This document shows, piece by piece, positions 1 through 64,000 of a stretch of DNA of 64,000 bases. The translations under genes were made by a program, and so were the position numbers. The notes under the pieces are model-generated. The model saw nothing but the letters and a program-made list of their open reading frames with translations. It searched no databases and was not told where the DNA came from. The stretch comes from an uncultured Syntrophomonadaceae bacterium (lineage in GTDB: Bacteria > Bacillota > Dethiobacteria > DTU022). Positions within the stretch are counted from its first letter, which is position 1. Every line of letters begins with the position of its first letter. The DNA is taken from contig CAYXKD010000002.1 in assembly GCA_964464625.1 (NCBI GenBank), positions 32,453 through 96,452 on the forward strand, written 5' to 3'.

Positions 1-902
1 GACATAGCCTCTTCCCGCAGGGGCACCTGCGCCAGCTCCACCTCCAACGCGCTGTCGCCGCGGGCTGCCGTCTCCGTCAGAGCACAGCTCAGCCCGGCTC
101 CGCCCAGATCCTGCACCCCCAGGACCAGATCCTTTTCAATTACCTCCAGAGTTGCTTCGACAAGGGCTTTCCCCAGTGCAGCATCTCCCACCTGCACCGG
201 CTGCCGCTCCTCATCCCCCATCCCTTCGGTAAAATCCTCCGAGGCAAACGTAACCCCGTGAATCCCGTCACGCCCCGTCAGCGCCCCGGCCAGCAGAAGC
301 AGATTACCCTCTCCGGCGGCCCGTCCCCGCATCACCCTCTCCGCCGGCAGCAGCCCCACACACATGACATTGGCCAGCGGATTCTCCCGGTAACACTCAT
401 CAAAAAAAAGCTCCAGTGACAGCAGGGGGATATCTGTCCCGGCGGCGTACCAGGAAACCCCCTCCACAGCCCCCTCAAAAAGAAAGCGGCTGCGCCTCTC
501 CCCGAGCGGACCGAAGCGAAGCGAGCCCAGCAGCGCCGCCGGCCGTGCGCCCATGGCCACAATGTCGCGGATGATTCCCCCGGCCCCTGTTGCAGCGCCC
601 TGAAAGGGCTCCACAGCCGTGGGATGATTGTGGCTTTCGATTTTAAATGCCGCCGCCAGACCGCCCCCCAGATCAACCACACCGGCATTCTCACCGGGAC
701 CCTGAAGCACCTGCGGCCCCTCTGTGGGCAGCAGGCGCAGCGCCGCCTTTGAATGCTTGTAGCTGCAGTGCTCCGACCACATCACGCTGTACATATTCAG
801 CTCCACCAGGTTCGGTTCGCCTCCCAGATCCGCCCTGATGCTCTCATATTCTTCGTCAGTGAGCCCCAACTGCCGCCAGGGCTGCTCATCTTTCGCCTTC
901 AT
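1..902 (-). CDS. purL: Phosphoribosylformylglycinamidine synthase subunit PurL. N-terminal part only; the C-terminus runs off the window start.
   Basis: Reverse-strand translation from ATG at 902..900 gives MKAKDEQPWRQLGLTDEEYESIRADLGGEPNLVELNMYSVMWSEHCSYKHSK...IESHNHPTAVEPFQGAATGAGGIIRDIVAMGARP, the classic PurL N-terminus. The frame stays open to position 1. It is not in the ORF track because no stop lies inside the window. Confidence 0.85.
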   Translation of the reverse strand, partial: MKAKDEQPWRQLGLTDEEYESIRADLGGEPNLVELNMYSVMWSEHCSYKHSKAALRLLPTEGPQVLQGPGENAGVVDLGGGLAAAFKIESHNHPTAVEPFQGAATGAGGIIRDIVAMGARPAALLGSLRFGPLGERRSRFLFEGAVEGVSWYAAGTDIPLLSLELFFDECYRENPLANVMCVGLLPAERVMRGRAAGEGNLLLLAGALTGRDGIHGVTFASEDFTEGMGDEERQPVQVGDAALGKALVEATLEVIEKDLVLGVQDLGGAGLSCALTETAARGDSALEVELAQVPLREEAM

Positions 903-931
903 CGGCTCTCTCCTCCCGGGATTTGTACCGT

Positions 932-1450
932 TTAAAACTTAAAACCTTCCCGGCGCAGGCGGTTGTCTTTCTCCTCCACCTGCGCCGCCATCTCCTGGCG
1001 GAAACGCAACAATTTATCCTGCAGCACCCTCTCCTCCAGGGCGAGAATCTGCACCGCCAGCAGGCCGGCATTATAAGCACCGTTTACCGCCACCGTGCCC
1101 ACCGGCACGCCCCGGGGCATCTGCACAATGGACAGGAGCGAATCAATCCCGCCCAGGTGCTCCGTTGCCACCGGCACGCCGATAACCGGCAGCACCGTCA
1201 GCGCGGCAATGACACCTGCCAGGTGGGCGGCGCCGCCCGCACCGGCAATGATCACCTTCAGACCCGCCCCGGATGCCCCCCGGGCATAGCGCATCACCTT
1301 CTCGGTATGGCGGTGCGCACTGGCGATAACCGCCTCATAAACGATGCCGAAGCGTTCCAGCGCAGCGCCCGCCTCTGCCATCACCGGCAGATCAGAATCG
1401 CTGCCCATGATAATACCAACTTCCGGCGGCGCAGACATCCCACCCATCAC
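932..1450 (-). CDS. purE: N5-carboxyaminoimidazole ribonucleotide mutase PurE
   Basis: 172 aa, GTG start. Motifs GIIMGSDSDLPVM and KVIIAGAGGAAHLAGVIAALT are typical of PurE. It sits immediately downstream of purL on the same strand. Confidence 0.9.
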   Translation of the reverse strand: MMGGMSAPPEVGIIMGSDSDLPVMAEAGAALERFGIVYEAVIASAHRHTEKVMRYARGASGAGLKVIIAGAGGAAHLAGVIAALTVLPVIGVPVATEHLGGIDSLLSIVQMPRGVPVGTVAVNGAYNAGLLAVQILALEERVLQDKLLRFRQEMAAQVEEKDNRLRREGFKF

Positions 1451-1508
1451 ACTCCTTCACACCCTTGTTTTTAGCGAGCGGCGGCGCCGCTCCCTGATTT
1501 TAACGTAA

Positions 1509-2807
1509 TTAGCCCAGGAAAAAGTGAATCAGGGCCACCGCCGCCAGCACGTAGACCAGCCAGTGGACCTCTTTCCATCTTCCTGCAACCACCTTGACAA
1601 CGGGATAGGCGATGAAACCGAAAGCAATACCATCGGCGATGCTGTAAGCCAGCGGCATGAAAATGATGGTCAAAAAAGCCGGCAGCGCTTCGGTGAAATC
1701 ATCAAAGTCGATTTTTGTTACCGAACCAACCATGAGCACACCGACTATGACCAGCGCCGGAGCTGTCGCCTCTGTGGGGATCAACCCCGCCAGCGGCGCT
1801 ATGAAAAGACTCAGGAAAAAGAGCAGCCCCGTGACAACTGCGGTGAGCCCCGTGCGGCCGCCCTCTGAAACACCGGCGGTGCTCTCCACATAGGTGGTCA
1901 CCGTGCTGGTGCCCAGCAGGGCGCCGCTCATGGTCCCGATGGCATCGGCAAGCATGGCTCTGTCCACCTTGGGCAGCCGCCCCTCCTTATCAAGAAAACC
2001 GGCGCGCGCGCCCGTCCCCAGCAGCGTCCCCATTGTGTCGAAAACATCGACAAAGACAAAGGAGAAAATCACAAAAATGGGGATGGATAAGGCCGCTTTC
2101 AGATCCAGCTTAAAGGCAATGGGAGCCAGCGTGGCGGGCATGCCGAAGATATCGCCCAGACCCGTAGGCAGCGCCTTAATCCCCATGAAGAAACTCACTA
2201 TCGTAGTCAGCAGGATTCCGATAAGGATGCCCCCCCGCACTTTGCGAGCCATGAGCACAGCCGTGATGAGGATACCGATAAGAGTGAGCAGCGGCCCCGG
2301 TTCGGTGAGATTGCCCATGGTGATCTGCGTCGCCGGATCGGTAACGATGATCCCGCCGCCCTGCAGCCCGATATAGGCGATGAAAAGCCCGATTCCTGCA
2401 GCCACCGCCCGTTTAAGCGTTATCGGGACGGCGGCATCAATATATCCTATCGCGCGGGTCAGCACCAGGATGGTGAAGACCACCCCGGAAATAAAGACAG
2501 CGCCCAGCGCAGTCTGCCAGCCGTACTGGGAGGCCACTACAAAGGAGAAAAATGCATTTAAACCCATACCGCTGGCCAGTGCAAAGGGATAATTGGTCAG
2601 CAACCCCATAAGGATGGTGGTCAGACCGGCGGCGATAATCGTAGCCGTCATCACAGCCCCGAAATCCATTCCCGCACCGAATTCGTCACTGAGGAGCGCC
2701 GGGTTTACAAAGATGATGTAGGCCATGGTCATAAAAGTGGTAATTCCCGCAATGACCTCTGTACGGACGTTCGTATTGTTCTCCTTAAGCTTGAACAACT
2801 TTTCCAT
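1509..2807 (-). CDS. NCS2 family purine permease (adenine/guanine/hypoxanthine permease, PbuG/AzgA-like)
   Basis: 432 aa polytopic membrane protein. The N-terminus MEKLFKLKENNTNVRTEVIAGITTFMTMAYIIFVNP is typical of AzgA/PbuG-type permeases. It is adjacent to pur genes. Confidence 0.85.
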   Translation of the reverse strand: MEKLFKLKENNTNVRTEVIAGITTFMTMAYIIFVNPALLSDEFGAGMDFGAVMTATIIAAGLTTILMGLLTNYPFALASGMGLNAFFSFVVASQYGWQTALGAVFISGVVFTILVLTRAIGYIDAAVPITLKRAVAAGIGLFIAYIGLQGGGIIVTDPATQITMGNLTEPGPLLTLIGILITAVLMARKVRGGILIGILLTTIVSFFMGIKALPTGLGDIFGMPATLAPIAFKLDLKAALSIPIFVIFSFVFVDVFDTMGTLLGTGARAGFLDKEGRLPKVDRAMLADAIGTMSGALLGTSTVTTYVESTAGVSEGGRTGLTAVVTGLLFFLSLFIAPLAGLIPTEATAPALVIVGVLMVGSVTKIDFDDFTEALPAFLTIIFMPLAYSIADGIAFGFIAYPVVKVVAGRWKEVHWLVYVLAAVALIHFFLG

Positions 2808-2890
2808 TATAAACCTCCTAAAATGGTTCTGCTCTAGATTACCAAAAGAATCGCCTTTTTACTCTTTTCCCAGGGATCACCCCCCAGTTC

Positions 2891-2940
2891 AAAAGCCCGG
2901 GCAAGTAGGCTGCGAGCGAAACCTACCCGCCTGGGCTTTT
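2891..2940 (-). promoter_or_regulatory. Terminator-like hairpin in the 5' leader of the purine permease. Candidate attenuator or riboswitch expression platform.
   Basis: AAAA-GCCCGGGCAAGTAGG-CTGCGAGCGAAA-CCTACCCGCCTGGGC-TTTT. The stem is two-part and GC-rich, with A/T tracts on both sides. It lies about 90 nt upstream of the permease ATG inside a ~150-nt leader. Confidence 0.3.
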
Positions 2941-3335
2941 ATCCCTCCGGTGTAGCGCCAAAAAAGGCTCCCCAAAGGTTGCCCCCTTAAACGCCTGTAC
3001 CACTTGGACCAGCCTGGACAGGTGAAGCAAAGCATCTCCGGCCTCACCGCTCAGCGGAACCCTAGGTACACTTTCCCTCGTAATGCAAATTATAAGCATC
3101 GAGAGTAATATAGTATTTCCAATCCATACTTGTTTCGCCATGATCGGGCAGATCCCTTTCAACTTTCCAGATTTAATTCCAGGATCCATCAAATATCTCA
3201 GATGCAACAGCCTGGAAGCCCAAAAGAAAGAAAGGCGCCATTTCGCCCTTTTAGGACATCCTGATCCCGTAACCCCGGGTTTACCTTTTCCTGAAGATGG
3301 CTTAAAATGTATTTAGTAAAACAGGAGGCGATAAC

Positions 3336-3860
3336 ATGGATTCAATCATGGAAACTGTTGCCAAAATGATGGCTCTTTCCGCCCGCACCGCCCCGAAAGC
3401 GGTTGGTGCCGATTTTGTCGAGATCAAAATACTGAGCGGCAAAGAGATAGAGGAACTGGCTGCTGAAATGATCAGATACAGCCGGGAAGAAGGAAAGCAT
3501 AATTACGACCGCGACGGCGAGAATGTGCGCCGCTCCGGCGCTGTCCTGCTGCTTTCATTATCTGATTCCGAGCCTATCTGGCAGGATTGCGGCGCCTGCG
3601 GTTTCAATTCATGCCGCGAGATGAAAGAAAAGCTCGGCGATGGCACAGAGTTTGCCGGCCCGGTGTGCAGCTGGCGCCTTATAGATCTTGGTATTGCCCT
3701 GGGATCTGCAGTAAAAACAGCTTCACTCTTTAATGTGGACAACCGGATCATGTACCGCATCGGCGTCTCCGCCCGCAGGCTGGGCTTGATCAAAGGTGAG
3801 ATTGTTGTGGGAGTCCCCCTCTCTGCCACGGGGAAAAATATCTACTTTGACCGCAAGTAA
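3336..3860 (+). CDS. Ferredoxin-domain protein (DUF2148-like), with a CGACGFNSC cysteine motif
   Basis: 174 aa ORF with a GGAGG RBS 7 nt upstream of the ATG. The cysteine pattern and size match the DUF2148 family as recalled; this is not verifiable without a search. Confidence 0.5.
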   Translation: MDSIMETVAKMMALSARTAPKAVGADFVEIKILSGKEIEELAAEMIRYSREEGKHNYDRDGENVRRSGAVLLLSLSDSEPIWQDCGACGFNSCREMKEKLGDGTEFAGPVCSWRLIDLGIALGSAVKTASLFNVDNRIMYRIGVSARRLGLIKGEIVVGVPLSATGKNIYFDRK

Positions 3861-3894
3861 GCTGCCGGCAACGCAGGGGAGCACCCCACCCCGG

Positions 3895-3920
3895 CCCTCT
3901 CCCCCGCAAGGGGGAGGGGG
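3895..3920 (+). terminator. GC-rich hairpin terminator downstream of the DUF2148-like gene
   Basis: CCCTCTCCCCC-GCAA-GGGGGAGGGGG is a perfect stem. The T-tract is weak. Confidence 0.4.
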
Positions 3921-4021
3921 AAAGCGGCGCCAGCCCTCCCTCTCCCCTGGCTGGAGAGGAACAGGATAAATGGTTTGTTGCATCACTCTCATCGCTGTTG
4001 TACAATCGCTAGAGTATTTTC

Positions 4022-4040
4022 TCATGATTTTCTCATGATT
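4022..4040 (+). promoter_or_regulatory. Two direct copies of TCATGATT, 11 bp apart, overlapping the promoter/RBS region of the TupA-like gene
   Basis: ttttcTCATGATTttcTCATGATTaagggggata-ATG. The core is the same as the CCATGATT array at 7715-7763. Confidence 0.3.
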
Positions 4041-4053
4041 AAGGGGGATAATT

Positions 4054-5028
4054 ATGCCCGTTGCACTGAAAGCCGCCTTTTTAAAAACAAAGACTGGACA
4101 GCGGATACGGAATAAACGCTTACTATATCTTGACCGTAAACAGTACAGGTCAATGCGTAAAATGATTCTTAACGAATCACCTGAAAAGGCAATCCGATCT
4201 CACTGGGATAGCCACATGAAATACCCTCTTAATCTTAATAAACCGCAGTCATTTAATGAAAAGCTGCAGTGGTTAAAGCTAAACTGGTACGACGAGCGCT
4301 CCCCTGTTTGTGCCAACAAGCACCTGGTCAGGGAATATGTAAGCAGCAAGGGTTTGGACCATATCCTGATCAAGCAGCTTGGATTCTATAAATCCCCCCG
4401 TGAGATTGATTTCAAGGTACTTCCAGACAGATTTGTGCTCAAGCCCTCGCACGATTCAGGACATACAATAATATGTCAGGATAAGAGCAATCTAGACATT
4501 AGAAAAACCAGAAATAATTTAAAGAAATGGCTTTCTGTTGATTACGAATATATGAGTGGTGAATGGGTCTATCGCAGCGAGAAATACATTGTCTGCGAAG
4601 AATATCTGGAAGATAAAGATGTTGGGGAAATAGTAGATTACAAGATTTTTTGTTTCAACGGGGACCCCACGATAATCTGTTTGATCAGTGACCGCGCCCG
4701 GGAAGAGAAAAACGACTTTTATGATCTTGAATGGAACCTCTTGCCCTTCTGTTCCGAAAAGGAACAGAGCGGTAAGATCTTTCCCAAACCATCCAGACTG
4801 GACGATATGATCAGGTATGCAAAATTACTATCCGCAGGTTTTCCTTTTGTACGGGCCGATTTTTACCAGGTTGGTGAAAAAGTTTATTTTGGAGAGCTAA
4901 CGTTTTTTAATGAAGGAGGTTTCTGTAATTTTCAACCGGAAAGCATCGATTTTGAATTAGGCTCATTATTAACTCTACCCCTGGAGAAGTCCCATCCCTG
5001 GGGGATGTTACTTTCTAAAAATCATTAG
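4054..5028 (+). CDS. TupA-like ATP-grasp family protein (teichuronic acid / polysaccharide biosynthesis ATP-grasp)
   Basis: 324 aa with an AAGGGGGA RBS. Conserved blocks are FVLKPSHDSGHTIICQDKS, DYKIFCFNGDP, FYDLEWNLLPF and VRADFYQVGEKVYFGELTFF, characteristic of ATPgrasp_TupA. The gene is clearly lower in GC than its neighbours. Confidence 0.75.
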   Translation: MPVALKAAFLKTKTGQRIRNKRLLYLDRKQYRSMRKMILNESPEKAIRSHWDSHMKYPLNLNKPQSFNEKLQWLKLNWYDERSPVCANKHLVREYVSSKGLDHILIKQLGFYKSPREIDFKVLPDRFVLKPSHDSGHTIICQDKSNLDIRKTRNNLKKWLSVDYEYMSGEWVYRSEKYIVCEEYLEDKDVGEIVDYKIFCFNGDPTIICLISDRAREEKNDFYDLEWNLLPFCSEKEQSGKIFPKPSRLDDMIRYAKLLSAGFPFVRADFYQVGEKVYFGELTFFNEGGFCNFQPESIDFELGSLLTLPLEKSHPWGMLLSKNH

Positions 5029-5121
5029 TGCCGGAACAGGCCTTAAGCTGTAAACTGTAAGCTCTAAGGACGCGCCCCGATAACCTTCACGCACATTTTT
5101 ACTTCCACTGTTTTTCCCGTT

Positions 5122-5153
5122 CTCCCCCTCCCCTCTTGAAAGGGGAGGGGGAG
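5122..5153. terminator. Bidirectional GC-rich hairpin between convergent genes
   Basis: CTCCCCCTCCCCTC-TTGAAA-GGGGAGGGGGAG. It lies between the end of the ATP-grasp gene (+) and the end of the DUF5050 gene (-). The sequence resembles the 3895-3920 hairpin. Confidence 0.45.
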
Positions 5154-5177
5154 TGGGAAATGAATTACCCGTCTAAT

Positions 5178-6272
5178 CTAATCCACCTTTGTCCGGCCGC
5201 TTCCGTCGAGACCCATGCGGTAGAGGCTCTTACCGTCATCGATATTGATGTAGTACATCCATTCGTCAAAAATGAAGATACCGCCGCAATAATCGCTGCT
5301 CAGCTGCTCCTGAGCACTGCCATCGGGCCTGATGCGGCAGATCTCACCGCTGTGCGCCTTACTGTAATAGAGCCATCCCTCCCCACAGTTCAGGAATGCC
5401 GGCTCCACATCGCCCACCCTGGATGCTACGCCGCCCGATAGGCCCATCCGGTAAAGCGAGCGCCCCCCCAGGTAGATTTCCGTCTCAAAGATATCCCCGA
5501 CAAAATAAATATTATCATCCAGTATGTTCATAAAGTATGCATCGCCGCCATAGATCATACTGCGCCCGCCGCTTTCAAGATCGGCTTTGCAAAGCTGCGG
5601 TTTTTCATCGAAACCGCGGTAATAAAGCGAGCCGCCTTCCACATTGAAGAAATCGGCCCGGCTATCTGTCAACAGCTCTTTCCCGCTGCCGTCGGCCTCA
5701 ATGCAGTATATTTTCGGATTCTCTGTGCCGGCTTCCCCATAATAGTAAAGCCTGCCCTCCACCAGCTGCAGATTTGCCGCCCGATCTGGAGATATTACCG
5801 TGCGCCCGCCGCCGTCAAGGTCGATCCGCACAATGGGGCCGTACACTATGAAGGTGAACTCCTCACCCATGAGCTCATCATAGAAAGTTTCGGGCTCTCC
5901 CATGGCCACATAGTAGATATACTGCTCCGTAGCATTGATATACTGGGGGACATCATCGCTCAGTTTCATCCGCCCGCTGCCGTCAAGCCCGGCCCGGTAG
6001 AGCTTTCCTCCATCGGCAGGAGAGCCGTAGTAGATCTCACTGCCCTGCATCGCCACCAGGCCGCCATTTAGAATATTTCCGGCGCTGTTGCCCTGCGCCG
6101 GCCCCGCCTCCTCTTCACTGCTCTCCCCGGGCCCGGGCGAACCGTTTTCCCCATTTTCGACTGCTTCATCTTCCTCTTTCATCAATTCTTTCAGTGCACA
6201 CCCTCCCGGCAGAAAGAGGCAAAGGCACAGTAACACCATAACCGCCGTAAACATGAGAAGTTTTTTATTCAT
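5178..6272 (-). CDS. DUF5050-domain lipoprotein
   Basis: 364 aa. Signal peptide with lipobox (LPGGC). Acidic G/E/S-rich linker. Repeated LYRxGLDGSGRxKL motifs typical of DUF5050 beta-propeller-like repeats. Confidence 0.65.
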   Translation of the reverse strand: MNKKLLMFTAVMVLLCLCLFLPGGCALKELMKEEDEAVENGENGSPGPGESSEEEAGPAQGNSAGNILNGGLVAMQGSEIYYGSPADGGKLYRAGLDGSGRMKLSDDVPQYINATEQYIYYVAMGEPETFYDELMGEEFTFIVYGPIVRIDLDGGGRTVISPDRAANLQLVEGRLYYYGEAGTENPKIYCIEADGSGKELLTDSRADFFNVEGGSLYYRGFDEKPQLCKADLESGGRSMIYGGDAYFMNILDDNIYFVGDIFETEIYLGGRSLYRMGLSGGVASRVGDVEPAFLNCGEGWLYYSKAHSGEICRIRPDGSAQEQLSSDYCGGIFIFDEWMYYINIDDGKSLYRMGLDGSGRTKVD

Positions 6273-6456
6273 TTTTCCGCCCCCTCACCTGTGATTGTGC
6301 TGTGGCAATCACATACCTGTTTTACTTACTCTCCCATAAACAGGAGATAAATTCAACAGTACTTTCAACAATCTGCCGCCCTCTACCCGGCAGGCTTCTC
6401 GTTCCTGGTGAGGTTAAAGGGTGATCCCTCTGCAGCTTTCCTTAAGGCAGGCAGCC

Positions 6457-7608
6457 TTATCCAAGTTTTTCCTTTGCCAGGGCCCGGCCGATAAGCAGCC
6501 GCTGGATCTGCGCCGTGCCCTCGTAAACCTGGAATACTTTCGCATCCCGCATCAGCTTCTCCGCAGGATAATCTTTGACGTAGCCGTAGCCGCCGAAGAT
6601 CTGAGCGGCATCCGTGGTAATGCGCATGACCATGTCGCCGCAGAAAACCTTCGCTATTGCCGCCTCCCTGGAATTGTCCATCCCCTGCTCACCCTTCCAT
6701 GCTGCCTGCCAGGCGAGCAGACGGCCTGCCGCGATATCCTTGGCCATATCCGCCAGCATGAACATAACCGACTGGTGCATGAAGATAGGATGTCCAAACT
6801 GTCCCCGTTCCAGTGCATACTGCAGTGCAACATCCAGCGCCCTGCGAGCCACTCCCACGGCCGAAGCAGCCACCCCGGGGCGGGAATGATTGAAAGTCTG
6901 CATAATGATCCGGAAACCCTCTCCTTCCTCACCGAGCCGGTCCTCTTCGGGAACAACAACATCATCAAAAACAACGTCTGTTGTATCGGCGGCGCGCTGC
7001 CCCATCTTATCCTCTTTTTTACCTACAGAAACACCCTCGGCATTTCTGGGGACGATGAAAGCTGTAATCCCCCGGTGCCCCTTTGACTTGTCCAATGTGG
7101 CAAAAACAACGTAGTAATCGGCCACTCCGCCGTTGGTGATAAAGCACTTGTTGCCGCTGATAACATACTCCCCATTGCGGCGGACCGCCCTGGTCGTCAG
7201 CGCCGCCACATCGGATCCCGCCTCCGGCTCGGTTACGCAAAAAGCCAGTAGCTTCTCATCGCGGCAGGCAGTGCCGAGATATTTCTCTTTCTGGGCAGCG
7301 CTGCCTTTGTTGATCAGCGGAATCGCCGCCAGGCTGTTGATGGCAATGCTGGTTGATATCCCCGAGCACCCTGCGGAGAGCTCCTCGGCAATGAGCAGCT
7401 GGTCAACGGCACCTATACCTCCTCCACCGTACTCCTCTGGAACGGGACCGTAAACCAGGCCGGCCTTGAAAGCCTTTTTCAAGATTTCAGCGGGGAATTC
7501 CCCGCTGCGGTCGTACTCCGCCGCTACCGGAACTATCTCTGCCTCCGTAAAATCGCGGGCCATCTTCTGAATGGCCTCCTGCTCAGGTGTCAACGAGAAA
7601 TCAATCAT
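6457..7608 (-). CDS. Acyl-CoA dehydrogenase (short-chain/butyryl-CoA dehydrogenase-like)
   Basis: 383 aa. Contains YxGxGYVKDYPAEKLMRDAKVxQIYEGTxQIQRL and CVTEPEAGSD motifs of the ACAD family. Confidence 0.9.
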   Translation of the reverse strand: MIDFSLTPEQEAIQKMARDFTEAEIVPVAAEYDRSGEFPAEILKKAFKAGLVYGPVPEEYGGGGIGAVDQLLIAEELSAGCSGISTSIAINSLAAIPLINKGSAAQKEKYLGTACRDEKLLAFCVTEPEAGSDVAALTTRAVRRNGEYVISGNKCFITNGGVADYYVVFATLDKSKGHRGITAFIVPRNAEGVSVGKKEDKMGQRAADTTDVVFDDVVVPEEDRLGEEGEGFRIIMQTFNHSRPGVAASAVGVARRALDVALQYALERGQFGHPIFMHQSVMFMLADMAKDIAAGRLLAWQAAWKGEQGMDNSREAAIAKVFCGDMVMRITTDAAQIFGGYGYVKDYPAEKLMRDAKVFQVYEGTAQIQRLLIGRALAKEKLG

Positions 7609-7714
7609 GGTAAACCTCCTGTTAAATTATTGTGAGGGACAATTCTGCCCTTTGTTGATTATATCTTAAATAAAAGCGGTTGTCTGCAAATTTAAAATCT
7701 TCTTCTCCACTTTT

Positions 7715-7763
7715 CCATGATTGGTCCATGATTATCCCATGATTTAGCCATACTGCCATGATT
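7715..7763. promoter_or_regulatory. Array of four to five CCATGATT direct repeats with 11-bp phasing. Candidate transcription-factor binding array upstream of the acyl-CoA dehydrogenase.
   Basis: CCATGATT at 7715, 7726, 7737 and 7756, with a degenerate CCATACT at 7748. It lies ~110-155 bp upstream of the ACAD start codon (7608). Confidence 0.3.
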
Positions 7764-7884
7764 TGACGACAATAACCTTTTCGCGGTGGACACCCCTGCC
7801 CCCGGCTATGTGCCCGGCACTATCAACCCGCGCCCGGGACTCTCGTCCCTCCCCTTAGACTGCACCCATGCCTGGCGCACCTAG

Positions 7885-7919
7885 AAAAATTGGCAGGGAG
7901 CTATTTCACTCCCTGCCAA
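7885..7919 (-). terminator. Intrinsic terminator of groEL
   Basis: Minus-strand TTGGCAGGGAG-TGAAATAG-CTCCCTGCCAA followed by TTTTT. It lies 60 nt downstream of the groEL stop. Confidence 0.6.
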
Positions 7920-7978
7920 TCCTTACCGGCAGCTTTTCCCGCCGGTTTTTCAAGCTAAAACAGCTTTATTTTACATCT

Positions 7979-9604
<1,626 letters not shown>

Positions 9605-9662
9605 TTAACCTCCTTTACTTTCTTACTTTCTTCTTTTAATTGTTATCCCTCAAACGAGCTAC

Positions 9663-9950
9663 CTACTGGACCAGCGCCAGCACATCATCCTGCCTTAATA
9701 TGAGATACTCTTCGCCTTTGACCTTGACTTCTGTTCCGGCGTAACGGGAGAAAATGACTTTATCTCCTACTTTAAGATCCATATCCAGCCTGGTTCCGTT
9801 TTCCAGCACCTTGCCAGGACCTACCGCCATAACTTCACCTTCCTGCGGCTTCTCCTTTGCCTTGTCTGGCAAAACGATCCCGCTGGCGGTCTTCTCTTCA
9901 GCCTCCAGGACCTTGACCACAAGGCGGTCGCTTAGGGGTTTAAGATTCAT
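9663..9950 (-). CDS. groS: Co-chaperonin GroES (10 kDa)
   Basis: 95 aa, [29 protein letters not shown]. It sits immediately upstream of groEL. Confidence 0.95.
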
Positions 9951-9983
9951 CCTGTCTGCCTCCTTTGATTGTAATTAGTTTGA

Positions 9984-10013
9984 TTAGCAGCACTCATTGA
10001 GGGTGAGTGCTAA
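9984..10013 (-). promoter_or_regulatory. CIRCE (HrcA operator) upstream of groES
   Basis: The minus strand reads TTAGCACTC-ACCCTCAAT-GAGTGCTGCTAA. This matches the consensus TTAGCACTC-N9-GAGTGCTAA except for a 3-nt (GCT) insertion in the right arm. It lies 34 nt upstream of the groES ATG. Confidence 0.85.
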
Positions 10014-10363
10014 CAAGGCCTATAAAAAATATACCAGAATCGTTGATTGATGCAACTCTGATAAAGGGCTTTAAACAGGGCTGCAAGGGTTTATATCCAC
10101 GCTTATCTCGTCATAGCTAATAATATCTGTCTATTTTAACGTATTACTCCAATACCCATCACAGTCTGCTAATTTCTATTATTAACCGCCTTAAACTGGA
10201 TTATACATGAAGAGGGGGCCGGTGCCGCCACCGCCGGATCAGCCCCCTTAAACTGCCTTTCTGTGCCGCATGGGAGAGAACAGCCCCGCCCACCTGCTCC
10301 GCCCCCACCCCTCAGAAAAAGGTGAATTTAGCGCAGGCTTCTTTCTTCCCAGGGAGAGAAGTT

Positions 10364-10546
10364 CTAAAAACAGCCCAGCTGGCAGCCGTAAATCTTGATC
10401 TTCTCCTCATCGCAGATCTTTCCCACATCCGCGGGCAGACACTCAAACTCTTCCGCCAGAGCAAAAGCCTTTTTGCATGACAGCCTCTTCTCCGGGGCCT
10501 CCTCAAGAACCCGTTTCAAAAGTTTCTCTTTCATTTTCTCCTCCAC
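10364..10546 (-). CDS. Small hypothetical Cys-containing protein (60 aa)
   Basis: ORF MEEKMKEKLLKRVLEEAPEK...KIYGCQLGCF. It is co-directional with and just downstream of the phosphoesterase gene. No family recognised. Confidence 0.35.
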   Translation of the reverse strand: MEEKMKEKLLKRVLEEAPEKRLSCKKAFALAEEFECLPADVGKICDEEKIKIYGCQLGCF

Positions 10547-10587
10547 TATTTTTCTGCTCCTTTCAATTCCGCCTCAGCTCAGATTCG

Positions 10588-11145
10588 CTAAAGGTAAATG
10601 ATCTCGCCGTAAATAGTGCTCCCCGGGTCAATATGGAGAATGCCGTAAGAAGGGCGCCCCGCCCACCGCGGATCCGTGCAGGATCCGGGATTGAACATGA
10701 GTGTGCCGTCTTCCCTGTATTCACAAAGCGGCTCGTGGCTGTGTCCGAAAAGGATCACCTGCGGCTGTAAGTCCCTGAAAGCCTCTTCAGCCCGCTTGCG
10801 AGGTGCCCTGCGCATCCCATCGCCATGGATCAGGCCGATCTGCAAGCTGCCCAGCTGAAGCAGTTTCCTGCGCCCAAGCCGCTTATGCAGATAGTGCGGA
10901 TCCATATTACCCGCCACCGCCACAAGAGGCGCCAGAGCCTCAAGCTCCACCAGGACGGTCTCGTCAACGAGATCTCCGGCATGCAGAATAAGATCCACCC
11001 CATCCAGTTGATCCAGCAAATCCGGCGGCAGGCAGCGGGCGCGCCGCGGCACATGGCTGTCCGAAACCACGCCGATCCGCTGCACCTCATCTTCAATCTT
11101 CACCGTAATAATGGATTTTTCCACTGCCTTGCCGGCTTTACGCAA
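10588..11145 (-). CDS. YfcE/MJ0936-family metallophosphoesterase (phosphodiesterase)
   Basis: 185 aa. GVVSDSHV, HAGDL and GHSHEP metal-binding motifs of the calcineurin-like phosphoesterase family. Confidence 0.8.
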   Translation of the reverse strand: MRKAGKAVEKSIITVKIEDEVQRIGVVSDSHVPRRARCLPPDLLDQLDGVDLILHAGDLVDETVLVELEALAPLVAVAGNMDPHYLHKRLGRRKLLQLGSLQIGLIHGDGMRRAPRKRAEEAFRDLQPQVILFGHSHEPLCEYREDGTLMFNPGSCTDPRWAGRPSYGILHIDPGSTIYGEIIYL

Positions 11146-11461
11146 AAAGTATCAATCCCCTCACAATATTCGCAAAATCAAAATGGCTGAACCGGGGCAG
11201 GCCATTACCGATACCGGAGCACAGCATCACAGCAAAACCGGTGAAATCATCTACTCCGCCTGGAGAAAATTATATAGCGAAGTGGCGTTCTATTGCAATA
11301 GCTTTCTCCATTCCCTTCCGGTTGAAAAGCGGTGCTGCCGGGCTTGCCGCCCCCGTTAAAGGTCCGAAACATGCACTGAAGCTGGCAGTTATCCCGCCGG
11401 TACAGAGTACAGCCATACTAAGAGCTGCCTGCCTTGCATAAACTCAGAAAGGGGAAATCAG

Positions 11462-13246
11462 TTGCCGGAAGGGATGTTTGGCGTGTCGCGAAGCAGGCGC
11501 AGTAAAAATAATCTTGAACAGCTGCTCTTTCTGGTCTGTTTTATTCTGCTGTTGTTAGCCCTTTCCAGAAGCCTGAACCGCTGCCGCAAACATCTTTCCA
11601 GCACGGAGGAAAATACTTTCATCCCACATCATGCCCTCTGTAAAAGAGACGATGAGGCTACTTTCGCCGATCATGAAGATTTGATCTGCTGGCTTCTCCC
11701 CTCCACATTAAAGGTGATCGAACCATCCCACTCAGGTGATGGAGAGTTGAATATTACACCCGGCATCACCATACAAAATGATGGCTCCGCCGGGTTTCTC
11801 TATGCTGCTCGCGGAGAATACGAATCGATCCAGCTGGTACTATACACAGATGGGGAAATCGCTCATCTGCCTGTCCAGTATCTACCCGCCGGCACAAAGC
11901 CCCTTCCTGAAGACTGGGTTAATATTTACCGGGTGCTCACAGTGAACACCCCGGGTGTTGCCAAGTGGGGCTTTCCCGAAAACAAACCGGAAAGACGCTG
12001 TACAGCCTATCCTGATCCGCTGCTGCCGCTTCAGGGGGCGCTCAGCCTTGAGCCCGGTGAATTTAAAGTTCTCTGGCTGAGCATCAATGTCCCCTGTAAC
12101 GCCGTCAGCGGTGAATATACTGGAGAGATATCGCTGGGAGGCGCCAGGGTGCCGCTGCACTTGAAGGTGTGGCCCTTTGCCATCCCCGGGGCCTCCACTT
12201 TGCGTACTGCCTTCGGATTGGGTGGAAAGGGATTTGCCAGCCACCACCAGGTAGCATACCGGTCAGACGAATACCAGGAAATATACCGCCTTTACTATGA
12301 TGCGCTGCTTGATTACAGGATAAATGCCTATCATCTCCCCTACGGCGGCGGGGGAGCGGGGGGATCCCTTCTCGATCCCAGGGCCAGGCCTTATCTAAAA
12401 GACGAAAGGGTGGGCGCATTTATCGGCTATTACCATCAAAATGAAGCCCTTATGGCAGAAACATGGGCTTATCTTGAGCAGCAGGGTGTCTTAGAGAAAG
12501 CCTGGATCTTTAACCTTGATGAACCGCTCACAGAGAAGGATTACTCCACCATCGAGAAACAGGCTGCTTACCTGGATAGGCTTATCCCAGAGATCCCCTA
12601 TGGAGTGACCTTTCATACCGGCCCGCCGTGGGATCAACAGAGTTCACCTTTTGATTACCTCAGTTCCTCGGTAGACCGTTGGATAATCCAGACCAATTAT
12701 TTTGTCCAGGGGCGGGGAAGAGAAGAAAGTTTTAAAGAACAGCTTGGCCAGGCTTATGAAGATGGAGATGAAGTCTGGCTCTATGTGTCTCTGGCCCCCC
12801 GCGAACCTTACTGCAACCTGCTGCTAAACAATGCAGCGCTGCAGCACCGCCTCTTACCATGGCAATGTTACAGTGCCGGTATTGTCAGCGGTTTCTTATA
12901 CTGGCAAACCACCTTCTGGGAGGAGACCTCCGATCCCTACAATGATCAGGCAACTGTGAAAAAACACGATCCCCATCTCTACGGTGACGGCTCCCTCTTT
13001 TACCCCGGCGCAGCAGTGGGTATGAACGGCCCGGTAGGCTCAATCCGGCTGCATAACCTGAGGGACGGACTGGAGGATTATGAATATTTGGTGCTGGCCG
13101 AGCAGGCCTTCGGCCGTGCCGAAACAATGGAACTTGTTGAGGCGATAAGCCCCTCCTTCGGCAATTACATCGAAGACCCTTTTCTTTTTGAAACAGTGAG
13201 ACAGAGCCTTGGGGAGAAGCTCTCCCGCTATTACGGCGGCGGCTAG
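11462..13246 (+). CDS. DUF4091-domain protein (GH123-like putative glycoside hydrolase), with N-terminal signal/TM
   Basis: 594 aa, TTG start with RBS. C-terminal blocks IFNLDEP, VWLYV, GDGSLFYPG and GSIRLHNLRDGLEDYEYL match the DUF4091/GH123 pattern as recalled. Confidence 0.5.
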   Translation: MPEGMFGVSRSRRSKNNLEQLLFLVCFILLLLALSRSLNRCRKHLSSTEENTFIPHHALCKRDDEATFADHEDLICWLLPSTLKVIEPSHSGDGELNITPGITIQNDGSAGFLYAARGEYESIQLVLYTDGEIAHLPVQYLPAGTKPLPEDWVNIYRVLTVNTPGVAKWGFPENKPERRCTAYPDPLLPLQGALSLEPGEFKVLWLSINVPCNAVSGEYTGEISLGGARVPLHLKVWPFAIPGASTLRTAFGLGGKGFASHHQVAYRSDEYQEIYRLYYDALLDYRINAYHLPYGGGGAGGSLLDPRARPYLKDERVGAFIGYYHQNEALMAETWAYLEQQGVLEKAWIFNLDEPLTEKDYSTIEKQAAYLDRLIPEIPYGVTFHTGPPWDQQSSPFDYLSSSVDRWIIQTNYFVQGRGREESFKEQLGQAYEDGDEVWLYVSLAPREPYCNLLLNNAALQHRLLPWQCYSAGIVSGFLYWQTTFWEETSDPYNDQATVKKHDPHLYGDGSLFYPGAAVGMNGPVGSIRLHNLRDGLEDYEYLVLAEQAFGRAETMELVEAISPSFGNYIEDPFLFETVRQSLGEKLSRYYGGG

Positions 13247-13469
13247 CGACAATTAAAGACCTCTTGCCGCGCAACCTGCACGATGGCATTGAAAAAATTG
13301 AAAAGAGCCTCTCCCTGCATTGCGCAGGCAAAAGAGCCAACAGGAAAAATAAATCATTGCGGTGGGATAAATTATTTTCATCAAAAAGAGGAAAGGCCTC
13401 CGCCGGGGCGAACATTTACCTGTTGAACATATTATCATAAAACAGCAGGCGAAAGAGGTTTAAGATCCC

Positions 13470-14261
13470 TTGATCCTTGATTTTCTAAAGGGTATGGCTG
13501 TTGGAATTGCCTTTGTTCTGCCCGGCATAAGCGCCGGAACAGTCATCCTTATTCTCGGCTTTTACAAACAATTCATTGATGATATCTCCAGATTCCACCT
13601 GCGGCCCTACCTGCCCCATCTTTGCGGCGGTGCTTTGGCCGCCCTGGCCGGTGTTAAGATCATCGCCTATCTCCTGGAAAATTGCAAAGACCTGCTGCTC
13701 GCCTTTTTGCTGGGCCTGCTGGTTGCCTCTCTTCGTGTAATCCTGTTCCAGGAGGGTAAAATGATCAAATTCCGCCCCCTCACTGTTCTCGCCGGTATTG
13801 CCGGCTTTTTGGTGGCCTGGTTTGCCTTCAGCAATCCCGGCCCGGGCTGGAGCCCCTTGCCCGCCGTTTCCATCTATCACTTCTTTGCCGGCGGCGCCGT
13901 GGCCGGAGCCACCATGATCCTGCCGGGAATTTCCGGCAGTTCATCCCTGGTGATCATGAACATGTACGACGATGTCATCTTTGCAGTGAATCACTGGGAG
14001 TGGCTGAATCTCGCTGTTTTTACCGCCGGGGCGCTGCTGGGTATCTTTGGGCTGGCCCGCCTTCTCTCCGCCCTGTACAGGCGCTATCAGGAGGCCCTCT
14101 CCCTGGTGCTGACGGGCCTGGTCCTCGGTTCAATCCGTTCCCTTTTGCCCTCATCGTTTAGCGCCGGCGTCCTTATTGCAGCCCTTGCCGGAGCCGCTAT
14201 CGTGCTGGCCCTGACTATCCCCCGCCGCCCCAAAAGCGGTGAAAAAACTATTTCCCCCTAG
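13470..14261 (+). CDS. DUF368-domain integral membrane protein
   Basis: 263 aa. Two internally repeated halves each carry VLPGISAGT and ILPGISGSSS motifs typical of DUF368. Confidence 0.7.
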   Translation: MILDFLKGMAVGIAFVLPGISAGTVILILGFYKQFIDDISRFHLRPYLPHLCGGALAALAGVKIIAYLLENCKDLLLAFLLGLLVASLRVILFQEGKMIKFRPLTVLAGIAGFLVAWFAFSNPGPGWSPLPAVSIYHFFAGGAVAGATMILPGISGSSSLVIMNMYDDVIFAVNHWEWLNLAVFTAGALLGIFGLARLLSALYRRYQEALSLVLTGLVLGSIRSLLPSSFSAGVLIAALAGAAIVLALTIPRRPKSGEKTISP

Positions 14262-14416
14262 ACAGACAACAAACAATCCCCTGCAATCCCCTGCACCCGC
14301 CGCCCTCCTTATCCGTCCCTCTGCACACCCTTTGCCCTCCCTCCCCAGCCGGGTAAATTCTTTGCGGCAACAGCATCACACTGTCAGGAAGCACTGCATT
14401 TTAATTCTTTTATAAT

Positions 14417-14440
14417 AAAAAAGCCCCCGCAGGGGCTTCA
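14417..14440 (-). terminator. Intrinsic terminator downstream of the glucosaminidase gene (may also act bidirectionally)
   Basis: AAAAAA-GCCCC-CGCA-GGGGC-TTCAG. On the minus strand the hairpin is followed by TTTTTT. Confidence 0.55.
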
Positions 14441-14461
14441 GTTATCTATATTCCATATTTA

Positions 14462-16384
14462 CTATTCTTGATAGCGCGGTATATCAAAAGTAAGACTGTA
14501 GCTGTCAAGCATGTCGTAGAGATTTCTGATCCGCGAAACCTGCTTGGCCGCCCAGCCCATGTCAGTGGCATACTGGTGTGTCCCCGGCGAATTGGGGTTC
14601 CAGCGCATTTTGTAAAGAGTATTCTGACTATAGGAGGGGTGATTCACGTAACTGGCCGAGGCAAACTTTGCCCCGCCCAGAATCGCCGCTTCCGGTGTGA
14701 ACCAGCGCTCCTGGTAAGCCCTTAAAGCGCCGTAATAGTTGGGGTTGCTGTCGTAGGCCCCGATACCGAACATATTATAGACTTTCACAGTCCCTTGACC
14801 AGGGAAAAGGTTATCCTGATCGGGAAAGTCCGATCCGTTGGCCAACGCGCTGGTGCCGTTTCCTGTCTCATGCAGCGCCAGGGAGACGAGAAAGATCTCA
14901 TTGATATTGTTATCCCGGCTCGCCTGCATAAAGTGAGCGCCTGTCCCATTGAGGATTCCCTTGCCGGAGAGAATCCTATCCAGATCCGCTACTGTCGAGC
15001 CTGCGCTGCCGGAAAGCAGCAAAAACTGAAACATGGAGGTAACAGAAAAAGATCCGTCAACAACCTGGCAGTATTTACCGCAGACCCATCCTTCCCTGTC
15101 GCTCACCCTGATCTTATACCAGACACCTTCGCTGCCCGGTTCGGTGCCCCCTTCAGCCTCAGCCTGTCCCAGAATGGGATAGACCTCGTTCTGCCATACG
15201 CTCATAAGATTGCCGCCGGCATCTTTCAGCTGGGGGCTCCCGGTGGTGGGCCGCTCCCGGAGCCTTAAATTCGGTTCGGCAAGAATGCGAATTGACGCCG
15301 CCCCGCTGCCGGTATAATTCATATCAATAAAGTTGTAGGGATCAATGTAGCAGGCCACATCCTCCCGCAGGGCCCTTTGCCAGCCGCCTCCGTAGCTATC
15401 TGTCACCGGCGGGCTTCCCGAAGCCATCTGGATATCAATCATCCGGTTAAGGGTATATCCGTAGCGGCTAAAATTGACTGTACACCCCGAACGGATGGAG
15501 ACGGCGCCGAGATAAACAATGCGCTGCAGCTCTTTAAGAGAAGCAAAAGGCTTTAGCGGCAGTAGCCGCGAACCCAATTGATCCTGCTCCGCCGCCGTCA
15601 GGCTGAAACGTCCCAAACCGAGCCCGAGCACAGCATCATACTCAAGCAAGGCATTTTTCATATCAGCGGCGCTGGAAGCCCCATTCACCGCCTGCATGCC
15701 TTTATCCGCTGTGGGCTTTGCCGCCGCCACCGCAGCGTTGAAGGCGCCTTTAAACTGCTCCAGGGAGCCAAACCCCTGCCCCGGTCTTTGAGCCAGCACC
15801 TCATTTAAAACAGCAGTCTGTTTATCGCGGTTGAGCCGGTTATAATCAGCCAGGTTCAGGCCCAGCTGCGAGCCCCAGGAGATAACCAGCGCCTCCAGAT
15901 CACCGGCGCTGGCAGCACCGTTCAGCTCAGCCAGGATATCGACTGTCGCATCAATTGTTTTCTCCGTAAACAATAGATTACCATCATCACCCCTAGTGAC
16001 AACATAAATCTTTTTGGGCATAATTGCCATTTTTGACTCGTTGCTAGAAGTGTAAGCATTACAATCGAAAGATCTTTTGCTAAAGACGGCATCAATGTAA
16101 GCATCCAGAACATCTTCATAATCTATGTAACCCCTGGTACTGTCGAACAGCGCTACAACACCTGCTGTCTCACACTTGTAATACTCATAAAAAGGAGCAG
16201 GATCGCCAAGTATATATATCACATATGAATCTATAAGATCTTCATAATTCATTTCATAATATTTGCCGTCCTTACCCTTCAAAACATAATCCTCCACTGC
16301 TGCCAAAGCCGAAGTACCTGCTATAACCAAGAGCAGTCCAATTAGAATGGAAAGTATAATTCTAGGAATCTTATATCTAATCAT
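14462..16384 (-). CDS. Cell wall hydrolase with a C-terminal mannosyl-glycoprotein endo-beta-N-acetylglucosaminidase (glucosaminidase) domain
   Basis: 640 aa. N-terminal signal peptide. C-terminal FLVSLALHETGNGTSALA...NMFGIGAYDSNP matches the glucosaminidase (LytD/FlgJ-type) domain. A central GWVCGKYCQV segment suggests an SH3b-like module. Confidence 0.75.
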   Translation of the reverse strand: MIRYKIPRIILSILIGLLLVIAGTSALAAVEDYVLKGKDGKYYEMNYEDLIDSYVIYILGDPAPFYEYYKCETAGVVALFDSTRGYIDYEDVLDAYIDAVFSKRSFDCNAYTSSNESKMAIMPKKIYVVTRGDDGNLLFTEKTIDATVDILAELNGAASAGDLEALVISWGSQLGLNLADYNRLNRDKQTAVLNEVLAQRPGQGFGSLEQFKGAFNAAVAAAKPTADKGMQAVNGASSAADMKNALLEYDAVLGLGLGRFSLTAAEQDQLGSRLLPLKPFASLKELQRIVYLGAVSIRSGCTVNFSRYGYTLNRMIDIQMASGSPPVTDSYGGGWQRALREDVACYIDPYNFIDMNYTGSGAASIRILAEPNLRLRERPTTGSPQLKDAGGNLMSVWQNEVYPILGQAEAEGGTEPGSEGVWYKIRVSDREGWVCGKYCQVVDGSFSVTSMFQFLLLSGSAGSTVADLDRILSGKGILNGTGAHFMQASRDNNINEIFLVSLALHETGNGTSALANGSDFPDQDNLFPGQGTVKVYNMFGIGAYDSNPNYYGALRAYQERWFTPEAAILGGAKFASASYVNHPSYSQNTLYKMRWNPNSPGTHQYATDMGWAAKQVSRIRNLYDMLDSYSLTFDIPRYQE

Positions 16385-16414
16385 TTTTTAGCACATCATT
16401 CCTATATGTGTTTG

Positions 16415-17830
16415 TCACTTAATGATAACGTTCTCTCTTCTGGCAAGATTCTCCGGCACTACTCCCCTAAAAACATTACTACTGGGTCTATATGTTAATG
16501 GTTCATCGTGACCCTTAATAAAAACACTATGTTTTTCCGGTTCATGTATTATTACGATTACCAAACGTTCACCAGGTAGGACTGGCGCTCCATCCTCAGG
16601 ACCCAATGACTGAAAACTAATTAATGGATCTACTGGATCCACCGGCTTCGGATCTTTAGGCGGCTCCTGGGGAGCAGCCGGTGTCCCGGGTGACGGCGCC
16701 GGCTCCTCTTTCTTAGGTTTCTGTGCAGTGCTGTCCTTTTCCGTTGCCTTTGTCTTCGGCTTTTCAACCGGGTGCTCTTCCCCGCCCACCATCGCCTTGA
16801 TCCCCCCGGCCAGCTCCACCTTGCCGGGCTTCTGCTCAATAGCAACGCCGGACACGTTGATCTTGACATGCCCGATGGAACCGCTGCCGGTGACCTCACC
16901 GGCGCCGTTAAACTCCATATATTCGGCCGCTGCCCCTTCTGGCAGGTGGATCATCACGGTTCCCTCCGAAGGATCTACAAACAGTGCATCCATATTGCCT
17001 GCAGCAAACTCAAGAAAGATCCCCAGTCCGGCGGCGCTGATTTTCTCCACATTGCCGGAAATCTTGCACAGTCCCGGGGAGTTAATAGTAATCTCTAAGA
17101 TTGTACCCTCGCCGGACAGCTCCAAAGGTGCCCCCGGCAGCAGCGATTCGATGCTCACCCCGTCTTTCAGATCGATAAGAGCATCTTCCGCCTCTTTACC
17201 GGTGCAGAGGCTCTTCACCAGACCCGCCAGGAATGTAACCCTTGCTTCCGGTTCGGTCACGCAAACAGTTTCAAAATCCCCTTCAAGCTCAATTTCCGCC
17301 GCAGTTTCTATGTAAATTTCACCGACCCGCCCCTCACCGGAAAGAGCGCTCGCTGAAAGGGAGGATTCGCCCAGAATGGTGATCTTCTTCACAACGGTGT
17401 TCCCCTTAAGAACAACCCGCACCTTACCCCCTTCCCTGTTGATCACCAGATGGTTGATCGTCGCATCTTCAAAGACCACGGTATCTTCGCCGCCGCCCTG
17501 GACCATTACAGTATCTTCCACCACAACCCTGACCAGATCCACACAACCATCCCCGATGGCTGCCGTTAGAATAAGGTCATCTGTAACCCTGGTGTTCTGC
17601 AGTGTTACCCCGGGGGCAGTGATCATCAATGGGCCCTCCACTACTTCCATATCTAAGGGCCCATATGTACCTGGTTCTCTAATCTCCTTAAGCTGCTGCC
17701 AGCCCAGCACCTGGTCTACCCTGCTTCTACCGCCGGGACTGATTAATAAATAGAGGTTCAGGCAAAGTGATAATATCAGGAAAATATAGATGAACGGCGA
17801 ATAATTAAATTGTGTCTTTTTTTTGCGCAT
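16415..17830 (-). CDS. Membrane-anchored beta-strand-rich protein with a Pro/acidic C-terminal tail. Paralog 1 of a tandem pair, possibly DUF4097/LiaG-like.
   Basis: Start moved to the second in-frame ATG (MRKKKTQFNYSP...), which has an AAGGAGAGG RBS. It has a KR-rich N-terminus plus TM. The ~300-aa conserved core (QLKEIREPGTYGP...ISGNVEKISAAG...) is ~60% identical to the downstream paralog. The tail is P/E/K-rich. Confidence 0.6.
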   Translation of the reverse strand: MRKKKTQFNYSPFIYIFLILSLCLNLYLLISPGGRSRVDQVLGWQQLKEIREPGTYGPLDMEVVEGPLMITAPGVTLQNTRVTDDLILTAAIGDGCVDLVRVVVEDTVMVQGGGEDTVVFEDATINHLVINREGGKVRVVLKGNTVVKKITILGESSLSASALSGEGRVGEIYIETAAEIELEGDFETVCVTEPEARVTFLAGLVKSLCTGKEAEDALIDLKDGVSIESLLPGAPLELSGEGTILEITINSPGLCKISGNVEKISAAGLGIFLEFAAGNMDALFVDPSEGTVMIHLPEGAAAEYMEFNGAGEVTGSGSIGHVKINVSGVAIEQKPGKVELAGGIKAMVGGEEHPVEKPKTKATEKDSTAQKPKKEEPAPSPGTPAAPQEPPKDPKPVDPVDPLISFQSLGPEDGAPVLPGERLVIVIIHEPEKHSVFIKGHDEPLTYRPSSNVFRGVVPENLARRENVIIK

Positions 17831-17870
17831 GGCTTTTGCCCTCTCCTTAGAATTGGTCAGATCCATCCTT

Positions 17871-17905
17871 AGACACTATTAGACAATTTAAGACAGATCC
17901 CTGCT
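17871..17905 (-). promoter_or_regulatory. Three TGTCTAA-type direct repeats with 10-bp phasing in the promoter of paralog 1
   Basis: The minus strand reads TGTCTTAAAT-TGTCTAATAG-TGTCTAAGGA, 40-75 nt upstream of the ATG. A single TGTCTAATA copy is conserved upstream of paralog 2. Confidence 0.25.
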
Positions 17906-18036
17906 TTTTTTCAAAGTTATTTTCTTACAATAACTGGTGGGAGTTTAAACAGCAGAATAGTAAAGGAGTAAAGAAGCGTTCTAATCAGGCAAGCAATGCG
18001 ATCAGCAAGAGAAGAGGGAGCTGAGAATGTTGACTT

Positions 18037-19359
18037 TCACTCACCCTCATCCTGTTCTCCACCCTCATCATCGTCCCCATTAGTAGGAGGGGGGTCATTA
18101 TCCCCGGAATCTCCCGATCCGTCACCCTGGGAATTCTCATCCCCATTGTCGGGTTCGGGCGGGGGCCAGTATTCATCAGGATCGGGGCTTTCCGGGGGCG
18201 GCGCGGGTGGCGGACTTTCCGGCGCCGCTGGAGCCGGCTTCTGCTGCGCAGTTCCCTTACCCGTTGTTTCCTTATCCGAATCTTCATCGCCCAGATCCTC
18301 GCCGGCTACCACCGCCTTGATCCCCTCTGCCAGTTCAACTTTGCCGGGCTTCTGCTCAATAACAACACCGGACACATTGATCCTGACCTGCTCAATAGAA
18401 CCGCCTCCGGTGACCTCGGCAGCTCCGTTAAATTCCATATATTTAACCGCGACAGCTTCCGCCAGTTGAATCATCACCGTACCTTCCGTGGGATCCACAG
18501 GATCCACAACAACTGTATCGAAATTGCCCGACGCAAAATCAAGAATTACCCCCGCTTCGCCGGCACTTATCTTTTCCACGTTACCGGAAATTTTGCAAAG
18601 ACCCGGAGAGAGCACCGTAATTACTTTGATTGTTCCCTCACCTGACAGCTCCAGGGGCGCTCCAACCTCCAGCAACTCGATGACAACCCCATCTTTCAGA
18701 TCGATAAGAGCATCTTCAGCGTCTTTACCGGTGCGAAGACTTTCCACCTCTCCCTTTAAAATTGTCACCTTCGCCTCAGATGTCTTCACGCAAAGAGTAG
18801 CAAAGTCTCCCTCAAGCTCAACTTCCGCCGGAGTCTCCACTGAGAGTTCACCTACCCGGCCCTTACCGGAAAGACCTGCAGTACAAAGGGAAGCCCCCTC
18901 CAAGATGGTAATTTTCCGCACAATGGTATCTCCCTTGAGGACAACGCGCACCCTGCCATCAACCCTGTTGATCACTAGATGGTTGATATCGGCATCCTCA
19001 AACAGCACCGTCTCTTCTCCGCCGCCCTGGACCAGAGCGGAATTCTCCACAATCACATTAACCAGATCAACAGAGCCGTCACCAATGGCTGCTGTAAGGA
19101 TGAGGTCCTCTGTAACCCTGGTGTTCTGCAAAGTAACCCCCGGTGCACTGATCCTTAACGGTCCCTTCACAACTTCCATATCTGAAGGGCCGTACGTACC
19201 CGGCTCCCAGATTTCTCTGAGCTGCTGCCAACTCAGCACCTGCGCCTCCCCGTTTTGATTATAAAATTTGATTATGAAATAGGTATTCAGGCAAAGAGAT
19301 AAAATCAGGAAGATTTGGAGCAACATCGAGTAATTAAATACAAACTTTCTTTTTCGCAT
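18037..19359 (-). CDS. Membrane-anchored beta-strand-rich protein with an acidic Pro-rich tail. Paralog 2 of the tandem pair.
   Basis: Start at the second ATG (MRKRKFVFNYS...) with a GGGAGAAGGAAAG RBS. The core is homologous to paralog 1. The C-terminal tail is E/D/P/G-rich. Confidence 0.6.
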   Translation of the reverse strand: MRKRKFVFNYSMLLQIFLILSLCLNTYFIIKFYNQNGEAQVLSWQQLREIWEPGTYGPSDMEVVKGPLRISAPGVTLQNTRVTEDLILTAAIGDGSVDLVNVIVENSALVQGGGEETVLFEDADINHLVINRVDGRVRVVLKGDTIVRKITILEGASLCTAGLSGKGRVGELSVETPAEVELEGDFATLCVKTSEAKVTILKGEVESLRTGKDAEDALIDLKDGVVIELLEVGAPLELSGEGTIKVITVLSPGLCKISGNVEKISAGEAGVILDFASGNFDTVVVDPVDPTEGTVMIQLAEAVAVKYMEFNGAAEVTGGGSIEQVRINVSGVVIEQKPGKVELAEGIKAVVAGEDLGDEDSDKETTGKGTAQQKPAPAAPESPPPAPPPESPDPDEYWPPPEPDNGDENSQGDGSGDSGDNDPPPTNGDDDEGGEQDEGE

Positions 19360-19584
19360 AACTCTTTCCTTCTCCCTGGAAGTATCAGAATCCTCCCAGC
19401 AAATATTAGACATTTCCAGAAAGATCCCTGCATTTTCTTAAAATGTTACTCGATTTTGACTTCAAAGTCCTTGTCATATATGAGAGCGCACATTGACTCG
19501 ATTTTATGACAAAGCTAACATATGATGTTTTGGAAAAAGCGGCACCTCTTTTGGGGTGTTCTGTGGAATACTTAACTGATGAAG

Positions 19585-20163
19585 TTATTTCAACAGGGGG
19601 CATTTGCACTGGAAACAGTAGTCGTTGGCGATACTGTTAAAGCTTCCGCAGGCGTTGCAGGGGAGGTGTTGCGACCCGCGCTTATCGTATTTCTCCAGCG
19701 TTTTCAGCCCTGCATGATGGCGCACCCGATCACCGATCTTGTAATAGTCGTACAGCGCTTCACCGGTTACTTTTACTCTATGCTTTCTGCCGCTGTCGCT
19801 GCGGACGTAGATAAAATACACAAGATAGCTGGAACCACCTTCGTGATGTTCATTCCTTCTCTTTATCTTTTTATCCTCCACCGTGCCGTCCCAGGTCTTG
19901 CTCATTTGACGCCCCAGAAACTGAAAAAAAGCGATGGCCAGAAAGAATATCCCGAAAAGGATCCCGATGATGATGGAGCCGGGATTGCTCATCCCGCTGC
20001 CGATCTCACCGTAAATGTAAAAACCGACAATAGAGAGAACTGCCAGGAGCAGCGCGCCTACAGTAAAGTAACGCCCCGTTTTTTTAAGGTAGCGGAAGAA
20101 AGCCGGATCGGTGATTTTTAACGAATAGCCTATACCGGGTCCTTTTGCGGCGGCGCTCATATA
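19585..20163 (-). CDS. Membrane protein with a C-terminal zinc-ribbon (CxxC...CxxC)
   Basis: Start chosen at ATG 20163 (MSAAAKGPG...), preceded by a perfect AAGGAGG RBS. It has two TM helices and C-terminal CNACGSF...CFQCKC. Confidence 0.5.
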   Translation of the reverse strand, partial: YMSAAAKGPGIGYSLKITDPAFFRYLKKTGRYFTVGALLLAVLSIVGFYIYGEIGSGMSNPGSIIIGILFGIFFLAIAFFQFLGRQMSKTWDGTVEDKKIKRRNEHHEGGSSYLVYFIYVRSDSGRKHRVKVTGEALYDYYKIGDRVRHHAGLKTLEKYDKRGSQHLPCNACGSFNSIANDYCFQCKCPLLK

Positions 20164-20247
20164 AAAACCTCCTTCATTAATGATATTTATTGATCGGGAG
20201 CAGCTCAATAGTCCGATTTTTGGACCTCAAATCAAAAATATCAGCCC

Positions 20248-20322
20248 GTCACGCCGGGGTCATCACCCGAAAAGGGTGAAAGTATAGAAAACACCTCACC
20301 TTTTTCGGGTGAGGGCGTGAGC
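20248..20322. promoter_or_regulatory. Pair of 17-bp palindromes (TCACCC-N5-GGGTGA) in inverted orientation, ~33 bp centre to centre. Candidate operator in a divergent promoter region.
   Basis: TCACGCC...TCACCCGAAAAGGGTGA at 20250-20279 and CTCACCTTTTTCGGGTGAGGGCGTGA at 20296-20320. The arms are mutual reverse complements. They lie between the zinc-ribbon membrane protein (-) and wecB (+). Confidence 0.3.
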
Positions 20323-20663
20323 TGCTCCCCTCCAGCCAGGGTCGCGTTGCAAATATTATAACATAATTAGATCCATCGCTAACCTGCTGAACATGGGGAC
20401 CAACATCTTTTTGGGCAAGATCTCCTTCATTACCTCCTCCATTGCCGCAGCGATGCAGCTGGGGATTTCGCTGGATTACTCTATGACTAGCCAGCTTTTT
20501 TTTGACACCGATTGTCTTTCTGCTTTTTTGTGGGTAAAGGAGGAAAACATTTTATTTAAACTTTACCCTGGAAACAGCGGTGGCCCAAAGGGGTTTGTTA
20601 TGTTATGATCACGTCAGCAATGGAATTGGTAAAAAAACGGACATGCGTTAAAGGAGAGCTATA

Positions 20664-21830
20664 TTGCCAGTCGTAATGGCCGTATTCGGCACGCGCCCCG
20701 AAGCAATCAAAATGGCGCCTTTAATCCGGTTCTTGAAAGAAACTGCCGGAATCAGGATGCTTACTGCTGTAACGGCGCAGCACCGCGAGATGCTTGATCA
20801 GGTCCTGGAGCTTTTTAAGATCACTCCGGAATACGATCTTGACCTGATGAGCCCCCGGCAAACCCTGACGGATATCACCTGCCACACACTATCCGGAATG
20901 GAGAAAATCCTGGAAAGTGTCACTCCGGACCTGGTACTGGTGCATGGTGACACCACCACCACCTTTGCCGCCGCCCTGGCCGCTTTTTACAAGAAAATCA
21001 CAGTGGGTCACGTTGAAGCAGGCCTGCGCACATTTAACAAGAGAAGCCCATTCCCGGAGGAGCTGAACCGCCGCCTTACCGGCGCCCTGGCAGACCTCCA
21101 TTTCGCACCCACCAGCCGGGCCCGGGAAAACCTGCTGCGCGAAGGGATCCCCCCTGAATCTATCTTCGTCACAGGCAATACGGTTATCGATGCCCTGCAA
21201 ACCACGGTGCGGCCTGATTTTGTCTTTTCCGACCCCCTTCTGAACGAAATAGACTTTAGCCGCCCTGTGCTTCTTGCCGAGGTGCACCGCCGTGAAAGCT
21301 GGGGCGAGCCGCTGGAATCGATATGCCGCGCCTTCAGGCGCCTTGTTGACGATCTGCAACTGCCCCTCATATTCCCCGTCCACCGCAACCCCGTGGTGCG
21401 GGAGACAGTGGAGCAGATGCTAGGCGGCCACAGCAACATCCACCTGCTGGAGCCCCTTGACACCGCCTCCTTTCACAACCTCATGCAGCGCTGCAAGCTT
21501 ATTCTGACCGACTCTGGCGGGATCCAGGAGGAGGCTCCCTCGCTGGGCCGCCCCGTCCTGGTGCTGCGCGAGATCACCGAGCGCCCCGAGGCGGTGATTG
21601 CCGGCACCGTCAAAGTGGTGGGCACCGCCGAGGAAGCGGTGTACAGCGCCGCCAGGCGGCTCCTGGAGGATCCTTCGTCATACGCAGCCATGTCCAGGTC
21701 AAACAACCCCTACGGCGACGGCCACGCTTCCCTGCGGATTCAAAAAGCCATACTCTATCACTTTGGCATCCTTCTGGAGCGCCCTTCCGACTATCTGCCC
21801 GAAGATACCTTACCTCCCCCAGGTGATTGA
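20664..21830 (+). CDS. wecB: UDP-N-acetylglucosamine 2-epimerase (non-hydrolysing)
   Basis: 388 aa, TTG start with an AAGGAGAG RBS. The N-terminus VMAVFGTRPEAIKMAPL, HVEAGLRT and the GDS/GGIQEE motifs are diagnostic of WecB/MnaA. Confidence 0.9.
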   Translation: MPVVMAVFGTRPEAIKMAPLIRFLKETAGIRMLTAVTAQHREMLDQVLELFKITPEYDLDLMSPRQTLTDITCHTLSGMEKILESVTPDLVLVHGDTTTTFAAALAAFYKKITVGHVEAGLRTFNKRSPFPEELNRRLTGALADLHFAPTSRARENLLREGIPPESIFVTGNTVIDALQTTVRPDFVFSDPLLNEIDFSRPVLLAEVHRRESWGEPLESICRAFRRLVDDLQLPLIFPVHRNPVVRETVEQMLGGHSNIHLLEPLDTASFHNLMQRCKLILTDSGGIQEEAPSLGRPVLVLREITERPEAVIAGTVKVVGTAEEAVYSAARRLLEDPSSYAAMSRSNNPYGDGHASLRIQKAILYHFGILLERPSDYLPEDTLPPPGD

Positions 21831-21870
21831 AAGAACCTTTCAATGAGTTCGATGAGAGTAAAATAGATTC

Positions 21871-21908
21871 GTTTATTTGTAAAAACTAGCTTTTCAAGAC
21901 CTGACCCC
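21871..21908. repeat. 38-bp direct repeat, copy A (left boundary)
   Basis: GTTTATTTGTAAAAACTAGCTTTTCAAGACCTGACCCC is 36/38 identical to 59402-59439, with weaker similarity for ~10 more bp. It overlaps the 3' end of the ComK-like ORF. Confidence 0.8.
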
Positions 21909-22472
21909 ATTTGAGGTTCCTGTAACAAGAGAACAAACAAGCTTCTCCAGAAATTCTTTGTACTCTTCTGTGGAGGCCTGGGAGGCGATAGAGCCCGGCA
22001 TCAGGGTGCTGCAGTGTTTTTCCAGAGCAATGGTACCGTCGCGCAGACGCTTCCGGACAGTCTTCAATGTGTAATAACAGGGCAGCCTGTACTCCCCCGA
22101 AAGGATAATTAGCGAAGGGCAATCGCCCTGCTCCTCTTTGGACAGCCTCAACTCTACCACAGCATTGGGGTTCAGATAACTGTGGCATCCATCGTTTTTC
22201 CCCACTGCCCGCCTTGTTTTTACCGGCACCAGGACCAGCGCAGGTGAAAGGGGCAGCGGCAGCCCCTGCCGGTAATGGAAATATTCCCCCTGGTTCCGGC
22301 GGACCGCCTCCAGGTCGACGCTGAAATGCCTTGCCAGCCGGCGCAGGTTCCACTTTATGGTACGCTTATCCTGAAAAACATCCCCCTTTTCAGTGATGAT
22401 TAATGTGCCGTTGCCGCCCTCCTCATCATAAACAGGAACCAGAGCGGCCAGACAATCTCTCCATCGCTCCAT
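21894..22472 (-). CDS. ComK-family-like protein (putative competence-type transcription factor). Weak assignment.
   Basis: 192 aa. The size and conserved-looking blocks (ALVPVYDE, GEYFHYRQG, VLVPVKTRRAVGKN) are reminiscent of the ComK family. This rests on pattern recall only. Confidence 0.35.
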   Translation of the reverse strand: MERWRDCLAALVPVYDEEGGNGTLIITEKGDVFQDKRTIKWNLRRLARHFSVDLEAVRRNQGEYFHYRQGLPLPLSPALVLVPVKTRRAVGKNDGCHSYLNPNAVVELRLSKEEQGDCPSLIILSGEYRLPCYYTLKTVRKRLRDGTIALEKHCSTLMPGSIASQASTEEYKEFLEKLVCSLVTGTSNGVRS

Positions 22473-22585
22473 AAGATCACCTCATCAGCTTCAGTAATGG
22501 CCTAATGACAAGCATATTTCCGGAAGAGGCTTCCTACCCTTATTGACGCTTACATGCAGTCCTGTACTGCATTCCCATAACCCCC

Positions 22586-22630
22586 CAAAGTTAGTAAACT
22601 TGGTGCCAGGCACCAAGTTTACTAACTTTG
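22586..22630. repeat. 35-bp perfect palindrome, copy 1 (extended to 45 bp by flanks), upstream of hsp20
   Basis: caaag-TTAGTAAACTTGGTGCCAGGCACCAAGTTTACTAA-ctttg. The core is 22591-22625, 86 nt upstream of the hsp20 ATG. Confidence 0.85.
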
Positions 22631-22710
22631 CTGTTTGGGGCTATTTTACAGGGATACCGGGGCTTTGGCTGGTCTAAAATAAGGGTAAATCAATGCCGGG
22701 AGGTTTTTTT

Positions 22711-23130
22711 ATGTCCATGATACCCCGCGAACCGTTCCGCTATATTGAAGGCGCCCGCCGTGAAATGGAGCGCTTTTTCGGCTCCACCCTTTTCCGGGAG
22801 GAGCCCAGGATCGACATCTATGAAAAAGAGAACGAGGTAATCGCTTCCTGCGAAATGCCGGGACTGAAGAGCAAGGATGATCTCACCATCGAAATTAATG
22901 AGAACATACTCAGCCTGAACGGCACGATCAAGCAGGAGCATGAGATCAGGGAGGAAAATGTGCACCGCCAGGAGCGCTACTGGGGCAGTTTCCGCCGCAG
23001 CATCAACCTGCCCGCCCCGGTGCTTGCTGAAAAATCACGGGCAAGCTACCGCAACGGCATTCTGGAGATCACCATGCCGAAAGCAGATCCGCAACCGCGC
23101 CGGAAAAATATCCAGGTCGTTTTTCACTAG
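22711..23130 (+). CDS. Hsp20/alpha-crystallin family small heat shock protein
   Basis: Start at ATG 22711 (MSMIPREPF...) with a GGGAGG RBS at 7-nt spacing. Alpha-crystallin domain blocks (IDIYEKENEVIASCEMPGL, GILEITMPK) are present. Confidence 0.85.
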   Translation: MSMIPREPFRYIEGARREMERFFGSTLFREEPRIDIYEKENEVIASCEMPGLKSKDDLTIEINENILSLNGTIKQEHEIREENVHRQERYWGSFRRSINLPAPVLAEKSRASYRNGILEITMPKADPQPRRKNIQVVFH

Positions 23131-23143
23131 CGAAAGGGAAGGG

Positions 23144-23184
23144 AAATTAGTAAACTTGGTGCCTGGCACCAAGTTTACTAATTT
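23144..23184. repeat. 35-bp perfect palindrome, copy 2, between convergent hsp20 and LCP genes. Likely a bidirectional terminator.
   Basis: aaa-TTAGTAAACTTGGTGCCTGGCACCAAGTTTACTAA-ttt (core 23147-23181). The LCP gene stop codon (23178-23180) lies inside the right arm. Confidence 0.85.
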
Positions 23185-24425
23185 TCTTCTTCTGATGCGT
23201 CGTTTTCGTCGGGGGGTGGGTCGTTTTCCTCACCGGGGGGCGCAGGTGTTTCGCTGTCAGGATCGGGATCGTCGTCACCGTCGGGGTCGGTATCGTCTCC
23301 CGGGGTTTCCGGGGGATCATCCTCTACCGGCCCGGGCTTATCATCAATATCGTCGCCGGGATCCAGCTCCAGCGGGGGTATGTATTCATCGATCTCCCAT
23401 TCATCACCGGCCGGCAGCGGCGCCATGCCGGGACCGGGCAGTGTGATCTGCTCCCTGGCGGGAACATCCACACCGAATACCTTTTTGATGAGCTCCACCC
23501 TGGATTGCTCATTTATGACCACATAGGATATATTTAGCCCGTTTCGCGGGGCATACTGCCCGCTGCCCGTAAATACATCCATGCTGATGTCCTCCGCCTT
23601 GACCCTGAGCCCGAAAAGGGCCAGCTGGGCTATCTGCGCCGCATTCAGATTGGTCTCCACATTGTTCTGGACAGACCTGTACATCGCAGGGATATCCCTG
23701 AGTTTTCCCCTCTCCTTGATCTGCCTGAAAGCCTCCACCAGCACCTCCTGCTGTCGGGAAGCCCTGCCGAAATCACCGCCAATGCTGCGGTCGCGCACAA
23801 ATGTCAGGAATTTTTCGCCGTCAAGAAGCTGGTAGCCCTGATCAAGCAGAAGGGCTCCCCGCCCAAAATCGGCTCTGACAGGATGTTTCACATCAAAATA
23901 GACGCCGCCCACCCGATCAACCACTTCCCTGGCTCCATCCATATCCACGATTACATGGCAGTTGACAGGTATACCGCCCAGAAATTCCTCAACAGTTCTA
24001 ATGACGGTATTGACGCCGCTTTGATGTTTATCCGTAACCCCGGCCATATTATAGCCATACATATAGGAATGATTGATCTTGTCATATATCTCTGTCCCCG
24101 CTATCTTCACATAGCTGTCCCGGGGAATGCTCACCAGTGAAACACTCCGCTCCTTTAAATCCAGGGAGGCAATCATGATCGTATCGGGGCGAAAAATGGA
24201 ATAGACACTCTCCCTCCCGGCATCGCGGTCAAAGCCGAGCAGGAGAATATTCACACGATTGGGAGTGATACTTTCAGTGGCGGAAGCATCGCTCCAGCCA
24301 CTGCCGCCGCTGCTTTTGAAAAGGAGTGCCGGAAAACAGAAATAAGCAGTTGAAAAGGCAATCACCGCAATGAGCAAAGCCAGGAAAGCTGTTTGTCTCA
24401 CCAGGGATCGTTTCTTTTTTTTCAT
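23178..24425 (-). CDS. LytR-CpsA-Psr (LCP) family glycopolymer-peptidoglycan ligase with an acidic Pro-rich C-terminal tail
   Basis: 415 aa. N-terminal TM. LCP core blocks NILLLGFDRD, DTIMIASLDL, LVSIPRDSYV and FLTFVRDR. The C-terminus is D/P/E-rich low complexity. Confidence 0.85.
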   Translation of the reverse strand: MKKKKRSLVRQTAFLALLIAVIAFSTAYFCFPALLFKSSGGSGWSDASATESITPNRVNILLLGFDRDAGRESVYSIFRPDTIMIASLDLKERSVSLVSIPRDSYVKIAGTEIYDKINHSYMYGYNMAGVTDKHQSGVNTVIRTVEEFLGGIPVNCHVIVDMDGAREVVDRVGGVYFDVKHPVRADFGRGALLLDQGYQLLDGEKFLTFVRDRSIGGDFGRASRQQEVLVEAFRQIKERGKLRDIPAMYRSVQNNVETNLNAAQIAQLALFGLRVKAEDISMDVFTGSGQYAPRNGLNISYVVINEQSRVELIKKVFGVDVPAREQITLPGPGMAPLPAGDEWEIDEYIPPLELDPGDDIDDKPGPVEDDPPETPGDDTDPDGDDDPDPDSETPAPPGEENDPPPDENDASEEEN

Positions 24426-24619
24426 TATTCACAACACCCTAACATTCCTTAGAATTTGCCTCCAGAACAAATTATAACGGCATTGCGAAAAATGTCAAAT
24501 AAGGGCCTCCTGCAATTATTTCCTTTTGCAGAAAGCCCTGTTATGCCCCTGTGGGGCAGCATCAAAATATGCTGCGATATTAAAACATGCCTGCGGGATA
24601 GTTTAAGGAAAAACCTTCT

Positions 24620-25588
24620 TCAATTCATTTCAGGGAAAAAAACCTCTTTTATGATCTGCCAGTTGGCTTCATCGTCCAGAATAAGCCGCTCTTCATCATC
24701 GCCTTCAATATACTCACCCTGCAGGGTATAATCGTCCACAGAGTTGATGTCCAGATGCTCGCGGGCAAAGACAACAAGTGAAATGATCTGATTTAGCTGC
24801 AAATCCGTATCCAGACTATCCTGGTACGCATGGTAAGTGGGAAGTACCTGGCGAAAGCGCCCCATCTTTTTAAAATGGCTCAGTGTCGCCAGAAGCAGCT
24901 TCTTCTGCCTCTCTATCCTCATCAAATCATCCCTGCTGTCAGAGTCCAGGTAAGTAAGGTATTGCATGTAGGCGCGCCCGTCAAGCAGCTGCGGGCCCAC
25001 ATAAAGATCCTCTGCAGGGGTTGGCCCGGGAATAAAGATATCAACATCAAATTCCACCCCTCCCATGGAATCGATGAGCTGCTCAAAGCCCTTCATATCA
25101 ACAGCAATATAGTAATGCAGGTTCACTCTCTTCAAAAGGGACTCCACGGTTTCAAGAATGCAATTAATCCCCTGCCGGTAATTCTTACCATCTCCATTCC
25201 CGCTGCCCAGCCTGTAAGCAAATTGAAGGCGCTCCCACCTGTTTTTTCCTGCTATCTTCACATAGGAATCGCGGGGGATGCTCAGCAGCGTTAAAGAGTC
25301 CCGGTCAAAATTAATAGAGGCAACCATAATCGTATCGGCCCGGTAGCCACTCTCACTGTCTCCATCATCAAGATCCCACCCCAGGCCGAGAATGGCTATA
25401 TTTACGATTCGCTCACCAAAATATTTCCCCGGTTCACCCATAGCATCAAAATCTTCCCGGAAAAGATGGGCCGGATCAAAGAATACGCGATAGATCCCCA
25501 CACCGATAATAGCCACCGAAACAACCAGGATCGTTGACACCACGGCGAGTGAGAAATAGATTTTTTCTTTTCTGGATAACTTTCGCAA
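24620..25588 (-). CDS. LCP family protein (second paralog)
   Basis: 322 aa. TM plus NIAILGLG, DTIMVASINFDRDSLTLLSIPRDSYV and YLTYLDSDSRDDLMRIERQ motifs. Confidence 0.85.
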   Translation of the reverse strand: MRKLSRKEKIYFSLAVVSTILVVSVAIIGVGIYRVFFDPAHLFREDFDAMGEPGKYFGERIVNIAILGLGWDLDDGDSESGYRADTIMVASINFDRDSLTLLSIPRDSYVKIAGKNRWERLQFAYRLGSGNGDGKNYRQGINCILETVESLLKRVNLHYYIAVDMKGFEQLIDSMGGVEFDVDIFIPGPTPAEDLYVGPQLLDGRAYMQYLTYLDSDSRDDLMRIERQKKLLLATLSHFKKMGRFRQVLPTYHAYQDSLDTDLQLNQIISLVVFAREHLDINSVDDYTLQGEYIEGDDEERLILDDEANWQIIKEVFFPEMN

Positions 25589-25618
25589 ATTTCAGCCCCC
25601 TTTCACCCTATGCAGGCG

Positions 25619-27397
25619 CTACCATATTCTATTCAGTTCATAAAGGGTAGCCTCCTCATAGATACCCCTGATTTCAGGAGGGTGATAATCGCCTTCCGCC
25701 AATCCCCATACCTTTAAAAGCTCATACAACACCTGCGAATAGGATTCGTTCACTACAACAAACACTCTTTTGCAATGATAGGATACATCCCATAAATATG
25801 AACTTGACAGCCCTTTTTCTCTCAGGTAGTACTCCAGGATTGCGTCTGAAGGAGCCGTAGCAAGGATACAGTCGCCCTCTTGCAACAGGGGCGCTACTGT
25901 TTCAACAATGGCCGGAGCATCTCTCAGGGAACCGGTCTCATTGGAATAGTAAATCTCCTTCGACCCCAAAAGCTGAATAGTGAGCATTGCCGACAGAGCC
26001 ACCACTATAATAGCACAGACTGGGCCTTTATAACGAAGATTCTTAATCCTGCTCTGCTCTAAGAGATAATCCAATCCCGCCGCAACGGCTATAAAGAAGA
26101 AAAAGGCCCAGAAAATCCATGTCCGCGGCGGCGATGCCGCTCTCTGGATCAGCAGTAAGGGCAGAGGCGCAATCACCGCTGAAAGAAGCAGCAAGTTTAG
26201 CTTTCGATAAAAGATTACAGAGACCAGCGCCGCCGCAGCCAGTATTAGCTGCAACGCCGTCGGGATATCTCTCATTAACTGGCAGACCACTGCCAGAACA
26301 GTGTTTGGCCAGAGACGGCTCAAAGCAACCCAGCTTCGAGGCAGAACATAGGGGTTGGCTGCCAGCGCCTCCCATCCCGAAAGGATCAAAACCGGCAGGT
26401 AAAGTATAAACGTAATCAGTGCGATTAACAACAATGAACCAAAAAGCTCCTTCAGCCTGGAGAACCGCCGGGGATTATCTTTTTCCAGGACAATAGAGAA
26501 AAACAACCAGCAGAACACTATGCTCAAGGGATAGAGCATTACCGGGACAGTGTACAACCCCAGCGCAGCAAATAAGGCCAGGAGCACCCAGAGAAAGCGG
26601 TTATTGCTCTTCTGCAGATGCGAAGCCACGTAGAGAACGCAGAGAAAAAGAAAAACCATGAGCGTATAGCCCCTGGCATTTACAGAGTACTCCACAAGAA
26701 TGGATGAAGAGGCGGCCAGCCCTGCAGCGATGAGAGCGGCATTGGCATTAACGAGGCGCCGCACCACGGCATAGGATGCCGGGATAATCAAAACGCCGGA
26801 TATAAAAGCCGGCAGCCGGAAAGCCCAGGGTGCACCGCCGAAAATCAGGTATGCGCAACGCATCAGCAGGGAATGCAGGATATGGTTGTTAGGGGTGGCG
26901 TAGAACGAAGCTGCCGCTAAAGCGGGGCGTAAGGCATTGCATAAGAAACTGCCGGCCTCATCAAATTTAAGAGGCACCTTCAGATAATAGAGCCGCACCA
27001 GGAAACCCAATAGCAGGAGCAGCAGCAGGGTAACATAGTGCACTCTCTCTCTTTGAAAAGCCAGCTTTAAAGAGCGCTGCTTAAGTTTGCCGCTCAACAG
27101 TTTCGCAGAAATGATCACATCCCTAAAATAGATATTGATCCTTTTTCTGGCCAGATAAAGCAGGATTGCGCCCAGAAGGGCGGCTCCCCCGAAAAGTTTC
27201 AGGCGTCCCGAGATTATATGGTACCATGATTCGCTGAATATGGAAGCATCCCCGCTCGCGGCAAAGGCATCCAATTTGCTTTTTACAAGATCATAGGGGA
27301 TAAAAGCGCCCGCGATCAAAAAGGTGCCGCCCAGAAACAGCAAAAGCACCAGTATCCAGGTGAAACAGCGAAAAGGTTTATCACTGGAAGAAAGCAT
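25619..27397 (-). CDS. GT-C fold glycosyltransferase, family 39 / ArnT-PMT-like (YkcB-like)
   Basis: 592 aa polytopic membrane protein. The first extracytoplasmic-loop region (YYLKVPLKFDEAGSF...) matches the PMT_2/ArnT family pattern. Confidence 0.6.
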   Translation of the reverse strand: MLSSSDKPFRCFTWILVLLLFLGGTFLIAGAFIPYDLVKSKLDAFAASGDASIFSESWYHIISGRLKLFGGAALLGAILLYLARKRINIYFRDVIISAKLLSGKLKQRSLKLAFQRERVHYVTLLLLLLLGFLVRLYYLKVPLKFDEAGSFLCNALRPALAAASFYATPNNHILHSLLMRCAYLIFGGAPWAFRLPAFISGVLIIPASYAVVRRLVNANAALIAAGLAASSSILVEYSVNARGYTLMVFLFLCVLYVASHLQKSNNRFLWVLLALFAALGLYTVPVMLYPLSIVFCWLFFSIVLEKDNPRRFSRLKELFGSLLLIALITFILYLPVLILSGWEALAANPYVLPRSWVALSRLWPNTVLAVVCQLMRDIPTALQLILAAAALVSVIFYRKLNLLLLSAVIAPLPLLLIQRAASPPRTWIFWAFFFFIAVAAGLDYLLEQSRIKNLRYKGPVCAIIVVALSAMLTIQLLGSKEIYYSNETGSLRDAPAIVETVAPLLQEGDCILATAPSDAILEYYLREKGLSSSYLWDVSYHCKRVFVVVNESYSQVLYELLKVWGLAEGDYHPPEIRGIYEEATLYELNRIW

Positions 27398-27424
27398 TTT
27401 CAGCTCCCCCTAAAGGAAAAGTAT

Positions 27425-29866
27425 TCAGGAATAATCCGCCGGCTGGTAGAAAATCCTATCTGGATAATTTTTCTTAAAGCTGTTTTTAAAGAGGGCAAAG
27501 GGCGACAGGGCCGCATCCCTTGCCAGGGCCATGCCCCCTCCCCTGACTCCCGCTGTGTTGCCCCTGAAAAGATTGCCCGAGATCTCCAGCACTGAGCGCC
27601 ATGCGGAGATCCCGCCCCCGTACACCTCGGCAATATTGCCCTCGATAGTATTACCGGTCAATACGGGCGAAGCGGCCACAATATTGATCCCGCCGCCATG
27701 AACCGCCTTATTCTTGAAAATGTAGTTGTCCAGTATTGAAGGTTTCCCCCCCAGACTGACAGCCATGCCGCCGCCCATCTTTGCCTCATTGGCCTCGATG
27801 CGGTTGCCCTCCACAGCAGGATCCGCAAGTATACAACAGATCCCTCCTCCCTCGATGAGAGCGCTGTTACCCGCAATGGTATTGGCGATGAGGTGAGGCG
27901 CCGCCTCCAGAACGGCGACCCCTCCACCGTACCCGGGAACCTTGCCCTCGCCGGAATCTGTTGTATTGTTTTCGATAATGTTATTGGAGATTACCGGACT
28001 GCTCCCTTTCGCAACGAGAATGCCGCCCCCGAAACAACCCATAAACTCTTCCACCACCGTTCCCTGCCCTCCGGTAATGGTAAAACCGGCCAGAAGAGCA
28101 CCCTCCCCCTCACCATTGCAAAAGGAAACAACCGATCTTTCCCCTGCGCCCTGAATGATGGTATGGCTGACAACTTCGGGATCTTCAGGATCGCTGCTCT
28201 GCACCGCAACCTCTTTGCCCATGAAGTCGATATTCTCTACGTAAATACCGGGACTCACAATGATCCTCTCCCCATTCAGGGAAGCCTCAATGGCCTTCTG
28301 GATGCTGCTGTATTCGCCGGGAACCAGTTTCTGCCCCCCTGAAAGTTCCCGATCCTTTTCGCCCAGATCATAAAGATAGATAAAAGCATTCTGGGAGCAA
28401 TAAATATCGAGCAGCTCTCCTATTTGATCAAGATGCCCGGTGAACATTTCTCCTTCCCCAGGCACAACATGGGAGAAGAAAAACCAGATCCGCCCCTTTC
28501 CGACCATCTCATCCAGTTCATCAAGATACAACTGGCGGTTTCCCCTATAATTTCCCCCGGGTATATAAGAAACCTCCTGATTGTATGTGTAATACTCAAA
28601 AACCTTGAATGACTCGTGATAAACATAGATTTCATCGCCAGCCTGCTTATTATCAAAATAGTACTCTATAACGGGCCTGGACTCTTCATTCAGGCGCGGT
28701 TTTACCAGGTGATAAGCGCTGCGTAGCGCCGGTATGGAAAATATGACAACGGCCAAAACGACTGCAGTCACAGCGCTGCGGCGAAAAAGAGCGGCGCCAA
28801 CATGGTAAAGCCCTTCCCCGATGACCAGGTAAAACAGAGGCATGGTAAACAATACCATCCTGTCTGCAATGGGATAGAAACGCATCGCCGACAGTGCCGC
28901 CAGCACCGCCAGCGGCAGCAGGATCAGCCCCAGCACAAAGCGTTCCTTTCTTGATTTCCACAGCATTGCGACCCCCGCGGTGATGATCACAAGAAGCAGG
29001 GCTGCATGGGGAATGCTGAACCCCAGGGGATTGCAAAACAGCTTGATTGCCGCCTGGGGATACCAGGCCAGCTGACTCAGTGAAACGGGAGGAAAAGGAA
29101 TAAAATCATTCTCGAAAAATATATAGAAAGCTCCATTATTTGATGCCGGGCCGGCAATGTAATGATAGCTGATGGCAAAGCTTACGCCCCAGAAAAGGGC
29201 CATGGTTCCAAGTTTCACCATCACCGCTGTGATTTTTTCCTTCTGCTCCCTCAAGGCAAAGATAAAGAGAACAATGCCTGTACCGGCCAGGATAAAGACA
29301 GAGGAATAAGCGCACCAGATCGCCAGGCTGCCGGCAATGGTGAATATGATTGTTTCCCTCAAAGCGTAGCGGCGCCTGTAAAGGTTCTCCGCCAGCAGTA
29401 GAATGACAATGGTGATAAGCAGCTCCAGGCTGTACTGCTTAGCCTCATTGGAATAGTAAATGGCACGGTCTGCCAGCACCAACAAAGCCAGAGCCGGCGG
29501 CAGCGCTTTGGGGCCAAGGAATCTCTCTGCCATTTTCACAAAAAGAAAGAGAGCGGCAATCCCGGACAGTAAAGGGATAAGCCTGAGAATATACTCGCTA
29601 TATCCAAAGAGCTCTGTAAGCAATTTTGTAAGCAGGAGATAGAGAGGCGGCGCAGCCTGCACATTGTCAAGAGGTGAAAGCAGCTCCAGGTATCCCCGCT
29701 CCAGTATATTCATCACCAGCAGAGACTCGTCAAACCAGATGGAGCGGTTGGATAGGTATTGAAGAAGACGCGTCACTATCCCGTAACCGAGAAGTACCCA
29801 GATAAGGACGCGGGAATAATAAATCCTCCGCAAAACCGGCAAAACCGGCAAAACCCTCTCTTTCAA
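27425..29866 (-). CDS. Fusion protein: N-terminal GT-C (GT39/ArnT-like) membrane glycosyltransferase domain plus C-terminal right-handed parallel beta-helix (pectin-lyase/NosD-like) domain
   Basis: 813 aa, TTG start. The N-terminal ~480 aa is multi-TM with a PMT_2-like loop (WFDESLLVMNI...). The C-terminal ~300 aa carries repeated GGG(I/M/V)xxxxSxxxIxxN(T/I) beta-helix turns. A 9-bp tandem repeat encodes (VLP)3 near the N-terminus. Confidence 0.6.
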   Translation of the reverse strand: MKERVLPVLPVLRRIYYSRVLIWVLLGYGIVTRLLQYLSNRSIWFDESLLVMNILERGYLELLSPLDNVQAAPPLYLLLTKLLTELFGYSEYILRLIPLLSGIAALFLFVKMAERFLGPKALPPALALLVLADRAIYYSNEAKQYSLELLITIVILLLAENLYRRRYALRETIIFTIAGSLAIWCAYSSVFILAGTGIVLFIFALREQKEKITAVMVKLGTMALFWGVSFAISYHYIAGPASNNGAFYIFFENDFIPFPPVSLSQLAWYPQAAIKLFCNPLGFSIPHAALLLVIITAGVAMLWKSRKERFVLGLILLPLAVLAALSAMRFYPIADRMVLFTMPLFYLVIGEGLYHVGAALFRRSAVTAVVLAVVIFSIPALRSAYHLVKPRLNEESRPVIEYYFDNKQAGDEIYVYHESFKVFEYYTYNQEVSYIPGGNYRGNRQLYLDELDEMVGKGRIWFFFSHVVPGEGEMFTGHLDQIGELLDIYCSQNAFIYLYDLGEKDRELSGGQKLVPGEYSSIQKAIEASLNGERIIVSPGIYVENIDFMGKEVAVQSSDPEDPEVVSHTIIQGAGERSVVSFCNGEGEGALLAGFTITGGQGTVVEEFMGCFGGGILVAKGSSPVISNNIIENNTTDSGEGKVPGYGGGVAVLEAAPHLIANTIAGNSALIEGGGICCILADPAVEGNRIEANEAKMGGGMAVSLGGKPSILDNYIFKNKAVHGGGINIVAASPVLTGNTIEGNIAEVYGGGISAWRSVLEISGNLFRGNTAGVRGGGMALARDAALSPFALFKNSFKKNYPDRIFYQPADYS

Positions 29867-29884
29867 AACAATCCGCCTCCCCAG

Positions 29885-29923
29885 AATTAGTAAACTTGGT
29901 GCCTGGCACCAAGTTTACTAATT
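29885..29923. repeat. 35-bp perfect palindrome, copy 3, at the junction of gtrA-like and the GT-C fusion gene
   Basis: aa-TTAGTAAACTTGGTGCCTGGCACCAAGTTTACTAA-tt (core 29887-29921). The GtrA-like stop codon (29918-29920) is inside the right arm, at the same relative position as in copy 2. Confidence 0.85.
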
Positions 29924-30343
29924 GAAGATGAATTTTTTGCGGGAGAAGTAGTTCCAGAAGAATACGATTCCTGTGGCGGCGACTTTTGAGATCATGTAGT
30001 GCACCTGGAAAATAGAGACAAAGAGATAGAGAAAGAACTCGTTAAAAAGCAGCCCGATGAGGCTGACAAAGAATACCAGGCCTATCTCGAGGTATCTGGT
30101 GTGGCGGCCGCTGCTGAAAACACATTTTATCGAAAGTACATAGTTCACCGCTGTGGAGAAAATGAATGAGAGCGCCGCTGCAAGCAGGTAGTGCATCGCT
30201 CCGTATTTTACCAGGGCCCAGTAGAGCAGCCAGTCGACAAGCGCCGCTGTGGCTCCGACGAAGAAATATTTAATCAGTTGTGTCAGGTTAACCTGTTTTT
30301 CCAGGAAAAGGGCAACTGCGCCTTTTTCTGCGCTGTTATGCAT
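29918..30343 (-). CDS. GtrA-family protein (small polyprenyl-phosphate-sugar flippase-like membrane protein)
   Basis: 141 aa, 4 TM. KYFFVGATAALVDWLLYWAL is the GtrA-family signature region. Confidence 0.8.
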   Translation of the reverse strand: MHNSAEKGAVALFLEKQVNLTQLIKYFFVGATAALVDWLLYWALVKYGAMHYLLAAALSFIFSTAVNYVLSIKCVFSSGRHTRYLEIGLVFFVSLIGLLFNEFFLYLFVSIFQVHYMISKVAATGIVFFWNYFSRKKFIFN

Positions 30344-30361
30344 TTTTGCAGCCTCCCCCAG

Positions 30362-31060
30362 CTAAATCTTTCTTTTAAAGAGGCCGTATTTCAAAATTAC
30401 ATATATCGCCCTGACCCCGTCTTTCCAGCCAATCTTCTTCCCCTCTTCATAGCTCCGCCCGTAATAGGAGATGCCCACCTCGTAGATGCGGCACTTCATC
30501 CTGGCGATCTTGGCCGTGACCTCGGGCTCGAAACCAAACCTGTCCTCTTTTATATCCACACTCTGGATGATTTCGCGCCGGAACATCTTGTAACAGGTCT
30601 CCATATCCGTTAAATTTAAATTTGTAAACATATTGGAGAAGAGGGTGAGAAAGCGGTTGCCCACGTAATGCCAAAAATAGAGGACGCGGTGCGGCCCCCC
30701 GCCCATGAACCTGGAACCGTAGACCACATCGGCTTTTCCTTCAAGGATGGGCTGCATCAGCACAGGGTACTCCGCCGGATCATACTCCAGGTCCGCATCC
30801 TGCACGACGACACAATCACCGCTGACCTCCTTGAATCCCGTTCTCAATGCGGCGCCTTTGCCCATATTCTTTTCATGGTAGAGAACCTTCTCCACAAGGG
30901 GTTCAATTTTCTCTTTCAAAATATCCCTGGTTCCATCAGTGGAATAATCATCGACAACGATTATCTCCAGCTCCTTAACAGGCGACTCCATGATGTCATG
31001 AATGATCTGCTCCACTGTATCTTTTTCATTATATACAGGAACAACGACTGAAAGTTTCAT
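30362..31060 (-). CDS. GT2 polyprenyl-phosphate sugar synthase (GtrB/DPM1/ArnC-like)
   Basis: 232 aa. The N-terminus [10 protein letters not shown], the DDYSTDGT motif and the [12 protein letters not shown] DxD region are typical of GtrB/Dpm1-type GT2. Confidence 0.8.
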
Positions 31061-31117
31061 AAGCCTGCTCCTTTGCCTGATTTTAATCTCCCACTGAATG
31101 TCCTGCTGCGCCTGATG

Positions 31118-32086
31118 CTATTTCGGCGCCCCCCTCGCAGCAGGCTCACCCAGCTCGCTCTCAAAATAGGCAATAGTCTTTTTCAGTCCTTGCTCCAGTG
31201 GTACCCGCGGCAGCCAGTTCAACTTTTCGCGGGCCAGTGATATATCGGGCTGCCTGCGGCGGGGATCGTCCTGCGGCAGCGGCTGGAAGATCAGTTTCGA
31301 CCTTGAACCGGTAAGCTCCACTATTATTTTCGCCAGTTCATGAATGCTGATCTCCTGGGGGTTGCCCAGGTTCACCGGTCCCGGGAAGTCAAAGGGGGTA
31401 ACCATCATTTTAAGCAACCCCTCAACAAGATCATCCACATAGCAGAATGAACGGGTCTGCGATCCGTCACCAAAAATGGTGATATTGCGATTCTGCAAAG
31501 CCTGGACAATAAAGTTGGAGACCACCCTGCCGTCATCGGGATGCATCCGGGGTCCGTATGTGTTGAAAACCCGCACGATCTTCACCTTGACCCCGTTTTG
31601 ATGATAGTAACCCATAAAAAGGGTCTCTGCACAGCGTTTCCCCTCATCGTAACAGGCCCGGGGACCCACAGGATTTACATTTCCCCAGTAAGTTTCATCC
31701 TGGGGATGGCTTTCGGGATCACCGTACACCTCGCTTGTGGAGCTCTGCAGTATGGCCGCCCCGGTCCGCCGGGCCAGTCCCAGCATATTGATGGAGCCGT
31801 TTATACTGCTCTTTATGGTTTTGATGGGGTTGAACTGATAATGAACAGGAGAAGCAGGACAGGCCAGATTGTATATTTCATCCACTTCTACATATAGGGG
31901 CAAGGTGATATCATGGCGCATCGCTTCAAAATTGCGGTTTCCCAGCAGATCTTCAATGTTTTTCTTCCGCCCTGTAAAATAGCTGTCCACGCATAAAACC
32001 TCGCCGCCCCCTTTGAGCAACCTTTCACAGAGATGCGATCCGATAAACCCTGCACCGCCCGTTACAAGTACCCTTTTCATGGCCAA
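31118..32086 (-). CDS. UDP-glucuronate decarboxylase (UDP-xylose synthase, UXS)
   Basis: 322 aa. [40 protein letters not shown] and [14 protein letters not shown] are hallmark UXS blocks. Confidence 0.9.
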
Positions 32087-32219
32087 ACCTTCTTCCTACT
32101 TTATAGCTGTTCTCCCATAGACAGCGGAAATCCTCTGACTCCCCCCGGGGCTCACCAGGGAACAGCAATGGGGCTCTCCCCTCATCTCCTGCAATGATAG
32201 CCTCTTTCGCCGCCGCTCC

Positions 32220-33503
32220 CTAGACCCCGGGTGCATTGAAAAAGCTTTCCACCTTCTTGCCGCTGTAGAAACACTGGTCCGACCATAAATAATCCCATTC
32301 CCCGAACCTGCCGATGGGCAGGATATCCAGAGAAGCGAGATATTTATGGACCTTCTCCCTGCGCGGCAGCATCCCCTGATCAAAAACCACATTGCCGTAA
32401 GGGAGTATGCGAAAATCGGTAAGTGAAATATCATCCCTTGAAGCGAAATTCATCTTCCTGATGATATCGACAACATGTTCGATCATCGCTCCATCAGTGC
32501 CCGGCAGAGGCTTCTGCTCTGAAAAATAGATCTCAAACTGCAGCGAGCTGCAGCCCGCTGGAACATTGTCGGGAGATTTAATACTGGGCGAGTAGACCCG
32601 CGCGGGCAGCATTTCCGGATCATAGATATAGAACCAGAGGTGATCCCCGGCCCGGGGAACCTTAAATCCCACCGAAACAATAGCCACAGAGGTGGCCCAG
32701 AGCCGCGCCGCCGCCTCCCTGACCTCCCCGGGGGCATCTTTGATCATAGGAATCAGATCAGGCAGGGGAATGCTGGTGGCAAGATTCTCATAATAGCATT
32801 TTTCTCCATCTGAAAACTGCACATACTTTTTCGCCGCATCGATCAGAAGAGCCTTCTTCTCCGTCCGGATATCCAGTCCCGAGGCCGCCGCCTCCAGAAA
32901 AGCGCGAAATCCCCCTTTTTTGGGATAGCGCATCTTTTTAAAATAGTAGAGCGCAGGGGTCTCGTCAGTCATCGCCCCGAAAAGCACCTCGTCAAGATCC
33001 GGACAATACATGCGCTGCCCGATCCAGTCCGTTGTGAGCCTCTCCGCCCCCACTGTCCAGTATTTTTTGGTATAGACTTCAGGGTAACGCTCCGCAATTA
33101 CCCCCCCATACTGCCCCAGCAGCCATTCCCGGTAATTGCCGGGCTCCTCAAAGTGCGGCCGCTCCACAAAACTGCGGATAGCCTCCACCTTCTCCAAAAC
33201 AGGCAGCGGGTAAAGATTGTTCTGCACCGGATGTTTGAGCCATCGGCCCCGTTCATAATTATAGGGATTGGACTCATGCTCCAGGTAGTCAACGCGATAA
33301 AATATCTTGCTAAGGTAGGGATCATCGGTAAAAGCAAAATGGACGGCATGATCAAAACGGAAACCGTCAATTGTAAAATTGTCAGCCAGGCCGCCCCAGC
33401 GGGGCCGCGCCTCGTAAATCACCGCTTCCCTTCCCAGTTTCCCTGCATGGTAAGCGGCGGAAATCCCCGCCACCCCCCCTCCCAGGACCATCAGTTCCAC
33501 CAT
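32220..33503 (-). CDS. FAD-dependent UDP-galactopyranose mutase family (Glf-like) protein
   Basis: 427 aa. The N-terminal GGGVAGISAAY Rossmann fold, the GGLADNFTIDGFRFDHAVHFAFT block and C-terminal GRFGEWDYLWSDQ resemble the Glf pattern. Substrate unknown. Confidence 0.55.
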   Translation of the reverse strand: MVELMVLGGGVAGISAAYHAGKLGREAVIYEARPRWGGLADNFTIDGFRFDHAVHFAFTDDPYLSKIFYRVDYLEHESNPYNYERGRWLKHPVQNNLYPLPVLEKVEAIRSFVERPHFEEPGNYREWLLGQYGGVIAERYPEVYTKKYWTVGAERLTTDWIGQRMYCPDLDEVLFGAMTDETPALYYFKKMRYPKKGGFRAFLEAAASGLDIRTEKKALLIDAAKKYVQFSDGEKCYYENLATSIPLPDLIPMIKDAPGEVREAAARLWATSVAIVSVGFKVPRAGDHLWFYIYDPEMLPARVYSPSIKSPDNVPAGCSSLQFEIYFSEQKPLPGTDGAMIEHVVDIIRKMNFASRDDISLTDFRILPYGNVVFDQGMLPRREKVHKYLASLDILPIGRFGEWDYLWSDQCFYSGKKVESFFNAPGV

Positions 33504-33519
33504 TGCTGCCTCCTCCGGA

Positions 33520-34206
33520 TTACATTTTAAGTCCCCTTAATTCCTCCAGATTCTTCCTATCAACCTCTTTCTGAAAGAGGCTCACCTTCTCCCTGATCAG
33601 CTGAGGCGGCAGGTCCCACCATTCTATCTGCAGCAGCCGCTCAATGGTCTCTTCATCAAAGCGGTATTTCACCGTGGCCGCCGGCACCCCCACGGCAACA
33701 GCATAGGGAGGAATATCCCCGGTGACAACGGCACCCGCCCCGATAACGGCACCGTGGCCGATGCTCACTCCGGGCATAATCACGCAATTGCATCCCAGCC
33801 AGACATCATGACCGATATGGACCCTCCCTCCGGCCGGGCCCATTTTTTCCACAAAGCCGTGCCTGGGATCATAGGGAAAAGAGTGGGTCGTCACAATTCC
33901 ATGGGGATGATTTGTCGCCCCTATGGTTACATTCCAGGATATAGAGCAAAACTTGCCCAGCACCGCCTCTGCAACCCTGCTGTTTTTCCCCACATAACTG
34001 TAATCGCCGATAACAGAATTGATTACCTGCGAATAAGAAACAAGCCCCACATTCTTTCCCAGCACCGAATTCTCTATGTCAACGTAAGGATCTATGAACA
34101 CACCGCTCTTGATATAAGCGCGGTATTTAATCCTCTGCCAGAGCGGGTTGGGCATGATATATTCCAGGATTCTCTTCAGCCTCATAAGCGCCTCCTTCAT
34201 CCCCAC
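33520..34206 (-). CDS. Hexapeptide-repeat O-acetyltransferase (CatB/Vat-like)
   Basis: 228 aa. The left-handed beta-helix hexapeptide repeats and PHG/W-rich blocks are typical of the xenobiotic/sugar acetyltransferase family. Confidence 0.8.
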   Translation of the reverse strand: MGMKEALMRLKRILEYIMPNPLWQRIKYRAYIKSGVFIDPYVDIENSVLGKNVGLVSYSQVINSVIGDYSYVGKNSRVAEAVLGKFCSISWNVTIGATNHPHGIVTTHSFPYDPRHGFVEKMGPAGGRVHIGHDVWLGCNCVIMPGVSIGHGAVIGAGAVVTGDIPPYAVAVGVPAATVKYRFDEETIERLLQIEWWDLPPQLIREKVSLFQKEVDRKNLEELRGLKM

Positions 34207-34224
34207 CTTCTGCAGCAGAAAAAA

Positions 34225-36114
34225 TCACCCTATATATTCCTGCCACCAGAGAGCAAAGTTCATCAGGTACCAGGCTTTCTGGGCCCGCCCCTCCTCTATA
34301 ATCCGCTCTGTCTCCGCCCCGTCAAAGAAATCGCTCTGCTTATTCAATTCATTCATTGCCCGGCGGATCACCGGATCAAGGTAATCGTAGAACCATTCCG
34401 TAACCGGCAGAGCCAGCCCCTGCTTCTTCCTCTTGACAAGCATAGGGGGAAGAAGACCCTGCACCGCTTTCTTAAGAATATACTTCAGCTGCCCCTCTTT
34501 TACCTTCATCTTCTGGGGGATACTCAGGGCAAGGGTCACAAAAAGGGGGTCCAGAAAGGGGGCCCTCGCCTCAACGCCGCAGGCGGCTGTCATTTTATCG
34601 AGGCGCATGAGCTGCAGCTCCGGCAGGCGCAGATTCAGATCAAGGTAGGTCATCCAGTTGGGAACAGTTTTTTCCCAGGCCCTCTCCTCAAAACGGCGGT
34701 AAAGGGGCTGCAGCGCCTCCCAGGCGCTGTAGCCTTTGAATTCGCGGCGCAGCCGCGGCGAAAAGAGCCTCTCCTTCTGCCGGTCCGTGTATGCCTCCAT
34801 GCTCCAGTACAGCGGCAATCCTTCTATGCCGCGGCGCAGCCATTCATGATAGCAGGTCTCATCCCGGCCCAGCAGCTCCAGGCCGCGCAGGCCCGCCCCC
34901 TTCAAAATGCGGGGAATGGGGAGACGGTTCAGCTTCTCCAGCCGGTAAAAGGTTCTCCAGCTGGGATAACCCCAGAAAAGCTCGTCAGCCCCCTCGCCCA
35001 CCTGGCAATCAAAGGTGTCATTTTCAGCAGCCAGGCTGGCCAGGTAGTAGGTGGGGACACAGGCGGGATCGGCAATGGGCTCATCCTGCAGCCGGATCAT
35101 CCGGGGAATAAAAGAGACAAGCTTCCCCTCATCAATGAAACACTCGTGGTGCTCCGTCCCCTTTGCCTCCGCCATGATACGGGCGTATAAGAATTCATTG
35201 TCAAAAGAGTTCCCGCCGCCTTCATAACCTACGGTAAAGCTCCTCACCGGCCCCCTCCCATCTTCGGTGAGCAGGGCTGTCAGGATGCTGGAATCAAGCC
35301 CGCCCGAAAGAAAGACCCCTGCAGCCTCTCCCTCCGGTTTCTGCATCAGGGCAACGCGGCGCAGCTCATCCAGGACCATGGCGGCAATCTCCTTTTCAGA
35401 GAGATTGCCCAGAGAGATTCTCTGATCCCAGGCATCCCAGTAAGGCCGCTCCACCATGGAGCCCTCTGCGCTCACCTTGAGCTCTCTGGCAGAGGGAAGC
35501 TTCTTGATCCCCTTGAACATCGTCTGCGGGGCCGGTGATATCAAAAAGGATAGATAATGAAAAAGAGCCAGCTCGTCAACTTCGCGAAGCTGACCGGGGT
35601 CTTGAAGCAGCGCCTTAATCTCCGATGCAAAAGTAATCCTGCCGTGATGGATACTGTAATAAAGCGGTTTCAGCCCCAGGGGGTCGCGGACCAGGAGCAG
35701 CTCTCTCTCCGCGCCGTCCCAGAGGGCAAAAGCATAGGCCCCCCTGAATTTCTCCAGGCAGCGGGCGCCCCACTGCTCATAAGCGCTCAGAATCACCTCC
35801 GCCGCGGAGCATCCCCCGGAAAAAGATCTGCCCCCGCTTTTCTCAATCTCCTCTGCAATGAAGGCGCGATTATAGATCTCTCCGTCGCAGGCGACCCAAA
35901 GGCGGCCCCCTTTGCGGCTCGCCGCAGGCGGCGCAGCCTCTGCACCCCCCCCGGCCCGGCCCAGCTGCACCAGCCCGAACTTTTTATCATCCGCGACGCG
36001 TAACCAGGAAGCGGCGCCCCGGTGGATAATGGGTCGGGCCATCTGCTCCAAATAGGGCTCATCTAGTTCAAAAGAGGAGCGCTCGAATACCAGCGCCCCG
36101 GCAATACCGCCCAT
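34225..36114 (-). CDS. Asparagine synthase (glutamine-hydrolysing)-like amidotransferase. The N-terminal nucleophile Cys is replaced by Gly.
   Basis: 629 aa. The AsnB synthetase domain (SGGLDSS PP-loop) is intact. The N-terminus reads ATG GGC GGT ATT GCC (MGGIAG), not MCGIAG. Confidence 0.85.
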   Translation of the reverse strand: MGGIAGALVFERSSFELDEPYLEQMARPIIHRGAASWLRVADDKKFGLVQLGRAGGGAEAAPPAASRKGGRLWVACDGEIYNRAFIAEEIEKSGGRSFSGGCSAAEVILSAYEQWGARCLEKFRGAYAFALWDGAERELLLVRDPLGLKPLYYSIHHGRITFASEIKALLQDPGQLREVDELALFHYLSFLISPAPQTMFKGIKKLPSARELKVSAEGSMVERPYWDAWDQRISLGNLSEKEIAAMVLDELRRVALMQKPEGEAAGVFLSGGLDSSILTALLTEDGRGPVRSFTVGYEGGGNSFDNEFLYARIMAEAKGTEHHECFIDEGKLVSFIPRMIRLQDEPIADPACVPTYYLASLAAENDTFDCQVGEGADELFWGYPSWRTFYRLEKLNRLPIPRILKGAGLRGLELLGRDETCYHEWLRRGIEGLPLYWSMEAYTDRQKERLFSPRLRREFKGYSAWEALQPLYRRFEERAWEKTVPNWMTYLDLNLRLPELQLMRLDKMTAACGVEARAPFLDPLFVTLALSIPQKMKVKEGQLKYILKKAVQGLLPPMLVKRKKQGLALPVTEWFYDYLDPVIRRAMNELNKQSDFFDGAETERIIEEGRAQKAWYLMNFALWWQEYIG

Positions 36115-36190
36115 TGCTGATCCCTCACAGCTTAAATTTATCTATCTATAAGTAAAACCCCCTGCTGCACCGGCATGCTCCGGCAGGCTC

Positions 36191-37933
36191 TCAGGGTTCC
36201 TCCTCCCCTCCCGGTTCCTGCCCGCCCGGATCTTCCTCGCCGGGCTCTTCTTCACCGGGCTCTTCCCCACCGGGATCTTCTCCACCGGGATCTTCCCCGC
36301 CTTCACTTACTGTAACCGTGCACTTTGCTGAAAAATCCCCCTCTTCGGTGAGAACAGTGATCACAGCCTTACCCACCCCCACAGGGGTCACCAGGCCATT
36401 AGGATCAACAACAGCCACGGCGGGATTGTCTGAAGACCACGTCACATTTTTATTGGCGGCAGTTTTCGGGCTCACTGTGGCGATAAGCTTCATCCCTCCC
36501 CCACCCATGAAGAGCGTTACAGTTTTGGGAAGCAGGGTGACACCGGTCACGGTGGTCCCGGTGGTCCCGCCGTCAGCCAGCGACACCGTTAAAGCGACGG
36601 GAGTCCCCTCGGCACGGAAGTGGCGCACCAGAAGCCGGTAAGTGTAAATCTTGCCCGCGGTAACAGCACTATCCTTGTAGAAGGTATCCTCAGTCCCCTC
36701 CGCCAGGAGTATCTCATCACCGCCGGCAGAGCTCCGGTAGAGATTGTACACCACCTTTTTGGTATCCCCGGGCGACCATGAAAGGAATATGGCCGGTTTG
36801 CCCTCCAGATCCTCAATGGAGTAGACAAATTCTGCCGGGGGCGGCGGCGGAGTATCCCGGAGCACATCGGTAGGCCACTGCTCAGTGTTGAAACCGAACA
36901 CCTCCCTGATAAGCTGTACCCGGTAGCTCTGGTTGAGAGCCCAGTACCAGATGCCGTCCTTTGTCTGGCTGCTCCCCAGCAGCGTGTATGTCTTGACGGT
37001 ATCTTCTGTCTTCTCAAATGTGCTGGCATAATAAGCCAGGGCAGCGATCTGCTTGTAGCTCAGGTTTGTATGAACATGATCTTTGTACACCCGGTAAGTA
37101 ACAGGGATATATTTAAAGCGCCCCTGCTCCTTAAAGTGATCAAAAGCAGCCAGGAGCAAATCCATCTGGCGGTTAATTCTGCCGATATCCTGGCCCGTGG
37201 CATCTTCCCGGTAACGGGCATAGGTTAAGAAGCTAATCCCATCGAGATCCTGCAGCCCCTCGAAAAGGATCACATTCCCCTGTTTGTCGTAAATCCTTTT
37301 CTCCACCTTGTAATGAACACCGCCCATGGCATCAACAAGCTGAATTACGGCATCCATGGAGACAGAAACATAGTAGTGAATGGGGATGCCCCCCAGCACA
37401 TGGCTTACAGTCTGAAGCGTTGTATTCAGGCCGGCATCATCCTTATCCTTGCCCGTCCCGTAAAAATAACCGTGGAAAAAGGAATGGTTGATCTTATCCT
37501 TCACGTTTCTGCCGTGTATGGGCACATAGGAATCCCGGGGAACGCGGATAAACTTTACACTGTTCTCCTTAAAGTCAACAGCAGCCACAAGGATGACATC
37601 GGGGAGGAAAAGATAGGCATATTCCTCCCGAAACTGGTCGCGGTCAAAGCCCAGCAGGGCAATATTGACGGTTTTCTGGGAAAACTGCTTATCCACATTC
37701 TCATCAGGGGCAAACTCATATTCAGGATTCCCCAGCACTATCTCCGGATGAACTATCTGGTATATATTTACAAGAACATAAGCCGCACCTGCAAGCAGTA
37801 TAAGCCCCAGTGCCGCTCCCAGGATTATTTTTCTGTGCTTTTTAAACCAATTTTCCGGCACCGGCCCCAAATTTTTATCCTCCCCCCCATTTTTATCTAT
37901 TGTATTATTTTTCTCTGTCAAAGTTAAACCCAC
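36191..37933 (-). CDS. LCP family protein with a C-terminal Big_2 (bacterial Ig-like) domain and an acidic GE-rich tail (third LCP paralog)
   Basis: 580 aa. LCP blocks (NIALLGFDRD, ILVAAVDF, FIRVPRDSYV). C-terminal VTWSSDNPAVAVVDPNGLVTPVGVGKAVITV is a Big_2 signature. The tail is (GGEDP/GEEEP)n. Confidence 0.8.
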   Translation of the reverse strand: MGLTLTEKNNTIDKNGGEDKNLGPVPENWFKKHRKIILGAALGLILLAGAAYVLVNIYQIVHPEIVLGNPEYEFAPDENVDKQFSQKTVNIALLGFDRDQFREEYAYLFLPDVILVAAVDFKENSVKFIRVPRDSYVPIHGRNVKDKINHSFFHGYFYGTGKDKDDAGLNTTLQTVSHVLGGIPIHYYVSVSMDAVIQLVDAMGGVHYKVEKRIYDKQGNVILFEGLQDLDGISFLTYARYREDATGQDIGRINRQMDLLLAAFDHFKEQGRFKYIPVTYRVYKDHVHTNLSYKQIAALAYYASTFEKTEDTVKTYTLLGSSQTKDGIWYWALNQSYRVQLIREVFGFNTEQWPTDVLRDTPPPPPAEFVYSIEDLEGKPAIFLSWSPGDTKKVVYNLYRSSAGGDEILLAEGTEDTFYKDSAVTAGKIYTYRLLVRHFRAEGTPVALTVSLADGGTTGTTVTGVTLLPKTVTLFMGGGGMKLIATVSPKTAANKNVTWSSDNPAVAVVDPNGLVTPVGVGKAVITVLTEEGDFSAKCTVTVSEGGEDPGGEDPGGEEPGEEEPGEEDPGGQEPGGEEEP

Positions 37934-37965
37934 CTTCCTTCCGGTGATTGGCCCCTTGCAGCAAA

Positions 37966-39354
37966 CTACTCTATTTTACCTTTAACAATGAGATCCTGCC
38001 CTTTCCCAACCTTTACCCCCTGTGCGGAGCTCTTGTTGAAAAGAGCGGGAATTGTTGACAGGATAATTTTTAAATCCAGCAAAAGTGAATAAGCGGAAAT
38101 ATAATAGAGATCATAGCGCAGCTTATCCTTTGTTTCAGAGGAATAGTAGCCTGCCACCTGGGCCATGCCGGTGATGCCGGGTTTGACAAGATGGCGCAGG
38201 GCATATTCCGCAATCTCCCTGGTAAACTGATCCACAAAGTAGGGCCGTTCAGGGCGGGGCCCCACAAAGCTGAGATCGCCTTTCAAAACATTGAAGAGCT
38301 GGGGCAGCTCATCAAGACGGCTCGCCCGTAAAAAACGGCCCACAGGGGTAACGCGATCATCATCTTCAGTGGCAAAAACAGGACCGCTTTCCTCTTCAGC
38401 GCGATCCACCATGGTCCTGAATTTATAGAGCGTAAATATTTTCCCATTGAGCCCCACCCGCTCCTGGCGGTATATGACCGGCCCCGGTGAACTCAGTTTT
38501 ACCACCACGGAGATAATGACGAGCACAGGAAATGTTATTATCAGCAAGAGCGCCGTGACTGCAAGATCAAGCACCCTTTTTGCAAATGCCTGGGGAAAAG
38601 AGAGCTGCATGAGATGGCATTCCAGCAGCGGTGTATCCTCAATCTGGGTAAAAGTGGACCGCGCCAGAATGATTTCATAAAGATCGGGAACGATGAAAAC
38701 CTCTTTCATCCCGTCAAAACTGTAACGGATAATCCTGTTTTTAAGCTCCATATCGAGGCTCCCGGCGATCATAACGGCATCGATCCGGTTGATCCACCTT
38801 GAAATCTGTTCCCACTCTTCCGGTTCAAGAACCTGCACAATCTCAAACATGCCCTGCGGCAGTCCAATGAGCTTCTCAAGAGCCTGTTTGACCTCTTCAA
38901 AATGACCGATGACCAGCAGTTTTTTCTGGCCGTGAATCCACATTTCCAGGCGCCAGTGCAGCACCCGCCAGGCCAGAAGGAGCGCCGTCTGTAAAAGCAG
39001 CGCAATAAGGAAAACGGTGCGGGGAAAGGCGAACCCCCTTAACCAGAAGGTGATGACCATGCTGCAAAGGGTCAGCCCTGCAGATACCGTCAGCACGGCA
39101 CGCAGGATAGGCATAAAACCGTTAAACTGCTTGGAGTAGAGGTCCAGGGCATGCAGCAAAATCACCGCCGCCAGGGAGAGCCAGGGCGCCATCTGTAAAA
39201 AAGGGCCCACATTAAATTCGGGTATATTGCCCAAGAAACGCATCGTAAAAGAGAGGTAAAAGGCAAGATTTACCAGTGCCACATCAAGGGCCATCACCAT
39301 GATCACAGGGATACCCCTGATTTTTCTCCTTTGTAATCCCTTATCTTCGCCCAT
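37966..39354 (-). CDS. Polyprenyl-phosphate hexose-1-phosphate transferase (bacterial sugar transferase, WbaP/CpsE-like priming enzyme)
   Basis: 462 aa. The C-terminal Bac_transf domain carries KRVLDLAV, VGLNGKIFTLYKFRTM, DELPQLFNVLKGDMSxVGPRP and PGITGxAQV motifs. The N-terminus has 4-5 TM. Confidence 0.85.
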   Translation of the reverse strand: MGEDKGLQRRKIRGIPVIMVMALDVALVNLAFYLSFTMRFLGNIPEFNVGPFLQMAPWLSLAAVILLHALDLYSKQFNGFMPILRAVLTVSAGLTLCSMVITFWLRGFAFPRTVFLIALLLQTALLLAWRVLHWRLEMWIHGQKKLLVIGHFEEVKQALEKLIGLPQGMFEIVQVLEPEEWEQISRWINRIDAVMIAGSLDMELKNRIIRYSFDGMKEVFIVPDLYEIILARSTFTQIEDTPLLECHLMQLSFPQAFAKRVLDLAVTALLLIITFPVLVIISVVVKLSSPGPVIYRQERVGLNGKIFTLYKFRTMVDRAEEESGPVFATEDDDRVTPVGRFLRASRLDELPQLFNVLKGDLSFVGPRPERPYFVDQFTREIAEYALRHLVKPGITGMAQVAGYYSSETKDKLRYDLYYISAYSLLLDLKIILSTIPALFNKSSAQGVKVGKGQDLIVKGKIE

Positions 39355-39407
39355 GGCTTAACTCTCACTTTCCAAAATCGCAAGCAGGGTACTTCTATTC
39401 CAGCGCT

Positions 39408-40268
39408 TTAAATTCCTTCCTTTTTACCTTTTTTGATCCCATAATTGCTCACAAATACCCAGAGCAGGCCAAAGAGCAGCCCCAGAACAGCCGAAGCAAA
39501 AATCACCAGGAGCAGCCGCGGCGGCTCCCTCTTCTCGGGCTGGTAAAGAGGGGTAAAATGCTTCTCAAAATACTCGTTATCATGTTTGCGCAGCTCAGAA
39601 ATATATTTTCTCGTATCTGTAATCTCTTTTGTCAGAGTCTTTTTTTCCAGGTAGAGATCTTTAATCATGGGGTCAACATCTAGAAAAACATTGAGAGCGC
39701 CCTCCTTCTCCTCGCTGAGCAGCCTGAGCCACTGCCGGTAGAGATTATCATAATAACGGGCAATGAACTTATCATCCATAAGATCATCGATAACCGTTAT
39801 CCGCTTCTCCTTGAGCCTGATGGACTCCCTCAGGTTGGCAATCCGTTCATCCCGGGATTCTCTCAGCGTTTGCAGGCCCATCTCGGTCCCGATCTCGGTA
39901 ACAGAGGCGGCGTCGCTGCCTATATAGCCAAGGTGCACCATCTTTTTATCCTCATCAATGGCAATGGAAAGATGGCGGTTAATCTCCGCCACAGCCTCAG
40001 GTGAGGAATCCACCACCAACTTCCGGCAGACCTGTTTCACCACAGTGCGGCGGATGAGAATCTCGTAATTTTCCACCTTTACCCCATCATATGGGATTGA
40101 AATGCTCGTCTGGATACTGTACTTTGCCGGAGCCAGCAAATAGATTGCCGGAGCGACGGCGATGGCGAAGATTGCGCCAATAAGCAAAATTTTGTTTCTG
40201 GAACGCATGATCAAATCCCAGATCCCTTGAAGTGTGAGCCGCTCCATAACTTGTTTAACCCCCTTCAA
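39408..40268 (-). CDS. Wzz-like chain-length determinant / polysaccharide co-polymerase (tentative)
   Basis: 286 aa. N-terminal TM and C-terminal TM flank a coiled-coil-rich extracytoplasmic region. Placement next to the priming transferase supports this call. Confidence 0.45.
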   Translation of the reverse strand: MKGVKQVMERLTLQGIWDLIMRSRNKILLIGAIFAIAVAPAIYLLAPAKYSIQTSISIPYDGVKVENYEILIRRTVVKQVCRKLVVDSSPEAVAEINRHLSIAIDEDKKMVHLGYIGSDAASVTEIGTEMGLQTLRESRDERIANLRESIRLKEKRITVIDDLMDDKFIARYYDNLYRQWLRLLSEEKEGALNVFLDVDPMIKDLYLEKKTLTKEITDTRKYISELRKHDNEYFEKHFTPLYQPEKREPPRLLLVIFASAVLGLLFGLLWVFVSNYGIKKGKKEGI

Positions 40269-40280
40269 TGCTTTAAATAA

Positions 40281-41321
40281 TCAAGAACCGCCCTCCCGGG
40301 CAGCGCTCTCCACCCGCCTGTAACGGGGAATAAACGGAGGATAAGCGCCCCACCCCGATAAAGCCTGTATGACCGTGCCCAGGTGAACCAGGTAAAAATA
40401 CCACCTTTTTTGAACTGCAAAGTAGAGCGCCAGGAGACCGTTAATCACCAGGGGCAGCGGTTTCCAGATAAAAAACCCGGGCACCGAAAGCAGCAGGGCG
40501 CCGAAAACCAAAAAAGGTCCGGGATAGAAACGGATGAAGTTCCCCAGATTCTTCTGCCTCAGCCGTGACCGGAGAAGCTGGTTCGGACCCGGGTAGGCCC
40601 CCTTTTTCATCCAGGGCCAAAAATTCCGCTCCAGCTTCTTCTTCAGGGGAAGCAGGGCGGTATAGTGATCCGCCATGGGCAGGGGCAGCGCCCGGATATG
40701 AAAGCCGAGGCCCCGGATCCGGCTGTACAGATCGATCTCCTCAAGCATGGATACAGCAGGATTCCAGTTTCCGGCCTGCAGCACAAGCTCCCGCAAATAG
40801 AGCACAGCACCCCCGTGGTAATCAGCGGCTTTTCCCCAGGGCCCCTCCCTGCCGGAGAAGAGAGCCGGCAGGCAGACATTGTCCACAGTGGAAACAATAT
40901 CGCCCTGCTCATCCATGAAGTGGCTGCGGGTCTTCCCCACAAAACCGGCTGCCTGCGCCGGCAGATCCCCCTCTTCTTCCCTGAGCCGCTCCAGAAAGGA
41001 ATAAAACTCCCTCTGTAAAACCATATCCCCGTCAAGGTAGAGGACCCATTTGCCTTTAGCCTCCAGGGTGCCCGCATACCTTCCCGAGGCGGGGCAGAGC
41101 AGGGGATCCTCCTCCAAAGAGTAGACCTTTATGCCGTGCTCCAGGGCAATTTCCACACTCCCGTCGGTAGAGAGGGAATCCACAAAGATGCGCTCCACAT
41201 CTCCGCCGCCGGGCAGCGACTGGAAAAGAGAGGGCAGCGTCTTCCCCTCATTGCGGCCGATCACCACAATGGAGAGCCATACCGGCCCGCCCCGCTCAGC
41301 AGGGCCTCTGCTGCTCTGCAC
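40281..41321 (-). CDS. GT2 family glycosyltransferase with C-terminal TM helices
   Basis: 346 aa. LSIVVIGRNEG...DSLSTDGS...YLDGDM (DxD) motifs. It overlaps the upstream gene by ~26 nt. Confidence 0.6.
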   Translation of the reverse strand: MQSSRGPAERGGPVWLSIVVIGRNEGKTLPSLFQSLPGGGDVERIFVDSLSTDGSVEIALEHGIKVYSLEEDPLLCPASGRYAGTLEAKGKWVLYLDGDMVLQREFYSFLERLREEEGDLPAQAAGFVGKTRSHFMDEQGDIVSTVDNVCLPALFSGREGPWGKAADYHGGAVLYLRELVLQAGNWNPAVSMLEEIDLYSRIRGLGFHIRALPLPMADHYTALLPLKKKLERNFWPWMKKGAYPGPNQLLRSRLRQKNLGNFIRFYPGPFLVFGALLLSVPGFFIWKPLPLVINGLLALYFAVQKRWYFYLVHLGTVIQALSGWGAYPPFIPRYRRVESAAREGGS

Positions 41322-42603
41322 AGCCCACCGCCCCCCTTTCGACCTGCCCTGCAGCGCCCCGCTCCCTTAAAAAACGGTACAGGGAGAGATAGAGCCCTGT
41401 AAAGAAGATAAATGTGAAATTCGTGGGCAGGATATGGTTAAAAAGGCTGGGGATGGAGGCGCAAAAAGCGACAATGAAAAGCATCTTCAGTAACCTGTAT
41501 TCCCGCAGGCCAATAATATTTTGGCAATAGATGCGGCGCCCCTGCCACAGCGGAAAGAGCAGGACCGCGGCAAGGGTCGCCAGAAGGGCGAGCCCCAAAA
41601 CATAGCCGAATTCAAAGAGATACTCGATGATAAAATTATGGGGGAAAATAGAGAGAAAAACATGAGAGGGCCAGGCTTCGGCACCGTAACCGAAAAGAAA
41701 ATTGAAAAGCTTCCCCCTGAAAAGAAGCTGCAAACCCTCTGAAACCATGCTTGCCCGGCCGGCATCCCCGCCCATAAGGCCGCTAAAACGCAGGGAAAAG
41801 TAATCGTATTTGCTTAAAAATATGGCCAGCACCGCCAGAGCCAGCACCATGGAGATATAATAAATATTTTTCAGGCGCCTCTCCAGGTGGCGGAAGAGGA
41901 GCAGCCAGAAGAGAAAAATCCCCAAAGCCAGCATGACAAAGCCGCCCCGCGAACCGCTCCAGACAAGCAGGGAAAGCATGATCCCGATGCAGGCAAAGCA
42001 TATCAGTTTTAACGAGGTGGCGATGTTTTCAAAAAATATAATAAAAAAGAGCACCAAAATGACCACAACGACATTCTTGGCAAACTCATTGGGATCGCTC
42101 ATCATTCCCTGCGCGCGGTAATAAGGGGTCAGCGTAAGCATTGAGCCTGTTGTGTAGTAACTGTAAAGCTGCTGATAGGACAGCAGGGGGATCGCCGCCA
42201 GGCAAACCAGGTAGGCCATCCTCATCACAGCCTTCTCATCCAGAGAGAGAAAATAGAATAATAAGAGCAGAAAATGCATCGTTGCATAGGAAATAACCTT
42301 CAGGGCCCACAAAGCCGCCGGAGCAGAGGAATAGAAATAAGAGAGCCCCATCAGCGCGGTAACAAAGAGCACCCAGAGCAGCATGGAAAGCTCCCCACCG
42401 CTTAAAAGCGGCCGGCGGAACGGCCTGATTCCGGCGGATCTGCCGCCGAAGAAAAAAGCTATCGCAAAGACAAGGGCGGTGCAAAAAGCAACAGCGGCAA
42501 AGAGATAGCTGAAATTTATAGTATCATGCCAGATGCTCCCCCTGAGGGCAAATGTGGGGATAAATGCCAGGGCAAGAAGCAGGGCCGCTGCATTCTTCTT
42601 CAC
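41296..42603 (-). CDS. O-antigen ligase / Wzy-type polymerase family membrane protein (Wzy_C domain)
   Basis: 435 aa with ~10-12 TM. A large loop with arginine-rich conserved blocks is typical of the O-antigen ligase/polymerase family. Confidence 0.7.
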   Translation of the reverse strand: MKKNAAALLLALAFIPTFALRGSIWHDTINFSYLFAAVAFCTALVFAIAFFFGGRSAGIRPFRRPLLSGGELSMLLWVLFVTALMGLSYFYSSAPAALWALKVISYATMHFLLLLFYFLSLDEKAVMRMAYLVCLAAIPLLSYQQLYSYYTTGSMLTLTPYYRAQGMMSDPNEFAKNVVVVILVLFFIIFFENIATSLKLICFACIGIMLSLLVWSGSRGGFVMLALGIFLFWLLLFRHLERRLKNIYYISMVLALAVLAIFLSKYDYFSLRFSGLMGGDAGRASMVSEGLQLLFRGKLFNFLFGYGAEAWPSHVFLSIFPHNFIIEYLFEFGYVLGLALLATLAAVLLFPLWQGRRIYCQNIIGLREYRLLKMLFIVAFCASIPSLFNHILPTNFTFIFFTGLYLSLYRFLRERGAAGQVERGAVGCAEQQRPC

Positions 42604-42604
42604 C

Positions 42605-43762
42605 TTAACCGTCCCGCCCTTCCATCAGAATTTCTGTTACACTCTGGAAGCGGCGCTCCCAGGTATGATCGCGCGCATAGTCAACGAGCTTTGCAGAAAC
42701 CGCTTCCTTCTCCGCCACCGCCGCCTTCAGGGAGCGGCAAAACTCCCCGGGACCGTCGTATGTATAAAGCGGCCCCTGCAGCTCCAGCAGCTCGCGCATG
42801 GGCGAGGCAACAACAGGCAGGCCGCAGGCCAGATATTCATAGTATTTGATGGGATTGATGGCATGGGTCAGCTCCGTAAGCTTAAAAGGGATGATTCCGG
42901 CGGAGCAACGGTGCAAATAGAGCGGTATCTCTGCATGGGGGCGCCCCCCCAGGTATGTAAAGTTGTCACGGCGCTCCAGGGAAGAGATCTTTTCGCGGAG
43001 CAGGCGATCTTTTATGGCGCCGATGATCAGAAAATGATATTCCGGCATCTGATCCAGGGCATATTCAAGGGTCTGCCAGTCAAACCATGAATCAATGGTT
43101 CCCACAAAAACAATGACCTTCTCTGCGGCGGGAAAATCCCCGGGACTGGGGCCGCTCTGCCCAAAGAAATATTCGCTCACACCGTTGGGCAGATAATGCA
43201 CGCCCTCCCCCTTGATCTGCAGGGCATATTCGTAGAGCTCCCGGGAAGTGGCCAGCACAGCATCAACGCGCCGGATCAGCTCTTCCTGCAAAGAGAGGAT
43301 GCTCTGCGGTATCCGGCCAAACTGGTCCAGCCTGTCGGCCAGCCTGAAACAGCTTTTCCCATGCGGCAAAATATCGAGCAGCCCCAGGGCCGCCGGATTA
43401 GCGCACCAGATCAGATCGGGCTCGGCAAACCCCGCCTTCTCAAGGGAGCGCCTTACAGAGGGAAGGCAGAAGCGGTAATGATTTCTCCCTGCCCAAAGCG
43501 AACCGAAAAAGGGGAGCCGGTAATAAGGCATGAGCGTCATCGGCAGAAGCCAGGAGATACCCTCATGCTCTCTCAGCCCTCCAGCCCAGACCTTAAACCT
43601 TCTTCTATTGGCTCTGTCCAGCTTGAATAGATGGAGCGGACTCATGGCCGGCCCCATCCAGAGGCAGCGGCTGCCGCTCTCCCGAAACCGCCTGATATAC
43701 TGGTGCGAACCAAGGGGATCGGCGCAATCCAGGTCATGCGTCTCCACAAACAGAACTTTCAA
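42605..43762 (-). CDS. GT4 family glycosyltransferase
   Basis: 385 aa. The C-terminal Glycos_transf_1 pattern is present (EGxGxxxxEAMAxGxPVV-like: YEYLACGLPVVASP). Confidence 0.8.
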   Translation of the reverse strand: MKVLFVETHDLDCADPLGSHQYIRRFRESGSRCLWMGPAMSPLHLFKLDRANRRRFKVWAGGLREHEGISWLLPMTLMPYYRLPFFGSLWAGRNHYRFCLPSVRRSLEKAGFAEPDLIWCANPAALGLLDILPHGKSCFRLADRLDQFGRIPQSILSLQEELIRRVDAVLATSRELYEYALQIKGEGVHYLPNGVSEYFFGQSGPSPGDFPAAEKVIVFVGTIDSWFDWQTLEYALDQMPEYHFLIIGAIKDRLLREKISSLERRDNFTYLGGRPHAEIPLYLHRCSAGIIPFKLTELTHAINPIKYYEYLACGLPVVASPMRELLELQGPLYTYDGPGEFCRSLKAAVAEKEAVSAKLVDYARDHTWERRFQSVTEILMEGRDG

Positions 43763-46120
43763 TCAATGCGCCTCCTGCAAATTAAACTCCAGAAGCAGCC
43801 TCGAAACAGGAACTTTTACACCGTAAGAAGGGGAGTGGTAACCGCCCTTTATATGCCCCCTGACAGAGGCGCCGCCGCTTATAACTTCCATATAAACGCG
43901 CCCTTTTCCTGTCGACAGAATATAGCGCTGCGGCGTGATCTTCTCAACAGCCACACCCGGCGCCATGTTAAAAGAGAGGAAAAAGCTCCCCTCTGAAATT
44001 TGATCCTCCACGATGACATTCTCTGCCGCTATGTAAAAACTGCGCCGGTGAATGCTGCCGTAGCCCCGGTGCATCCCTGAAAAATAGCCGGGCCCAACGC
44101 CTGTAATCTCCGCCCCCGCTTTATCGGGCAGGCTGAAAAGCCCCTCCATCCCCGGAGGCCACTCTTTCTGCTCCCTGCCGGGCAAGAGCAGGCTGTTATG
44201 CGCCGCCGTGGCCCGAAAATAGTTGCGCTCTTCAACAGAAGCGGTGTACACATAGCTTCCCGGATCCACAATCAGATCATCGCCGCGGACATTTAACTCA
44301 AAAGAGAGAATGTCATTGTGCGAATGCACGCCCCATCCCCCGGCAGCGCCGCTGCTGCAGGAGATAACGGCATGAAAGGGCGGAACATTGAAAACAGCCA
44401 CCCCTGCAGAGGGAAAACAGACCGGCTGCTCCCGGCCCCCCTCCAGTGCGGCGCCGCCCCCCTTAAAACCATCCAGGGTAAATATTGTGCGCACCGCCGG
44501 CATTTTTTCCGAAAGGGCAAACCCCTCTTCCGAAGCCTGCCCCGCTTTCACCTGCGGCCGCTCACCCCTCCCGGCGGCTGCACTGCGCAACTGATCCATA
44601 ATATCCTCATCCACTGCTGCAGTCAACAGCTCCGCAGCGGGCCGGTAAAGTTCCGCCGCCGCCAATAGATCCTCCCGGCCGAATATGTGCCCGGCCACCG
44701 CTACCAGGGGCCTGAAATCGCGGTGCTCCTCCCGGTAAATAGCGCTCTCTTCATCAAGGGCGGCGGTAAGAATGAGCTTGTGGAAACGCCCGTTATCAAA
44801 ATCGCCCAGCTGCGGCGCCCTCCCATCGGGCTTGAGCAGGGCAGCCGCATATTCAGCCGCCTTGAGCGCCCTCTCCCAGAAAGATGGCGAAAAGATCAGG
44901 GCGGCGGCGCGGCCCCCTTCACCCGCCCCCAACTTCTGCGCAATCTCCTCCCTGCGCCCCCGCTCCATCTGGAGCAGCAGCAGGGAGGCCGAATAAAATA
45001 TTTCCGTTGCCAGGCGGTGGTAACCGGTGGAGCCCTCAAAATTGCTCCCATCAGGCTGAAACTGCCTCTCTATCTCCCGGGAAAATTCGCGGACAGCAAA
45101 GTTCAAGGAGCGGCGGCTCTGCGGCAGCCAGGGGCAGGCCGCCTCCAGGTAAATCTGCCCCGCCAGCCCCGCCAGGTAATGGTTGCCCACAAAAAGATCC
45201 CTCTTTTCAGGATTGCGCCGCAGGAAAAGGGCATGCTTGTACAGGCTCCAGTTTAACAGACGGCTGAACTCAGGAGTGAACACCTCAGAATCTGCAAATA
45301 GTTTGAGCCCCCAGAGCCAGTTCACCGCCCTGATCGCCGCCTCCATGGGGCAGCTCCAGTTTGCACCGCAGTAAGGGGCATTGGAGACAATCCAGTCTGT
45401 GAGCTGCAGCACAAACTCAGCCGCCAGCGCAGCGGCCCGCTGCGGCTCCTCTTCAAGCCGGTAAGCCAGGCCCATAGCCCCTAAATGCTGAAAGCGGGAG
45501 AGCTCCCAGGGCACCTTGATATCGGCCCCCTCTGTCCGCCCGATGGGGATATCACGGTACCAGGCCAGGGGATCCCAGCGGTAACCGGAGCGGAAATCCA
45601 GTTGCCAGTCAATGGGGCGGTAGCTCTGCAGCCGCTCATAAAGGATCTTCTTCCCCTCACTCCCGGGCGCCCCCGCAGCGCCCCCGCCCGGACAAAGCAG
45701 GCGGCGCATCATCTCCAACACAGCCCCCTCCGCCGCCGCCCCGGGCGACATCTCCATGCGGCGCCCGGCAAAGCCCGCTGCCTCTGTATAATAGCCCACC
45801 TCAACAGGTCCCGAGCCCAGCAGGTCAAAACGGTGCGCAGAAGCCTCAGCAGCATAATGGCTGATGAGCCGCCGCCTCTCCGGCGGCAGCGCCCCTGCAA
45901 GAGCGGCGCTGTCAACAGCGCCGGGCAGCCCCGTCAGAGAAAAATCGGCCGGCACCCCCGGCGCCCGGGGTACGCCTCCCTGCCGGAAAAGATTGCGGTA
46001 GCGCCCTGCAGCCGCCTTTTGCCGCCGGCGCAGAAAAGGCGAAAGCGCCCTCTGCCCCACCTTCAAAAAAATCAGGCGGGGCGGCAGCTCAAGGAGGCGG
46101 CGCAGCGAAAAACCCTTCAA
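43763..46120 (-). CDS. Heparinase II/III-like family protein (alginate-lyase-like N-domain plus Hepar_II_III C-domain)
   Basis: 785 aa. A W/Y/N-rich (alpha/alpha)-toroid-like N-half (NAPYCGANW...AIRAVNWLW) and a beta-sandwich C-half. The stop overlaps the wecC end in an ATGA-type coupling arrangement. Confidence 0.6.
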   Translation of the reverse strand: MKGFSLRRLLELPPRLIFLKVGQRALSPFLRRRQKAAAGRYRNLFRQGGVPRAPGVPADFSLTGLPGAVDSAALAGALPPERRRLISHYAAEASAHRFDLLGSGPVEVGYYTEAAGFAGRRMEMSPGAAAEGAVLEMMRRLLCPGGGAAGAPGSEGKKILYERLQSYRPIDWQLDFRSGYRWDPLAWYRDIPIGRTEGADIKVPWELSRFQHLGAMGLAYRLEEEPQRAAALAAEFVLQLTDWIVSNAPYCGANWSCPMEAAIRAVNWLWGLKLFADSEVFTPEFSRLLNWSLYKHALFLRRNPEKRDLFVGNHYLAGLAGQIYLEAACPWLPQSRRSLNFAVREFSREIERQFQPDGSNFEGSTGYHRLATEIFYSASLLLLQMERGRREEIAQKLGAGEGGRAAALIFSPSFWERALKAAEYAAALLKPDGRAPQLGDFDNGRFHKLILTAALDEESAIYREEHRDFRPLVAVAGHIFGREDLLAAAELYRPAAELLTAAVDEDIMDQLRSAAAGRGERPQVKAGQASEEGFALSEKMPAVRTIFTLDGFKGGGAALEGGREQPVCFPSAGVAVFNVPPFHAVISCSSGAAGGWGVHSHNDILSFELNVRGDDLIVDPGSYVYTASVEERNYFRATAAHNSLLLPGREQKEWPPGMEGLFSLPDKAGAEITGVGPGYFSGMHRGYGSIHRRSFYIAAENVIVEDQISEGSFFLSFNMAPGVAVEKITPQRYILSTGKGRVYMEVISGGASVRGHIKGGYHSPSYGVKVPVSRLLLEFNLQEAH

Positions 46121-47409
46121 TAGCGCTCCCCCTTTTCATCCAGCCCCAGCAGATGGTAGCTAAAACCGTGCTCCTCCCAGAGCGCCCTCTCCAGGCAGGC
46201 TCTTGTATCCACAATGACATGGCGCCTCATGATCTTCCCCAGTTCTTTGGGGTAGAGATAGCGAAATTCATCGTGATCGGCCAGCAAAAGGGCGCAATCG
46301 GAACCGCTAAAGGCGGCTGAGAGATTGTTTGTCTCCTCCGGCAGGGTCACCACATGGGGATCATATATGCGGCAGTTAATTCCCCTGCCCCGCAGCGCCT
46401 CCAGGACCCGCAGGGCGGGGCTCTCCCTGGTATCATCGATATTGCCCTTGTACGCCACACCCATCAGTGTGACCACAGGATCTTCAATCCCCTTGAGCAG
46501 CTGCACAACAAGATCAGCCACCATGAGGGGGCGCTCATCATTGATCCGGCGGGCCAGTGCCAACAGCCTGGATTCTTCAGGAAACTGTGAAATCACAAAC
46601 CAGGGATCAACAGAGATGCAGTGTCCCCCCACGCCCGGCCCAGGCTGGTGCAGATGCACGCGGGGGTGCAGGTTTGCCAGGGCGATCATCTCCCAGGCAT
46701 TTATCCCCAGCTTCTCGCAGATGGCGGAGAGCTCATTGGCCAGCGCCACATTGACATCGCGGTAGATATTCTCGGACAGCTTGACCATCTCGGCGGTCCG
46801 CGCACCGGTGAGAATAATCTCTCCCTCCACAAAACTCCGGTAAAGCGCCTCGGCCTTCCGCGCCGATGCCTCGTCATAGCCGCCGATAATGCGGTTGTTC
46901 TCAATAAGTTCTTTCATGGTCCGCCCCGGCAGCACCCTCTCGGGGCAGTAAGCGGCATAAAAATCGCGTCCGCCCTTCAGGCCCCCCTGCTCCAGCAGGG
47001 GCACCACCAGCCCCTCCAGCGTCCCCGGGGGGGCCGTGGATTCCAGGATCACCAGATTCCCCTTTTGCAGATGGGGGGTGATTGCCTTCACTGCAGACTC
47101 CACATTGCCCAGATCCACATCGACGCGCCCCCCCTCCCTCTGCAGCGGTGTGGGCACGGCAATGAGAAAGACATCGGCGCTCTCCGGCTCAAGGGCGGCC
47201 ACAAGGTTTCCCGAATGCACCGCCGCCTGGACCAGGGTGTGCAGCCCCGGCTCGTGGATGTGGACAAGGCCCCGGTTGATCCTGGAGACCAGCGTCTCCT
47301 CCAGATCCACCCCCAGCACCTGGAAGCCGCTGCTGGCCAGGATGCTCGCTGTGGGCAATCCAATGTAGCCCAGGCCGATGATGCAGATCTTCTCTTTTTC
47401 TCTTTTTTT
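46117..47409 (-). CDS. wecC: UDP-N-acetyl-D-mannosamine dehydrogenase (nucleotide-sugar dehydrogenase)
   Basis: Start placed at ATG 47409 (MSKKKREKEKICIIGLGYIGLP) with a GGAGTG RBS. Dinucleotide-binding domain and catalytic Cys region present. Partner of wecB. Confidence 0.85.
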   Translation of the reverse strand, partial: KKREKEKICIIGLGYIGLPTASILASSGFQVLGVDLEETLVSRINRGLVHIHEPGLHTLVQAAVHSGNLVAALEPESADVFLIAVPTPLQREGGRVDVDLGNVESAVKAITPHLQKGNLVILESTAPPGTLEGLVVPLLEQGGLKGGRDFYAAYCPERVLPGRTMKELIENNRIIGGYDEASARKAEALYRSFVEGEIILTGARTAEMVKLSENIYRDVNVALANELSAICEKLGINAWEMIALANLHPRVHLHQPGPGVGGHCISVDPWFVISQFPEESRLLALARRINDERPLMVADLVVQLLKGIEDPVVTLMGVAYKGNIDDTRESPALRVLEALRGRGINCRIYDPHVVTLPEETNNLSAAFSGSDCALLLADHDEFRYLYPKELGKIMRRHVIVDTRACLERALWEEHGFSYHLLGLDEKGERY

Positions 47410-47479
47410 CTTGGACATGGCTTTCACTCCTTCAGGCGTGCTTCGCCGCCGCCCCAACCTGCCCCTGAGACAGCCTGCT

Positions 47480-48997
47480 TCAGGATTTGATCCGGGAGAG
47501 CAGGCTGGAGCGGATTGCGCCGGCGTCAATATAGCCGGAGCGGTTCATCAGAAAAAGCATGGCCAGAGCGGCCAAAAGAACCAGAAACAGCTTAACGGCG
47601 AGACAGATCCAGAGCCCCTCAATGGCGGCCTCAACAAGAACGATCATCGCCGTGGAGGCGATGGAGATGAGCAGCAGCAGAGCCAGGTTGCCCCAGTCAT
47701 AGGGCACAGGCCAGAGCTTTTGCGAGAGGAAAAGGTAACTCAGGGTGAACAGAAAATAAGATATCCCCGTTGCCGCCCCCGCCCCGGCGATACCCCAGTG
47801 CGGGATGAGGAAATAATTGAGAACAACATTGACTAAAGCGAAAATCCAGCAGGCAATCATGATATAAAGGGTTTTATTGTGCACCAGGATCCCCACCACC
47901 GTCACCTGAGCGGTCATGAAAAACATTATGCCCAGCGCCAGGTAGGGGATGGGCTGAAAAGAAGCATAGTAAGCGGGGGGAACCAGAATATAGAGCACCT
48001 CCTGGGAGAGAGCCACAAAGGCGACAACAGCCAGGCCTGCACCGGCTGTCAGATAGGTCATGGTCCGGGAGAATACCGCTTTTGCCTTTTCACGATCTTC
48101 TTCGTAAAGTTTGATCGCATGGGGCTGCCAGGACTGTCCCACCGCATTGTGCAGCAGCGAGAGCACCGCCACCATGGAGCTGGAGATGGCATAGAGACCC
48201 GCCTTTTCCAGCGAATCCATCTTGATGAGCATGATCCTGTCGGCATTGCTGAAGAGCCAGAAGGCCAGGGAGACAGGGACAAGAGGCAGACCGAAGAGCA
48301 GCAGCTTTTTCAGGTAAGCCCTTGATAAGTTTCTGGTGAGCAGCTCCCTGATGGAGTATATCCGCACCGGGATCATGATCAGGGAGGCGATCCCCGCACC
48401 CAGCAGGGCGCCCGTAATGCCCAGCCTGAAATTAAGAGCAAAAACCACAGATAAAATCAGGGTCAGCGCTGCGGTGATGACATTTAGAATGGTAAAGGCC
48501 CTGGCTTTGAACTGGTTGCGCAGCGCCTGGGAGAGAAGCATATTCAACATCGCTGCAGGGCTGAATGCCAGCGCTGTGATCCAGGCAAGCTTAAATATCT
48601 GATGCTCCAGCAGCATAACTGTAATAGCCCTGCTAAAAGGCAGCAGCGCCAGCACCACAAGATGGCTCCACACTGCCAGGAAGAGAAACCATGTTGAGGT
48701 TAAACTTTTTCGCTCCTCATCGGACTTGCATTCAAAATAATAGCGGGTATAGGCATCGTCTCCGCCCAGCAGCAGTATGCCCGTCAAAAATGCGATCACC
48801 GCCGAGATAAAGCTCCAGGCGCCGTACTCATCGGGGCTGAACAGGCGGGTAAATATGGGCGCTGAGATGAGGGAGAGCCCCTTGATCAGCATATTGCCGA
48901 AGCTGTAAAGAGCCATATCTCCAAAAAGCGCCTTGAAGCTGAACCCCCTGGCAGGCAGCGGTGCAGCCCCTTCCACTGTTCCCCGGTGTGCGCTCAC
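47480..48997 (-). CDS. Wzx-type oligosaccharide flippase (MOP superfamily polysaccharide biosynthesis protein)
   Basis: 505 aa with ~14 TM. The N-terminal ALYSFGNMLIKGLSLISAPIFTRLFSPDEYG is typical of Wzx/PST family proteins. Confidence 0.8.
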   Translation of the reverse strand: MSAHRGTVEGAAPLPARGFSFKALFGDMALYSFGNMLIKGLSLISAPIFTRLFSPDEYGAWSFISAVIAFLTGILLLGGDDAYTRYYFECKSDEERKSLTSTWFLFLAVWSHLVVLALLPFSRAITVMLLEHQIFKLAWITALAFSPAAMLNMLLSQALRNQFKARAFTILNVITAALTLILSVVFALNFRLGITGALLGAGIASLIMIPVRIYSIRELLTRNLSRAYLKKLLLFGLPLVPVSLAFWLFSNADRIMLIKMDSLEKAGLYAISSSMVAVLSLLHNAVGQSWQPHAIKLYEEDREKAKAVFSRTMTYLTAGAGLAVVAFVALSQEVLYILVPPAYYASFQPIPYLALGIMFFMTAQVTVVGILVHNKTLYIMIACWIFALVNVVLNYFLIPHWGIAGAGAATGISYFLFTLSYLFLSQKLWPVPYDWGNLALLLLISIASTAMIVLVEAAIEGLWICLAVKLFLVLLAALAMLFLMNRSGYIDAGAIRSSLLSRIKS

Positions 48998-50142
48998 CGG
49001 GGTGATGCTCCGGCGCCGCCAGGATTTGACTGCCCTTTGGAAGAGGCGGGGGCCGCCAGCCCCTCTTCGATTAAAGTGCTGATCTGCTCAATGCGCCGCT
49101 CCCAGGTATTGCTTTGGGCCAGCTCCACTGCCTGGCGGTAATAGTTCTCATCATAGGCCGCCCAGGCCGCCTCAAGCGCCTCCTGAATATCCTCTCCATC
49201 GCGGTAAAGATGGATAAACCTTTTCATCCCGGCAGGCCAGTCAAAGAAATCTGTGGCCAAAACAGGCCTCCCCACCGAGAGATATTCAAAAAATTTTATG
49301 GGAAAGCTGAGCTCGCTCTTAAGGGCAACATCATAGGGCATGAGCAGCAGGTCCAGCTGCGCCATATTCTTTCTCAGCTCATGGGGCGGCAGCGGGCCCA
49401 GATAATCAACCAGGGGGGAATGCAAAAAATTATCCCACTCTTTTCTCTCTTTTCGATCCAGCCGGTCCATCTCGATTACCGGGCCGGCCATGACAAGCCG
49501 GCAGCGCCCCCCCCGGGCAATCTGCTGCAGCAGCTTAAGATCAAGGCAGTCCCGGATGGTGCCCACATAGCCCACCTTTTTCAGCTCACCTTTGCGGTAG
49601 GGATAATCGTAAGGGGTAAAGCCCTCCACCCCGTGCATCACCAGGTGGGCCTTACCGCTGCCGCCCAGGCGCTCAAGCAAATTGGGCGAGGTGACCATGA
49701 TCAGATCCACCGCCCGGGCTATCCTCTCCTCCTCCAGCCTGTGCTTCCCCTCCCCGAAAATATCATTGCAGTAGTAGAGCGTAAAGGCGCCCCCGGCCCC
49801 GAAATGGCGGACAAAGCGCCTTGAATGGGGGTCATGCGTCCAGAGGATGTCAGGCTTGAATCCTATTTTTTTAAGGTAGCGCTGCGTCTGCAGCAGCCGC
49901 CTGCCATCATTGGGCCCCCTGATGAGGCGGTCGGGGATGAACTTGCAACCCGGGTAATAAACAGAGAGATTTTCCGAGATCACTTCGCTGGCGGGCAGCA
50001 GAGCTTCGCTCTTCCTGCCGTAACGGTTCACCCAGACAATGCGGTTGCGCGCTGAGAGCCGCTCCATGAGAATATGCCTCCCCCGGTGAGGCTCATGCCA
50101 GAAACTCTGCGTCACACAGAGAATATTTTTGCCCTCAAGCAC
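48994..50142 (-). CDS. GT4-like glycosyltransferase
   Basis: 382 aa. The C-terminal half has Glycos_transf_1-like blocks (KFFEYLSVGRPVLAT). It overlaps the flippase gene by 4 nt. Confidence 0.65.
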   Translation of the reverse strand: MLEGKNILCVTQSFWHEPHRGRHILMERLSARNRIVWVNRYGRKSEALLPASEVISENLSVYYPGCKFIPDRLIRGPNDGRRLLQTQRYLKKIGFKPDILWTHDPHSRRFVRHFGAGGAFTLYYCNDIFGEGKHRLEEERIARAVDLIMVTSPNLLERLGGSGKAHLVMHGVEGFTPYDYPYRKGELKKVGYVGTIRDCLDLKLLQQIARGGRCRLVMAGPVIEMDRLDRKERKEWDNFLHSPLVDYLGPLPPHELRKNMAQLDLLLMPYDVALKSELSFPIKFFEYLSVGRPVLATDFFDWPAGMKRFIHLYRDGEDIQEALEAAWAAYDENYYRQAVELAQSNTWERRIEQISTLIEEGLAAPASSKGQSNPGGAGASPR

Positions 50143-50160
50143 AGACCATGCCTCCCCCGT

Positions 50161-51156
50161 TCAGGATTGCTCTTCCTCTTTGACCGCCATAATCTTAAAA
50201 GGTTCCCTTCGGAAAAGCTTTTTTACCGCCAGGAAGAGAAAATAAAACAGCGCCGGAACGAAATGATAGCTCACAGCCAGGCGCACCTGCTTCAGGTGGG
50301 AGAGCACCGCCTTGAAGTTGCCCTGCCTGATCTTCCGGAGCAGAAAGCCCGTGGAATCGACGGCCAGCCCGTACTTGATCCTCTCCACTTCCCAACATTT
50401 AAGCTGCACATTGCTATACCTTTTCAGATTATCATATAACATGATATAACCCTCTGAAAAGGGGGTTCCCTGCTCCAGGCAGTAGGACATCCCCGAGCCC
50501 GGGTTCTGCCCGGTCCGGCTCAGCGGGCTGTGCACAAAAGCAAGGTCATAATCATTTAAAATCAGGTAGAAAAGCTCCGTGTCAGAGTGATAGAGATCGG
50601 TGCGGAAACCGCCGTGCCTTAAGAATGCCTCATGTGAAAGCATGAGCGAGGCCGGCGAAAATATGGTTTCCCTGGTCTCCTCTTCCAGCAGGAGCCGGCG
50701 CAGAAAAAGGGGGCCCCGCACCACAGTCTCCTCCGGGGAGAGCGATCCCAGGAGCAGCCTCTCGCCGTCGTAGCACTGCGAGGAAACAATGCCTGTATTT
50801 TCCCCCAGGGATGCCGCCTCAACCATCTTCTCCAGACAGTCGGGAAAAAGTATGTCATCGGCGCCGATATATTTCAGCCAGCGGCTTTCACCGGAGGCAT
50901 AAGAGGCCACCTTCATAAAATTTTCAAGGCGAAAGATGGTCTCTTCATTTCGAAAGAGCTTGATCCGCTCATCTTTCGTATATTCGCGGATAATCTCATT
51001 TGTTCCATCCGTGGAGGCATTATCCACAATGATAAATTCGAAATCTTTAAATGTTTGTGCCAGAACACTCTCAATGGCGCCTCTTACAAAAGCTGCCCCA
51101 TTGTACACGGGCAGCAGCACACTTACCAGCGGCATCTTATACAGCTCCTCTTTCAA
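50161..51156 (-). CDS. GT2 family glycosyltransferase
   Basis: 331 aa. VSVLLPVYNGAAFV...IIVDNASTDGT...GADDILFPDCL matches the GT2 DxD architecture. Confidence 0.8.
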   Translation of the reverse strand: MKEELYKMPLVSVLLPVYNGAAFVRGAIESVLAQTFKDFEFIIVDNASTDGTNEIIREYTKDERIKLFRNEETIFRLENFMKVASYASGESRWLKYIGADDILFPDCLEKMVEAASLGENTGIVSSQCYDGERLLLGSLSPEETVVRGPLFLRRLLLEEETRETIFSPASLMLSHEAFLRHGGFRTDLYHSDTELFYLILNDYDLAFVHSPLSRTGQNPGSGMSYCLEQGTPFSEGYIMLYDNLKRYSNVQLKCWEVERIKYGLAVDSTGFLLRKIRQGNFKAVLSHLKQVRLAVSYHFVPALFYFLFLAVKKLFRREPFKIMAVKEEEQS

Positions 51157-51167
51157 GATAGCATCAC

Positions 51168-52402
51168 TTACACTAGCTGCAGCTTCGGAATGGGGATAAT
51201 AAATTTACCGCCTGCAGCACGGTATTCAGACTGCTGCTCCAGGATTTCAGCAGCAAAATTCCAGGCCAGCAGCAGAACATAATCGGGCTGCTTTTCTAAA
51301 AGCAGCCGCGGATCGCCGATGGGGATGCGACTTCCCGGCATATAGAGGCCCTGTTTGTAGGTGCTGCGGTCAACTACAAAATCAATGAGCTCCCCGCCGA
51401 TCTTAAAATAGTTCAGCAGGGTGGCCCCTTTGGCCGCCGCACCGTAAGCGGCAATGGTACAGCCCTCCCCCTTCAGCCTTTCAAGCAGCTCGCAAAGCTC
51501 GATTTTCAATTTTTCAACGCGCCCCGCAAAATCCCGGTAATAGGCCGGCCGCTCCATCCCTATCTCCGATTCCTCCTGGAGAATCCGCTCCACAGAGCCG
51601 CCCTGCGCCAGGCCCTCATGGGCGGCAAAAAGTCGCAGCGAGCCGCCGTGTATGCTGATCCTCTCCACATCATGAAGCACCATCCCGTTTTTCCGGAAAA
51701 GGCGATGCAGCGCCGTCACTGAAAAATAGCAGAGGTGCTCATGATAGATGGTATCAAACTCCCCTTTCTCCACCATATCCCTTACATAGGGCACCTCGAT
51801 AACCGCAAGGCCGCCCTCCTTCAAAAACACTTTCAGCCCCTGCACAAAACCGTTCAGGTCAGGCACATGGGCCAGCACATTATTGGCAAAGATGAGATCA
51901 GCCTGCAGCCCCTCGTCAAGAAGCGCCTCTGCAAAATCCCTGCCGAAAAATTCGCTCCGCGTGGGGATGCCCTTTTCCCGGGCCACCCCGGCGATATTCT
52001 CCGCCGGCTCGATCCCCAGCACAGGGATTCCCTTCTCCTTGAAGTTCTGCAGCAGGTAGCCGTCATTGCTGGCCACCTCCGCCACCAGGCTGCCCCGGTC
52101 AAGGGATCTCTCCCTGATCATCCGCCCTGCTATTTCAGCGGCATTTTTAAGGGTTGTATCGGAAAAAGAAGAGAAATAAAGATATTCGCGAAAAAGCTGC
52201 TCCGGGGAGACATTCTCCCTGATCTGCACCAGCGAGCAATCTGTACAGAAGAGCAGGTTCAGCGGATAGCGCTTCTCCGTAATGTGAAGATCCTCTTCGG
52301 CAAGAAGCATATTTGCCAGAGGCGTCTCTCCCAATGAAAGGACCATTTCCAGAGCAGACGATCCGCAGAGGCGGCAGCTCTCATTAGCGGTGTGCGCCAT
52401 CA
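51168..52402 (-). CDS. NDP-hexose C-methyltransferase (TylC3/Coq5-like SAM-dependent C-methyltransferase with an N-terminal Zn-binding domain)
   Basis: Start at ATG 52402 ([16 protein letters not shown]) with a GGAGG RBS. N-terminal CxxC...CxxC. Class I SAM-binding motif ([10 protein letters not shown]). The C-terminal C-methyltransferase domain pattern is present. Confidence 0.7.
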
Positions 52403-53394
52403 TCAACCTCCAGGTATCTCCTGTACCAGGCAATGGTCCGCTCCAGGCCCTCCTCCATCTCAAAAAGAGGAGACCAGCCCAGAATGCGCCTTGCCTTGAC
52501 GGCGCTTAAGTACTGGTGCCTGATTTCATGGGAAGCCTCGTTTAAAACAAGAGGCTCCAGGGGCGAGCGGAGCAGCTTCAAGATGAGCTCCACCACGCCG
52601 AGCACATCCACCTGAATCTCATTGGAAAAGTTAAAGGCCTCGCCGGCCAGCTCCGGCTTTTCAGCCAGCGCCTCCGCCAGCAGCATATAGGCGGCGGCGG
52701 CATCCTCAATATAGAAATAGTCGCGCACAAACTTACCGTCGGAGCGGATTACAGGGCGCTCCCCCTTTAGAACAGAGCGGATCGTCCCCGGAACAATGCG
52801 GTTCCAGTTCAGATCCCCCCCGCCGTAAAAGTTACCGCAGCGCGTTATAGCCACAGGCAGGCCGTACGTGGAGGCATAGCTCCGGGAGAGCAGATCAAAG
52901 CAGGACTTGCTCACATCATAGGGATGGCGCCCCTGCAGGGGAGCGCTCTCATCATAAGGCAGGTTTTCATGTTCGCCGTAAGCCTTATCCGATGAAGCCA
53001 CCACAACCTGCTTGACCAGGGGGCTGCGCCGGCAGGCCTCCAGCATAGCCCAGCCGCCGCCGATATTCGTCTGAAATGTTGACACAGGATTGCGGTTGGC
53101 AATTCCCACAATGGTCTGCGCCGCCAGGTGAAAAACAGTCTCGATCTCATACTCGCCCAGAATCCTCTCCAGCAGGGGCTGATCGCAGATATCGCCCCGG
53201 ACCAGCTTGACCCTCTCAGAGAGCCCCTCGCTGATGAGCTGCGATTGGGGGACCCAGTCCCGCACCAGGCAGACAACATCAGCCCTGTATTCCAATAATC
53301 TGCGGACGAGCCAGCCGCCCAGCAGCCCTGTTGCACCGGTGACCAGGGCGGGCCGATCCCGCCAGAATTTTTCCTTTGTGTGCCGCTCTACCAT
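52384..53394 (-). CDS. rfbG: CDP-glucose 4,6-dehydratase
   Basis: 336 aa. [20 protein letters not shown] and the extended SDR YxxxK region are diagnostic of RfbG. Confidence 0.85.
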
Positions 53395-54152
53395 ATCTTC
53401 CAGGGCGCCTCCCCGCTATTCCAGTAATCTTCCAGTATCTTTAGCTCGCGGTAGGTGTCCATGCACTGCCAGAAATCATAATGGCGATAGGCCATCATCT
53501 CTCCCGCAGCTGCGATACGGCGCAGAGGCTCCTGTTCCCAGGGCGGATCGCCGCTGATATAGTCAAAAATCCCCCGCTCCAATATAAAGAAGCCGCCATT
53601 GATCCACCCCTCTCCAGTCAGGGGTTTCTCCAGAAACTCCGTCACCCTGTCCTCCTGGAAATTCATGCTCCCGAAACGGGCCGGCGGCCGCACCGCCGTA
53701 ACGGTAACCAGCCTGCCGTGGGAGCGGTGAAAATCGAGCAGCGCCGCCAGATCCACATTGGAAACCCCGTCGCCATAGGTAAGCATAAAGGTATCATCGC
53801 CAAGCCAGGGCGCAAGCCTTTTGATGCGCCCGCCTGTGTTGGTCAAAAGGCCCGTCTCCACAAGGTGGACCTTCCAGTCCTCCTTGCCGCTGTTATGGAC
53901 TGTAACCCGGCCGTCGGAAAGGTCGATGGTGATATCCCCGTTCATGCAATAATAGTCATGAAAATAGCGCTTAATCACTTCACTTTTATATCCCAGGGCC
54001 ACGATAAATTCTTTGAACCCGTAATGGGCGTAATGCTTCATAATATGCCAGATAATGGGGCGCCCGCCGATCTCCACCATCGGTTTCGGTCTGACCGCAG
54101 TCTCCTCAGCCAGCCGCGTGCCCATACCCCCGGCCAGAATTACCACCTTCAC
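53388..54152 (-). CDS. rfbF: Glucose-1-phosphate cytidylyltransferase
   Basis: GTG start at 54152 ([14 protein letters not shown]) with a [28 protein letters not shown] is diagnostic of RfbF. Confidence 0.9.
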
Positions 54153-54307
54153 AAATCTTCTCCTCCCGTCCCTGAACACTGCTCTTGATTATACTATCTT
54201 CAACAAAAATATCGCCGAGTCCTTTAAGCCGCTGCCCCCAAATGGGGTCATCTCTTGAAAAGCTGTTTTCGCCATTTTAATGTTCCCTTTAGCCAGTAGA
54301 CTCCTGC

Positions 54308-55684
54308 TTAGCGCCCCACACCCATATAGGTAAAACCGGCCGCCTGCAGCTCCTCTTTGGGAAGCATATTTCTGCCGTCAATAATCACCCTGCTCTGCAT
54401 CTTCTCCCCCAGCGACTGCCAGGGCAGGTGCAAAAACTCCTCCCATTCCGTGAGGAGCACCAGCGCATCGGCATGGCAGGCCACCTCATCAATGGAGGGA
54501 GCATAATAAACCTTTTGGCCGGGGAAAGTCCTCCTGTAGTTCTCCATGGCCACGGGATCATATACCTTCACAGCCGCTCCCAGCTCCAGCAAATCTCCGA
54601 TGACCATGATCGCCGGGGATTCCCTGATATCATCGGTGTTCGGTTTAAAGGAGAGCCCCATCAATCCGATGGTGCTGCCGCGGATAACCTTGATCGCCTC
54701 CTGCAGCTTTTTAATCACTATTTTCCGCTGCCTCCTGTTTACCTCCACGGCCGCCTCCACAAGGGGCATCTCATAGCCGTACTGCCTCCCTGTGCAGAGA
54801 ATGGAGAGGGTATCCTTGGGGAAGCAGCTCCCCCCCCAGCCCACACCGGCTTTTAAAAAAGAGGTGCCGATCCTTTTGTCCAGGCCGATCCCCCGGGCAA
54901 CCTCGGAAATGTCGGCGCCCACCTTCTCGGCCAGACCGGAAAATTCATTGATAAATGAAACCTTTGTCGCCAGAAAGGCATTTGCCGCATACTTGGTCAG
55001 CTCGGCGCTGGTGGGGCTGGTGGTAATCAATACCGGCAGGGCATATCCCTCGGGACGCCTGATATAGCGCGGCGGTAAAAAGGACTGCTCCAGTATGGGG
55101 GTGTACATCTGCCGCAGCAGGTTGACAGCATGGAGATCATCGGCGCCGATGACAATGCGGTCGGGGAAAAATGTATCGTGCAAAGCGGTGCCCTCTCTTA
55201 AGAATTCCGGGTTGGAGGCCACGCTGATAGCGCACTTTACCCCCCTCTCCCCGAGCTTTTCATTGATCACCGTCTCCACCCGCCTGGCTGTGCCTACAGG
55301 AACGGTTGACTTGTTGACCACAACAATCTGCTGTCCCGGAGCCAGAGCCCCGCCAATCTCCCGGGCTACCGCCTCCACATAACGCAGGTCTGTGTCGCCG
55401 TTATCCTTTGCCGGGGTGCCCACGGCAATCATGACCACATCAACTGCATCAAGGCATCCTGCCAGATCGCCTGTAAAGAGAATGTCGCCGCCCGTTTCAT
55501 TTAAGAGCTCTTTAAGCCCCGCTTCAAATATGGTGGGAATGCCCTGTTTCAGCCTCTCCACGATCTCCTCATTTTTATCCACGCATTTTACCCTGTGGCC
55601 CAGATGAGCCAGGGCCAGCCCCGTGGTCAAACCGACATAGCCTGTACCCACCACCACAACATCCAGCTTGCTTTTCTCTTTCAT
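54308..55684 (-). CDS. ugd: UDP-glucose 6-dehydrogenase
   Basis: 458 aa. VVVVGTGYVGL...GGSCFPKD catalytic Cys motif. It supplies UDP-GlcA for the UXS encoded upstream. Confidence 0.9.
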   Translation of the reverse strand: MKEKSKLDVVVVGTGYVGLTTGLALAHLGHRVKCVDKNEEIVERLKQGIPTIFEAGLKELLNETGGDILFTGDLAGCLDAVDVVMIAVGTPAKDNGDTDLRYVEAVAREIGGALAPGQQIVVVNKSTVPVGTARRVETVINEKLGERGVKCAISVASNPEFLREGTALHDTFFPDRIVIGADDLHAVNLLRQMYTPILEQSFLPPRYIRRPEGYALPVLITTSPTSAELTKYAANAFLATKVSFINEFSGLAEKVGADISEVARGIGLDKRIGTSFLKAGVGWGGSCFPKDTLSILCTGRQYGYEMPLVEAAVEVNRRQRKIVIKKLQEAIKVIRGSTIGLMGLSFKPNTDDIRESPAIMVIGDLLELGAAVKVYDPVAMENYRRTFPGQKVYYAPSIDEVACHADALVLLTEWEEFLHLPWQSLGEKMQSRVIIDGRNMLPKEELQAAGFTYMGVGR

Positions 55685-57570
55685 CTTTCCTCCTTCAGCC
55701 CCTTAACACCAGCCAAACACCCTTCTCCGGCGCTGCTTCCGGGGAAATCGGGCAGCAGGGATCTGATCAATGTGATGACCTCTTCCCTTGTGGCGCTCCA
55801 CCCGTTGGCAGAGATACTTTGAAGCAGCCTTTTCAGTTCAATCTCATTGAAATTGTCGGGCCTGGCCACAAATATACTCTCATGGAGCGTCGCCTGGACA
55901 CCCTCTTCACTGGTCAGAATCTCTTCAAAAAGCTTCTCTCCCGCCCTCACCCCGGTAAAAACGATGGGGATATCCTGCTCCGGCCTGTAGCCGGCCAGGC
56001 GGATCATCCTCCGGGCCAGGGAGAGAATTTTCACCGGTTCCCCCATATCCAGCACAAATATCTCCCCGCCGCGGACCATTGCGCCCGCCTGGATCACAAG
56101 CTGCACCGCTTCCGGTATGGTCATGAAATAACGGGACATCTCTTCATGGGTCACCGTCACCGGACCGCCCGCGGCGATCTGTTTTTTGAAAAGGGGCACA
56201 ACACTGCCCCGGCTGTCGAGAACATTGCCGAACCTGACGGCAGCATAACGGGTTTTGCTCCTTCGCGCCACCCGCTGCATGGCCATCTCGGAAATTCGCT
56301 TTGTGGCTCCCATGATGCTGGTGGGGTTAACAGCCTTGTCGGTGGATATGAGGATAAAGACCTCCGCACCGTGATCATGGGCGGCGCCGAGGGTATTCAG
56401 TGTCCCCAGAATGTTGTTTTTTACAGCCTCTTCCGGGTACTGCTCCATCAAAGGAACATGCTTGTGCGCCGCAGCATGAAAGACCACCTCCGGGTGGAAT
56501 CTTCCAAAAACAGCATCCATGCACAGGGCGTTCTTGACATCGCTGATTACAGGGATAACGTTAAGTTGGGGAAACTTTATGTCCAGATCCTGGCAGATCT
56601 CATAGATGCTGTTCTCACCATGCCCCAGCGCCACAAGCTCGCGGGGCTTGAATTCCGCCACCTGGCAGCAGAGCTCCGAACCGATGGAACCTCCCGCCCC
56701 TGTAACGAGCACGCTCTTGCCCGCCAGGTAACCGGCAATGGAATCCAGATCTGTCTCCACAGGTTCGCGCCCCAGTATATCCTCCATCCTGACTTCGCGG
56801 ATCTGGTTGACCGAAACCCGGCCATTGATGAGCTCGTAGATACCGGGCAGTATTTTCAAAGATGCCGGTGTGGCCTGGCAGATATCCACAATATCGCCGA
56901 TAACCCCCCGGGGCGCCGAGGGGATGGCGATAATGATCTCATCGATCCCGTATTCCTCCACCAGCTCCGGTATATTTTCACGGTTTCCCAGCACAGGCAG
57001 CCCGAACATCCCCATCTTCTGCTTACCGGGGCTGTCATCGACAAAGCCAACGGGATAAATCCGATCCTGGTTCTGCCGCTGCTTCAGTTCCCTGACCAGT
57101 GTGGCCCCCGCCGCACCGGCGCCGACAATGAGGATCTTTCTGCCCCCTTCCGGCCTGGGGATTCTGAAAAAAAGCCCCCTGACGAGACGCCAGGACATCC
57201 GCGACATGCCCACAAGAAATATGGTGAGCAGCCAGTGCAGCACCAGGACACTGCGCGGTATTAAAAAAGCCCCTTCCCTGATCGTGGTGGAAAGAATCAG
57301 GAAGTTTACCAGGGAGCCCGCCGTTACGGCGAAAACAATGGAAAAAAGCTCACCCACACTGGCATACTGCCACAAGCGGTTGTAGATTCCAAAAAGGAAA
57401 AATGAGAGCAGCAGTGCAACGGTAAAAAAGGGGAGCATCTGCTTGTAGGCAAGCATATAGTTCAGAGCAATTAAACCATCAAAACGCAAATAAAGCGCCG
57501 CGTACAGCGCCGCGCTGATGAGAGCGGCATCAATGATAATCAGCAGTAAACTCCAGCGTAATCTACCCAT
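55681..57570 (-). CDS. Membrane-anchored UDP-N-acetylglucosamine 4,6-dehydratase (CapD/PglF/WbpM-like polysaccharide biosynthesis protein)
   Basis: 629 aa. N-terminal 4 TM. Two Rossmann regions. KSVLVTGAGGSIGSEL, HAAAHKHVPLME and STDKAVNPTSIMGATKR blocks. Confidence 0.85.
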   Translation of the reverse strand: MGRLRWSLLLIIIDAALISAALYAALYLRFDGLIALNYMLAYKQMLPFFTVALLLSFFLFGIYNRLWQYASVGELFSIVFAVTAGSLVNFLILSTTIREGAFLIPRSVLVLHWLLTIFLVGMSRMSWRLVRGLFFRIPRPEGGRKILIVGAGAAGATLVRELKQRQNQDRIYPVGFVDDSPGKQKMGMFGLPVLGNRENIPELVEEYGIDEIIIAIPSAPRGVIGDIVDICQATPASLKILPGIYELINGRVSVNQIREVRMEDILGREPVETDLDSIAGYLAGKSVLVTGAGGSIGSELCCQVAEFKPRELVALGHGENSIYEICQDLDIKFPQLNVIPVISDVKNALCMDAVFGRFHPEVVFHAAAHKHVPLMEQYPEEAVKNNILGTLNTLGAAHDHGAEVFILISTDKAVNPTSIMGATKRISEMAMQRVARRSKTRYAAVRFGNVLDSRGSVVPLFKKQIAAGGPVTVTHEEMSRYFMTIPEAVQLVIQAGAMVRGGEIFVLDMGEPVKILSLARRMIRLAGYRPEQDIPIVFTGVRAGEKLFEEILTSEEGVQATLHESIFVARPDNFNEIELKRLLQSISANGWSATREEVITLIRSLLPDFPGSSAGEGCLAGVKGLKEER

Positions 57571-57629
57571 GTCTCATCACTCTCAAATCAGATAATAGAA
57601 TATTCCGACAGGAGCAGCCTGCACCCTGA

Positions 57630-58538
57630 TCAGGAGAAGGGATTCTCTTTCCACCACCTGATGGTCTCTTCCAGGCCCTGCTCCAGCGTGTATGCCGGCT
57701 TCCACCCCACCTGCCTGCGCAAAAGTTCTGTCTCCGCCACCAGGATAGGGGGCTCCCTCTCCGGTACGGGCCGTGCTCCGAGGCGGAGCAGATCTTGCCC
57801 GTCCAACTGATGGGCAATAGCATTGATAATTGTCTTTAACGCCACCGCTTCACCGGAGGCAATATTTACAGGCCCCTCAAAATCGCTTTCCAGCAATTTC
57901 ACCAGGGCGGCGGCGACATCTTTGACGTAAAGAAAATCCCGGAGCTGCTTGCCATGGGTGCACTCCGCAGGTTCACCGCGCAGCAGGGAATTGATCACAG
58001 AGGGCACAAGGCGCCCGGGGTGTTCATGAGGCCCGTACAAAAAGAAAATACGGCCCCAGGCTGCGCTGAGCCCGCCCTCAAGGCTCAATGCATCCACCAT
58101 CACCTGCAGGGCATGCTTGCCCGCCCCGTAGAGAGAGCGGGGCCCCGCCGGGGTCAACTCCTCAGAGCAGTACCCGTAGCGCCAGTCATATTCGGCACAG
58201 CTTCCGCTGACCACAACGCGGCGGCCGCCGCAGTTTATAAATTCGCGAAGCAGCTGCAGGCTGGCCTCAACCCAGCGAATGTTCTCCAGGGAGCTCCAGC
58301 AGGAACCGGGAGTCACATACCAGGCCAGGTGCAGAAGCTTTGTCGGAGCGATCTTTTCCATGAGCTTCCTCACATGGGCAGGTTCCGTCAAATCGGCACG
58401 GTGCCAGTGAAGGCCCTCCACATTATCGGAAAAACTTCTCGTGGAGACAGCGTGCACTTCATAGCCCTTTTCCAGCATAAGTTCCAGGCAGTGCCTGCCG
58501 ATAAAGCCTGCCGCACCTGTAAGAAGCACTTTTGCCAT
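57630..58538 (-). CDS. NAD-dependent epimerase/dehydratase family protein (nucleotide-sugar reductase/epimerase)
   Basis: 302 aa. VLLTGAAGFIGRH plus the YxxxK (YGAGKHA) SDR catalytic motif. Confidence 0.8.
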   Translation of the reverse strand: MAKVLLTGAAGFIGRHCLELMLEKGYEVHAVSTRSFSDNVEGLHWHRADLTEPAHVRKLMEKIAPTKLLHLAWYVTPGSCWSSLENIRWVEASLQLLREFINCGGRRVVVSGSCAEYDWRYGYCSEELTPAGPRSLYGAGKHALQVMVDALSLEGGLSAAWGRIFFLYGPHEHPGRLVPSVINSLLRGEPAECTHGKQLRDFLYVKDVAAALVKLLESDFEGPVNIASGEAVALKTIINAIAHQLDGQDLLRLGARPVPEREPPILVAETELLRRQVGWKPAYTLEQGLEETIRWWKENPFS

Positions 58539-58543
58539 CTTCT

Positions 58544-59062
58544 CTACCCCATCCCAAAGATCGCTTTGATCTCATAAGCCGCTTCATTCACTTCCTGCAT
58601 TACCTTCCTGACCTCTTCCACCCCGCCTTTGCCCATCTTCCCCCCGGCATCGACGATCATGGTCAGGGAGTCATCCAATAAATCAACAGCCTCTACAAAT
58701 CTCTTGACCACAGGCGCAAGAATTTCCCCCTCTATGTCCCATTTTTCATCTCCCCTGACCACGGGGACAGTCCAACTCTCCATCTTCTCATAAGAGGGAA
58801 ATCTATTATTCAGATGCTTCTTCTGAATGGAGTGAAGCTTCTCTTTCCCTTCACCCAGCCAGGTGATCCTCTCTTCATCAAGGGGGTCGCGGACCCATCC
58901 TGTCAGATCGAGCATGATATCGCCAATAACCGGCAAAATCTCTTCAACATAAGTATTTACCCGCAGAAAGTCATCTGTGTTGTCCTGATCTGCTGCCGGT
59001 GCGCATCCTGCAAGAAGCAAAGTAAAAAGGAGCAGAGCAGACAGCTGCAATACTTTTTTCAT
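58544..59062 (-). CDS. Small lipoprotein, function unknown
   Basis: Start at ATG 59062 (MKKVLQLSALLLFTLLLAGC, signal peptide plus lipobox). The longer GTG-initiated ORF in the track is rejected. The gene is AT-rich relative to the locus. Confidence 0.5.
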   Translation of the reverse strand: MKKVLQLSALLLFTLLLAGCAPAADQDNTDDFLRVNTYVEEILPVIGDIMLDLTGWVRDPLDEERITWLGEGKEKLHSIQKKHLNNRFPSYEKMESWTVPVVRGDEKWDIEGEILAPVVKRFVEAVDLLDDSLTMIVDAGGKMGKGGVEEVRKVMQEVNEAAYEIKAIFGMG

Positions 59063-59401
59063 AACATAGTTCTCCTTCATCAACAGGGTAACATTATTTT
59101 TATATTTCATCATCAGGAGCCAAATTACCTGCTTTAGAACCATTTTTACCACAAATATTGGTGTTTTATAGTATAATATAAACTGATTCGATCTGAAGCG
59201 CAAGCTGTCGCTTGCAGAGTAGCCGGCACATTGCCTGATGAATGCAGCAGGGGCGCTTTCATCCCGCCGCCAGGCCCAAAGCACTCCCACCCGGCGGAAA
59301 AAAAGCACATTCGCGGGAGCCCGGCCCCAACTGTAACCACTTAGCTCAGGATGACATCACAGAAGCTTTGTACAGCCTGGCTATGACAGGCAAAGAAGGT
59401 T

Positions 59402-59439
59402 GTTTATTTGCAAAAACTAGCTTTTCAAGAGCTGACCCC
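59402..59439. repeat. 38-bp direct repeat, copy B (right boundary)
   Basis: GTTTATTTGCAAAAACTAGCTTTTCAAGAGCTGACCCC. It lies 24 nt upstream of the deacetylase TTG start. Confidence 0.8.
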
Positions 59440-59462
59440 GCTTTAAGGAAGGAGAGCACAAT

Positions 59463-60503
59463 TTGAAACCTTTTAAAAGTAATGGCAAACTAACAGCATT
59501 GCCGCTGCTGCTTCTGCTCTTTTCGGCGGCCTTTGTCGCAACGATCTGCGGCGCAACCCTTTTTCCGCCATCAGCGCGGGGCGAAGAGCAGCCCCTGGAG
59601 GCGGACCCCGGCAAGGTTCTTTTACCCGGGGGCACAAAACTGATCATCCCGCTGCCCTTTACCGAAGAATCCCCCTTATCCACTGTTGTCGAAAGCGCCC
59701 TGGTGCCCTCCCAGTCCAGGCGCATAGCGCTCACCTTTGATACGGGCTGTCTCAGGGAAAGAAGGCCGCCGTACGCCTACAATCTGGACTGGCTGGATGA
59801 GCCGGCACTGGCAGTGCTCCATGTCCTGGAGCAGTACAATGTCACAGCCACATTTTTCCCCCAGGCCACCTGGCTTGAGGACTACCCCCAGGTGGTCCGT
59901 AAAATCGTGGAGAAAGGCCACAGTTTGGGCAATCATACCCTGACGCATGCAAACTTTTACGAACTTGAATACGATGAAGTGATCCATGAGGTGCGCCAGT
60001 CCACGCGGCTCTTCGAAGAGGTTGCCTCTTTCCGCCCCTACATCTTCCGGCCCTCCTTCGGCTACTATACCGACTTTCACCGCCAGGTTTTTTCCCGGGA
60101 AGGTTACCCCTACACCCTGCTGTGGACGGTAATCACGCAGGACTCATTCCGCTTCGGTGTCTGGGACCAGATTGTCACGCCCAACTATATCGCCGACCGG
60201 GCGCTCACCTATGCCGATGACGGCGGGATCATTTTAATGCATTCCCTGCCGCAGACTGCCAAAGCACTGCCCATGATCATTACAGGTTTGCAGGAGCAGG
60301 GCTACGAATTCGTCACTGTTTACGAAATGCTGCCGCCGCCCCTGGAAAACCTGGGACAACCTGTCTACCACACAGTTGAAGGGGATACCCTGGAGAAGAT
60401 CGCCGCCGCCTTTGAAGTTACCCTGGAAGAGCTTTTGGAGGTAAATATACCGCAGATTAGTTTCAGGGCTTTTCATGCGCTGAGAAAGGGCTGGAAACTG
60501 TAA
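59463..60503 (+). CDS. Polysaccharide deacetylase (NodB domain) with a C-terminal LysM domain
   Basis: 346 aa, TTG start. Signal peptide. NodB motifs TFDTG and LGNHTLTH. C-terminal LysM (YHTVEGDTLEKIAAAFEVTLEELLEVN). Confidence 0.8.
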   Translation: MKPFKSNGKLTALPLLLLLFSAAFVATICGATLFPPSARGEEQPLEADPGKVLLPGGTKLIIPLPFTEESPLSTVVESALVPSQSRRIALTFDTGCLRERRPPYAYNLDWLDEPALAVLHVLEQYNVTATFFPQATWLEDYPQVVRKIVEKGHSLGNHTLTHANFYELEYDEVIHEVRQSTRLFEEVASFRPYIFRPSFGYYTDFHRQVFSREGYPYTLLWTVITQDSFRFGVWDQIVTPNYIADRALTYADDGGIILMHSLPQTAKALPMIITGLQEQGYEFVTVYEMLPPPLENLGQPVYHTVEGDTLEKIAAAFEVTLEELLEVNIPQISFRAFHALRKGWKL

Positions 60504-60519
60504 AACACCCCTGGAAGAG

Positions 60520-61215
60520 CTACCTTTCCGGCGCCCTGGTGACGCTGTCCAGCCCCGCCCGGACAATGAGCCGGTGGGTGCCGCGGACATTTTTGGGGTG
60601 GCACGTCTGCAGGGTGAGAACAGGTTCTTCAGTGGTGTCTATGACGCTCCAATCATCGGGCTGCACAATCCTGACCCACTCGGTAAGGTAGATAAAACGG
60701 TAACCTTCCACATCAATATAGATCTCGTCACCCTCCACCAGCTGGTCCAGATCGGTAAAAAAGCCCCAGTAAGAGCCCCTGTGGGCCGCTATGGCCACAT
60801 TGCCTGATCCGGTGTTGGGCAGATCGCTCATCTGGAAATGGACGGGCCCCTTGTCCAGAAGAACCATATCAAAGACATCGCCGATCTGAACAATGAGGTC
60901 AATATCGATTTTGGGGATAATGATCCGCATGGGCTGCCGTTCCGTTATGGCCACATCGCCAAAAGCACTCTCATCGGGAATTTCATAGAAAGTCTCATTG
61001 TATGCTTTTTTCAGCTGGTACTGATAATAGGCGATCTCCGCTTTTTGATAGATGTAATAGCCCAAAAGCGCCAGCCCGCCGCCGATAAGCAAAACCCCCA
61101 GCCACCGCCAGAACGAACTTCTCTTCCTGGAACCTTTCCCTTTTTCCTGAGCCAATTCAAAGGGCTCCTTTCCTGCCTTGATCCAATATTTACTGATGTC
61201 AATTTTACGGCTCAT
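60520..61215 (-). CDS. Sortase family transpeptidase
   Basis: 231 aa. N-terminal TM. Catalytic His (IAAHRGS), TLQTC Cys motif and conserved Arg. Confidence 0.8.
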   Translation of the reverse strand: MSRKIDISKYWIKAGKEPFELAQEKGKGSRKRSSFWRWLGVLLIGGGLALLGYYIYQKAEIAYYQYQLKKAYNETFYEIPDESAFGDVAITERQPMRIIIPKIDIDLIVQIGDVFDMVLLDKGPVHFQMSDLPNTGSGNVAIAAHRGSYWGFFTDLDQLVEGDEIYIDVEGYRFIYLTEWVRIVQPDDWSVIDTTEEPVLTLQTCHPKNVRGTHRLIVRAGLDSVTRAPER

Positions 61216-61239
61216 CCGCCGGTGAAGTCAAGTAATATT

Positions 61240-62352
61240 TTAGCTGGATGCCGCAATCGCTTCTTTTAAGCTTTCTACTACATATTTTGTCTGTTCTTCC
61301 TTCAGGTTTGTATGAAACGGCAGGGCCAGCACCTCCCGGCCCGCCTGCTCCGTTATTGGGAAAATGCCCTCCTTGAAACCGAACAGCTCCCGGTAATAAG
61401 GCTGCAAATGTATGGGAGTAAAGTAAGGTTTACACTGCACGCCGCGCCGCTTCATAAAAGCCAGTACCCTGTCCCTGTGAATTTCTCCATCAATACGAAT
61501 GACATAGACAAACCAGCTCATCTCTGCATCGGCTGAAATGTAAGGTGTTGTTACACCCTCCACATCTTGCAGCAGACAGTTATACTCTGCAGCCACGGCA
61601 GTACGCTTAGCCAGTATTTCCGGCAGACGCTGCATCTGAGCCAGCCCTAAGGCGCAGGAAAGCTCATTCAAGCGGTAGTTAAAACCGAGCCTTTCGTGAT
61701 CCAGCCAGCCTCCACCTTCACGGCGGCCCTGATTGCGCATGCTGCGACATAGGGTGGCAATCTCCTCATCGTCCACCACCACCATTCCGCCCTCACCCGT
61801 GGTGATCTGCTTGTTGGGGTAAAAGGCAAAGACAGATCCATCGCCAAAGCTGCCTGCAGCGCGACCTCGATAGTTTGCTCCAAGCGCTTCACAGGCATCC
61901 TCGATCACCCTGAGGTCGCGCCTTTTTGCAATCTCCATGATCGGATCCATATCCGCCGGCTGACCAAAGGCATGGACCGGCAGTATAGCTTTCGTGCGCG
62001 AAGTAATTGCCCCTTCAATAAGCGAGGGATCTATGTTTAGAGTCTGCGGATCAATGTCCACAAAGACAGGTTTGGCCCTTTCAAAAAGCATACAGTTGGC
62101 TGAAGCAATGAAGCTGAAAGGGGTGGTGATCACCTCGTCCCCATCTCTTATACCCAGCGCCCGGACAAGGAGATGCAGTCCGCTGGTCCCGCTGTTAACG
62201 GCAATACCGAAACGCCGCCCGGACAGGATCGCCATCTCTTGTTCAAATTTCTCCATCTTCGGCCCGAGGGCAAGATGTCTTGATTTTAATACTTCATTAA
62301 CTGCTTCTATTTCTTTTTCTGTAATATCCGGTGCGGATAAAGAAATGAACAC
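61240..62352 (-). CDS. DegT/DnrJ/EryC1/StrS family PLP-dependent sugar aminotransferase
   Basis: 370 aa. SAPDITEKEI...VNSGTSGLHL...YPNKQITTGEGG (PLP Lys) blocks. Confidence 0.9.
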   Translation of the reverse strand: MFISLSAPDITEKEIEAVNEVLKSRHLALGPKMEKFEQEMAILSGRRFGIAVNSGTSGLHLLVRALGIRDGDEVITTPFSFIASANCMLFERAKPVFVDIDPQTLNIDPSLIEGAITSRTKAILPVHAFGQPADMDPIMEIAKRRDLRVIEDACEALGANYRGRAAGSFGDGSVFAFYPNKQITTGEGGMVVVDDEEIATLCRSMRNQGRREGGGWLDHERLGFNYRLNELSCALGLAQMQRLPEILAKRTAVAAEYNCLLQDVEGVTTPYISADAEMSWFVYVIRIDGEIHRDRVLAFMKRRGVQCKPYFTPIHLQPYYRELFGFKEGIFPITEQAGREVLALPFHTNLKEEQTKYVVESLKEAIAASS

Positions 62353-62408
62353 TATCTTTCCTCCCAGATTATATTCAATAATAAAACAAACGGATTTTAA
62401 AATATGCT

Positions 62409-63173
62409 CTACTCTTGACAGCGTTCCAATTTATCTTGGGTGATCAAGCGATGACGTGCAAAAAGAGCAAAAACCGATAACACCAGGCCAATTAGGAATG
62501 CAACAGCAATGTATATTATTTTATTTACAGGAATAATTTGAGCAGTTCTGCCGCTCCCATCCAGCCAAATATAATCGCTCAAGTTTAACTGCTCACTCAG
62601 CTCTAGTAAATTGAAATCTATAAGTTGGATCTGCAGCAGGCAGTCAGCTTTTTTCTCAATATAATTCTTATAGATAGGATCTTCTTCTAACAATTCTGTG
62701 ATTTGCTCATCTCTGGACAGCAAATATTCAGCTGTAACTTCATCAAGATAGTGTAAAAGTTTTTGTTTTCTTTCTTTTTCCAGTATCATTTGTTCAAAAC
62801 GATAATCAGACACAGCTTCAATAATGGCTTTACCCGTTCTTTCTACCATATTGACACAGACTTCGGGATCATTATATTTACCTGTGATCTGTAATACTGA
62901 ATCGTTACCGGAAAAGTGATTCACCTTTATAAAAGGTGTTAAAAGATCCCTATCTTCAGTTATCTCTTTTTGTTCGATAAGTTCGACTACTTCCTTACCC
63001 TTGATCTGGTACGGAAGCAGGTTAAGAAGCACACTATATTCATAATCAGGAATAATTATGAACATGGTATATAAAAAGGCAGTCAGCGTAAAAATAGCAG
63101 TTACCGCTAAGACAAAGTATTTTCCGCGCCAAAGAACCTGAAGTATTTCCCTGTGATCTATTTCATTTTCCAT
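62409..63173 (-). CDS. Wzz/CpsC-type chain-length determinant protein (Gram-positive capsule type)
   Basis: Start at ATG 63173 (MENEIDHREILQVLWRGKYF), with a GGGGGAT RBS. N- and C-terminal TM. AT-rich gene. Confidence 0.6.
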   Translation of the reverse strand: MENEIDHREILQVLWRGKYFVLAVTAIFTLTAFLYTMFIIIPDYEYSVLLNLLPYQIKGKEVVELIEQKEITEDRDLLTPFIKVNHFSGNDSVLQITGKYNDPEVCVNMVERTGKAIIEAVSDYRFEQMILEKERKQKLLHYLDEVTAEYLLSRDEQITELLEEDPIYKNYIEKKADCLLQIQLIDFNLLELSEQLNLSDYIWLDGSGRTAQIIPVNKIIYIAVAFLIGLVLSVFALFARHRLITQDKLERCQE

Positions 63174-63243
63174 TTTTATCCCCCACAGCAAAGTCTATTA
63201 ATGTGTCCACAACCTAAATTATTCCACAGGTCACTTTTAACAC

Positions 63244-63903
63244 TCAAACCCCCGTGGCCGACAGAATTTTACTGAACTTTTGAAATAAATCCCGGTAATC
63301 AAGTTCATCCGGAAGCACATTGATCAATTTATCAGGAGAGGTAATCTGTGTTGTCGCGAAAGCAATCGCAGGACTGGGTACGATAATCGAATCTGACCGG
63401 CAGTATGCCTTTAAAGCCCTGCGGCGCATTTGGAAAGAGAAAAAACTATTTAGTATACTATCTCTGGATTCACCATAAAAGTCCTCAACTCCCCGAATTT
63501 CCAAAATTAAAGGCACCTGGTAAAAGGAACTCAGCGAATAGGCACTTCCAGCCAAGGCGAGCGGAGGTGATGAAGCCAGTACCAGATCGGGTGTAGGAAG
63601 ATTGCGAGCCTGCCGCACGGCCTTGCGGGCAAAAACAGATGATACCCGGCGCCGTCTGTTATCGAGGTTTAAGACGACTATGGCTGTGCCGCCTTGCTGC
63701 AACAGCCCGATCTTTTTCTTGCCCAATAATAGTCCCAACTCGGAATTACCGGTAATAACAGTAACCTTGTGACCCTGTTCCGCAAGGCGGCGGCTAATCT
63801 CAAAAAAACGCCTTCCCGGAGAAGAACCGTTAATTGCAAAGAACTGATGCAACATTAGTATATGCAGTTGCCCTCTCCCCCAGTTTAAGCCCTTTGGAAC
63901 CAC
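63244..63903 (-). CDS. GT-B N-terminal (Glyco_trans_4-like) domain protein. Either half of a split glycosyltransferase or a truncated gene.
   Basis: 219 aa. ILMLHQFFAINGSSPGRRFFEISRRLAEQGHKVTVITG matches the GT4 N-domain pattern. No C-terminal catalytic domain follows; the next gene is Wzz-like. Confidence 0.4.
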   Translation of the reverse strand: MVPKGLNWGRGQLHILMLHQFFAINGSSPGRRFFEISRRLAEQGHKVTVITGNSELGLLLGKKKIGLLQQGGTAIVVLNLDNRRRRVSSVFARKAVRQARNLPTPDLVLASSPPLALAGSAYSLSSFYQVPLILEIRGVEDFYGESRDSILNSFFSFQMRRRALKAYCRSDSIIVPSPAIAFATTQITSPDKLINVLPDELDYRDLFQKFSKILSATGV

Positions 63904-64000
63904 AACTACCTTTATTCCACAAAGGAAGTCATTAACCTGCCTGCTACATAATTACAGCTCAAGTTCACGATTGCATAAAGCATAGGCTAAATTAGTAATA

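Follow-up and report, generated by a model that had tools for sequence, protein, structure and literature searches.

Copies of a REP-like hairpin family at gene ends in an uncultured Dethiobacteria-like bacterium

We have found that three palindromes in the window, the whole 64-kb stretch of DNA analysed here (~50 genes), are copies of a genome-wide, REP-like hairpin family of an uncultured Bacillota (Dethiobacteria-like) bacterium. Members of this dispersed family would, judged by their shape and position, act as two-way terminators and protectors of mRNA ends; they would be kept alike by turnover or conversion among copies and recognised through their apex. We hold this composite reading with rather more confidence than doubt. 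In Proteobacteria, both REP-type repeats and the enzymes that mobilise them have been described well, and anaerobic Gram-positive lineages carry an analogous, long-lived hairpin population. These hairpins are unusual in that their two-fold symmetry is perfect, tandem stop codons are built in, they fit exactly between stop codon and ribosome-binding site, and their apex is invariant from species to species and possibly between phyla. The family provides a concrete handle for the search for a new hairpin-recognising protein and for work on the concerted evolution of palindromes. For annotation, it means that gene ends and terminators in such genomes are partly written by repeats, and the palindrome itself points to a natural, very compact part for two-way termination or insulation.

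The three palindromes and their neighbouring genes

The core palindrome, TTAGTAAACTTGGTGCC-W-GGCACCAAGTTTACTAA, is 35 bp long and occurs three times in the window, with mismatches nowhere except at the centre base. The earlier note had described these three near-identical copies, two of them flanking hsp20 and the third at the junction of a GtrA-like gene, and all of this was confirmed (cores starting at 22591, 23147 and 29887; a Pfam HSP20 gene between copies 1 and 2; copy 3 between minus-strand genes at 29918-30343 and 27425-29866). Perfect pairing is longer than had been described, outrunning the core in every copy (45, 41 and 39 bp for copies 1, 2 and 3). The features are as follows.

22586-22630, no strand: copy 1, a 45-bp perfect palindrome (core 22591-22625, centre A at 22608), between the 5' ends of a 192-aa gene (21894-22472, minus) and hsp20
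22675-22680: conserved -10-like TAAAAT, from alignment with L053 and L049; copy 1 lies ~45 nt upstream of it
22711-23130, plus: hsp20, 139 aa from the ATG at 22711 (longest ORF start 22693; Pfam HSP20, E=5e-18)
23144-23184, no strand: copy 2, a 41-bp perfect palindrome (core 23147-23181, centre T), between the convergent hsp20 (stop 13-16 nt upstream) and LCP genes
23178-23180, minus: TAG stop codon of the LCP gene, at element positions 2-4 within copy 2 (right arm), then an in-frame TAA
23178-24425, minus: LCP gene, convergent to hsp20
27425-29866, minus: gene for an 813-aa beta-helix membrane protein (TTG start at 29866), downstream of copy 3
29876-29882, minus: Shine-Dalgarno-like GGGGAGG of the 813-aa gene, read from the sequence, 2 nt past the foot of copy 3
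29885-29923, no strand: copy 3, a 39-bp perfect palindrome (core 29887-29921, centre T), filling the spacer between the GtrA-like and 813-aa genes, both in one operon-like string
29918-29920, minus: TAG stop codon of the GtrA-like gene, placed in the element exactly as the LCP stop is
29918-30343, minus: GtrA-like gene, upstream neighbour of copy 3

The chance expectation for the 35-bp palindrome is 0 matches (100 shuffles), and a search of the 64-kb window found no further or diverged copies. In an 81-nt context, RNA folding predicts a hairpin for each window copy, at about -30 to -41 kcal/mol and with z-scores between -6 and -8. On the plus strand, copy 2 is followed by TTTTCTTCTTC. The master sequence of the family is approximately AAAG-TTAGTAAACTTGGTGCC-W-GGCACCAAGTTTACTAA-CTTT, and across palindrome copies the perfect arms around the single centre base measure 14-23 nt. 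The centre base gave no usable bias relative to gene direction (9 A and 4 T in sense), and two strains differ in it at one site (A in copy 1 of the window, T in the strain contig L040).

Both the LCP and the GtrA-like stop codons are the TAG of the minus-strand T-TAG-TAA palindrome end, which supplies two in-frame stops; the earlier claim that the two stops occupy one element position was borne out at 23178-23180 and 29918-29920. This shared position is a family-wide property and no coincidence of these two genes.

A dispersed family at gene ends, with a conserved apex

The metagenome search used a 27-nt pattern and demanded an exact match at all 26 of its specified bases, a condition that makes the copies it returned look too uniform. 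In one metagenome with a 99.2 % identical strain of the window organism, it retrieved 19 copies on 16 contigs. One contig (L040) is the window locus at 99.2 % identity; the remaining 15 align to the window through the element alone and hold the 17 copies at other loci, beside unrelated housekeeping genes. The suggestion in the earlier note of a REP/BIME-like repeat family is supported by this count, and the element is not local. A further locus is mcmA/mcmB, where the encoded protein has a 99 % identical match.

The preferred site is downstream of ORFs. On 27 of the 35 gene-facing sides, the palindrome contains a stop codon or has one at a distance of 7 nt or less, and for the metagenome copies the stop is usually 0-9 nt away or contained in the palindrome. 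Stops beside window-type copies are TAG in 12 cases, TAA in five and TGA in none, set against 18, 13 and 18, respectively, among the window genes. The foot of the palindrome is sometimes 0-5 nt ahead of the ribosome-binding site of the next gene, and the placing of a ribosome-binding site just past the foot, as at copy 3, recurs in L029, L026 and L008.

Most copies are single. Close doublets, 25-70 bp apart, were found in L003, L004, L014, L020, L032 and L039, and L026 has two copies 341 bp apart that enclose a 77-aa ORF. Assembly breaks tend to fall at the element: L038 and L039 start within a copy, and an N-run stands in L060 at a site orthologous to an element site. An all-against-all comparison of flanks also recovered a short shared module, ATGATCC(C/G)GCTGATCA..., beside three copies (L026, L038 and L039).

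Related species carry hairpins at matching sites, namely the gtrA/GT junction (L047 and L049), the mcmA/mcmB junction (L059 and L061) and both sides of hsp20, where L053 holds decayed remnants of the two flanking copies at the positions seen in the window. These orthologous hairpins keep a 13-nt apex, GGTGCC-W-GGCACC (pattern GGTGCCWGGCACC), on lower stems that differ or have decayed. The sites are therefore old, and hsp20 is no recently acquired cassette. Set against the divergence of orthologous copies between species, identity within the genome probably reflects turnover or homogenisation of copies. The two arms always co-vary, through compensatory substitutions and symmetric indels. Pairs in the lower stem show full compensation: 84.8 % of cells are paired, compared with 25-40 % once the pairing is slid. 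These changes indicate that pairing itself is maintained.

Hairpins of other families, likewise beside stop codons, are headed by the same 21-bp core; they belong to Syntrophomonadaceae and to Ilumatobacter (Actinomycetota). Hairpins with the apex GGTGCC-W-GGCACC occur in Dethiobacteria-like Bacillota, Syntrophomonadaceae, Ilumatobacter, other Actinomycetota and one gammaproteobacterial MAG. The Bacillota variants are bounded by TTA...TAA, and the Ilumatobacter variant has GACG/CGTC within the paired stem on both sides. We tentatively propose, as a possibility with the odds against it, that apex-headed hairpins constitute a widespread, undescribed class of self-correcting palindromes, which a putative conserved, hairpin-specific protein recognises, copies or homogenises, and which are kept at junctions of stop codon and ribosome-binding site, where they set transcript ends. 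If true, this would be a Gram-positive counterpart of the REPIN-RAYT partnership, with recognition by the apex and not by a foot tag.

Rfam returned nothing at gathering score in the window, and its matches at the E-value threshold were to generic long-hairpin miRNA models far below their cut-offs. A literature string search for the apex and core gave just unrelated eukaryotic primer or gene matches. Viral contigs gave one and five matches (to 19- and 17-nt cores, respectively), none with extended pairing; this, and their GC-rich or tandem-repeat surroundings, makes them look like chance. BLAST against plasmids and phages yielded partial matches alone (19-27 nt, E ~0.2-9). The best match, on a Peptoclostridium megaplasmid, covers one arm only; an IS21 transposase gene lies ~1.4 kb away from it, and chance is its probable cause.

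Function of the hairpins and competing readings

Given their location at gene ends, where they often contribute the stop codon, the palindromes are most likely compact two-way transcript-end signals; their role in termination and stabilisation is suggested by shape and position. Transcription in either direction would produce a long hairpin with a GC-rich apex of 8-9 bp and an A/U-rich base. Such a hairpin could act as a partial two-way terminator and as an exonuclease barrier, as do the REPs of E. coli, which are documented as both terminators and stabilisers (bioRxiv 10.64898/2026.03.23.713779). The upstream cistron would thereby gain a defined and stabilised 3' end, and the downstream cistron possibly a 5' end of the same kind.

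The proposal in the earlier note of a bidirectional terminator holds in part: the GC-rich apex and A/U-rich base agree with it, but the terminator scan flagged copy 2 on the plus strand alone, and neither the other two window copies nor any minus strand. A clear T-run past the full stem is likewise confined to copy 2 on the plus strand; if the apex stem alone forms, UUUACUAA comes next, as read from the sequence. Not all copies can be efficient terminators, because several are intercistronic with a ribosome-binding site right behind them or lie in 5' regions (copy 1, L008). Some have no obvious role at a 3' end, as with copy 1, between two gene starts, and the L008 copy, which lies after a separate canonical terminator.

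The uniformity of copies would be most simply explained by REPIN-like replicative turnover or by gene conversion among copies, with templated correction from arm to arm keeping every copy perfectly palindromic and the invariant apex as the likely recognition determinant for a putative trans-acting protein. REPINs similarly show a uniform master sequence and then decay once the mobilising enzyme is lost (bioRxiv 10.1101/2021.07.10.451892). No pair of filled and empty sites was found among the loci compared. No RAYT, HUH or other transposase was seen in the 64-kb window or beside the metagenome copies examined. Strong purifying selection on all 35 bp, for example for a protein contacting the whole element, could be an alternative cause of the identity.

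That the apex is invariant while all other parts drift might also be expected if GGTGCC-W-GGCACC were the operator or landing site of a dimeric protein that binds double-stranded DNA, either a regulator or a ParB/parS-like organiser of the chromosome, with the palindromic extension secondary. In keeping with this, L053 retains at its LCP/hsp20 junction a bare 13-bp apex with no lower stem, the hsp20 promoter region contains copy 1, and clusters of GGCACC/GGTGCC hexamers accompany full copies in L004 and L033. We nevertheless consider such a site unlikely, given that the neighbouring genes have no common function, that most copies touch stop codons at 3' ends instead of promoters, and that compensatory changes and symmetric indels in the lower stem point to maintained pairing. 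The sequences of the variants also spoke against taking the apex for a sigma-54 promoter, a mimic of a tRNA 3' end or a restriction site, and these options were rejected.

A perfect inverted repeat in uniform copies at many loci, bounded by TTA...TAA in the Bacillota variants, also resembles a miniature transposon, a MITE or IS-end junction in which two terminal inverted repeats abut and which is moved by a DDE transposase encoded elsewhere. The IS ends would then match GGCACCAAGT..., and the loci searched contained no solo half-sites of substance as IS ends. This origin is improbable: there is no direct target-site duplication, the flanking bases being inverted complements; conservation lies in the centre and the outer ends are not conserved; no fetched locus has solo half-sites around a transposase gene and the window lacks a transposase; and the sites are orthologous across species.

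The earlier note had further described hsp20 as part of a ~560-bp unit bounded by identical palindromes and had named a recombination site among the options; the idea of a mobile or recombination-bounded hsp20 unit is not supported. For hsp20 to be an exchangeable cassette, copies 1 and 2 would have to be recombination sites of integron-attC or Xer type. One small gene enclosed by two identical palindromes invites this idea, as do the L026 pair with its enclosed ORF and the lack of hsp20 beside LCP in L047, L052 and L055. Where hsp20 is missing, however, the entire downstream neighbourhood differs, and relatives have hsp20 convergent to LCP in L049, L053, L057 and L058, mostly without elements (139-aa orthologues in L049, L053 and L058). 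Most copies are solitary, and attC core sites, integrase, tyrosine recombinase and transposase are all absent nearby. The decayed remnants at both positions in L053 indicate that the arrangement of hsp20 and palindromes is old and vertically inherited. We regard a cassette as very improbable; judged from these loci, hsp20 is a mere neighbour of the elements, outside any mobile unit. Integron attC was rejected on sequence as well, as the ends GTTAGTA...TACTAAC have the wrong order and composition relative to RYYYAAC...GTTRRRY, the pairing is perfect (attC has extrahelical bases), the window has no integrase and the copies are solitary. A scan also rejected the heat-shock operator CIRCE (HrcA operator, TTAGCACTC-N9-GAGTGCTAA): the sole CIRCE-like site of the window, at 9987-10013, precedes groEL by a few hundred bp, in a place where groES would be expected, and the hsp20 palindromes have only TTAG...CTAA in common with this site.

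That these are ordinary intrinsic terminators, alike by accident, can practically be dismissed despite the GC-rich stem with A-rich 5' and T-rich 3' sides at gene ends and the positive scan of copy 2, as the copy census contradicts it (identity over 35-43 bp at at least 20 unlinked loci makes independent origin impossible), many copies have no T-run, and some lie inside operons straight ahead of a ribosome-binding site.

Comparison with known repeat systems

The REP-like hairpin family is close to the REP/BIME elements of Proteobacteria, which are dispersed extragenic palindromes with a species-specific consensus (PMC3733652). The survey that describes them makes no mention, in its full text, of Bacillota or Actinomycetota, the hosts of the present hairpins (PMC3733652). 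Like REP/BIME, the hairpins are short palindromic repeats in many dispersed extragenic copies (three in the window and 19 in the metagenome, with variants in other genomes), spread over spacers mostly downstream of genes and between convergent or co-directional ORFs, with a species-specific consensus, occasional close doublets and, by analogy, a likely role as terminators and mRNA stabilisers. Unlike classical REPs, which have imperfect stems of 5-13 bp and loops of 2-20 nt, they have perfectly symmetric stems of 17-23 bp around one centre base and symmetric AAAG...CTTT flanks, with no unpaired GTAG or CGTC tag; their conserved part is the apex and not the foot, and stop codons are built into their ends.

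As in the REPIN-RAYT system, the master sequence is uniform within a genome, copies persist at orthologous sites across species, and some lineages hold decayed ones. REPINs, however, are doublets of two asymmetric REPs that depend on a single-copy RAYT, whereas the present copies are mostly single and symmetric, and no RAYT was seen among the ~50 window genes or the genes beside metagenome copies.

Bidirectional intrinsic terminators likewise combine a GC-rich hairpin with A-rich and U-rich flanks that pair, occupy spacers between convergent genes and can be repeated genome-wide; they differ from the present family in its identity over the entire 35-43 bp and in its many copies that have no U-run or are intercistronic. 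Paired DNA-uptake sequences act as terminators in Neisseria and Haemophilus, and the hairpins differ from these in showing no sign of a role in DNA uptake. Finally, mycobacteria have MIRUs and Rickettsia has RPEs, small repeats that lie precisely between the stop and start signals of adjacent genes or overlap them. MIRUs are direct tandem units encoding small peptides, RPEs are in-frame insertions, and neither is a perfect palindrome; the hairpins share with both the precise fit at the stop and start signals of neighbouring genes and achieve it with a perfect palindrome.

Palindromes of the window and their dispersed relatives

The palindrome TTAGTAAACTTGGTGCC-W-GGCACCAAGTTTACTAA was found at all three sites where the earlier note had claimed identical 35-bp copies, differing only at the centre base, and its perfect pairing is longer than that note gave:

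22591-22625, copy 1, centre A, perfect pairing extending to 22586-22630
22711-23130, plus strand, hsp20
23147-23181, copy 2, centre T, perfect pairing extending to 23144-23184
23178-24425, minus strand, LCP gene
27425-29866, minus strand, gene for an 813-aa beta-helix membrane protein
29887-29921, copy 3, centre T, perfect pairing extending to 29885-29923
29918-30343, minus strand, GtrA-like gene

The 35-bp sequence had no match in 100 shuffles, and no diverged or half copies occur elsewhere within the 64-kb window. Copies 1 and 2 bracket hsp20, copy 2 lies between the convergent hsp20 and LCP genes, and copy 3 occupies the spacer between the GtrA-like gene and the 813-aa gene. The stop codons said to be embedded in the element are indeed there: the LCP and GtrA-like genes both terminate at the TAG of T-TAG-TAA, the minus-strand end of the element. 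As RNA, each copy forms a hairpin of about -30 to -41 kcal/mol; for the 43-nt consensus as DNA the value is -20 kcal/mol. Copy 2 (plus strand) alone passes a simple terminator scan. The window comprises a cell-envelope polysaccharide region and groEL, with no transposase, integrase or RAYT (REP-associated transposase) among its genes. A single large locus for cell-envelope glycans (three LCP paralogues, GT2/GT4/GT-C enzymes, a heparinase II/III-like protein, a C-methyltransferase, Wzz, a sortase and flippases) takes up most of the window, at 20664-63903. Conserved proteins without a Pfam match are encoded at 16415-17866, 18037-19413, 21894-22472, 39408-40268, 41296-42603 and 58544-59308.

Scanned against metagenomes, the inner 27 nt of the element gave 19 copies on 16 contigs, all in one WGS set (MTBK01), at unrelated genes, which bears out the REP-like family proposed earlier as one option. 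One contig, L040, is the hsp20-LCP region of the window (54 differences in 6834 bp, 99.2 % identical); the other 15 of the 16 share with the window the element alone. The methylmalonyl-CoA mutase adjoining the copy on contig L029 has a 99 % identical counterpart on record, which indicates that at least this locus is from the same species as the window, whose closest named relatives are Dethiobacteria MAGs. The copies adjoin housekeeping genes that are unrelated to one another (an rsmD-like gene, a nucleoside transporter, aminomutase genes, mcmA/mcmB, selB, ruvB, hom, dtd/hisS-aspS, fpg, a miaB-like gene, DAHP synthase and a prolidase-like gene). The 35-bp master is matched by 16 of 22 copies in this species, a share biased upwards by the search pattern.

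Several contigs carry additional structures. On L026 (3565-3940), two copies 341 bp apart flank a 77-aa ORF (3660-3893, minus strand; EKGLEKG repeats), a second small gene bracketed like hsp20, with a ribosome-binding site right after the palindrome and, among Pfam families, only a Yae1_N match that stays under the gathering score (E=3e-4). Full copies at L004 7462-7550, L033 7171-7200 and L003 1058-1100 are accompanied by bare GGCACC and GGTGCC hexamers at 4-5-nt spacing (e.g. GGCACC-CGAAC-GGTGCC-CGAAC...GGCACC) or by another short palindrome, GCGGTGCCAGGCACCGC; such groups may be what is left of decayed copies, or an array to which a protein binds. The short module ATGATCC(C/G)GCTGATCA..., common to L038 35-70, L039 35-58 and L026 3941-3965 beside three copies, gives a hint that some of the family may be built as composite, BIME-like mosaics. 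L038 and L039 start within a copy and L060 11684-11780, the mcmA/mcmB spacer of a related scaffold, is ~97 N; assemblies seem to break at the palindromes.

Placement at gene ends and age of the sites

With all families taken together, an ORF of at least 90 codons ends inside the perfect palindrome or within 7 nt of it on 27 of 35 gene-facing sides. In the window-type family the built-in TAG is the stop of six gene ends, including both convergent genes of contig L027. Stops beside window-type copies are TAG 12, TAA 5 and TGA 0, against 18/13/18 for the window's 49 genes; the stop is therefore supplied by the element or by its insertion preference. Between co-directional genes the other foot stands 0-5 nt ahead of the Shine-Dalgarno sequence (copy 3; mcmA/mcmB on L029; L026; L008). 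Copy 1 is not at a 3' end: it lies between two gene starts, ~45 nt upstream of a conserved -10-like box of hsp20. The centre base is not clearly tied to the direction of the genes (9 A against 4 T). The Syntrophomonas copy on L008 comes after a separate canonical terminator; there (6915-7010), GTCAGGGGA...TCCTGAC plus T9 is followed by 5 nt, the related element and the next gene's ribosome-binding site. This terminator follows an MBL-fold hydrolase gene, itself after relA and dtd; in the window's species, dtd is abutted by a copy (L037).

Syntenic loci of related species were gathered via LCP and McmA homologues. The gtrA junction carries TAA|TTACTCCCCCCTGGTGCC-A-GGCACCTGGGGGGAGTAA in L047 (LCP 71 % identical) and the imperfect GTTAGTTAACCTGGTGCC-A-GGCAC-TGGGTTACTAAC in L049 (66 %). 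At the mcmA/mcmB junction, L059 (McmA 93 %) has AATTACTTACACCGGTGCC-T-GGCACCGTGTAAGTAATT, L061 (86 %) carries a pair of related copies, slightly imperfect, on either side of an inserted 54-aa ORF, and L060 has an N-run exactly at the element site. The suggestion that hsp20 forms a cassette between copies 1 and 2 found no support: L053 has the window's gene order, and there GGTGCC-C-GGCACC alone remains between LCP and hsp20, while the copy upstream of hsp20 is decayed and interrupted; the element is absent from the hsp20-LCP junction of L049, L057 and L058 although the two genes are convergent in them (in L058 an ordinary GC hairpin takes its place). From these comparisons we conclude that the sites are old, that hsp20 is no recent cassette insertion, and that the 13-nt apex GGTGCC-W-GGCACC is the invariant part of the element, with species-specific lower stems.

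Symmetry of the arms and matches in other taxa

Covariation was examined in 42 aligned copies drawn from all families, the core columns of the alignment being invariant by construction. The four pairs just outside this fixed core vary only through double, compensatory substitutions, and 84.8 % of cells are paired versus 25-40 % in slid controls. Indels are likewise symmetric: a second copy on L032 lacks one base in each arm, and Bacillota variants have 0-4 nt added symmetrically between TTA...TAA and the core. Such symmetry suggests that, besides selection, one arm is templated on the other. The 16 nt left of copy 2 (23131-23146, from the hsp20 stop to the copy) contain five of the 54 strain differences, and another is the centre of copy 1 (22608, A in the window versus T in L040); this suggests that mutation is locally templated, or that flipping occurs, at the palindromes. 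The five differences add 3 bp to the palindrome in the window.

Across taxa, with one genome per species, the 21-bp core was found at 27 sites (25 loci, 11 MAGs) against a rough expectation of ~0.5, and every match is in a MAG. Two sites with centre C or G and no extension look like chance; the remainder are extended palindromes, each group with its own lower stem.

Lower stems of extended core palindromes
AACTTAATA...: Syntrophomonas, Syntrophomonadaceae and a soil Bacillota MAG
GTTAAC...: a Clostridiales MAG
GGACG...: three Ilumatobacter MAGs (15 sites at 12 loci in one)
Variants: two other Actinomycetota MAGs

In Ilumatobacter, too, the foot of the hairpin is in contact with a stop codon (TGA, TAA or TAG). 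One gammaproteobacterial contig has the core without extension beside a shorter second palindrome with the same apex. Since close relatives of the window's species have other bases adjoining the apex, the 21 bp shared with distant phyla may reflect no more than a large number of apex-defined families, a few of which have these four additional bases in common. One arm plus the apex (GTGCCAGGCACCAAGTTTA) is matched exactly over 19 nt in the Peptoclostridium acidaminophilum plasmid NZ_CP007453.1 (207073-207091; L054 3001-3019), with the other arm missing; the match is intergenic, ~1.4 kb from an IS21 transposase gene, and probably due to chance (E about 2).

Proposed mechanism and known elements

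The mechanism that we favour, with moderate confidence, is that the element would be transcribed as a two-way hairpin at which transcripts end or pause and which shields their ends, while copy turnover or conversion would keep the population uniform and arm-to-arm templating would keep each copy perfectly symmetric; its functional steps are inferred. The part worth pursuing is the invariant apex together with a putative factor recognising it.

Rfam families, attC, a MITE with target duplication and a phage or plasmid origin were rejected as identities. CIRCE was also rejected: hsp20 has none, and the sole CIRCE-like site of the window is at 9987-10013, upstream of groEL. This inverted repeat, GCAGCACTC-N9-GAGTGCTAA, has 2 mismatches to CIRCE and lies a few hundred bp upstream of Cpn60/groEL (7979-9598, minus strand), at the expected place of groES, and groESL is therefore probably under HrcA/CIRCE control in this organism.

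The nearest known kind is the REP/REPIN-RAYT system. The element falls outside the classical REP super-families, having no unpaired GTAG/CGTC tag; in contrast to classical REPs, its much longer stems pair perfectly about a single centre base, and its conserved part is at the apex. It resembles the REP/REPIN-RAYT system in being a dispersed extragenic palindrome at gene ends with a within-genome master sequence, and in having orthologous sites that persist, with decay in some lineages. E. coli REPs are documented both to terminate transcription partially and to stabilise mRNA.

Follow-up and report, generated by a model that had tools for sequence, protein, structure and literature searches.

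Five genes on the minus strand, closing a Wzx/Wzy-type wall-polysaccharide locus of an uncultured Gram-positive member of the Bacillota, encode a UDP-xylose synthase (UXS), a 232-aa GT2 enzyme, a GtrA protein, and two GT-C enzymes, one of which carries a right-handed beta-helix. They occupy positions 25619–32086 of the window, by which we mean the whole 64,000-nucleotide stretch of DNA analysed here, and all five open reading frames were confirmed. We rate the chances as even that this block is a lipid-phosphate-sugar ("three-component") system, likely with UDP-xylose as donor, that adds sugars, on the outer side of the membrane, to a wall polysaccharide anchored by LCP ligases. Blocks of this kind are already known; what is rare here is the beta-helix fused to a transferase and the tight, though unproven, linkage to UXS. 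The features that bear on this reading are:

23178–24425, minus strand: second LCP ligase (PF03816, 3e-36)
24620–25588, minus strand: first LCP (LytR-CpsA-Psr) glycopolymer-peptidoglycan ligase (PF03816, 5e-29; TIGR00350 above cut-off)
25619–27397, minus strand: GT-C1, PMT_2 type, 592 aa (PMT_2, PF13231, 8e-11)
27425–29866, minus strand: GT-C2 with beta-helix, 813 aa (AF2 model, Foldseek, Beta_helix)
27428–28354, minus strand: beta-helix domain of the fusion, residues 505–813 (domain-only AF2 model)
29918–30343, minus strand: GtrA-family small membrane protein, 141 aa (PF04138, 6.6e-21)
30362–31060, minus strand: GT2 of the DPM1/PpgS type, 232 aa, candidate polyprenyl-phosphate sugar synthase (Glycos_transf_2, 9e-36)
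31118–32086, minus strand: UDP-glucuronate decarboxylase (UXS), 322 aa (human UXS1 structures)
32220–33503, minus strand: FAD-dependent, eukaryote-type UDP-galactopyranose-mutase-like protein (T. cruzi UGM 4dsg, 4e-31)
33520–34206, minus strand: hexapeptide-repeat acetyltransferase (Hexapep, 1e-17; PDB relatives Vat/CatB-like)
46117–47529, minus strand: UDP-glucose 6-dehydrogenase-family protein, Ugd (all three UDPG_MGDP_dh domains)

In the scheme we favor, UDP-xylose from the adjoining UXS would be the donor for undecaprenyl-phosphate-xylose, possibly epimerised to another pentose. The soluble GT2, held or assisted at the membrane by GtrA, would move one sugar from its nucleotide to undecaprenyl phosphate, and GtrA or another factor would carry this product across to the outer side. 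There, the two distantly related PMT_2-type GT-Cs would transfer it to two positions of a polysaccharide, or act in two successive steps, and the neighbouring LCP ligases would join the decorated polysaccharide to peptidoglycan. What the analysis shows are the folds, families, predicted topology, synteny, and rarity of the fusion; the lipid carrier, the sugar, the acceptor, and the task of the beta-helix in this scheme are inferred. Alternatively, the product of UXS might go to a cytoplasmic transferase that builds the main repeat unit.

Layout and conservation of the block

From UXS to the first LCP gene, the genes are co-directional with intergenic gaps of 18–57 bp (GtrA lies 18 bp downstream of GT2, and the first LCP gene 30 bp downstream of GT-C1), and no strong internal terminator was found in this interval. 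The second LCP gene has its own consensus promoter (TTGACA-16-TATAAT at 24498–24471), and the block ends there with a 20-bp terminator hairpin at 23142–23186. The initial annotation had proposed one co-directional block of a cytoplasmic GT2, GtrA, and extracytoplasmic GT-Cs, an architecture that our analysis supports. It had overlooked the mutase, between UXS and the acetyltransferase, and also three LCP wall-ligase genes that surround the block in the same orientation within the polysaccharide locus. Because these three ligases surround the block, an LCP-attached polysaccharide is the likely acceptor.

Relatives whose GT-C2 is 63–70% identical keep the gene order of the block, beginning with the acetyltransferase and including both downstream LCP genes. 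This same order holds in four related loci (L001 and L004–L006), in which the cytoplasmic enzymes are 80–89% identical to those of the window, whereas the GT-Cs are only 54–70% identical. For L001 and L004, synteny with the block includes the acetyltransferase, the mutase, and the first LCP gene, and UXS is 83–85% identical to that of the window. In L001, an asparagine-synthase-like gene three genes upstream of UXS has been swapped for two unrelated genes, and the UXS-GT2 module stays together. A more distant locus, L009, has the order UXS-GT2-GtrA-GT-C2-like, at 59, 65, 44, and 37% identity, respectively, and is preceded by Ugd. GtrA is kept beside GT2 orthologues in L009, L014, and L034. Elsewhere in the window, a sortase gene is found at 60520–61215.

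The transferases and the fused beta-helix

Both membrane proteins belong to GT-C families, on the strength of fold matches for GT-C2, a PMT_2 match for GT-C1, and a profile-level link between the two. GT-C1, which has an extra N-terminal segment of ~120 aa, scored 42.8 bits against PMT_2, for which the gathering threshold is 26.1. The sequence of GT-C2 itself has no match to PMT_2 or any PMT-type Pfam family; weak PMT_2 matches were found in some of its orthologues (P0004, P0005) and in some unfused relatives. The AF2 model of GT-C2 (pLDDT 91.7) matched ALG12, STT3, AglB, ArnT, PglB, and AftA in Foldseek with probability 1.0 (E = 3e-7 to 1e-5). Sequence searches against PDB chains gave no meaningful match for either GT-C, and the relation to these enzymes came from the fold search. 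The label "GT39-like" that had been given to both has to be dropped, as there is no PF02366 match and the match is to PMT_2 instead, with a fold like that of ArnT, OST, and ALG enzymes. The two had also been called paralogous. BLASTP between them returned spurious alignments only, but hhalign related their family profiles (probability 99.7, E = 3e-27, 458 columns, 16% identity), and the term thus holds at the level of profiles and not of pairwise similarity. An Asp-Glu pair right behind the first membrane helix is invariant in both families: D146 and E147 in GT-C1, and D46 and E47 in GT-C2, in which K143, Y145, R336, and P343 are likewise invariant across 34 family members. Such an acidic motif in the first outside loop is also present in other GT-C enzymes.

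GT-C2 comprises ~11 membrane helices (residues 1–390), an alpha/beta domain (396–500), a linker (504–510), and the right-handed beta-helix (512–810), with a Pfam Beta_helix match at residues 594–744 (1.4e-14). Based on the ~11 helices and positive-inside loops, residues 396–813 are predicted to lie outside the membrane, which places the beta-helix on the extracytoplasmic side. The domain-only AF2 model of the beta-helix (pLDDT 94.3, pTM 0.92) had weak Foldseek neighbours (E = 1e-4 to 1e-2), among them tailspikes, the pectate lyase Pel9A, the AlgE C5-epimerase, and a pectin methylesterase. As modelled, the domain resembles polysaccharide-binding or -processing beta-helices. Its sequence relatives are stand-alone surface proteins of the Pmp/NosD type, and none of the top 120 has PMT_2. 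The fusion had been described as unusual, and this is strongly supported: among the best 150 matches in 1.84 billion representatives, only one 50%-identity cluster spanned both domains. By analogy with the carbohydrate-binding modules of EmbC and GT136 enzymes, the beta-helix most likely binds the polysaccharide acceptor; a catalytic role is also possible, because the structural neighbours include lyases, epimerases, and esterases. The GT136 enzyme ORF12 and EmbC are known GT-Cs with a C-terminal module that binds the acceptor (PMC11127046), and the fusion found here offers a natural test case for such modules steering GT-C enzymes.

The GT2 had been annotated as GtrB-like. It is indeed a GT-A-fold GT2 akin to polyprenyl-phosphate sugar synthases, with a conserved DAD motif, but the membrane helices of GtrB are absent and the protein is of the soluble DPM1/PpgS type: no hydrophobic segment occurs across its 232 aa, and it stops just short of the region that forms the membrane part in GtrB and ArnC. 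NCBIfam matches to AglJ (4.5e-34), ArnC (1e-19), and PpgS (2e-16) are all below cut-off, the PpgS equivalog model (NF058614) giving 60.1 bits where its cut-off asks for 370. Among solved structures, the Dol-P-Man synthase of P. furiosus (DPMS, 5mlz; 2e-21) is the nearest, followed by ArnC (8e-15), with GtrB (sll0501) also close. GtrA, encoded beside GT2 and correctly placed in the module by the initial annotation, is a candidate flippase and/or membrane partner of this soluble enzyme.

The donor sugar

The gene upstream of GT2 is a canonical UDP-xylose synthase, as had been proposed; its match to human UXS1 (structures 4gll and 2b69) has E = 1e-125, and the next family reaches 9e-39. It conserves the catalytic motifs STSEVYGDP and YDEGKR, which supply the catalytic Thr/Glu and Tyr-x3-Lys, and also has the motifs [15 protein letters not shown] and RVVSNF. 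Ugd, whose presence in the locus was confirmed, lies 14 kb upstream inside the Wzx/Wzy cluster and is the likely supplier of UDP-GlcA for UXS. Two upstream SDR genes were considered as a UDP-xylose 4-epimerase, and neither was informative: a 336-aa SDR at 52384–53394 is CDP-glucose-4,6-dehydratase-like, and a 302-aa SDR at 57630–58538 fits no defined type.

We then took the GT2 family's 80 best genomic loci (62–72% identical) and searched for UXS within 10 kb. At four separate positions in the GT2 tree, UXS is the gene just before a GT2 orthologue and shares its strand, twice with Ugd. It is immediately 5' of GT2 in L014, from a proteobacterium, and in L038, L045, and L065, from Gemmatimonadota, with the order Ugd-UXS-GT2 in L065. 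A pentose, xylose, had been suggested as the lipid-linked sugar. The adjacency at four tree places argues for that suggestion, but UXS is absent within 10 kb from 76 of the 80 loci and TviB/TviC-like genes take its position in one (L068), and we infer a xylose donor with corresponding reserve. The GT2 family, carried by at least 587 species genomes, keeps its 62–72% identity over at least 12 phyla, and its tree tracks taxonomy. In loci from cyanobacteria, planctomycetes, verrucomicrobia, and flavobacteria, PMT_2-type GT-Cs come after GT2, and across the family TPR-bearing membrane proteins occur as GT-C partners alongside the PMT_2 type. The sample showed no conserved neighbour beyond the SDR/UXS group and scattered GT-Cs, and for most genomes the gene context therefore does not reveal the donor.

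This conservation and taxonomy-like tree fit a GT2 family with one shared housekeeping donor, for instance mannose or glucose, as well as they fit one that uses xylose. The same machinery might then carry a lipid-linked common hexose, with GT2 and GtrA acting as a split Dol-P-Man-synthase-like enzyme and UXS serving only the cytoplasmic transferase of the repeat unit. The substrate of the P. furiosus enzyme is GDP-mannose, its membrane domain is treated by Pfam as a GtrA homologue (PF04138, "GtrA/DPMS"), and in locus L007 a GT2 is fused to a GtrA domain beside PMT_2 GT-Cs; the scarcity of nearby UXS and the mixed GT-C partners across the family point the same way. We nevertheless consider a hexose donor somewhat unlikely, since UXS abuts GT2 at separate tree places, the pair persists in L001 despite the gene replacement upstream, and no mannose- or glucose-activating gene adjoins GT2 in the window. 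Were the donor mannose or glucose, the locus would be an ordinary member of a well-known class.

The UDP-xylose reading would mean more. In Gram-positive bacteria, the sugars attached as side chains on the outer side of the membrane influence phage receptors, antigenicity, and wall integrity. To our knowledge, the lipid-linked pentose donors described so far derive from PRPP (Ribf, Araf, Xylf) or from the Arn pathway (Ara4N), and our literature searches found no description of a UDP-xylose-derived lipid-phosphate-xylose. If UDP-xylose does feed undecaprenyl-phosphate-xylose here, both the donor and its route of entry would be new, and a very widespread and highly conserved GT2 family would gain a function. 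A broader proposal is that the whole 232-aa GT2 family synthesises polyprenyl-phosphate xylose (pentose) from the product of UXS, with extracytoplasmic xylosylation widespread and the Bacillota beta-helix module one specialised offshoot. Under it, nucleotide-sugar-derived extracytoplasmic xylosylation would be a widespread, undescribed process, but we find this extension doubtful.

Known systems, the acceptor, and the neighbouring mutase

A close likeness in parts is to the arabinogalactan GalN system of mycobacteria and corynebacteria (PpgS = Rv3631), which, like the block here, has a helix-free short GT2, an assisting small membrane protein, and an outside GT-C; the small protein, Rv3632, presumably belongs to the GtrA family. 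PpgS, Rv3632, Rv3779, and Rv3634c bring short GT2, small membrane partner, GT-C, and sugar-nucleotide enzyme together in one locus (PMC9671496, PMC3485146). The block here differs in that the adjacent enzyme makes UDP-xylose and not UDP-GalNAc, its GT2 falls outside the PpgS equivalog, a pair of GT-Cs is present of which one bears a beta-helix, and the host is a member of the Bacillota with LCP-anchored polymers. Its logic also matches that of Gtr O-antigen glucosylation and the Gram-positive CsbB-type systems. In Gtr, CsbB/GtcA/YfhO, GtlA/GtlB, and GacI/GacL, an Und-P-monosaccharide is formed inside and, with a GtrA/GtcA protein, a GT-C transfers the sugar onto the finished polymer outside (PMC8035078, PMC7389260). 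However, GtrB, CsbB, and GacI have C-terminal membrane helices that the GT2 here lacks, the GT-Cs here are PMT_2-type in place of the YfhO or GtrC families, and the donor-supplying gene is UXS.

Two systems that transfer pentoses share parts of the scheme proposed here. In the aminoarabinose pathway, a pentose derived by UDP-GlcA decarboxylation is loaded onto Und-P by the GT2 ArnC and transferred by the GT-C ArnT, and ArnT (5f15) is among the best structural matches of GT-C2 (E = 1.4e-6). The block here is without the aminotransferase, formyltransferase, deformylase, and ArnE/F, and in place of ArnA it has a true UXS as its decarboxylase. Judging from its LCP and sortase genes, the host may well be a monoderm Gram-positive, which if correct excludes lipid A as the acceptor. 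The second system, ORF15/ORF14/ORF12 of C. youngae (GT136; Kelly et al. 2024), is a PRPP-based three-component pentofuranose system (PMC11127046). It likewise adds an extracytoplasmic pentose side chain from Und-P-pentose by a GT-C with a C-terminal acceptor-binding module, but takes its donor from PRPP through a UbiA-like phosphoribosyltransferase and a phosphatase, uses a MATE flippase, and transfers a furanose, whereas the block here has a Leloir-type GT2 beside UXS, GtrA, and a beta-helix as the extra module. A scan of the window's ORFs of at least 150 aa, which comprise nearly all of its larger genes, found no UbiA-like polyprenyl phosphoribose synthase, phosphatase, MATE flippase, or GT136 GT-C.

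The GT-Cs might also act on something other than a wall polysaccharide, namely proteins (S-layer or sortase-anchored) or lipoteichoic acid, with the beta-helix an adhesin-like or enzymatic surface domain tethered by the GT-C. PMT_2 relatives do include protein O-mannosyltransferase-like enzymes, homologues of the beta-helix are Pmp-, T9SS-, or dockerin-type surface proteins, and the window contains a sortase gene, but three like-oriented LCP genes enclose the block, which itself belongs to a polysaccharide locus. Relatives of the two GT-Cs that have no fusion likewise occur in polysaccharide loci, next to genes for Wzy, Wzx, or ABC transporters, and we judge such acceptors improbable.

The mutase aligns with 4dsg over residues 4–411, and its R164, R302, R399, Y405, and H55 align to UGM functional residues. 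A furanose donor made by this enzyme (UDP-Galf or a UDP-xylose-derived pentofuranose), in a nucleotide-sugar route parallel to the PRPP-based one, would fit these residues, the syntenic position of the mutase, and the C. jejuni pathway from UDP-xylose through UDP-L-Arap to UDP-L-Araf (PMC10615251), but seems very improbable to us: the conserved block holds no UDP-xylose 4-epimerase, and the mutase has no match in L009, L014, or the Gemmatimonadota UXS-GT2 loci. Literature searches on UDP-xylofuranose gave nothing relevant. A metagenome scan for mutase relatives covered 80 loci, the direct orthologue and 79 more distant ones (43–60% identical), and UXS, the GT2 family, GtrA, and GT-C1 were found in none of the 79, which led us to reject the mutase as a module member and to down-weight the furanose idea. 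The mutase thus probably adjoins the module without being part of it. In the closest of the 79 more distant loci, an LCP gene directly follows the mutase.

A co-directional module in a surface-polymer region

The gene block at 25619-32086, from an uncultured Bacillota MAG, is real as first described, with a UDP-xylose synthase (UXS), a GT2 enzyme, GtrA and two GT-C enzymes encoded co-directionally. These genes and the neighbors listed below share the minus strand and are closely packed: between UXS and the first gene for a LytR-CpsA-Psr (LCP) wall ligase, the gaps measure 18-57 bp.

Genes of the block and its neighbors, in transcription order
33520-34206, minus strand, hexapeptide acetyltransferase
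32220-33503, minus strand, FAD protein (mutase); closest solved structures are eukaryote-type UDP-galactopyranose mutases (4dsg, 4e-31)
31118-32086, minus strand, UXS
30362-31060, minus strand, GT2, 232 aa
29918-30343, minus strand, GtrA
27425-29866, minus strand, GT-C2, a GT-C enzyme fused to a beta-helix, 813 aa
25619-27397, minus strand, GT-C1, a PMT_2-type GT-C enzyme, 592 aa
24620-25588, minus strand, first LCP ligase after GT-C1
23178-24425, minus strand, second LCP ligase

The initial annotation was also right to place a canonical UXS immediately upstream and ugd in the locus: UXS matches human UXS1 (1e-125) with its catalytic motifs intact, and Ugd, of the UDP-glucose 6-dehydrogenase family, belongs to an upstream Wzx/Wzy-type cluster. 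A perfect sigma-70 consensus (TTGACA-16-TATAAT, 24498-24471, minus strand) precedes the second LCP gene, and a 20-bp perfect hairpin just beyond its stop codon (23142-23186) marks the end of the block. Upstream of the block come genes for an AsnB-like amidotransferase and for the third LCP protein, which carries a Big_2 domain (36191-37933, minus strand). Farther upstream, the Wzx/Wzy-type cluster encodes a phosphoglycosyl transferase, GT1 and GT2 enzymes, Wzy, a heparinase II/III-like protein (785 aa, 43763-46120, minus strand, between a GT1 and Ugd), Ugd and Wzx; additional upstream genes are for synthesis of deoxy-, amino- and C-methyl sugars. Consecutive genes at 51168-54179 (minus strand), which encode an NTP-transferase, a CDP-glucose-4,6-dehydratase-like SDR and a C-methyltransferase (Methyltransf_13/14), suggest that the main polymer contains a deoxy sugar that is branched or C-methylated. 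The three LCP genes and a sortase (60520-61215, minus strand) fall in a single 40-kb surface-polymer region. A TupA-like ATP-grasp protein (4054-5028, plus strand) and a DUF5050 protein (5178-6272, minus strand) are encoded outside the polysaccharide block.

In its general mechanism, the module is very probably a standard extracytoplasmic glycosylation module. It shares its logic with the Gtr, CsbB/YfhO and GacI/GacL systems, and the mycobacterial PpgS/Rv3632/Rv3779 system is its closest architectural match. What sets it apart is a rare beta-helix fusion, the two-GT-C layout and a xylose donor that is plausible but unproven. The initial interpretation as a whole is partly supported. The module would free Und-P at the outer face; about 11 kb away is a DUF368/VCA0040-like protein (13470-14261, plus strand; Pfam description 'undecaprenyl phosphate translocase-like').

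The GT-C enzymes and the beta-helix fusion

Both membrane proteins were placed among GT-C enzymes, GT-C1 by scoring above the Pfam PMT_2 threshold and GT-C2 by fold. An AF2 model of GT-C2, built from a 34-sequence alignment, had a mean pLDDT of 91.7, and its top Foldseek matches in the PDB were GT-C enzymes only (ALG12, STT3, AglB, ArnT, PglB and AftA; probability 1.0, E=3e-7 to 1e-5). Invariant in the same alignment are D46-E47, right after membrane helix 1, and K143, Y145, R336 and P343; the GT-C1 family has its own invariant pair, D146-E147. Because neither protein matches PF02366, 'GT39-like' is a loose label. Their description as paralogous holds at the level of family profiles, whose 458-column alignment takes in the C-terminal alpha/beta domain (probability 99.7, E=3e-27), but not by BLASTP, which detected no similarity between the two; they are ancient paralogues rather than recent duplicates.

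Model helices and the positive-inside pattern put the N-terminus of GT-C2 inside and its number of membrane helices at about 11, so that its alpha/beta domain (396-500) and beta-helix (512-810) are predicted to be extracytoplasmic. Modeled alone, the beta-helix was very confident (pLDDT 94.3, pTM 0.92). Its fold neighbors are right-handed beta-helices that bind or process polysaccharide (tailspikes, Pel9A, AlgE epimerases, pectin methylesterases and PL6 lyases), all weak matches (E=1e-4 to 1e-2, TM-score at most 0.54, identity at most 15%). By sequence, the beta-helix is related to Pmp/NosD-type surface proteins that stand alone and bear T9SS, dockerin or FlgD-Ig tags; a PMT_2 domain is absent from all of the best 120.

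The fusion is real, rare and limited to one small clade, in keeping with its having been called unusual. When 1.84 billion 50%-identity representatives were searched exhaustively with HMMER, a single protein among the best 150 matches, from the query's own cluster, matched both halves; the other top matches were unfused GT-Cs of about 500 aa or giant multi-repeat beta-helix proteins. Five 90%-identity clusters, each at least 63% identical, contained the fusion in a word-indexed search. EmbC and a GT136 enzyme have carbohydrate-binding modules (PMC11127046), and by this analogy acceptor binding would be the most economical role for the beta-helix; a catalytic role is possible.

The GT2 enzyme and GtrA

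The GT2 had been called GtrB-like, a label that did not hold: we found no hydrophobic segment in its 232 residues, and it thus lacks a GtrB-like architecture, instead resembling the soluble DPM1/PpgS type. GtrA may be the membrane partner of this synthase, besides or in place of a flippase role, because Pfam puts GtrA into one family with the membrane domain of archaeal Dol-P-Man synthase and because another locus (L007, 719-1879) encodes one 386-aa protein in which GT2 and GtrA/DPMS membrane domains are joined, beside PMT_2 GT-Cs and a GT-C2 relative. That fusion supports a physical GT2-GtrA partnership, although its GT2 domain is just 26% identical to ours. Rv3632 likewise assists PpgS (PMC9671496).

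Scanning one genome per species gave at least 587 confirmed GT2-family matches, and no NCBIfam model reached its cut-off. Different PMT_2-type GT-Cs repeatedly follow family members in cyanobacterial, planctomycete, verrucomicrobial and flavobacterial loci, which firmly supports a lipid-sugar synthase serving GT-Cs.

The donor sugar

One known lipid-linked pentose route is the Arn pathway. The other starts from PRPP (PMC11127046). We found no report of UDP-xylose-derived lipid-phosphate-xylose in the searchable literature.

The proposal of a lipid-linked pentose (xylose) draws on gene order. The order from acetyltransferase to the two LCP genes, UXS included, is kept in the relatives' syntenic loci L001 and L004-L006, and L001, in which two unrelated genes take the place of the AsnB-like gene (three genes upstream of UXS), retains UXS beside the GT2 module. 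A distant metagenomic locus (L009) reads Ugd-UXS-GT2-GtrA-GT-C2-like. Same-strand UXS genes (51-63% identical) abut GT2 in a proteobacterium (L014) and three Gemmatimonadota (L038, L045 and L065, the last reading Ugd-UXS-GT2), and taken together these cases occupy four separate places on the GT2 tree. However, 76 of the 80 best GT2-family loci lack a UXS within 10 kb, and nothing else is conserved beside the GT2. Also against xylose, the family is highly conserved (62-72% identity over at least 12 phyla) with a tree that follows taxonomy, and TviB/TviC-like genes occupy the UXS position in L068, the one case of a different sugar-nucleotide pathway adjoining the family. This Flavobacteriales locus (7670-13006) encodes, in order, TviB-like and TviC-like proteins, a GT2 65% identical to ours, an unassigned 247-aa protein and a PMT_2-type GT-C related to GT-C2. 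Either the whole family uses one donor and UXS is mostly encoded at another genomic site, or adjacency carries no information. We give a xylose or xylose-derived pentose donor slightly under an even chance, and a common hexose is a serious rival.

A furanose donor could in principle come from the mutase, in which UGM-type functional residues are conserved, but UXS, the GT2 family, GtrA and GT-C1 occur in none of its relatives' loci (80 loci, 43-60% identical), the direct orthologue excepted. The most sensible view of the mutase is that it contributes separately to the main polymer, probably by supplying Galf. To our knowledge its bacterial family is uncharacterised; it matches NCBIfam PRK07208-like 'hypothetical protein' models and is widespread in polysaccharide loci. 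In the loci of its closest relatives, an LCP gene directly follows the mutase.

Follow-up and report, generated by a model that had tools for sequence, protein, structure and literature searches.

A predicted four-enzyme route to a CDP-activated 3-C-methyl-6-deoxyhexose in a polysaccharide locus of an uncultured Bacillota bacterium

A four-gene operon of Bacillus cereus was described by Li et al. in 2017 (J Biol Chem 292:7636), and its products are said to be 3-C-methyl sugars (3-C-methyl-6-deoxy-gulose or -allose). To our knowledge, the B. cereus methyltransferase is the only characterised CDP-linked member of its family, and it makes 3-C-methyl sugars. PMC7725333 gives the enzymes of B. cereus ATCC 14579 as Q81B33 (cytidylyltransferase), Q81B32 (CDP-glucose 4,6-dehydratase), Q81B31 (C-methyltransferase), and Q81B30 (4-reductase), and names CDP-cereose and CDP-cillose as the products of the pathway. 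A further 3-C-methyl sugar is the virenose of Coxiella burnetii, 6-deoxy-3-C-methyl-D-gulose, for which an in silico pathway with TDP or GDP, not CDP, has been drawn up (PMC3539893). In our comparisons, the operon of Bacillus sp. N5-665 (locus L024; gene order rfbF-rfbG-methyltransferase-reductase) served as a stand-in for the B. cereus ATCC 14579 proteins: three of its four proteins (255, 351, and 407 aa) have the lengths of Q81B33, Q81B32, and Q81B31. The N5-665 record is labelled as a plasmid yet is 5.5 Mb long, and the methyltransferase it encodes shares 93% identity with one on a B. cereus plasmid.

Here we propose that the window, the whole 64-kb stretch of DNA analysed, from an uncultured Syntrophomonadaceae bacterium, encodes four enzymes that together make a CDP-activated 3-C-methyl-6-deoxyhexose, a sugar of the CDP-cereose/CDP-cillose kind destined for a cell-wall polysaccharide. 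We give this reading a probability of roughly 0.7. The genes concerned are as follows.

53388-54152, minus strand: rfbF/ddhA, glucose-1-phosphate cytidylyltransferase (254 aa, GTG start)
52384-53394, minus strand: SDR336, a divergent RfbG-like NDP-glucose 4,6-dehydratase, predicted CDP-glucose 4,6-dehydratase (336 aa)
51168-52403 (or 52400), minus strand: MT, a TcaB9/TylC3-type SAM-dependent NDP-4-keto-hexose C-methyltransferase (410-411 aa)
57630-58538, minus strand: SDR302, an extended SDR, predicted CDP-3-C-methyl-4-keto-6-deoxyhexose 4-reductase (302 aa)
50161-51135, minus strand: a GT2 glycosyltransferase (324 aa; PF00535, 92 bits), candidate transferase for the methylated sugar by inference only
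61240-62352: a DegT-family aminotransferase, with PseC (339 bits) and LegC (288 bits) as best matches

The first three genes had been named in the first-pass annotation, and all three are present where it placed them, on the minus strand. A ribosome-binding site, GGGAGGAG, precedes the GTG start of rfbF. The sequence itself shows a 7-nt overlap (ATGGTAG) between the stop of rfbF and the start of SDR336, and it places the SDR336 stop 17-20 nt inside the MT gene; the translational coupling claimed earlier may be deduced from these overlaps. The GT2 gene starts 33 nt past the MT stop, and L001, L002, and L029 likewise have a GT2 gene, 77-90% identical to it, after the methyltransferase gene. The four pathway genes are not contiguous: SDR302 lies two genes upstream of rfbF-SDR336-MT; the intervening genes encode a PglF-like dehydratase and a UDP-glucose dehydrogenase (ugd), and all of these genes are on the same strand. 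This displaced-reductase layout is also present in L029. A promoter and terminator scan gave no convincing terminator between SDR302 and rfbF-SDR336-MT; its counts were near chance expectation and are thus uninformative on operon boundaries. Around the locus are polysaccharide genes for Wzx, Wzy, a priming transferase, and an LCP ligase.

In the proposed route, RfbF would form CDP-D-glucose from CTP and glucose-1-phosphate, and SDR336 would oxidise C4 and eliminate the C6 hydroxyl to give CDP-4-keto-6-deoxy-D-glucose. MT would then remove the C3 proton beside the 4-keto group and transfer the methyl group of SAM to C3, after which SDR302 would reduce the 4-keto group. The adjacent GT2 enzyme probably adds the methylated sugar to the polysaccharide made by Wzx/Wzy, which the LCP enzyme would anchor to the cell wall.

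RfbF reaches 361.7 bits against the NCBIfam equivalog TIGR02623, whose cutoff is 300.25. Its counterparts in L001 and L002, which are related MAGs, are 89-93% identical to it. The rfbF gene lies upstream of the methyltransferase in every one of the 18 informative genome loci, which come from at least seven phyla, and it is annotated there in records of Leisingera, Brachyspira, and Sinorhizobium meliloti. By contrast, one Streptomyces homologue of MT has a thymidylyltransferase gene as its neighbour, and another has a 2,3-dehydratase gene. Since rfbF both exceeds the equivalog cutoff and keeps this position in 18 of 18 loci, CDP is the predicted nucleotide, in agreement with the first-pass annotation; we reject a dTDP pathway, given the presence of rfbF together with the lack of a thymidylyltransferase. 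A homology query for an RmlC-like 3,5-epimerase gene found nothing better than E 0.57 in the 64-kb window, and the same query finds homologues in 8 other loci. We reject an L-series sugar on this ground, and the product should therefore remain in the D series.

We predict from homology that SDR302 is the 4-reductase of the methylated CDP-sugar. Its identity is 42% with the Bacillus operon reductase (7e-83) and 48% with the L019 reductase (4e-94), whose gene adjoins the L019 methyltransferase gene; across the methyltransferase-adjacent reductases of Bacillus, a Pseudomonadota MAG, and Methylocystis, the identity is 41-48%. The runner-up SDR of the window reaches only 5e-22. SDR302 and the reductase genes that abut the methyltransferase gene in Bacillus and elsewhere are reciprocal best matches, which bears out the earlier suggestion that the gene at 57630-58538 could complete the pathway. 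SDR302 homologues adjoin the methyltransferase gene in Bacillus, L019, L013, and Methylocystis. Close homologues (E<=1e-40) are found in only 12 of 72,556 plasmid-collection records, 10 of which have a methyltransferase gene next door and 1 of which has one within 5 kb.

The position of SDR302 leaves room for another end to the same pathway. Because the gene is not contiguous with rfbF-SDR336-MT and lies directly upstream of the PglF-like dehydratase gene, its product could instead serve a UDP-sugar branch together with the PglF-like enzyme and Ugd; the 4-keto intermediate would then be transaminated by the DegT enzyme to a 4-amino-4,6-dideoxy-3-C-methyl sugar, or be reduced by MT itself. In L012 an aminotransferase gene directly follows the methyltransferase gene, and two loci from Terriglobia, L003 and L005, have homologues of the window aminotransferase downstream. 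Moreover, MtmC, the closest solved relative of MT, is bifunctional, performing both methylation and reduction. We nevertheless consider this ending unlikely: SDR302 is the clear reciprocal best match of reductases abutting the methyltransferase in four lineages, 11 of the 12 plasmid records with a close homologue have a methyltransferase homologue within 5 kb, and the aminotransferase is closest to UDP-sugar 4-aminotransferases (the PseC and LegC matches listed above), which fits its pairing with the PglF-like enzyme.

Judged by its sequence, SDR336 is a member of a divergent dehydratase subfamily that scores below threshold but has intact catalytic motifs. Its top NCBIfam match is TIGR02622 (CDP-glucose 4,6-dehydratase) at 200.4 bits, under the curated cutoff of 278.45, which is why the name given by NCBI is the generic "NAD-dependent epimerase/dehydratase family protein"; the Bacillus (L024) and L019 dehydratases score 495.8 and 478.5 against this family, and a related SDR from L003 scores 206.4. 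Both of its top family matches are 4,6-dehydratases, and its closest solved relatives are the CDP-glucose 4,6-dehydratases 1rkx of Yersinia (1.5e-40) and 1wvg of Salmonella (6.8e-37). The match to CDP-tyvelose 2-epimerase is far weaker (E 1.5e-22 and 5e-22). SDR336 residues S135-D136-K137, Y159, and K163 align with the TSDK and YSNSK motifs of 1rkx, whereas the S-D-K position is occupied by D-E in RmlB and by C-S in the GalE-like SDRs from other loci. The catalytic residues of the Yersinia enzyme are presumably Asp135/Lys136/Tyr159/Lys163. The RfbG-type GNxxGGGD loop, of the form GN(V/F)xGGGD and absent from dTDP-glucose dehydratases, is also kept in SDR336, aligned with RAGNVIGGGDW; the RmlB segment, RCSNNYGPYQY, is without the motif. 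Taking these features together, conversion of CDP-glucose to CDP-4-keto-6-deoxyglucose is the predicted reaction.

It could be argued that SDR336 is instead a CDP-hexose 4-oxidoreductase or epimerase, in which case the C6 hydroxyl would be retained in a C-methyl hexose product, or a different CDP-sugar would be made. The sub-threshold score, the generic NCBI name, and an identity of only 30-32% to canonical RfbG speak for this, as does the variability of the enzyme encoded between rfbF and the methyltransferase: a non-dehydratase SDR accompanies the pair in many related loci, and a radical SAM enzyme does so in Brachyspira. Those non-dehydratase SDRs, however, are without the S-D-K, Y/K, and GNxxGGGD features, all of which SDR336 shares with CDP-glucose 4,6-dehydratases, and with both top family matches being 4,6-dehydratases and the 2-epimerase scoring much lower, we regard an activity other than 4,6-dehydration as quite unlikely.

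The first-pass annotation placed MT among the NDP-hexose C-methyltransferases, and this membership is supported by its domains, residues, and relatives. Three Pfam domains score above their gathering cutoffs: PF08421 (Zn; 77.0 bits), PF13489 (class I methyltransferase; 61.2 bits), and PF08484, the C-terminal C-methyltransferase domain (193.9 bits). The only PDB matches below 1e-70 are MtmC (6e-92), KijD1 (2e-79), and TcaB9 (5e-76), and the next is at E 5e-4. The zinc-ligand cysteines are conserved as C10, C13, C53, and C56, and the five catalytic residues of TcaB9 are present as Y74, H179, Y220, E222, and H223. In TcaB9 itself these are reportedly Tyr76, His181, Tyr222, Glu224, and His225 (Bruender and Holden 2012). 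We reject an O- or N-methyltransferase identity on the evidence of the domains and residues, and our NJ tree (100 bootstrap replicates) places MT within the primary C-methyltransferase clade at 95% support. The backbone of this tree is weak (support 23-62%), so that a single origin of the rfbF-linked methyltransferases is neither supported nor rejected; on the same weak backbone, MT falls in a different subclade from the methyltransferase of the Bacillus operon. The MT subclade is conserved at about 60% across many phyla, compared with only 43% to the B. cereus-type enzyme.

We infer C3 as the position of methylation. The family also includes C5-methylating enzymes, and its catalytic residues are common to all members and thus do not discriminate between positions. 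The methyltransferase of the C-1027 cluster (L025), which we take to be SgcA3, a C5 enzyme, forms a group with MtmC, which methylates C3, at 100% bootstrap; should the L025 enzyme indeed act on C5, phylogeny does not separate the methylation positions. Methylation by MT of another carbon, such as C5 in the manner of noviose or the C-1027 sugar, to give a 5-C-methyl sugar, is nonetheless very improbable, as all three solved relatives of MT are C3 enzymes and the one characterised CDP-linked member reportedly makes 3-C-methyl sugars (Li et al. 2017).

The value of the four-enzyme assignment lies in annotation, since SDR336 and MT, which carry generic NCBI names ("class I SAM-dependent methyltransferase" in the case of MT), can now be read with the displaced SDR302 as a complete CDP-cereose-type pathway. 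The locus opens no new question. The first-pass annotation had called CDP-based C-methyl branched sugars rare among characterised bacterial glycans, and this holds for such glycans, the survey of PMC7725333 giving a prevalence of 0.63% of genomes, but not for sequence space, where the MT family comprises about 4,800 clusters at 50% identity. Because the linkage of rfbF with the methyltransferase is shared by environmental homologues in the thousands, the 0.6% of that strict survey probably falls far short of how common C-methyl deoxysugars are among the surface glycans of bacteria. More tentatively, and with considerable doubt on our part, the product may be a CDP-3-C-methyl-6-deoxyhexose of a configuration other than cereose or cillose, one that no glycan has so far been reported to contain, carried on the LCP-anchored wall polysaccharide. 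If so, an uncultured Syntrophomonadaceae-like Bacillota would display a sugar new to glycans, and the large uncharacterised environmental clade of MT would have the same chemistry.

Among known systems, genes SMb21416-SMb21418 on pSymB of S. meliloti (annotated ddhA, ddhB, and NDP-hexose 3-C-methyltransferase) have the same rfbF-SDR-methyltransferase order, and the methyltransferase is 55% identical to MT. The middle SDR there is GalE-like and without the dehydratase D-K pair, and a paralogous methyltransferase is encoded nearby, so this is probably a different, uncharacterised pathway. Papers of the 1960s reportedly described CDP-vinelose of Azotobacter vinelandii as CDP-6-deoxy-3-C-methyl-2-O-methyl-L-talose, and we know of no assignment of genes to it. 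It is likewise a CDP-linked 3-C-methyl-6-deoxyhexose, but it belongs to the L series and is O-methylated, so that its synthesis would call for an epimerase as well as an O-methyltransferase, whereas the window is without an RmlC-like gene. Literature searches for vinelose, and for a TcaB9-type enzyme paired with a cytidylyltransferase, returned no matches. With TcaB9, KijD1, MtmC, and TylC3 of actinomycete antibiotic pathways, MT shares the three-domain fold, the Zn Cys4 site, the Tyr/His/Tyr/Glu/His set, and 37-39% full-length identity; those enzymes use dTDP-sugars and are encoded beside thymidylyltransferase or 2,3-dehydratase genes, while MT is encoded beside rfbF. The actinomycete TDP-sugar C-3 methyltransferases form a separate NJ group, at only 62% support. 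The virenose pathway, compared here as described in PMC3539893, also runs from an NDP-4-keto-6-deoxyhexose through TylCIII-like C3 methylation and 4-ketoreduction to a 3-C-methyl-6-deoxyhexose, of gulo configuration; it is predicted and not reconstituted.

The B. cereus-type operon is the nearest of all: it encodes matching enzyme types for all four steps, lacks a 3,5-epimerase, and likewise comes from a member of the Bacillota. All four window proteins are reciprocal best matches of the N5-665 proteins (RfbF 51% identical, 7e-89; dehydratase 32%, 7e-45; MT 43%, 6e-95; reductase as given above), although at 42-43% identity to the Bacillus methyltransferase and reductase the stereochemistry of the product cannot be carried over. 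The window differs in its divergent, sub-threshold dehydratase, in the subclade of MT, and in a reductase gene outside the rfbF-SDR336-MT group. It also differs in context, as its pathway genes lie in a polysaccharide locus of the Wzx/Wzy type that includes an LCP ligase, whereas the B. cereus pathway decorates spore glycoproteins. The first-pass annotation held the chemistry to be established for TDP-sugars; it is established for CDP-sugars too, by the B. cereus CDP-cereose/CDP-cillose operon published in 2017. The CDP linkage, the chemistry, and the enzyme families are thus all known, and the locus is an ordinary new example of this pathway.

We propose that the window encodes a route to a CDP-linked, C-methyl-branched 6-deoxyhexose. 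In this scheme, CDP-glucose would be made from CTP and glucose-1-phosphate and converted to CDP-4-keto-6-deoxy-D-glucose; a SAM-dependent enzyme would methylate C3 via an enolate beside the 4-keto group, which would then be reduced by SDR302, an extended SDR. The adjacent GT2 glycosyltransferase would probably put the sugar into a Wzx/Wzy polysaccharide, and an LCP enzyme would link the polymer to the wall. We hold this five-step CDP route, with a probability of roughly 70%, to be the best-supported reaction sequence. What we observe is the gene content, the family membership and the linkage; from sequence we infer the substrates, the methylation position, the configuration and the acceptor. 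The first-pass annotation had predicted such a sugar, an interpretation that the family assignments, the rfbF linkage and the precedent in Bacillus cereus support.

The ORF list and the sequence confirm three consecutive minus-strand genes where they had been annotated:

53388-54152, minus strand, rfbF (254 aa), GTG start seven bases past a GGGAGGAG site
52384-53394, minus strand, SDR336 (336 aa), RfbG-like extended SDR
51168-52403, minus strand, TcaB9/TylC3-type C-methyltransferase, two neighbouring ATG codons past a GGAGG site

The SDR336 start overlaps the rfbF stop in ATGGTAG, the SDR336 stop lies inside the methyltransferase gene, 17-20 nt of which precede it, and 33 nt separate the methyltransferase stop from the start of the GT2 gene. 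In NCBI, the methyltransferase protein is the 410-aa form. The setting is a long minus-strand polysaccharide locus:

Minus strand, Wzz-like protein, DegT-family aminotransferase, SDR302 (57630-58538, 302 aa)
Minus strand, PglF-like dehydratase, UDP-glucose dehydrogenase
Minus strand, rfbF, SDR336, methyltransferase, GT2
Minus strand, TuaH-like glycosyltransferase, Wzx flippase
Minus strand, UDP-ManNAc dehydrogenase, heparinase II/III-like protein (43763-46120, 785 aa, PF16889 and PF07940)
Minus strand, further glycosyltransferases, Wzy-like protein, priming phosphotransferase
36191-37933, minus strand, LCP (LytR-CpsA-Psr) ligase with a C-terminal Big_2 domain
34225-36114, minus strand, asparagine synthase homologue (glutamine amidotransferase type)

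The gene order is also kept in the related contig L029, and the nearest genome locus belongs to a Syntrophomonadaceae MAG; the protein cluster of the methyltransferase has one named member, from a Bacillota MAG. Within this biosynthesis locus, the heparinase II/III-like gene is flanked by the UDP-ManNAc dehydrogenase and GT1 genes, a position that is conserved in L029. In L002, a related Bacillota MAG, an insertion between ugd and rfbF (1713-3536; HTH protein, ImmA-like protein and 221-aa ORF) breaks the otherwise conserved order. G+C falls from 0.53-0.62 elsewhere in the locus to 0.42 in the rightmost part of the window (62001-64000), where the Wzz-like gene lies together with a gene for a GT4 enzyme. 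The asparagine synthase homologue and the LCP ligase close the locus on its downstream side and suggest an amidated sugar and a polymer fixed to the wall.

Peptide patterns from the window methyltransferase recovered twenty genome loci; 18 of them extend far enough upstream to be judged, and every one of these has rfbF upstream of the methyltransferase gene, in a sample biased towards the window's relatives because the patterns came from its own protein. In contrast, Streptomyces homologues adjoin a thymidylyltransferase or 2,3-dehydratase gene. One layout consists of rfbF, dehydratase and methyltransferase, with an adjoining reductase in Bacillus (window, L001, L002, L029 and Bacillus). A second (L012-L016, L019) adds an RmlC-like epimerase and has either a reductase or an aminotransferase gene following the methyltransferase. 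An RmlC-like gene is present downstream of the methyltransferase in the Terriglobia loci L003 and L005 as well. In the third, rfbF comes with a GalE-like SDR devoid of dehydratase residues and with two or three methyltransferase paralogues. It is seen in L006, L007 (6065-11626), L008-L011, L018, L020, L022 (S. meliloti pSymB, 5155-8230 and 13639-14772) and L028 (Leisingera plasmid, 4136-9601). Its SDR (345-357 aa, motif SSCSNYG) lacks the dehydratase D-K pair and is followed by a TcaB9-like methyltransferase sharing 47-55% identity with the window enzyme and, at most loci, by one or two paralogues (22-27% identical) that retain the Zn cysteines and His/Glu/His. S. meliloti SMb21416-18 have long been annotated as ddhA, ddhB and NDP-hexose 3-C-methyltransferase. 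On the Brachyspira hyodysenteriae plasmid pZH1179 (L027, 3527-7212), a radical SAM/SPASM protein (367 aa) takes the place of the SDR dehydratase after rfbF, and genes for an RmlC-family epimerase and then a TcaB9-like methyltransferase follow.

SDR302, earlier suggested as an epimerase/reductase that could complete the pathway, is 48% identical to the SDR after the methyltransferase in L019 and 41-42% identical to the SDR abutting it in Bacillus. In searches back against the window, both methyltransferase-linked reductases recovered SDR302 as top match (L019, 4e-94; Bacillus, 7e-83; next window SDR, 5e-22), which supports the suggestion. Its homologues (E<=1e-40) occur in only 12 of 72,556 plasmid-collection records, beside a methyltransferase homologue in ten and within 5 kb of one in another. 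Among solved structures, none is close to SDR302; UDP-xylose synthase ranks first at 92 bits. It is unlikely that SDR302 works in the neighbouring UDP-sugar branch while another enzyme transaminates or reduces the 4-keto sugar; against this, the window aminotransferase itself resembles UDP-sugar enzymes of the PseC/LegC type.

RfbF scores 361.7 bits against its equivalog TIGR02623 (cutoff 300.25). For SDR336, the best family is TIGR02622 (CDP-glucose 4,6-dehydratase) at 200.4 bits, under the cutoff of 278.45, followed by dTDP-glucose 4,6-dehydratase at 179 bits. That SDR336 is not a dehydratase at all would fit the sub-threshold score, but we think it rather improbable from its relatives and residues. 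Its best solved relatives are the CDP-glucose 4,6-dehydratases of Yersinia (1.5e-40) and Salmonella (6.8e-37), with dTDP-glucose dehydratases next and CDP-tyvelose 2-epimerase far lower (about 1e-22). In alignment, S135-D136-K137, Y159, K163 and an 11-residue loop agree with canonical RfbG (TSDK, YSNSK, RAGNVIGGGDW) and differ from RmlB (TDE, GPYQY). The same subfamily is present in L003 and L005 (54-55% identity), sub-threshold there too. We therefore read SDR336 as a predicted, divergent CDP-glucose 4,6-dehydratase.

The methyltransferase carries PF08421, PF13489 and the C-terminal C-methyltransferase domain PF08484, matches no NCBIfam model, and keeps all four zinc cysteines and equivalents of TcaB9 Tyr76, His181, Tyr222, Glu224 and His225. 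Methylation at a carbon other than C3 is very improbable, the strong PDB relatives being only sugar C3-methyltransferases (MtmC, 6e-92; KijD1, 2e-79; TcaB9, 5e-76). More than 8,000 homologues fall below 1e-20, the top 120 all being about 60% identical and from many phyla, and the family comprises 4,814 clusters (50% identity) at E<=1e-30. In some proteins of 550-930 aa (representative hits P0143, P0154, P0185, P0188, P0208 and P0221), the module makes up the C-terminal part and so is fused to a further domain, which might be the upstream SDR. In a neighbor-joining tree (43 sequences, 100 bootstraps), the window enzyme groups first with those of L001 and L002, and the Terriglobia enzymes join next (87%). 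The Bacillus enzyme clusters (100%) with that of the Brachyspira plasmid and with those of loci in which an RmlC-like gene separates rfbG from the methyltransferase. A distinct group (62%) is made up of KijD1, MtmC and the enzyme of the C-1027 cluster, and distant paralogues fall outside all other groups (95%). With its weak backbone, the tree shows that the window protein is a C-methyltransferase that does not belong to the actinomycete TDP group, and tells little beyond that.

The first-pass annotation regarded this chemistry as established for TDP-sugars; it is established for CDP-sugars too, in the CDP-cereose and CDP-cillose pathways of B. cereus. The cereose and cillose sugars of Li et al. 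are reportedly 3-C-methyl-6-deoxy-gulose and -allose. Both pathways are experimentally characterised, differ solely in the C4-reductase product and occur in 81 genomes (0.63%) and 22 species; four consecutive B. cereus proteins are listed in the supplement, namely Q81B33 (cytidylyltransferase, 255 aa), Q81B32 (CDP-glucose 4,6-dehydratase, 351 aa), Q81B31 (C-methyltransferase, 407 aa) and Q81B30 (4-reductase, 302 aa) (PMC7725333). B. cereus-group megaplasmids hold partial copies of such an operon: an rfbF fragment, methyltransferase and reductase on Bacillus bombysepticus pBb (L021, 6366-9135), near exosporium-type genes (CsxC and BC_2427 families), and, on a B. cereus plasmid (L023, 6001-7224), a lone methyltransferase beside an IS200/IS605 transposase gene. 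As comparator we took the operon of Bacillus sp. N5-665 (L024), which is of the B. cereus type and encodes proteins of 255, 351, 407 and 307 aa. Equivalog scores there are 478 bits for rfbF and 496 bits for rfbG, and a B. cereus plasmid encodes a methyltransferase sharing 93% identity with the L024 enzyme. The pathway type is thus already known, and the window is a further instance of it, in an uncultured member of the Bacillota and with a divergent dehydratase subfamily.
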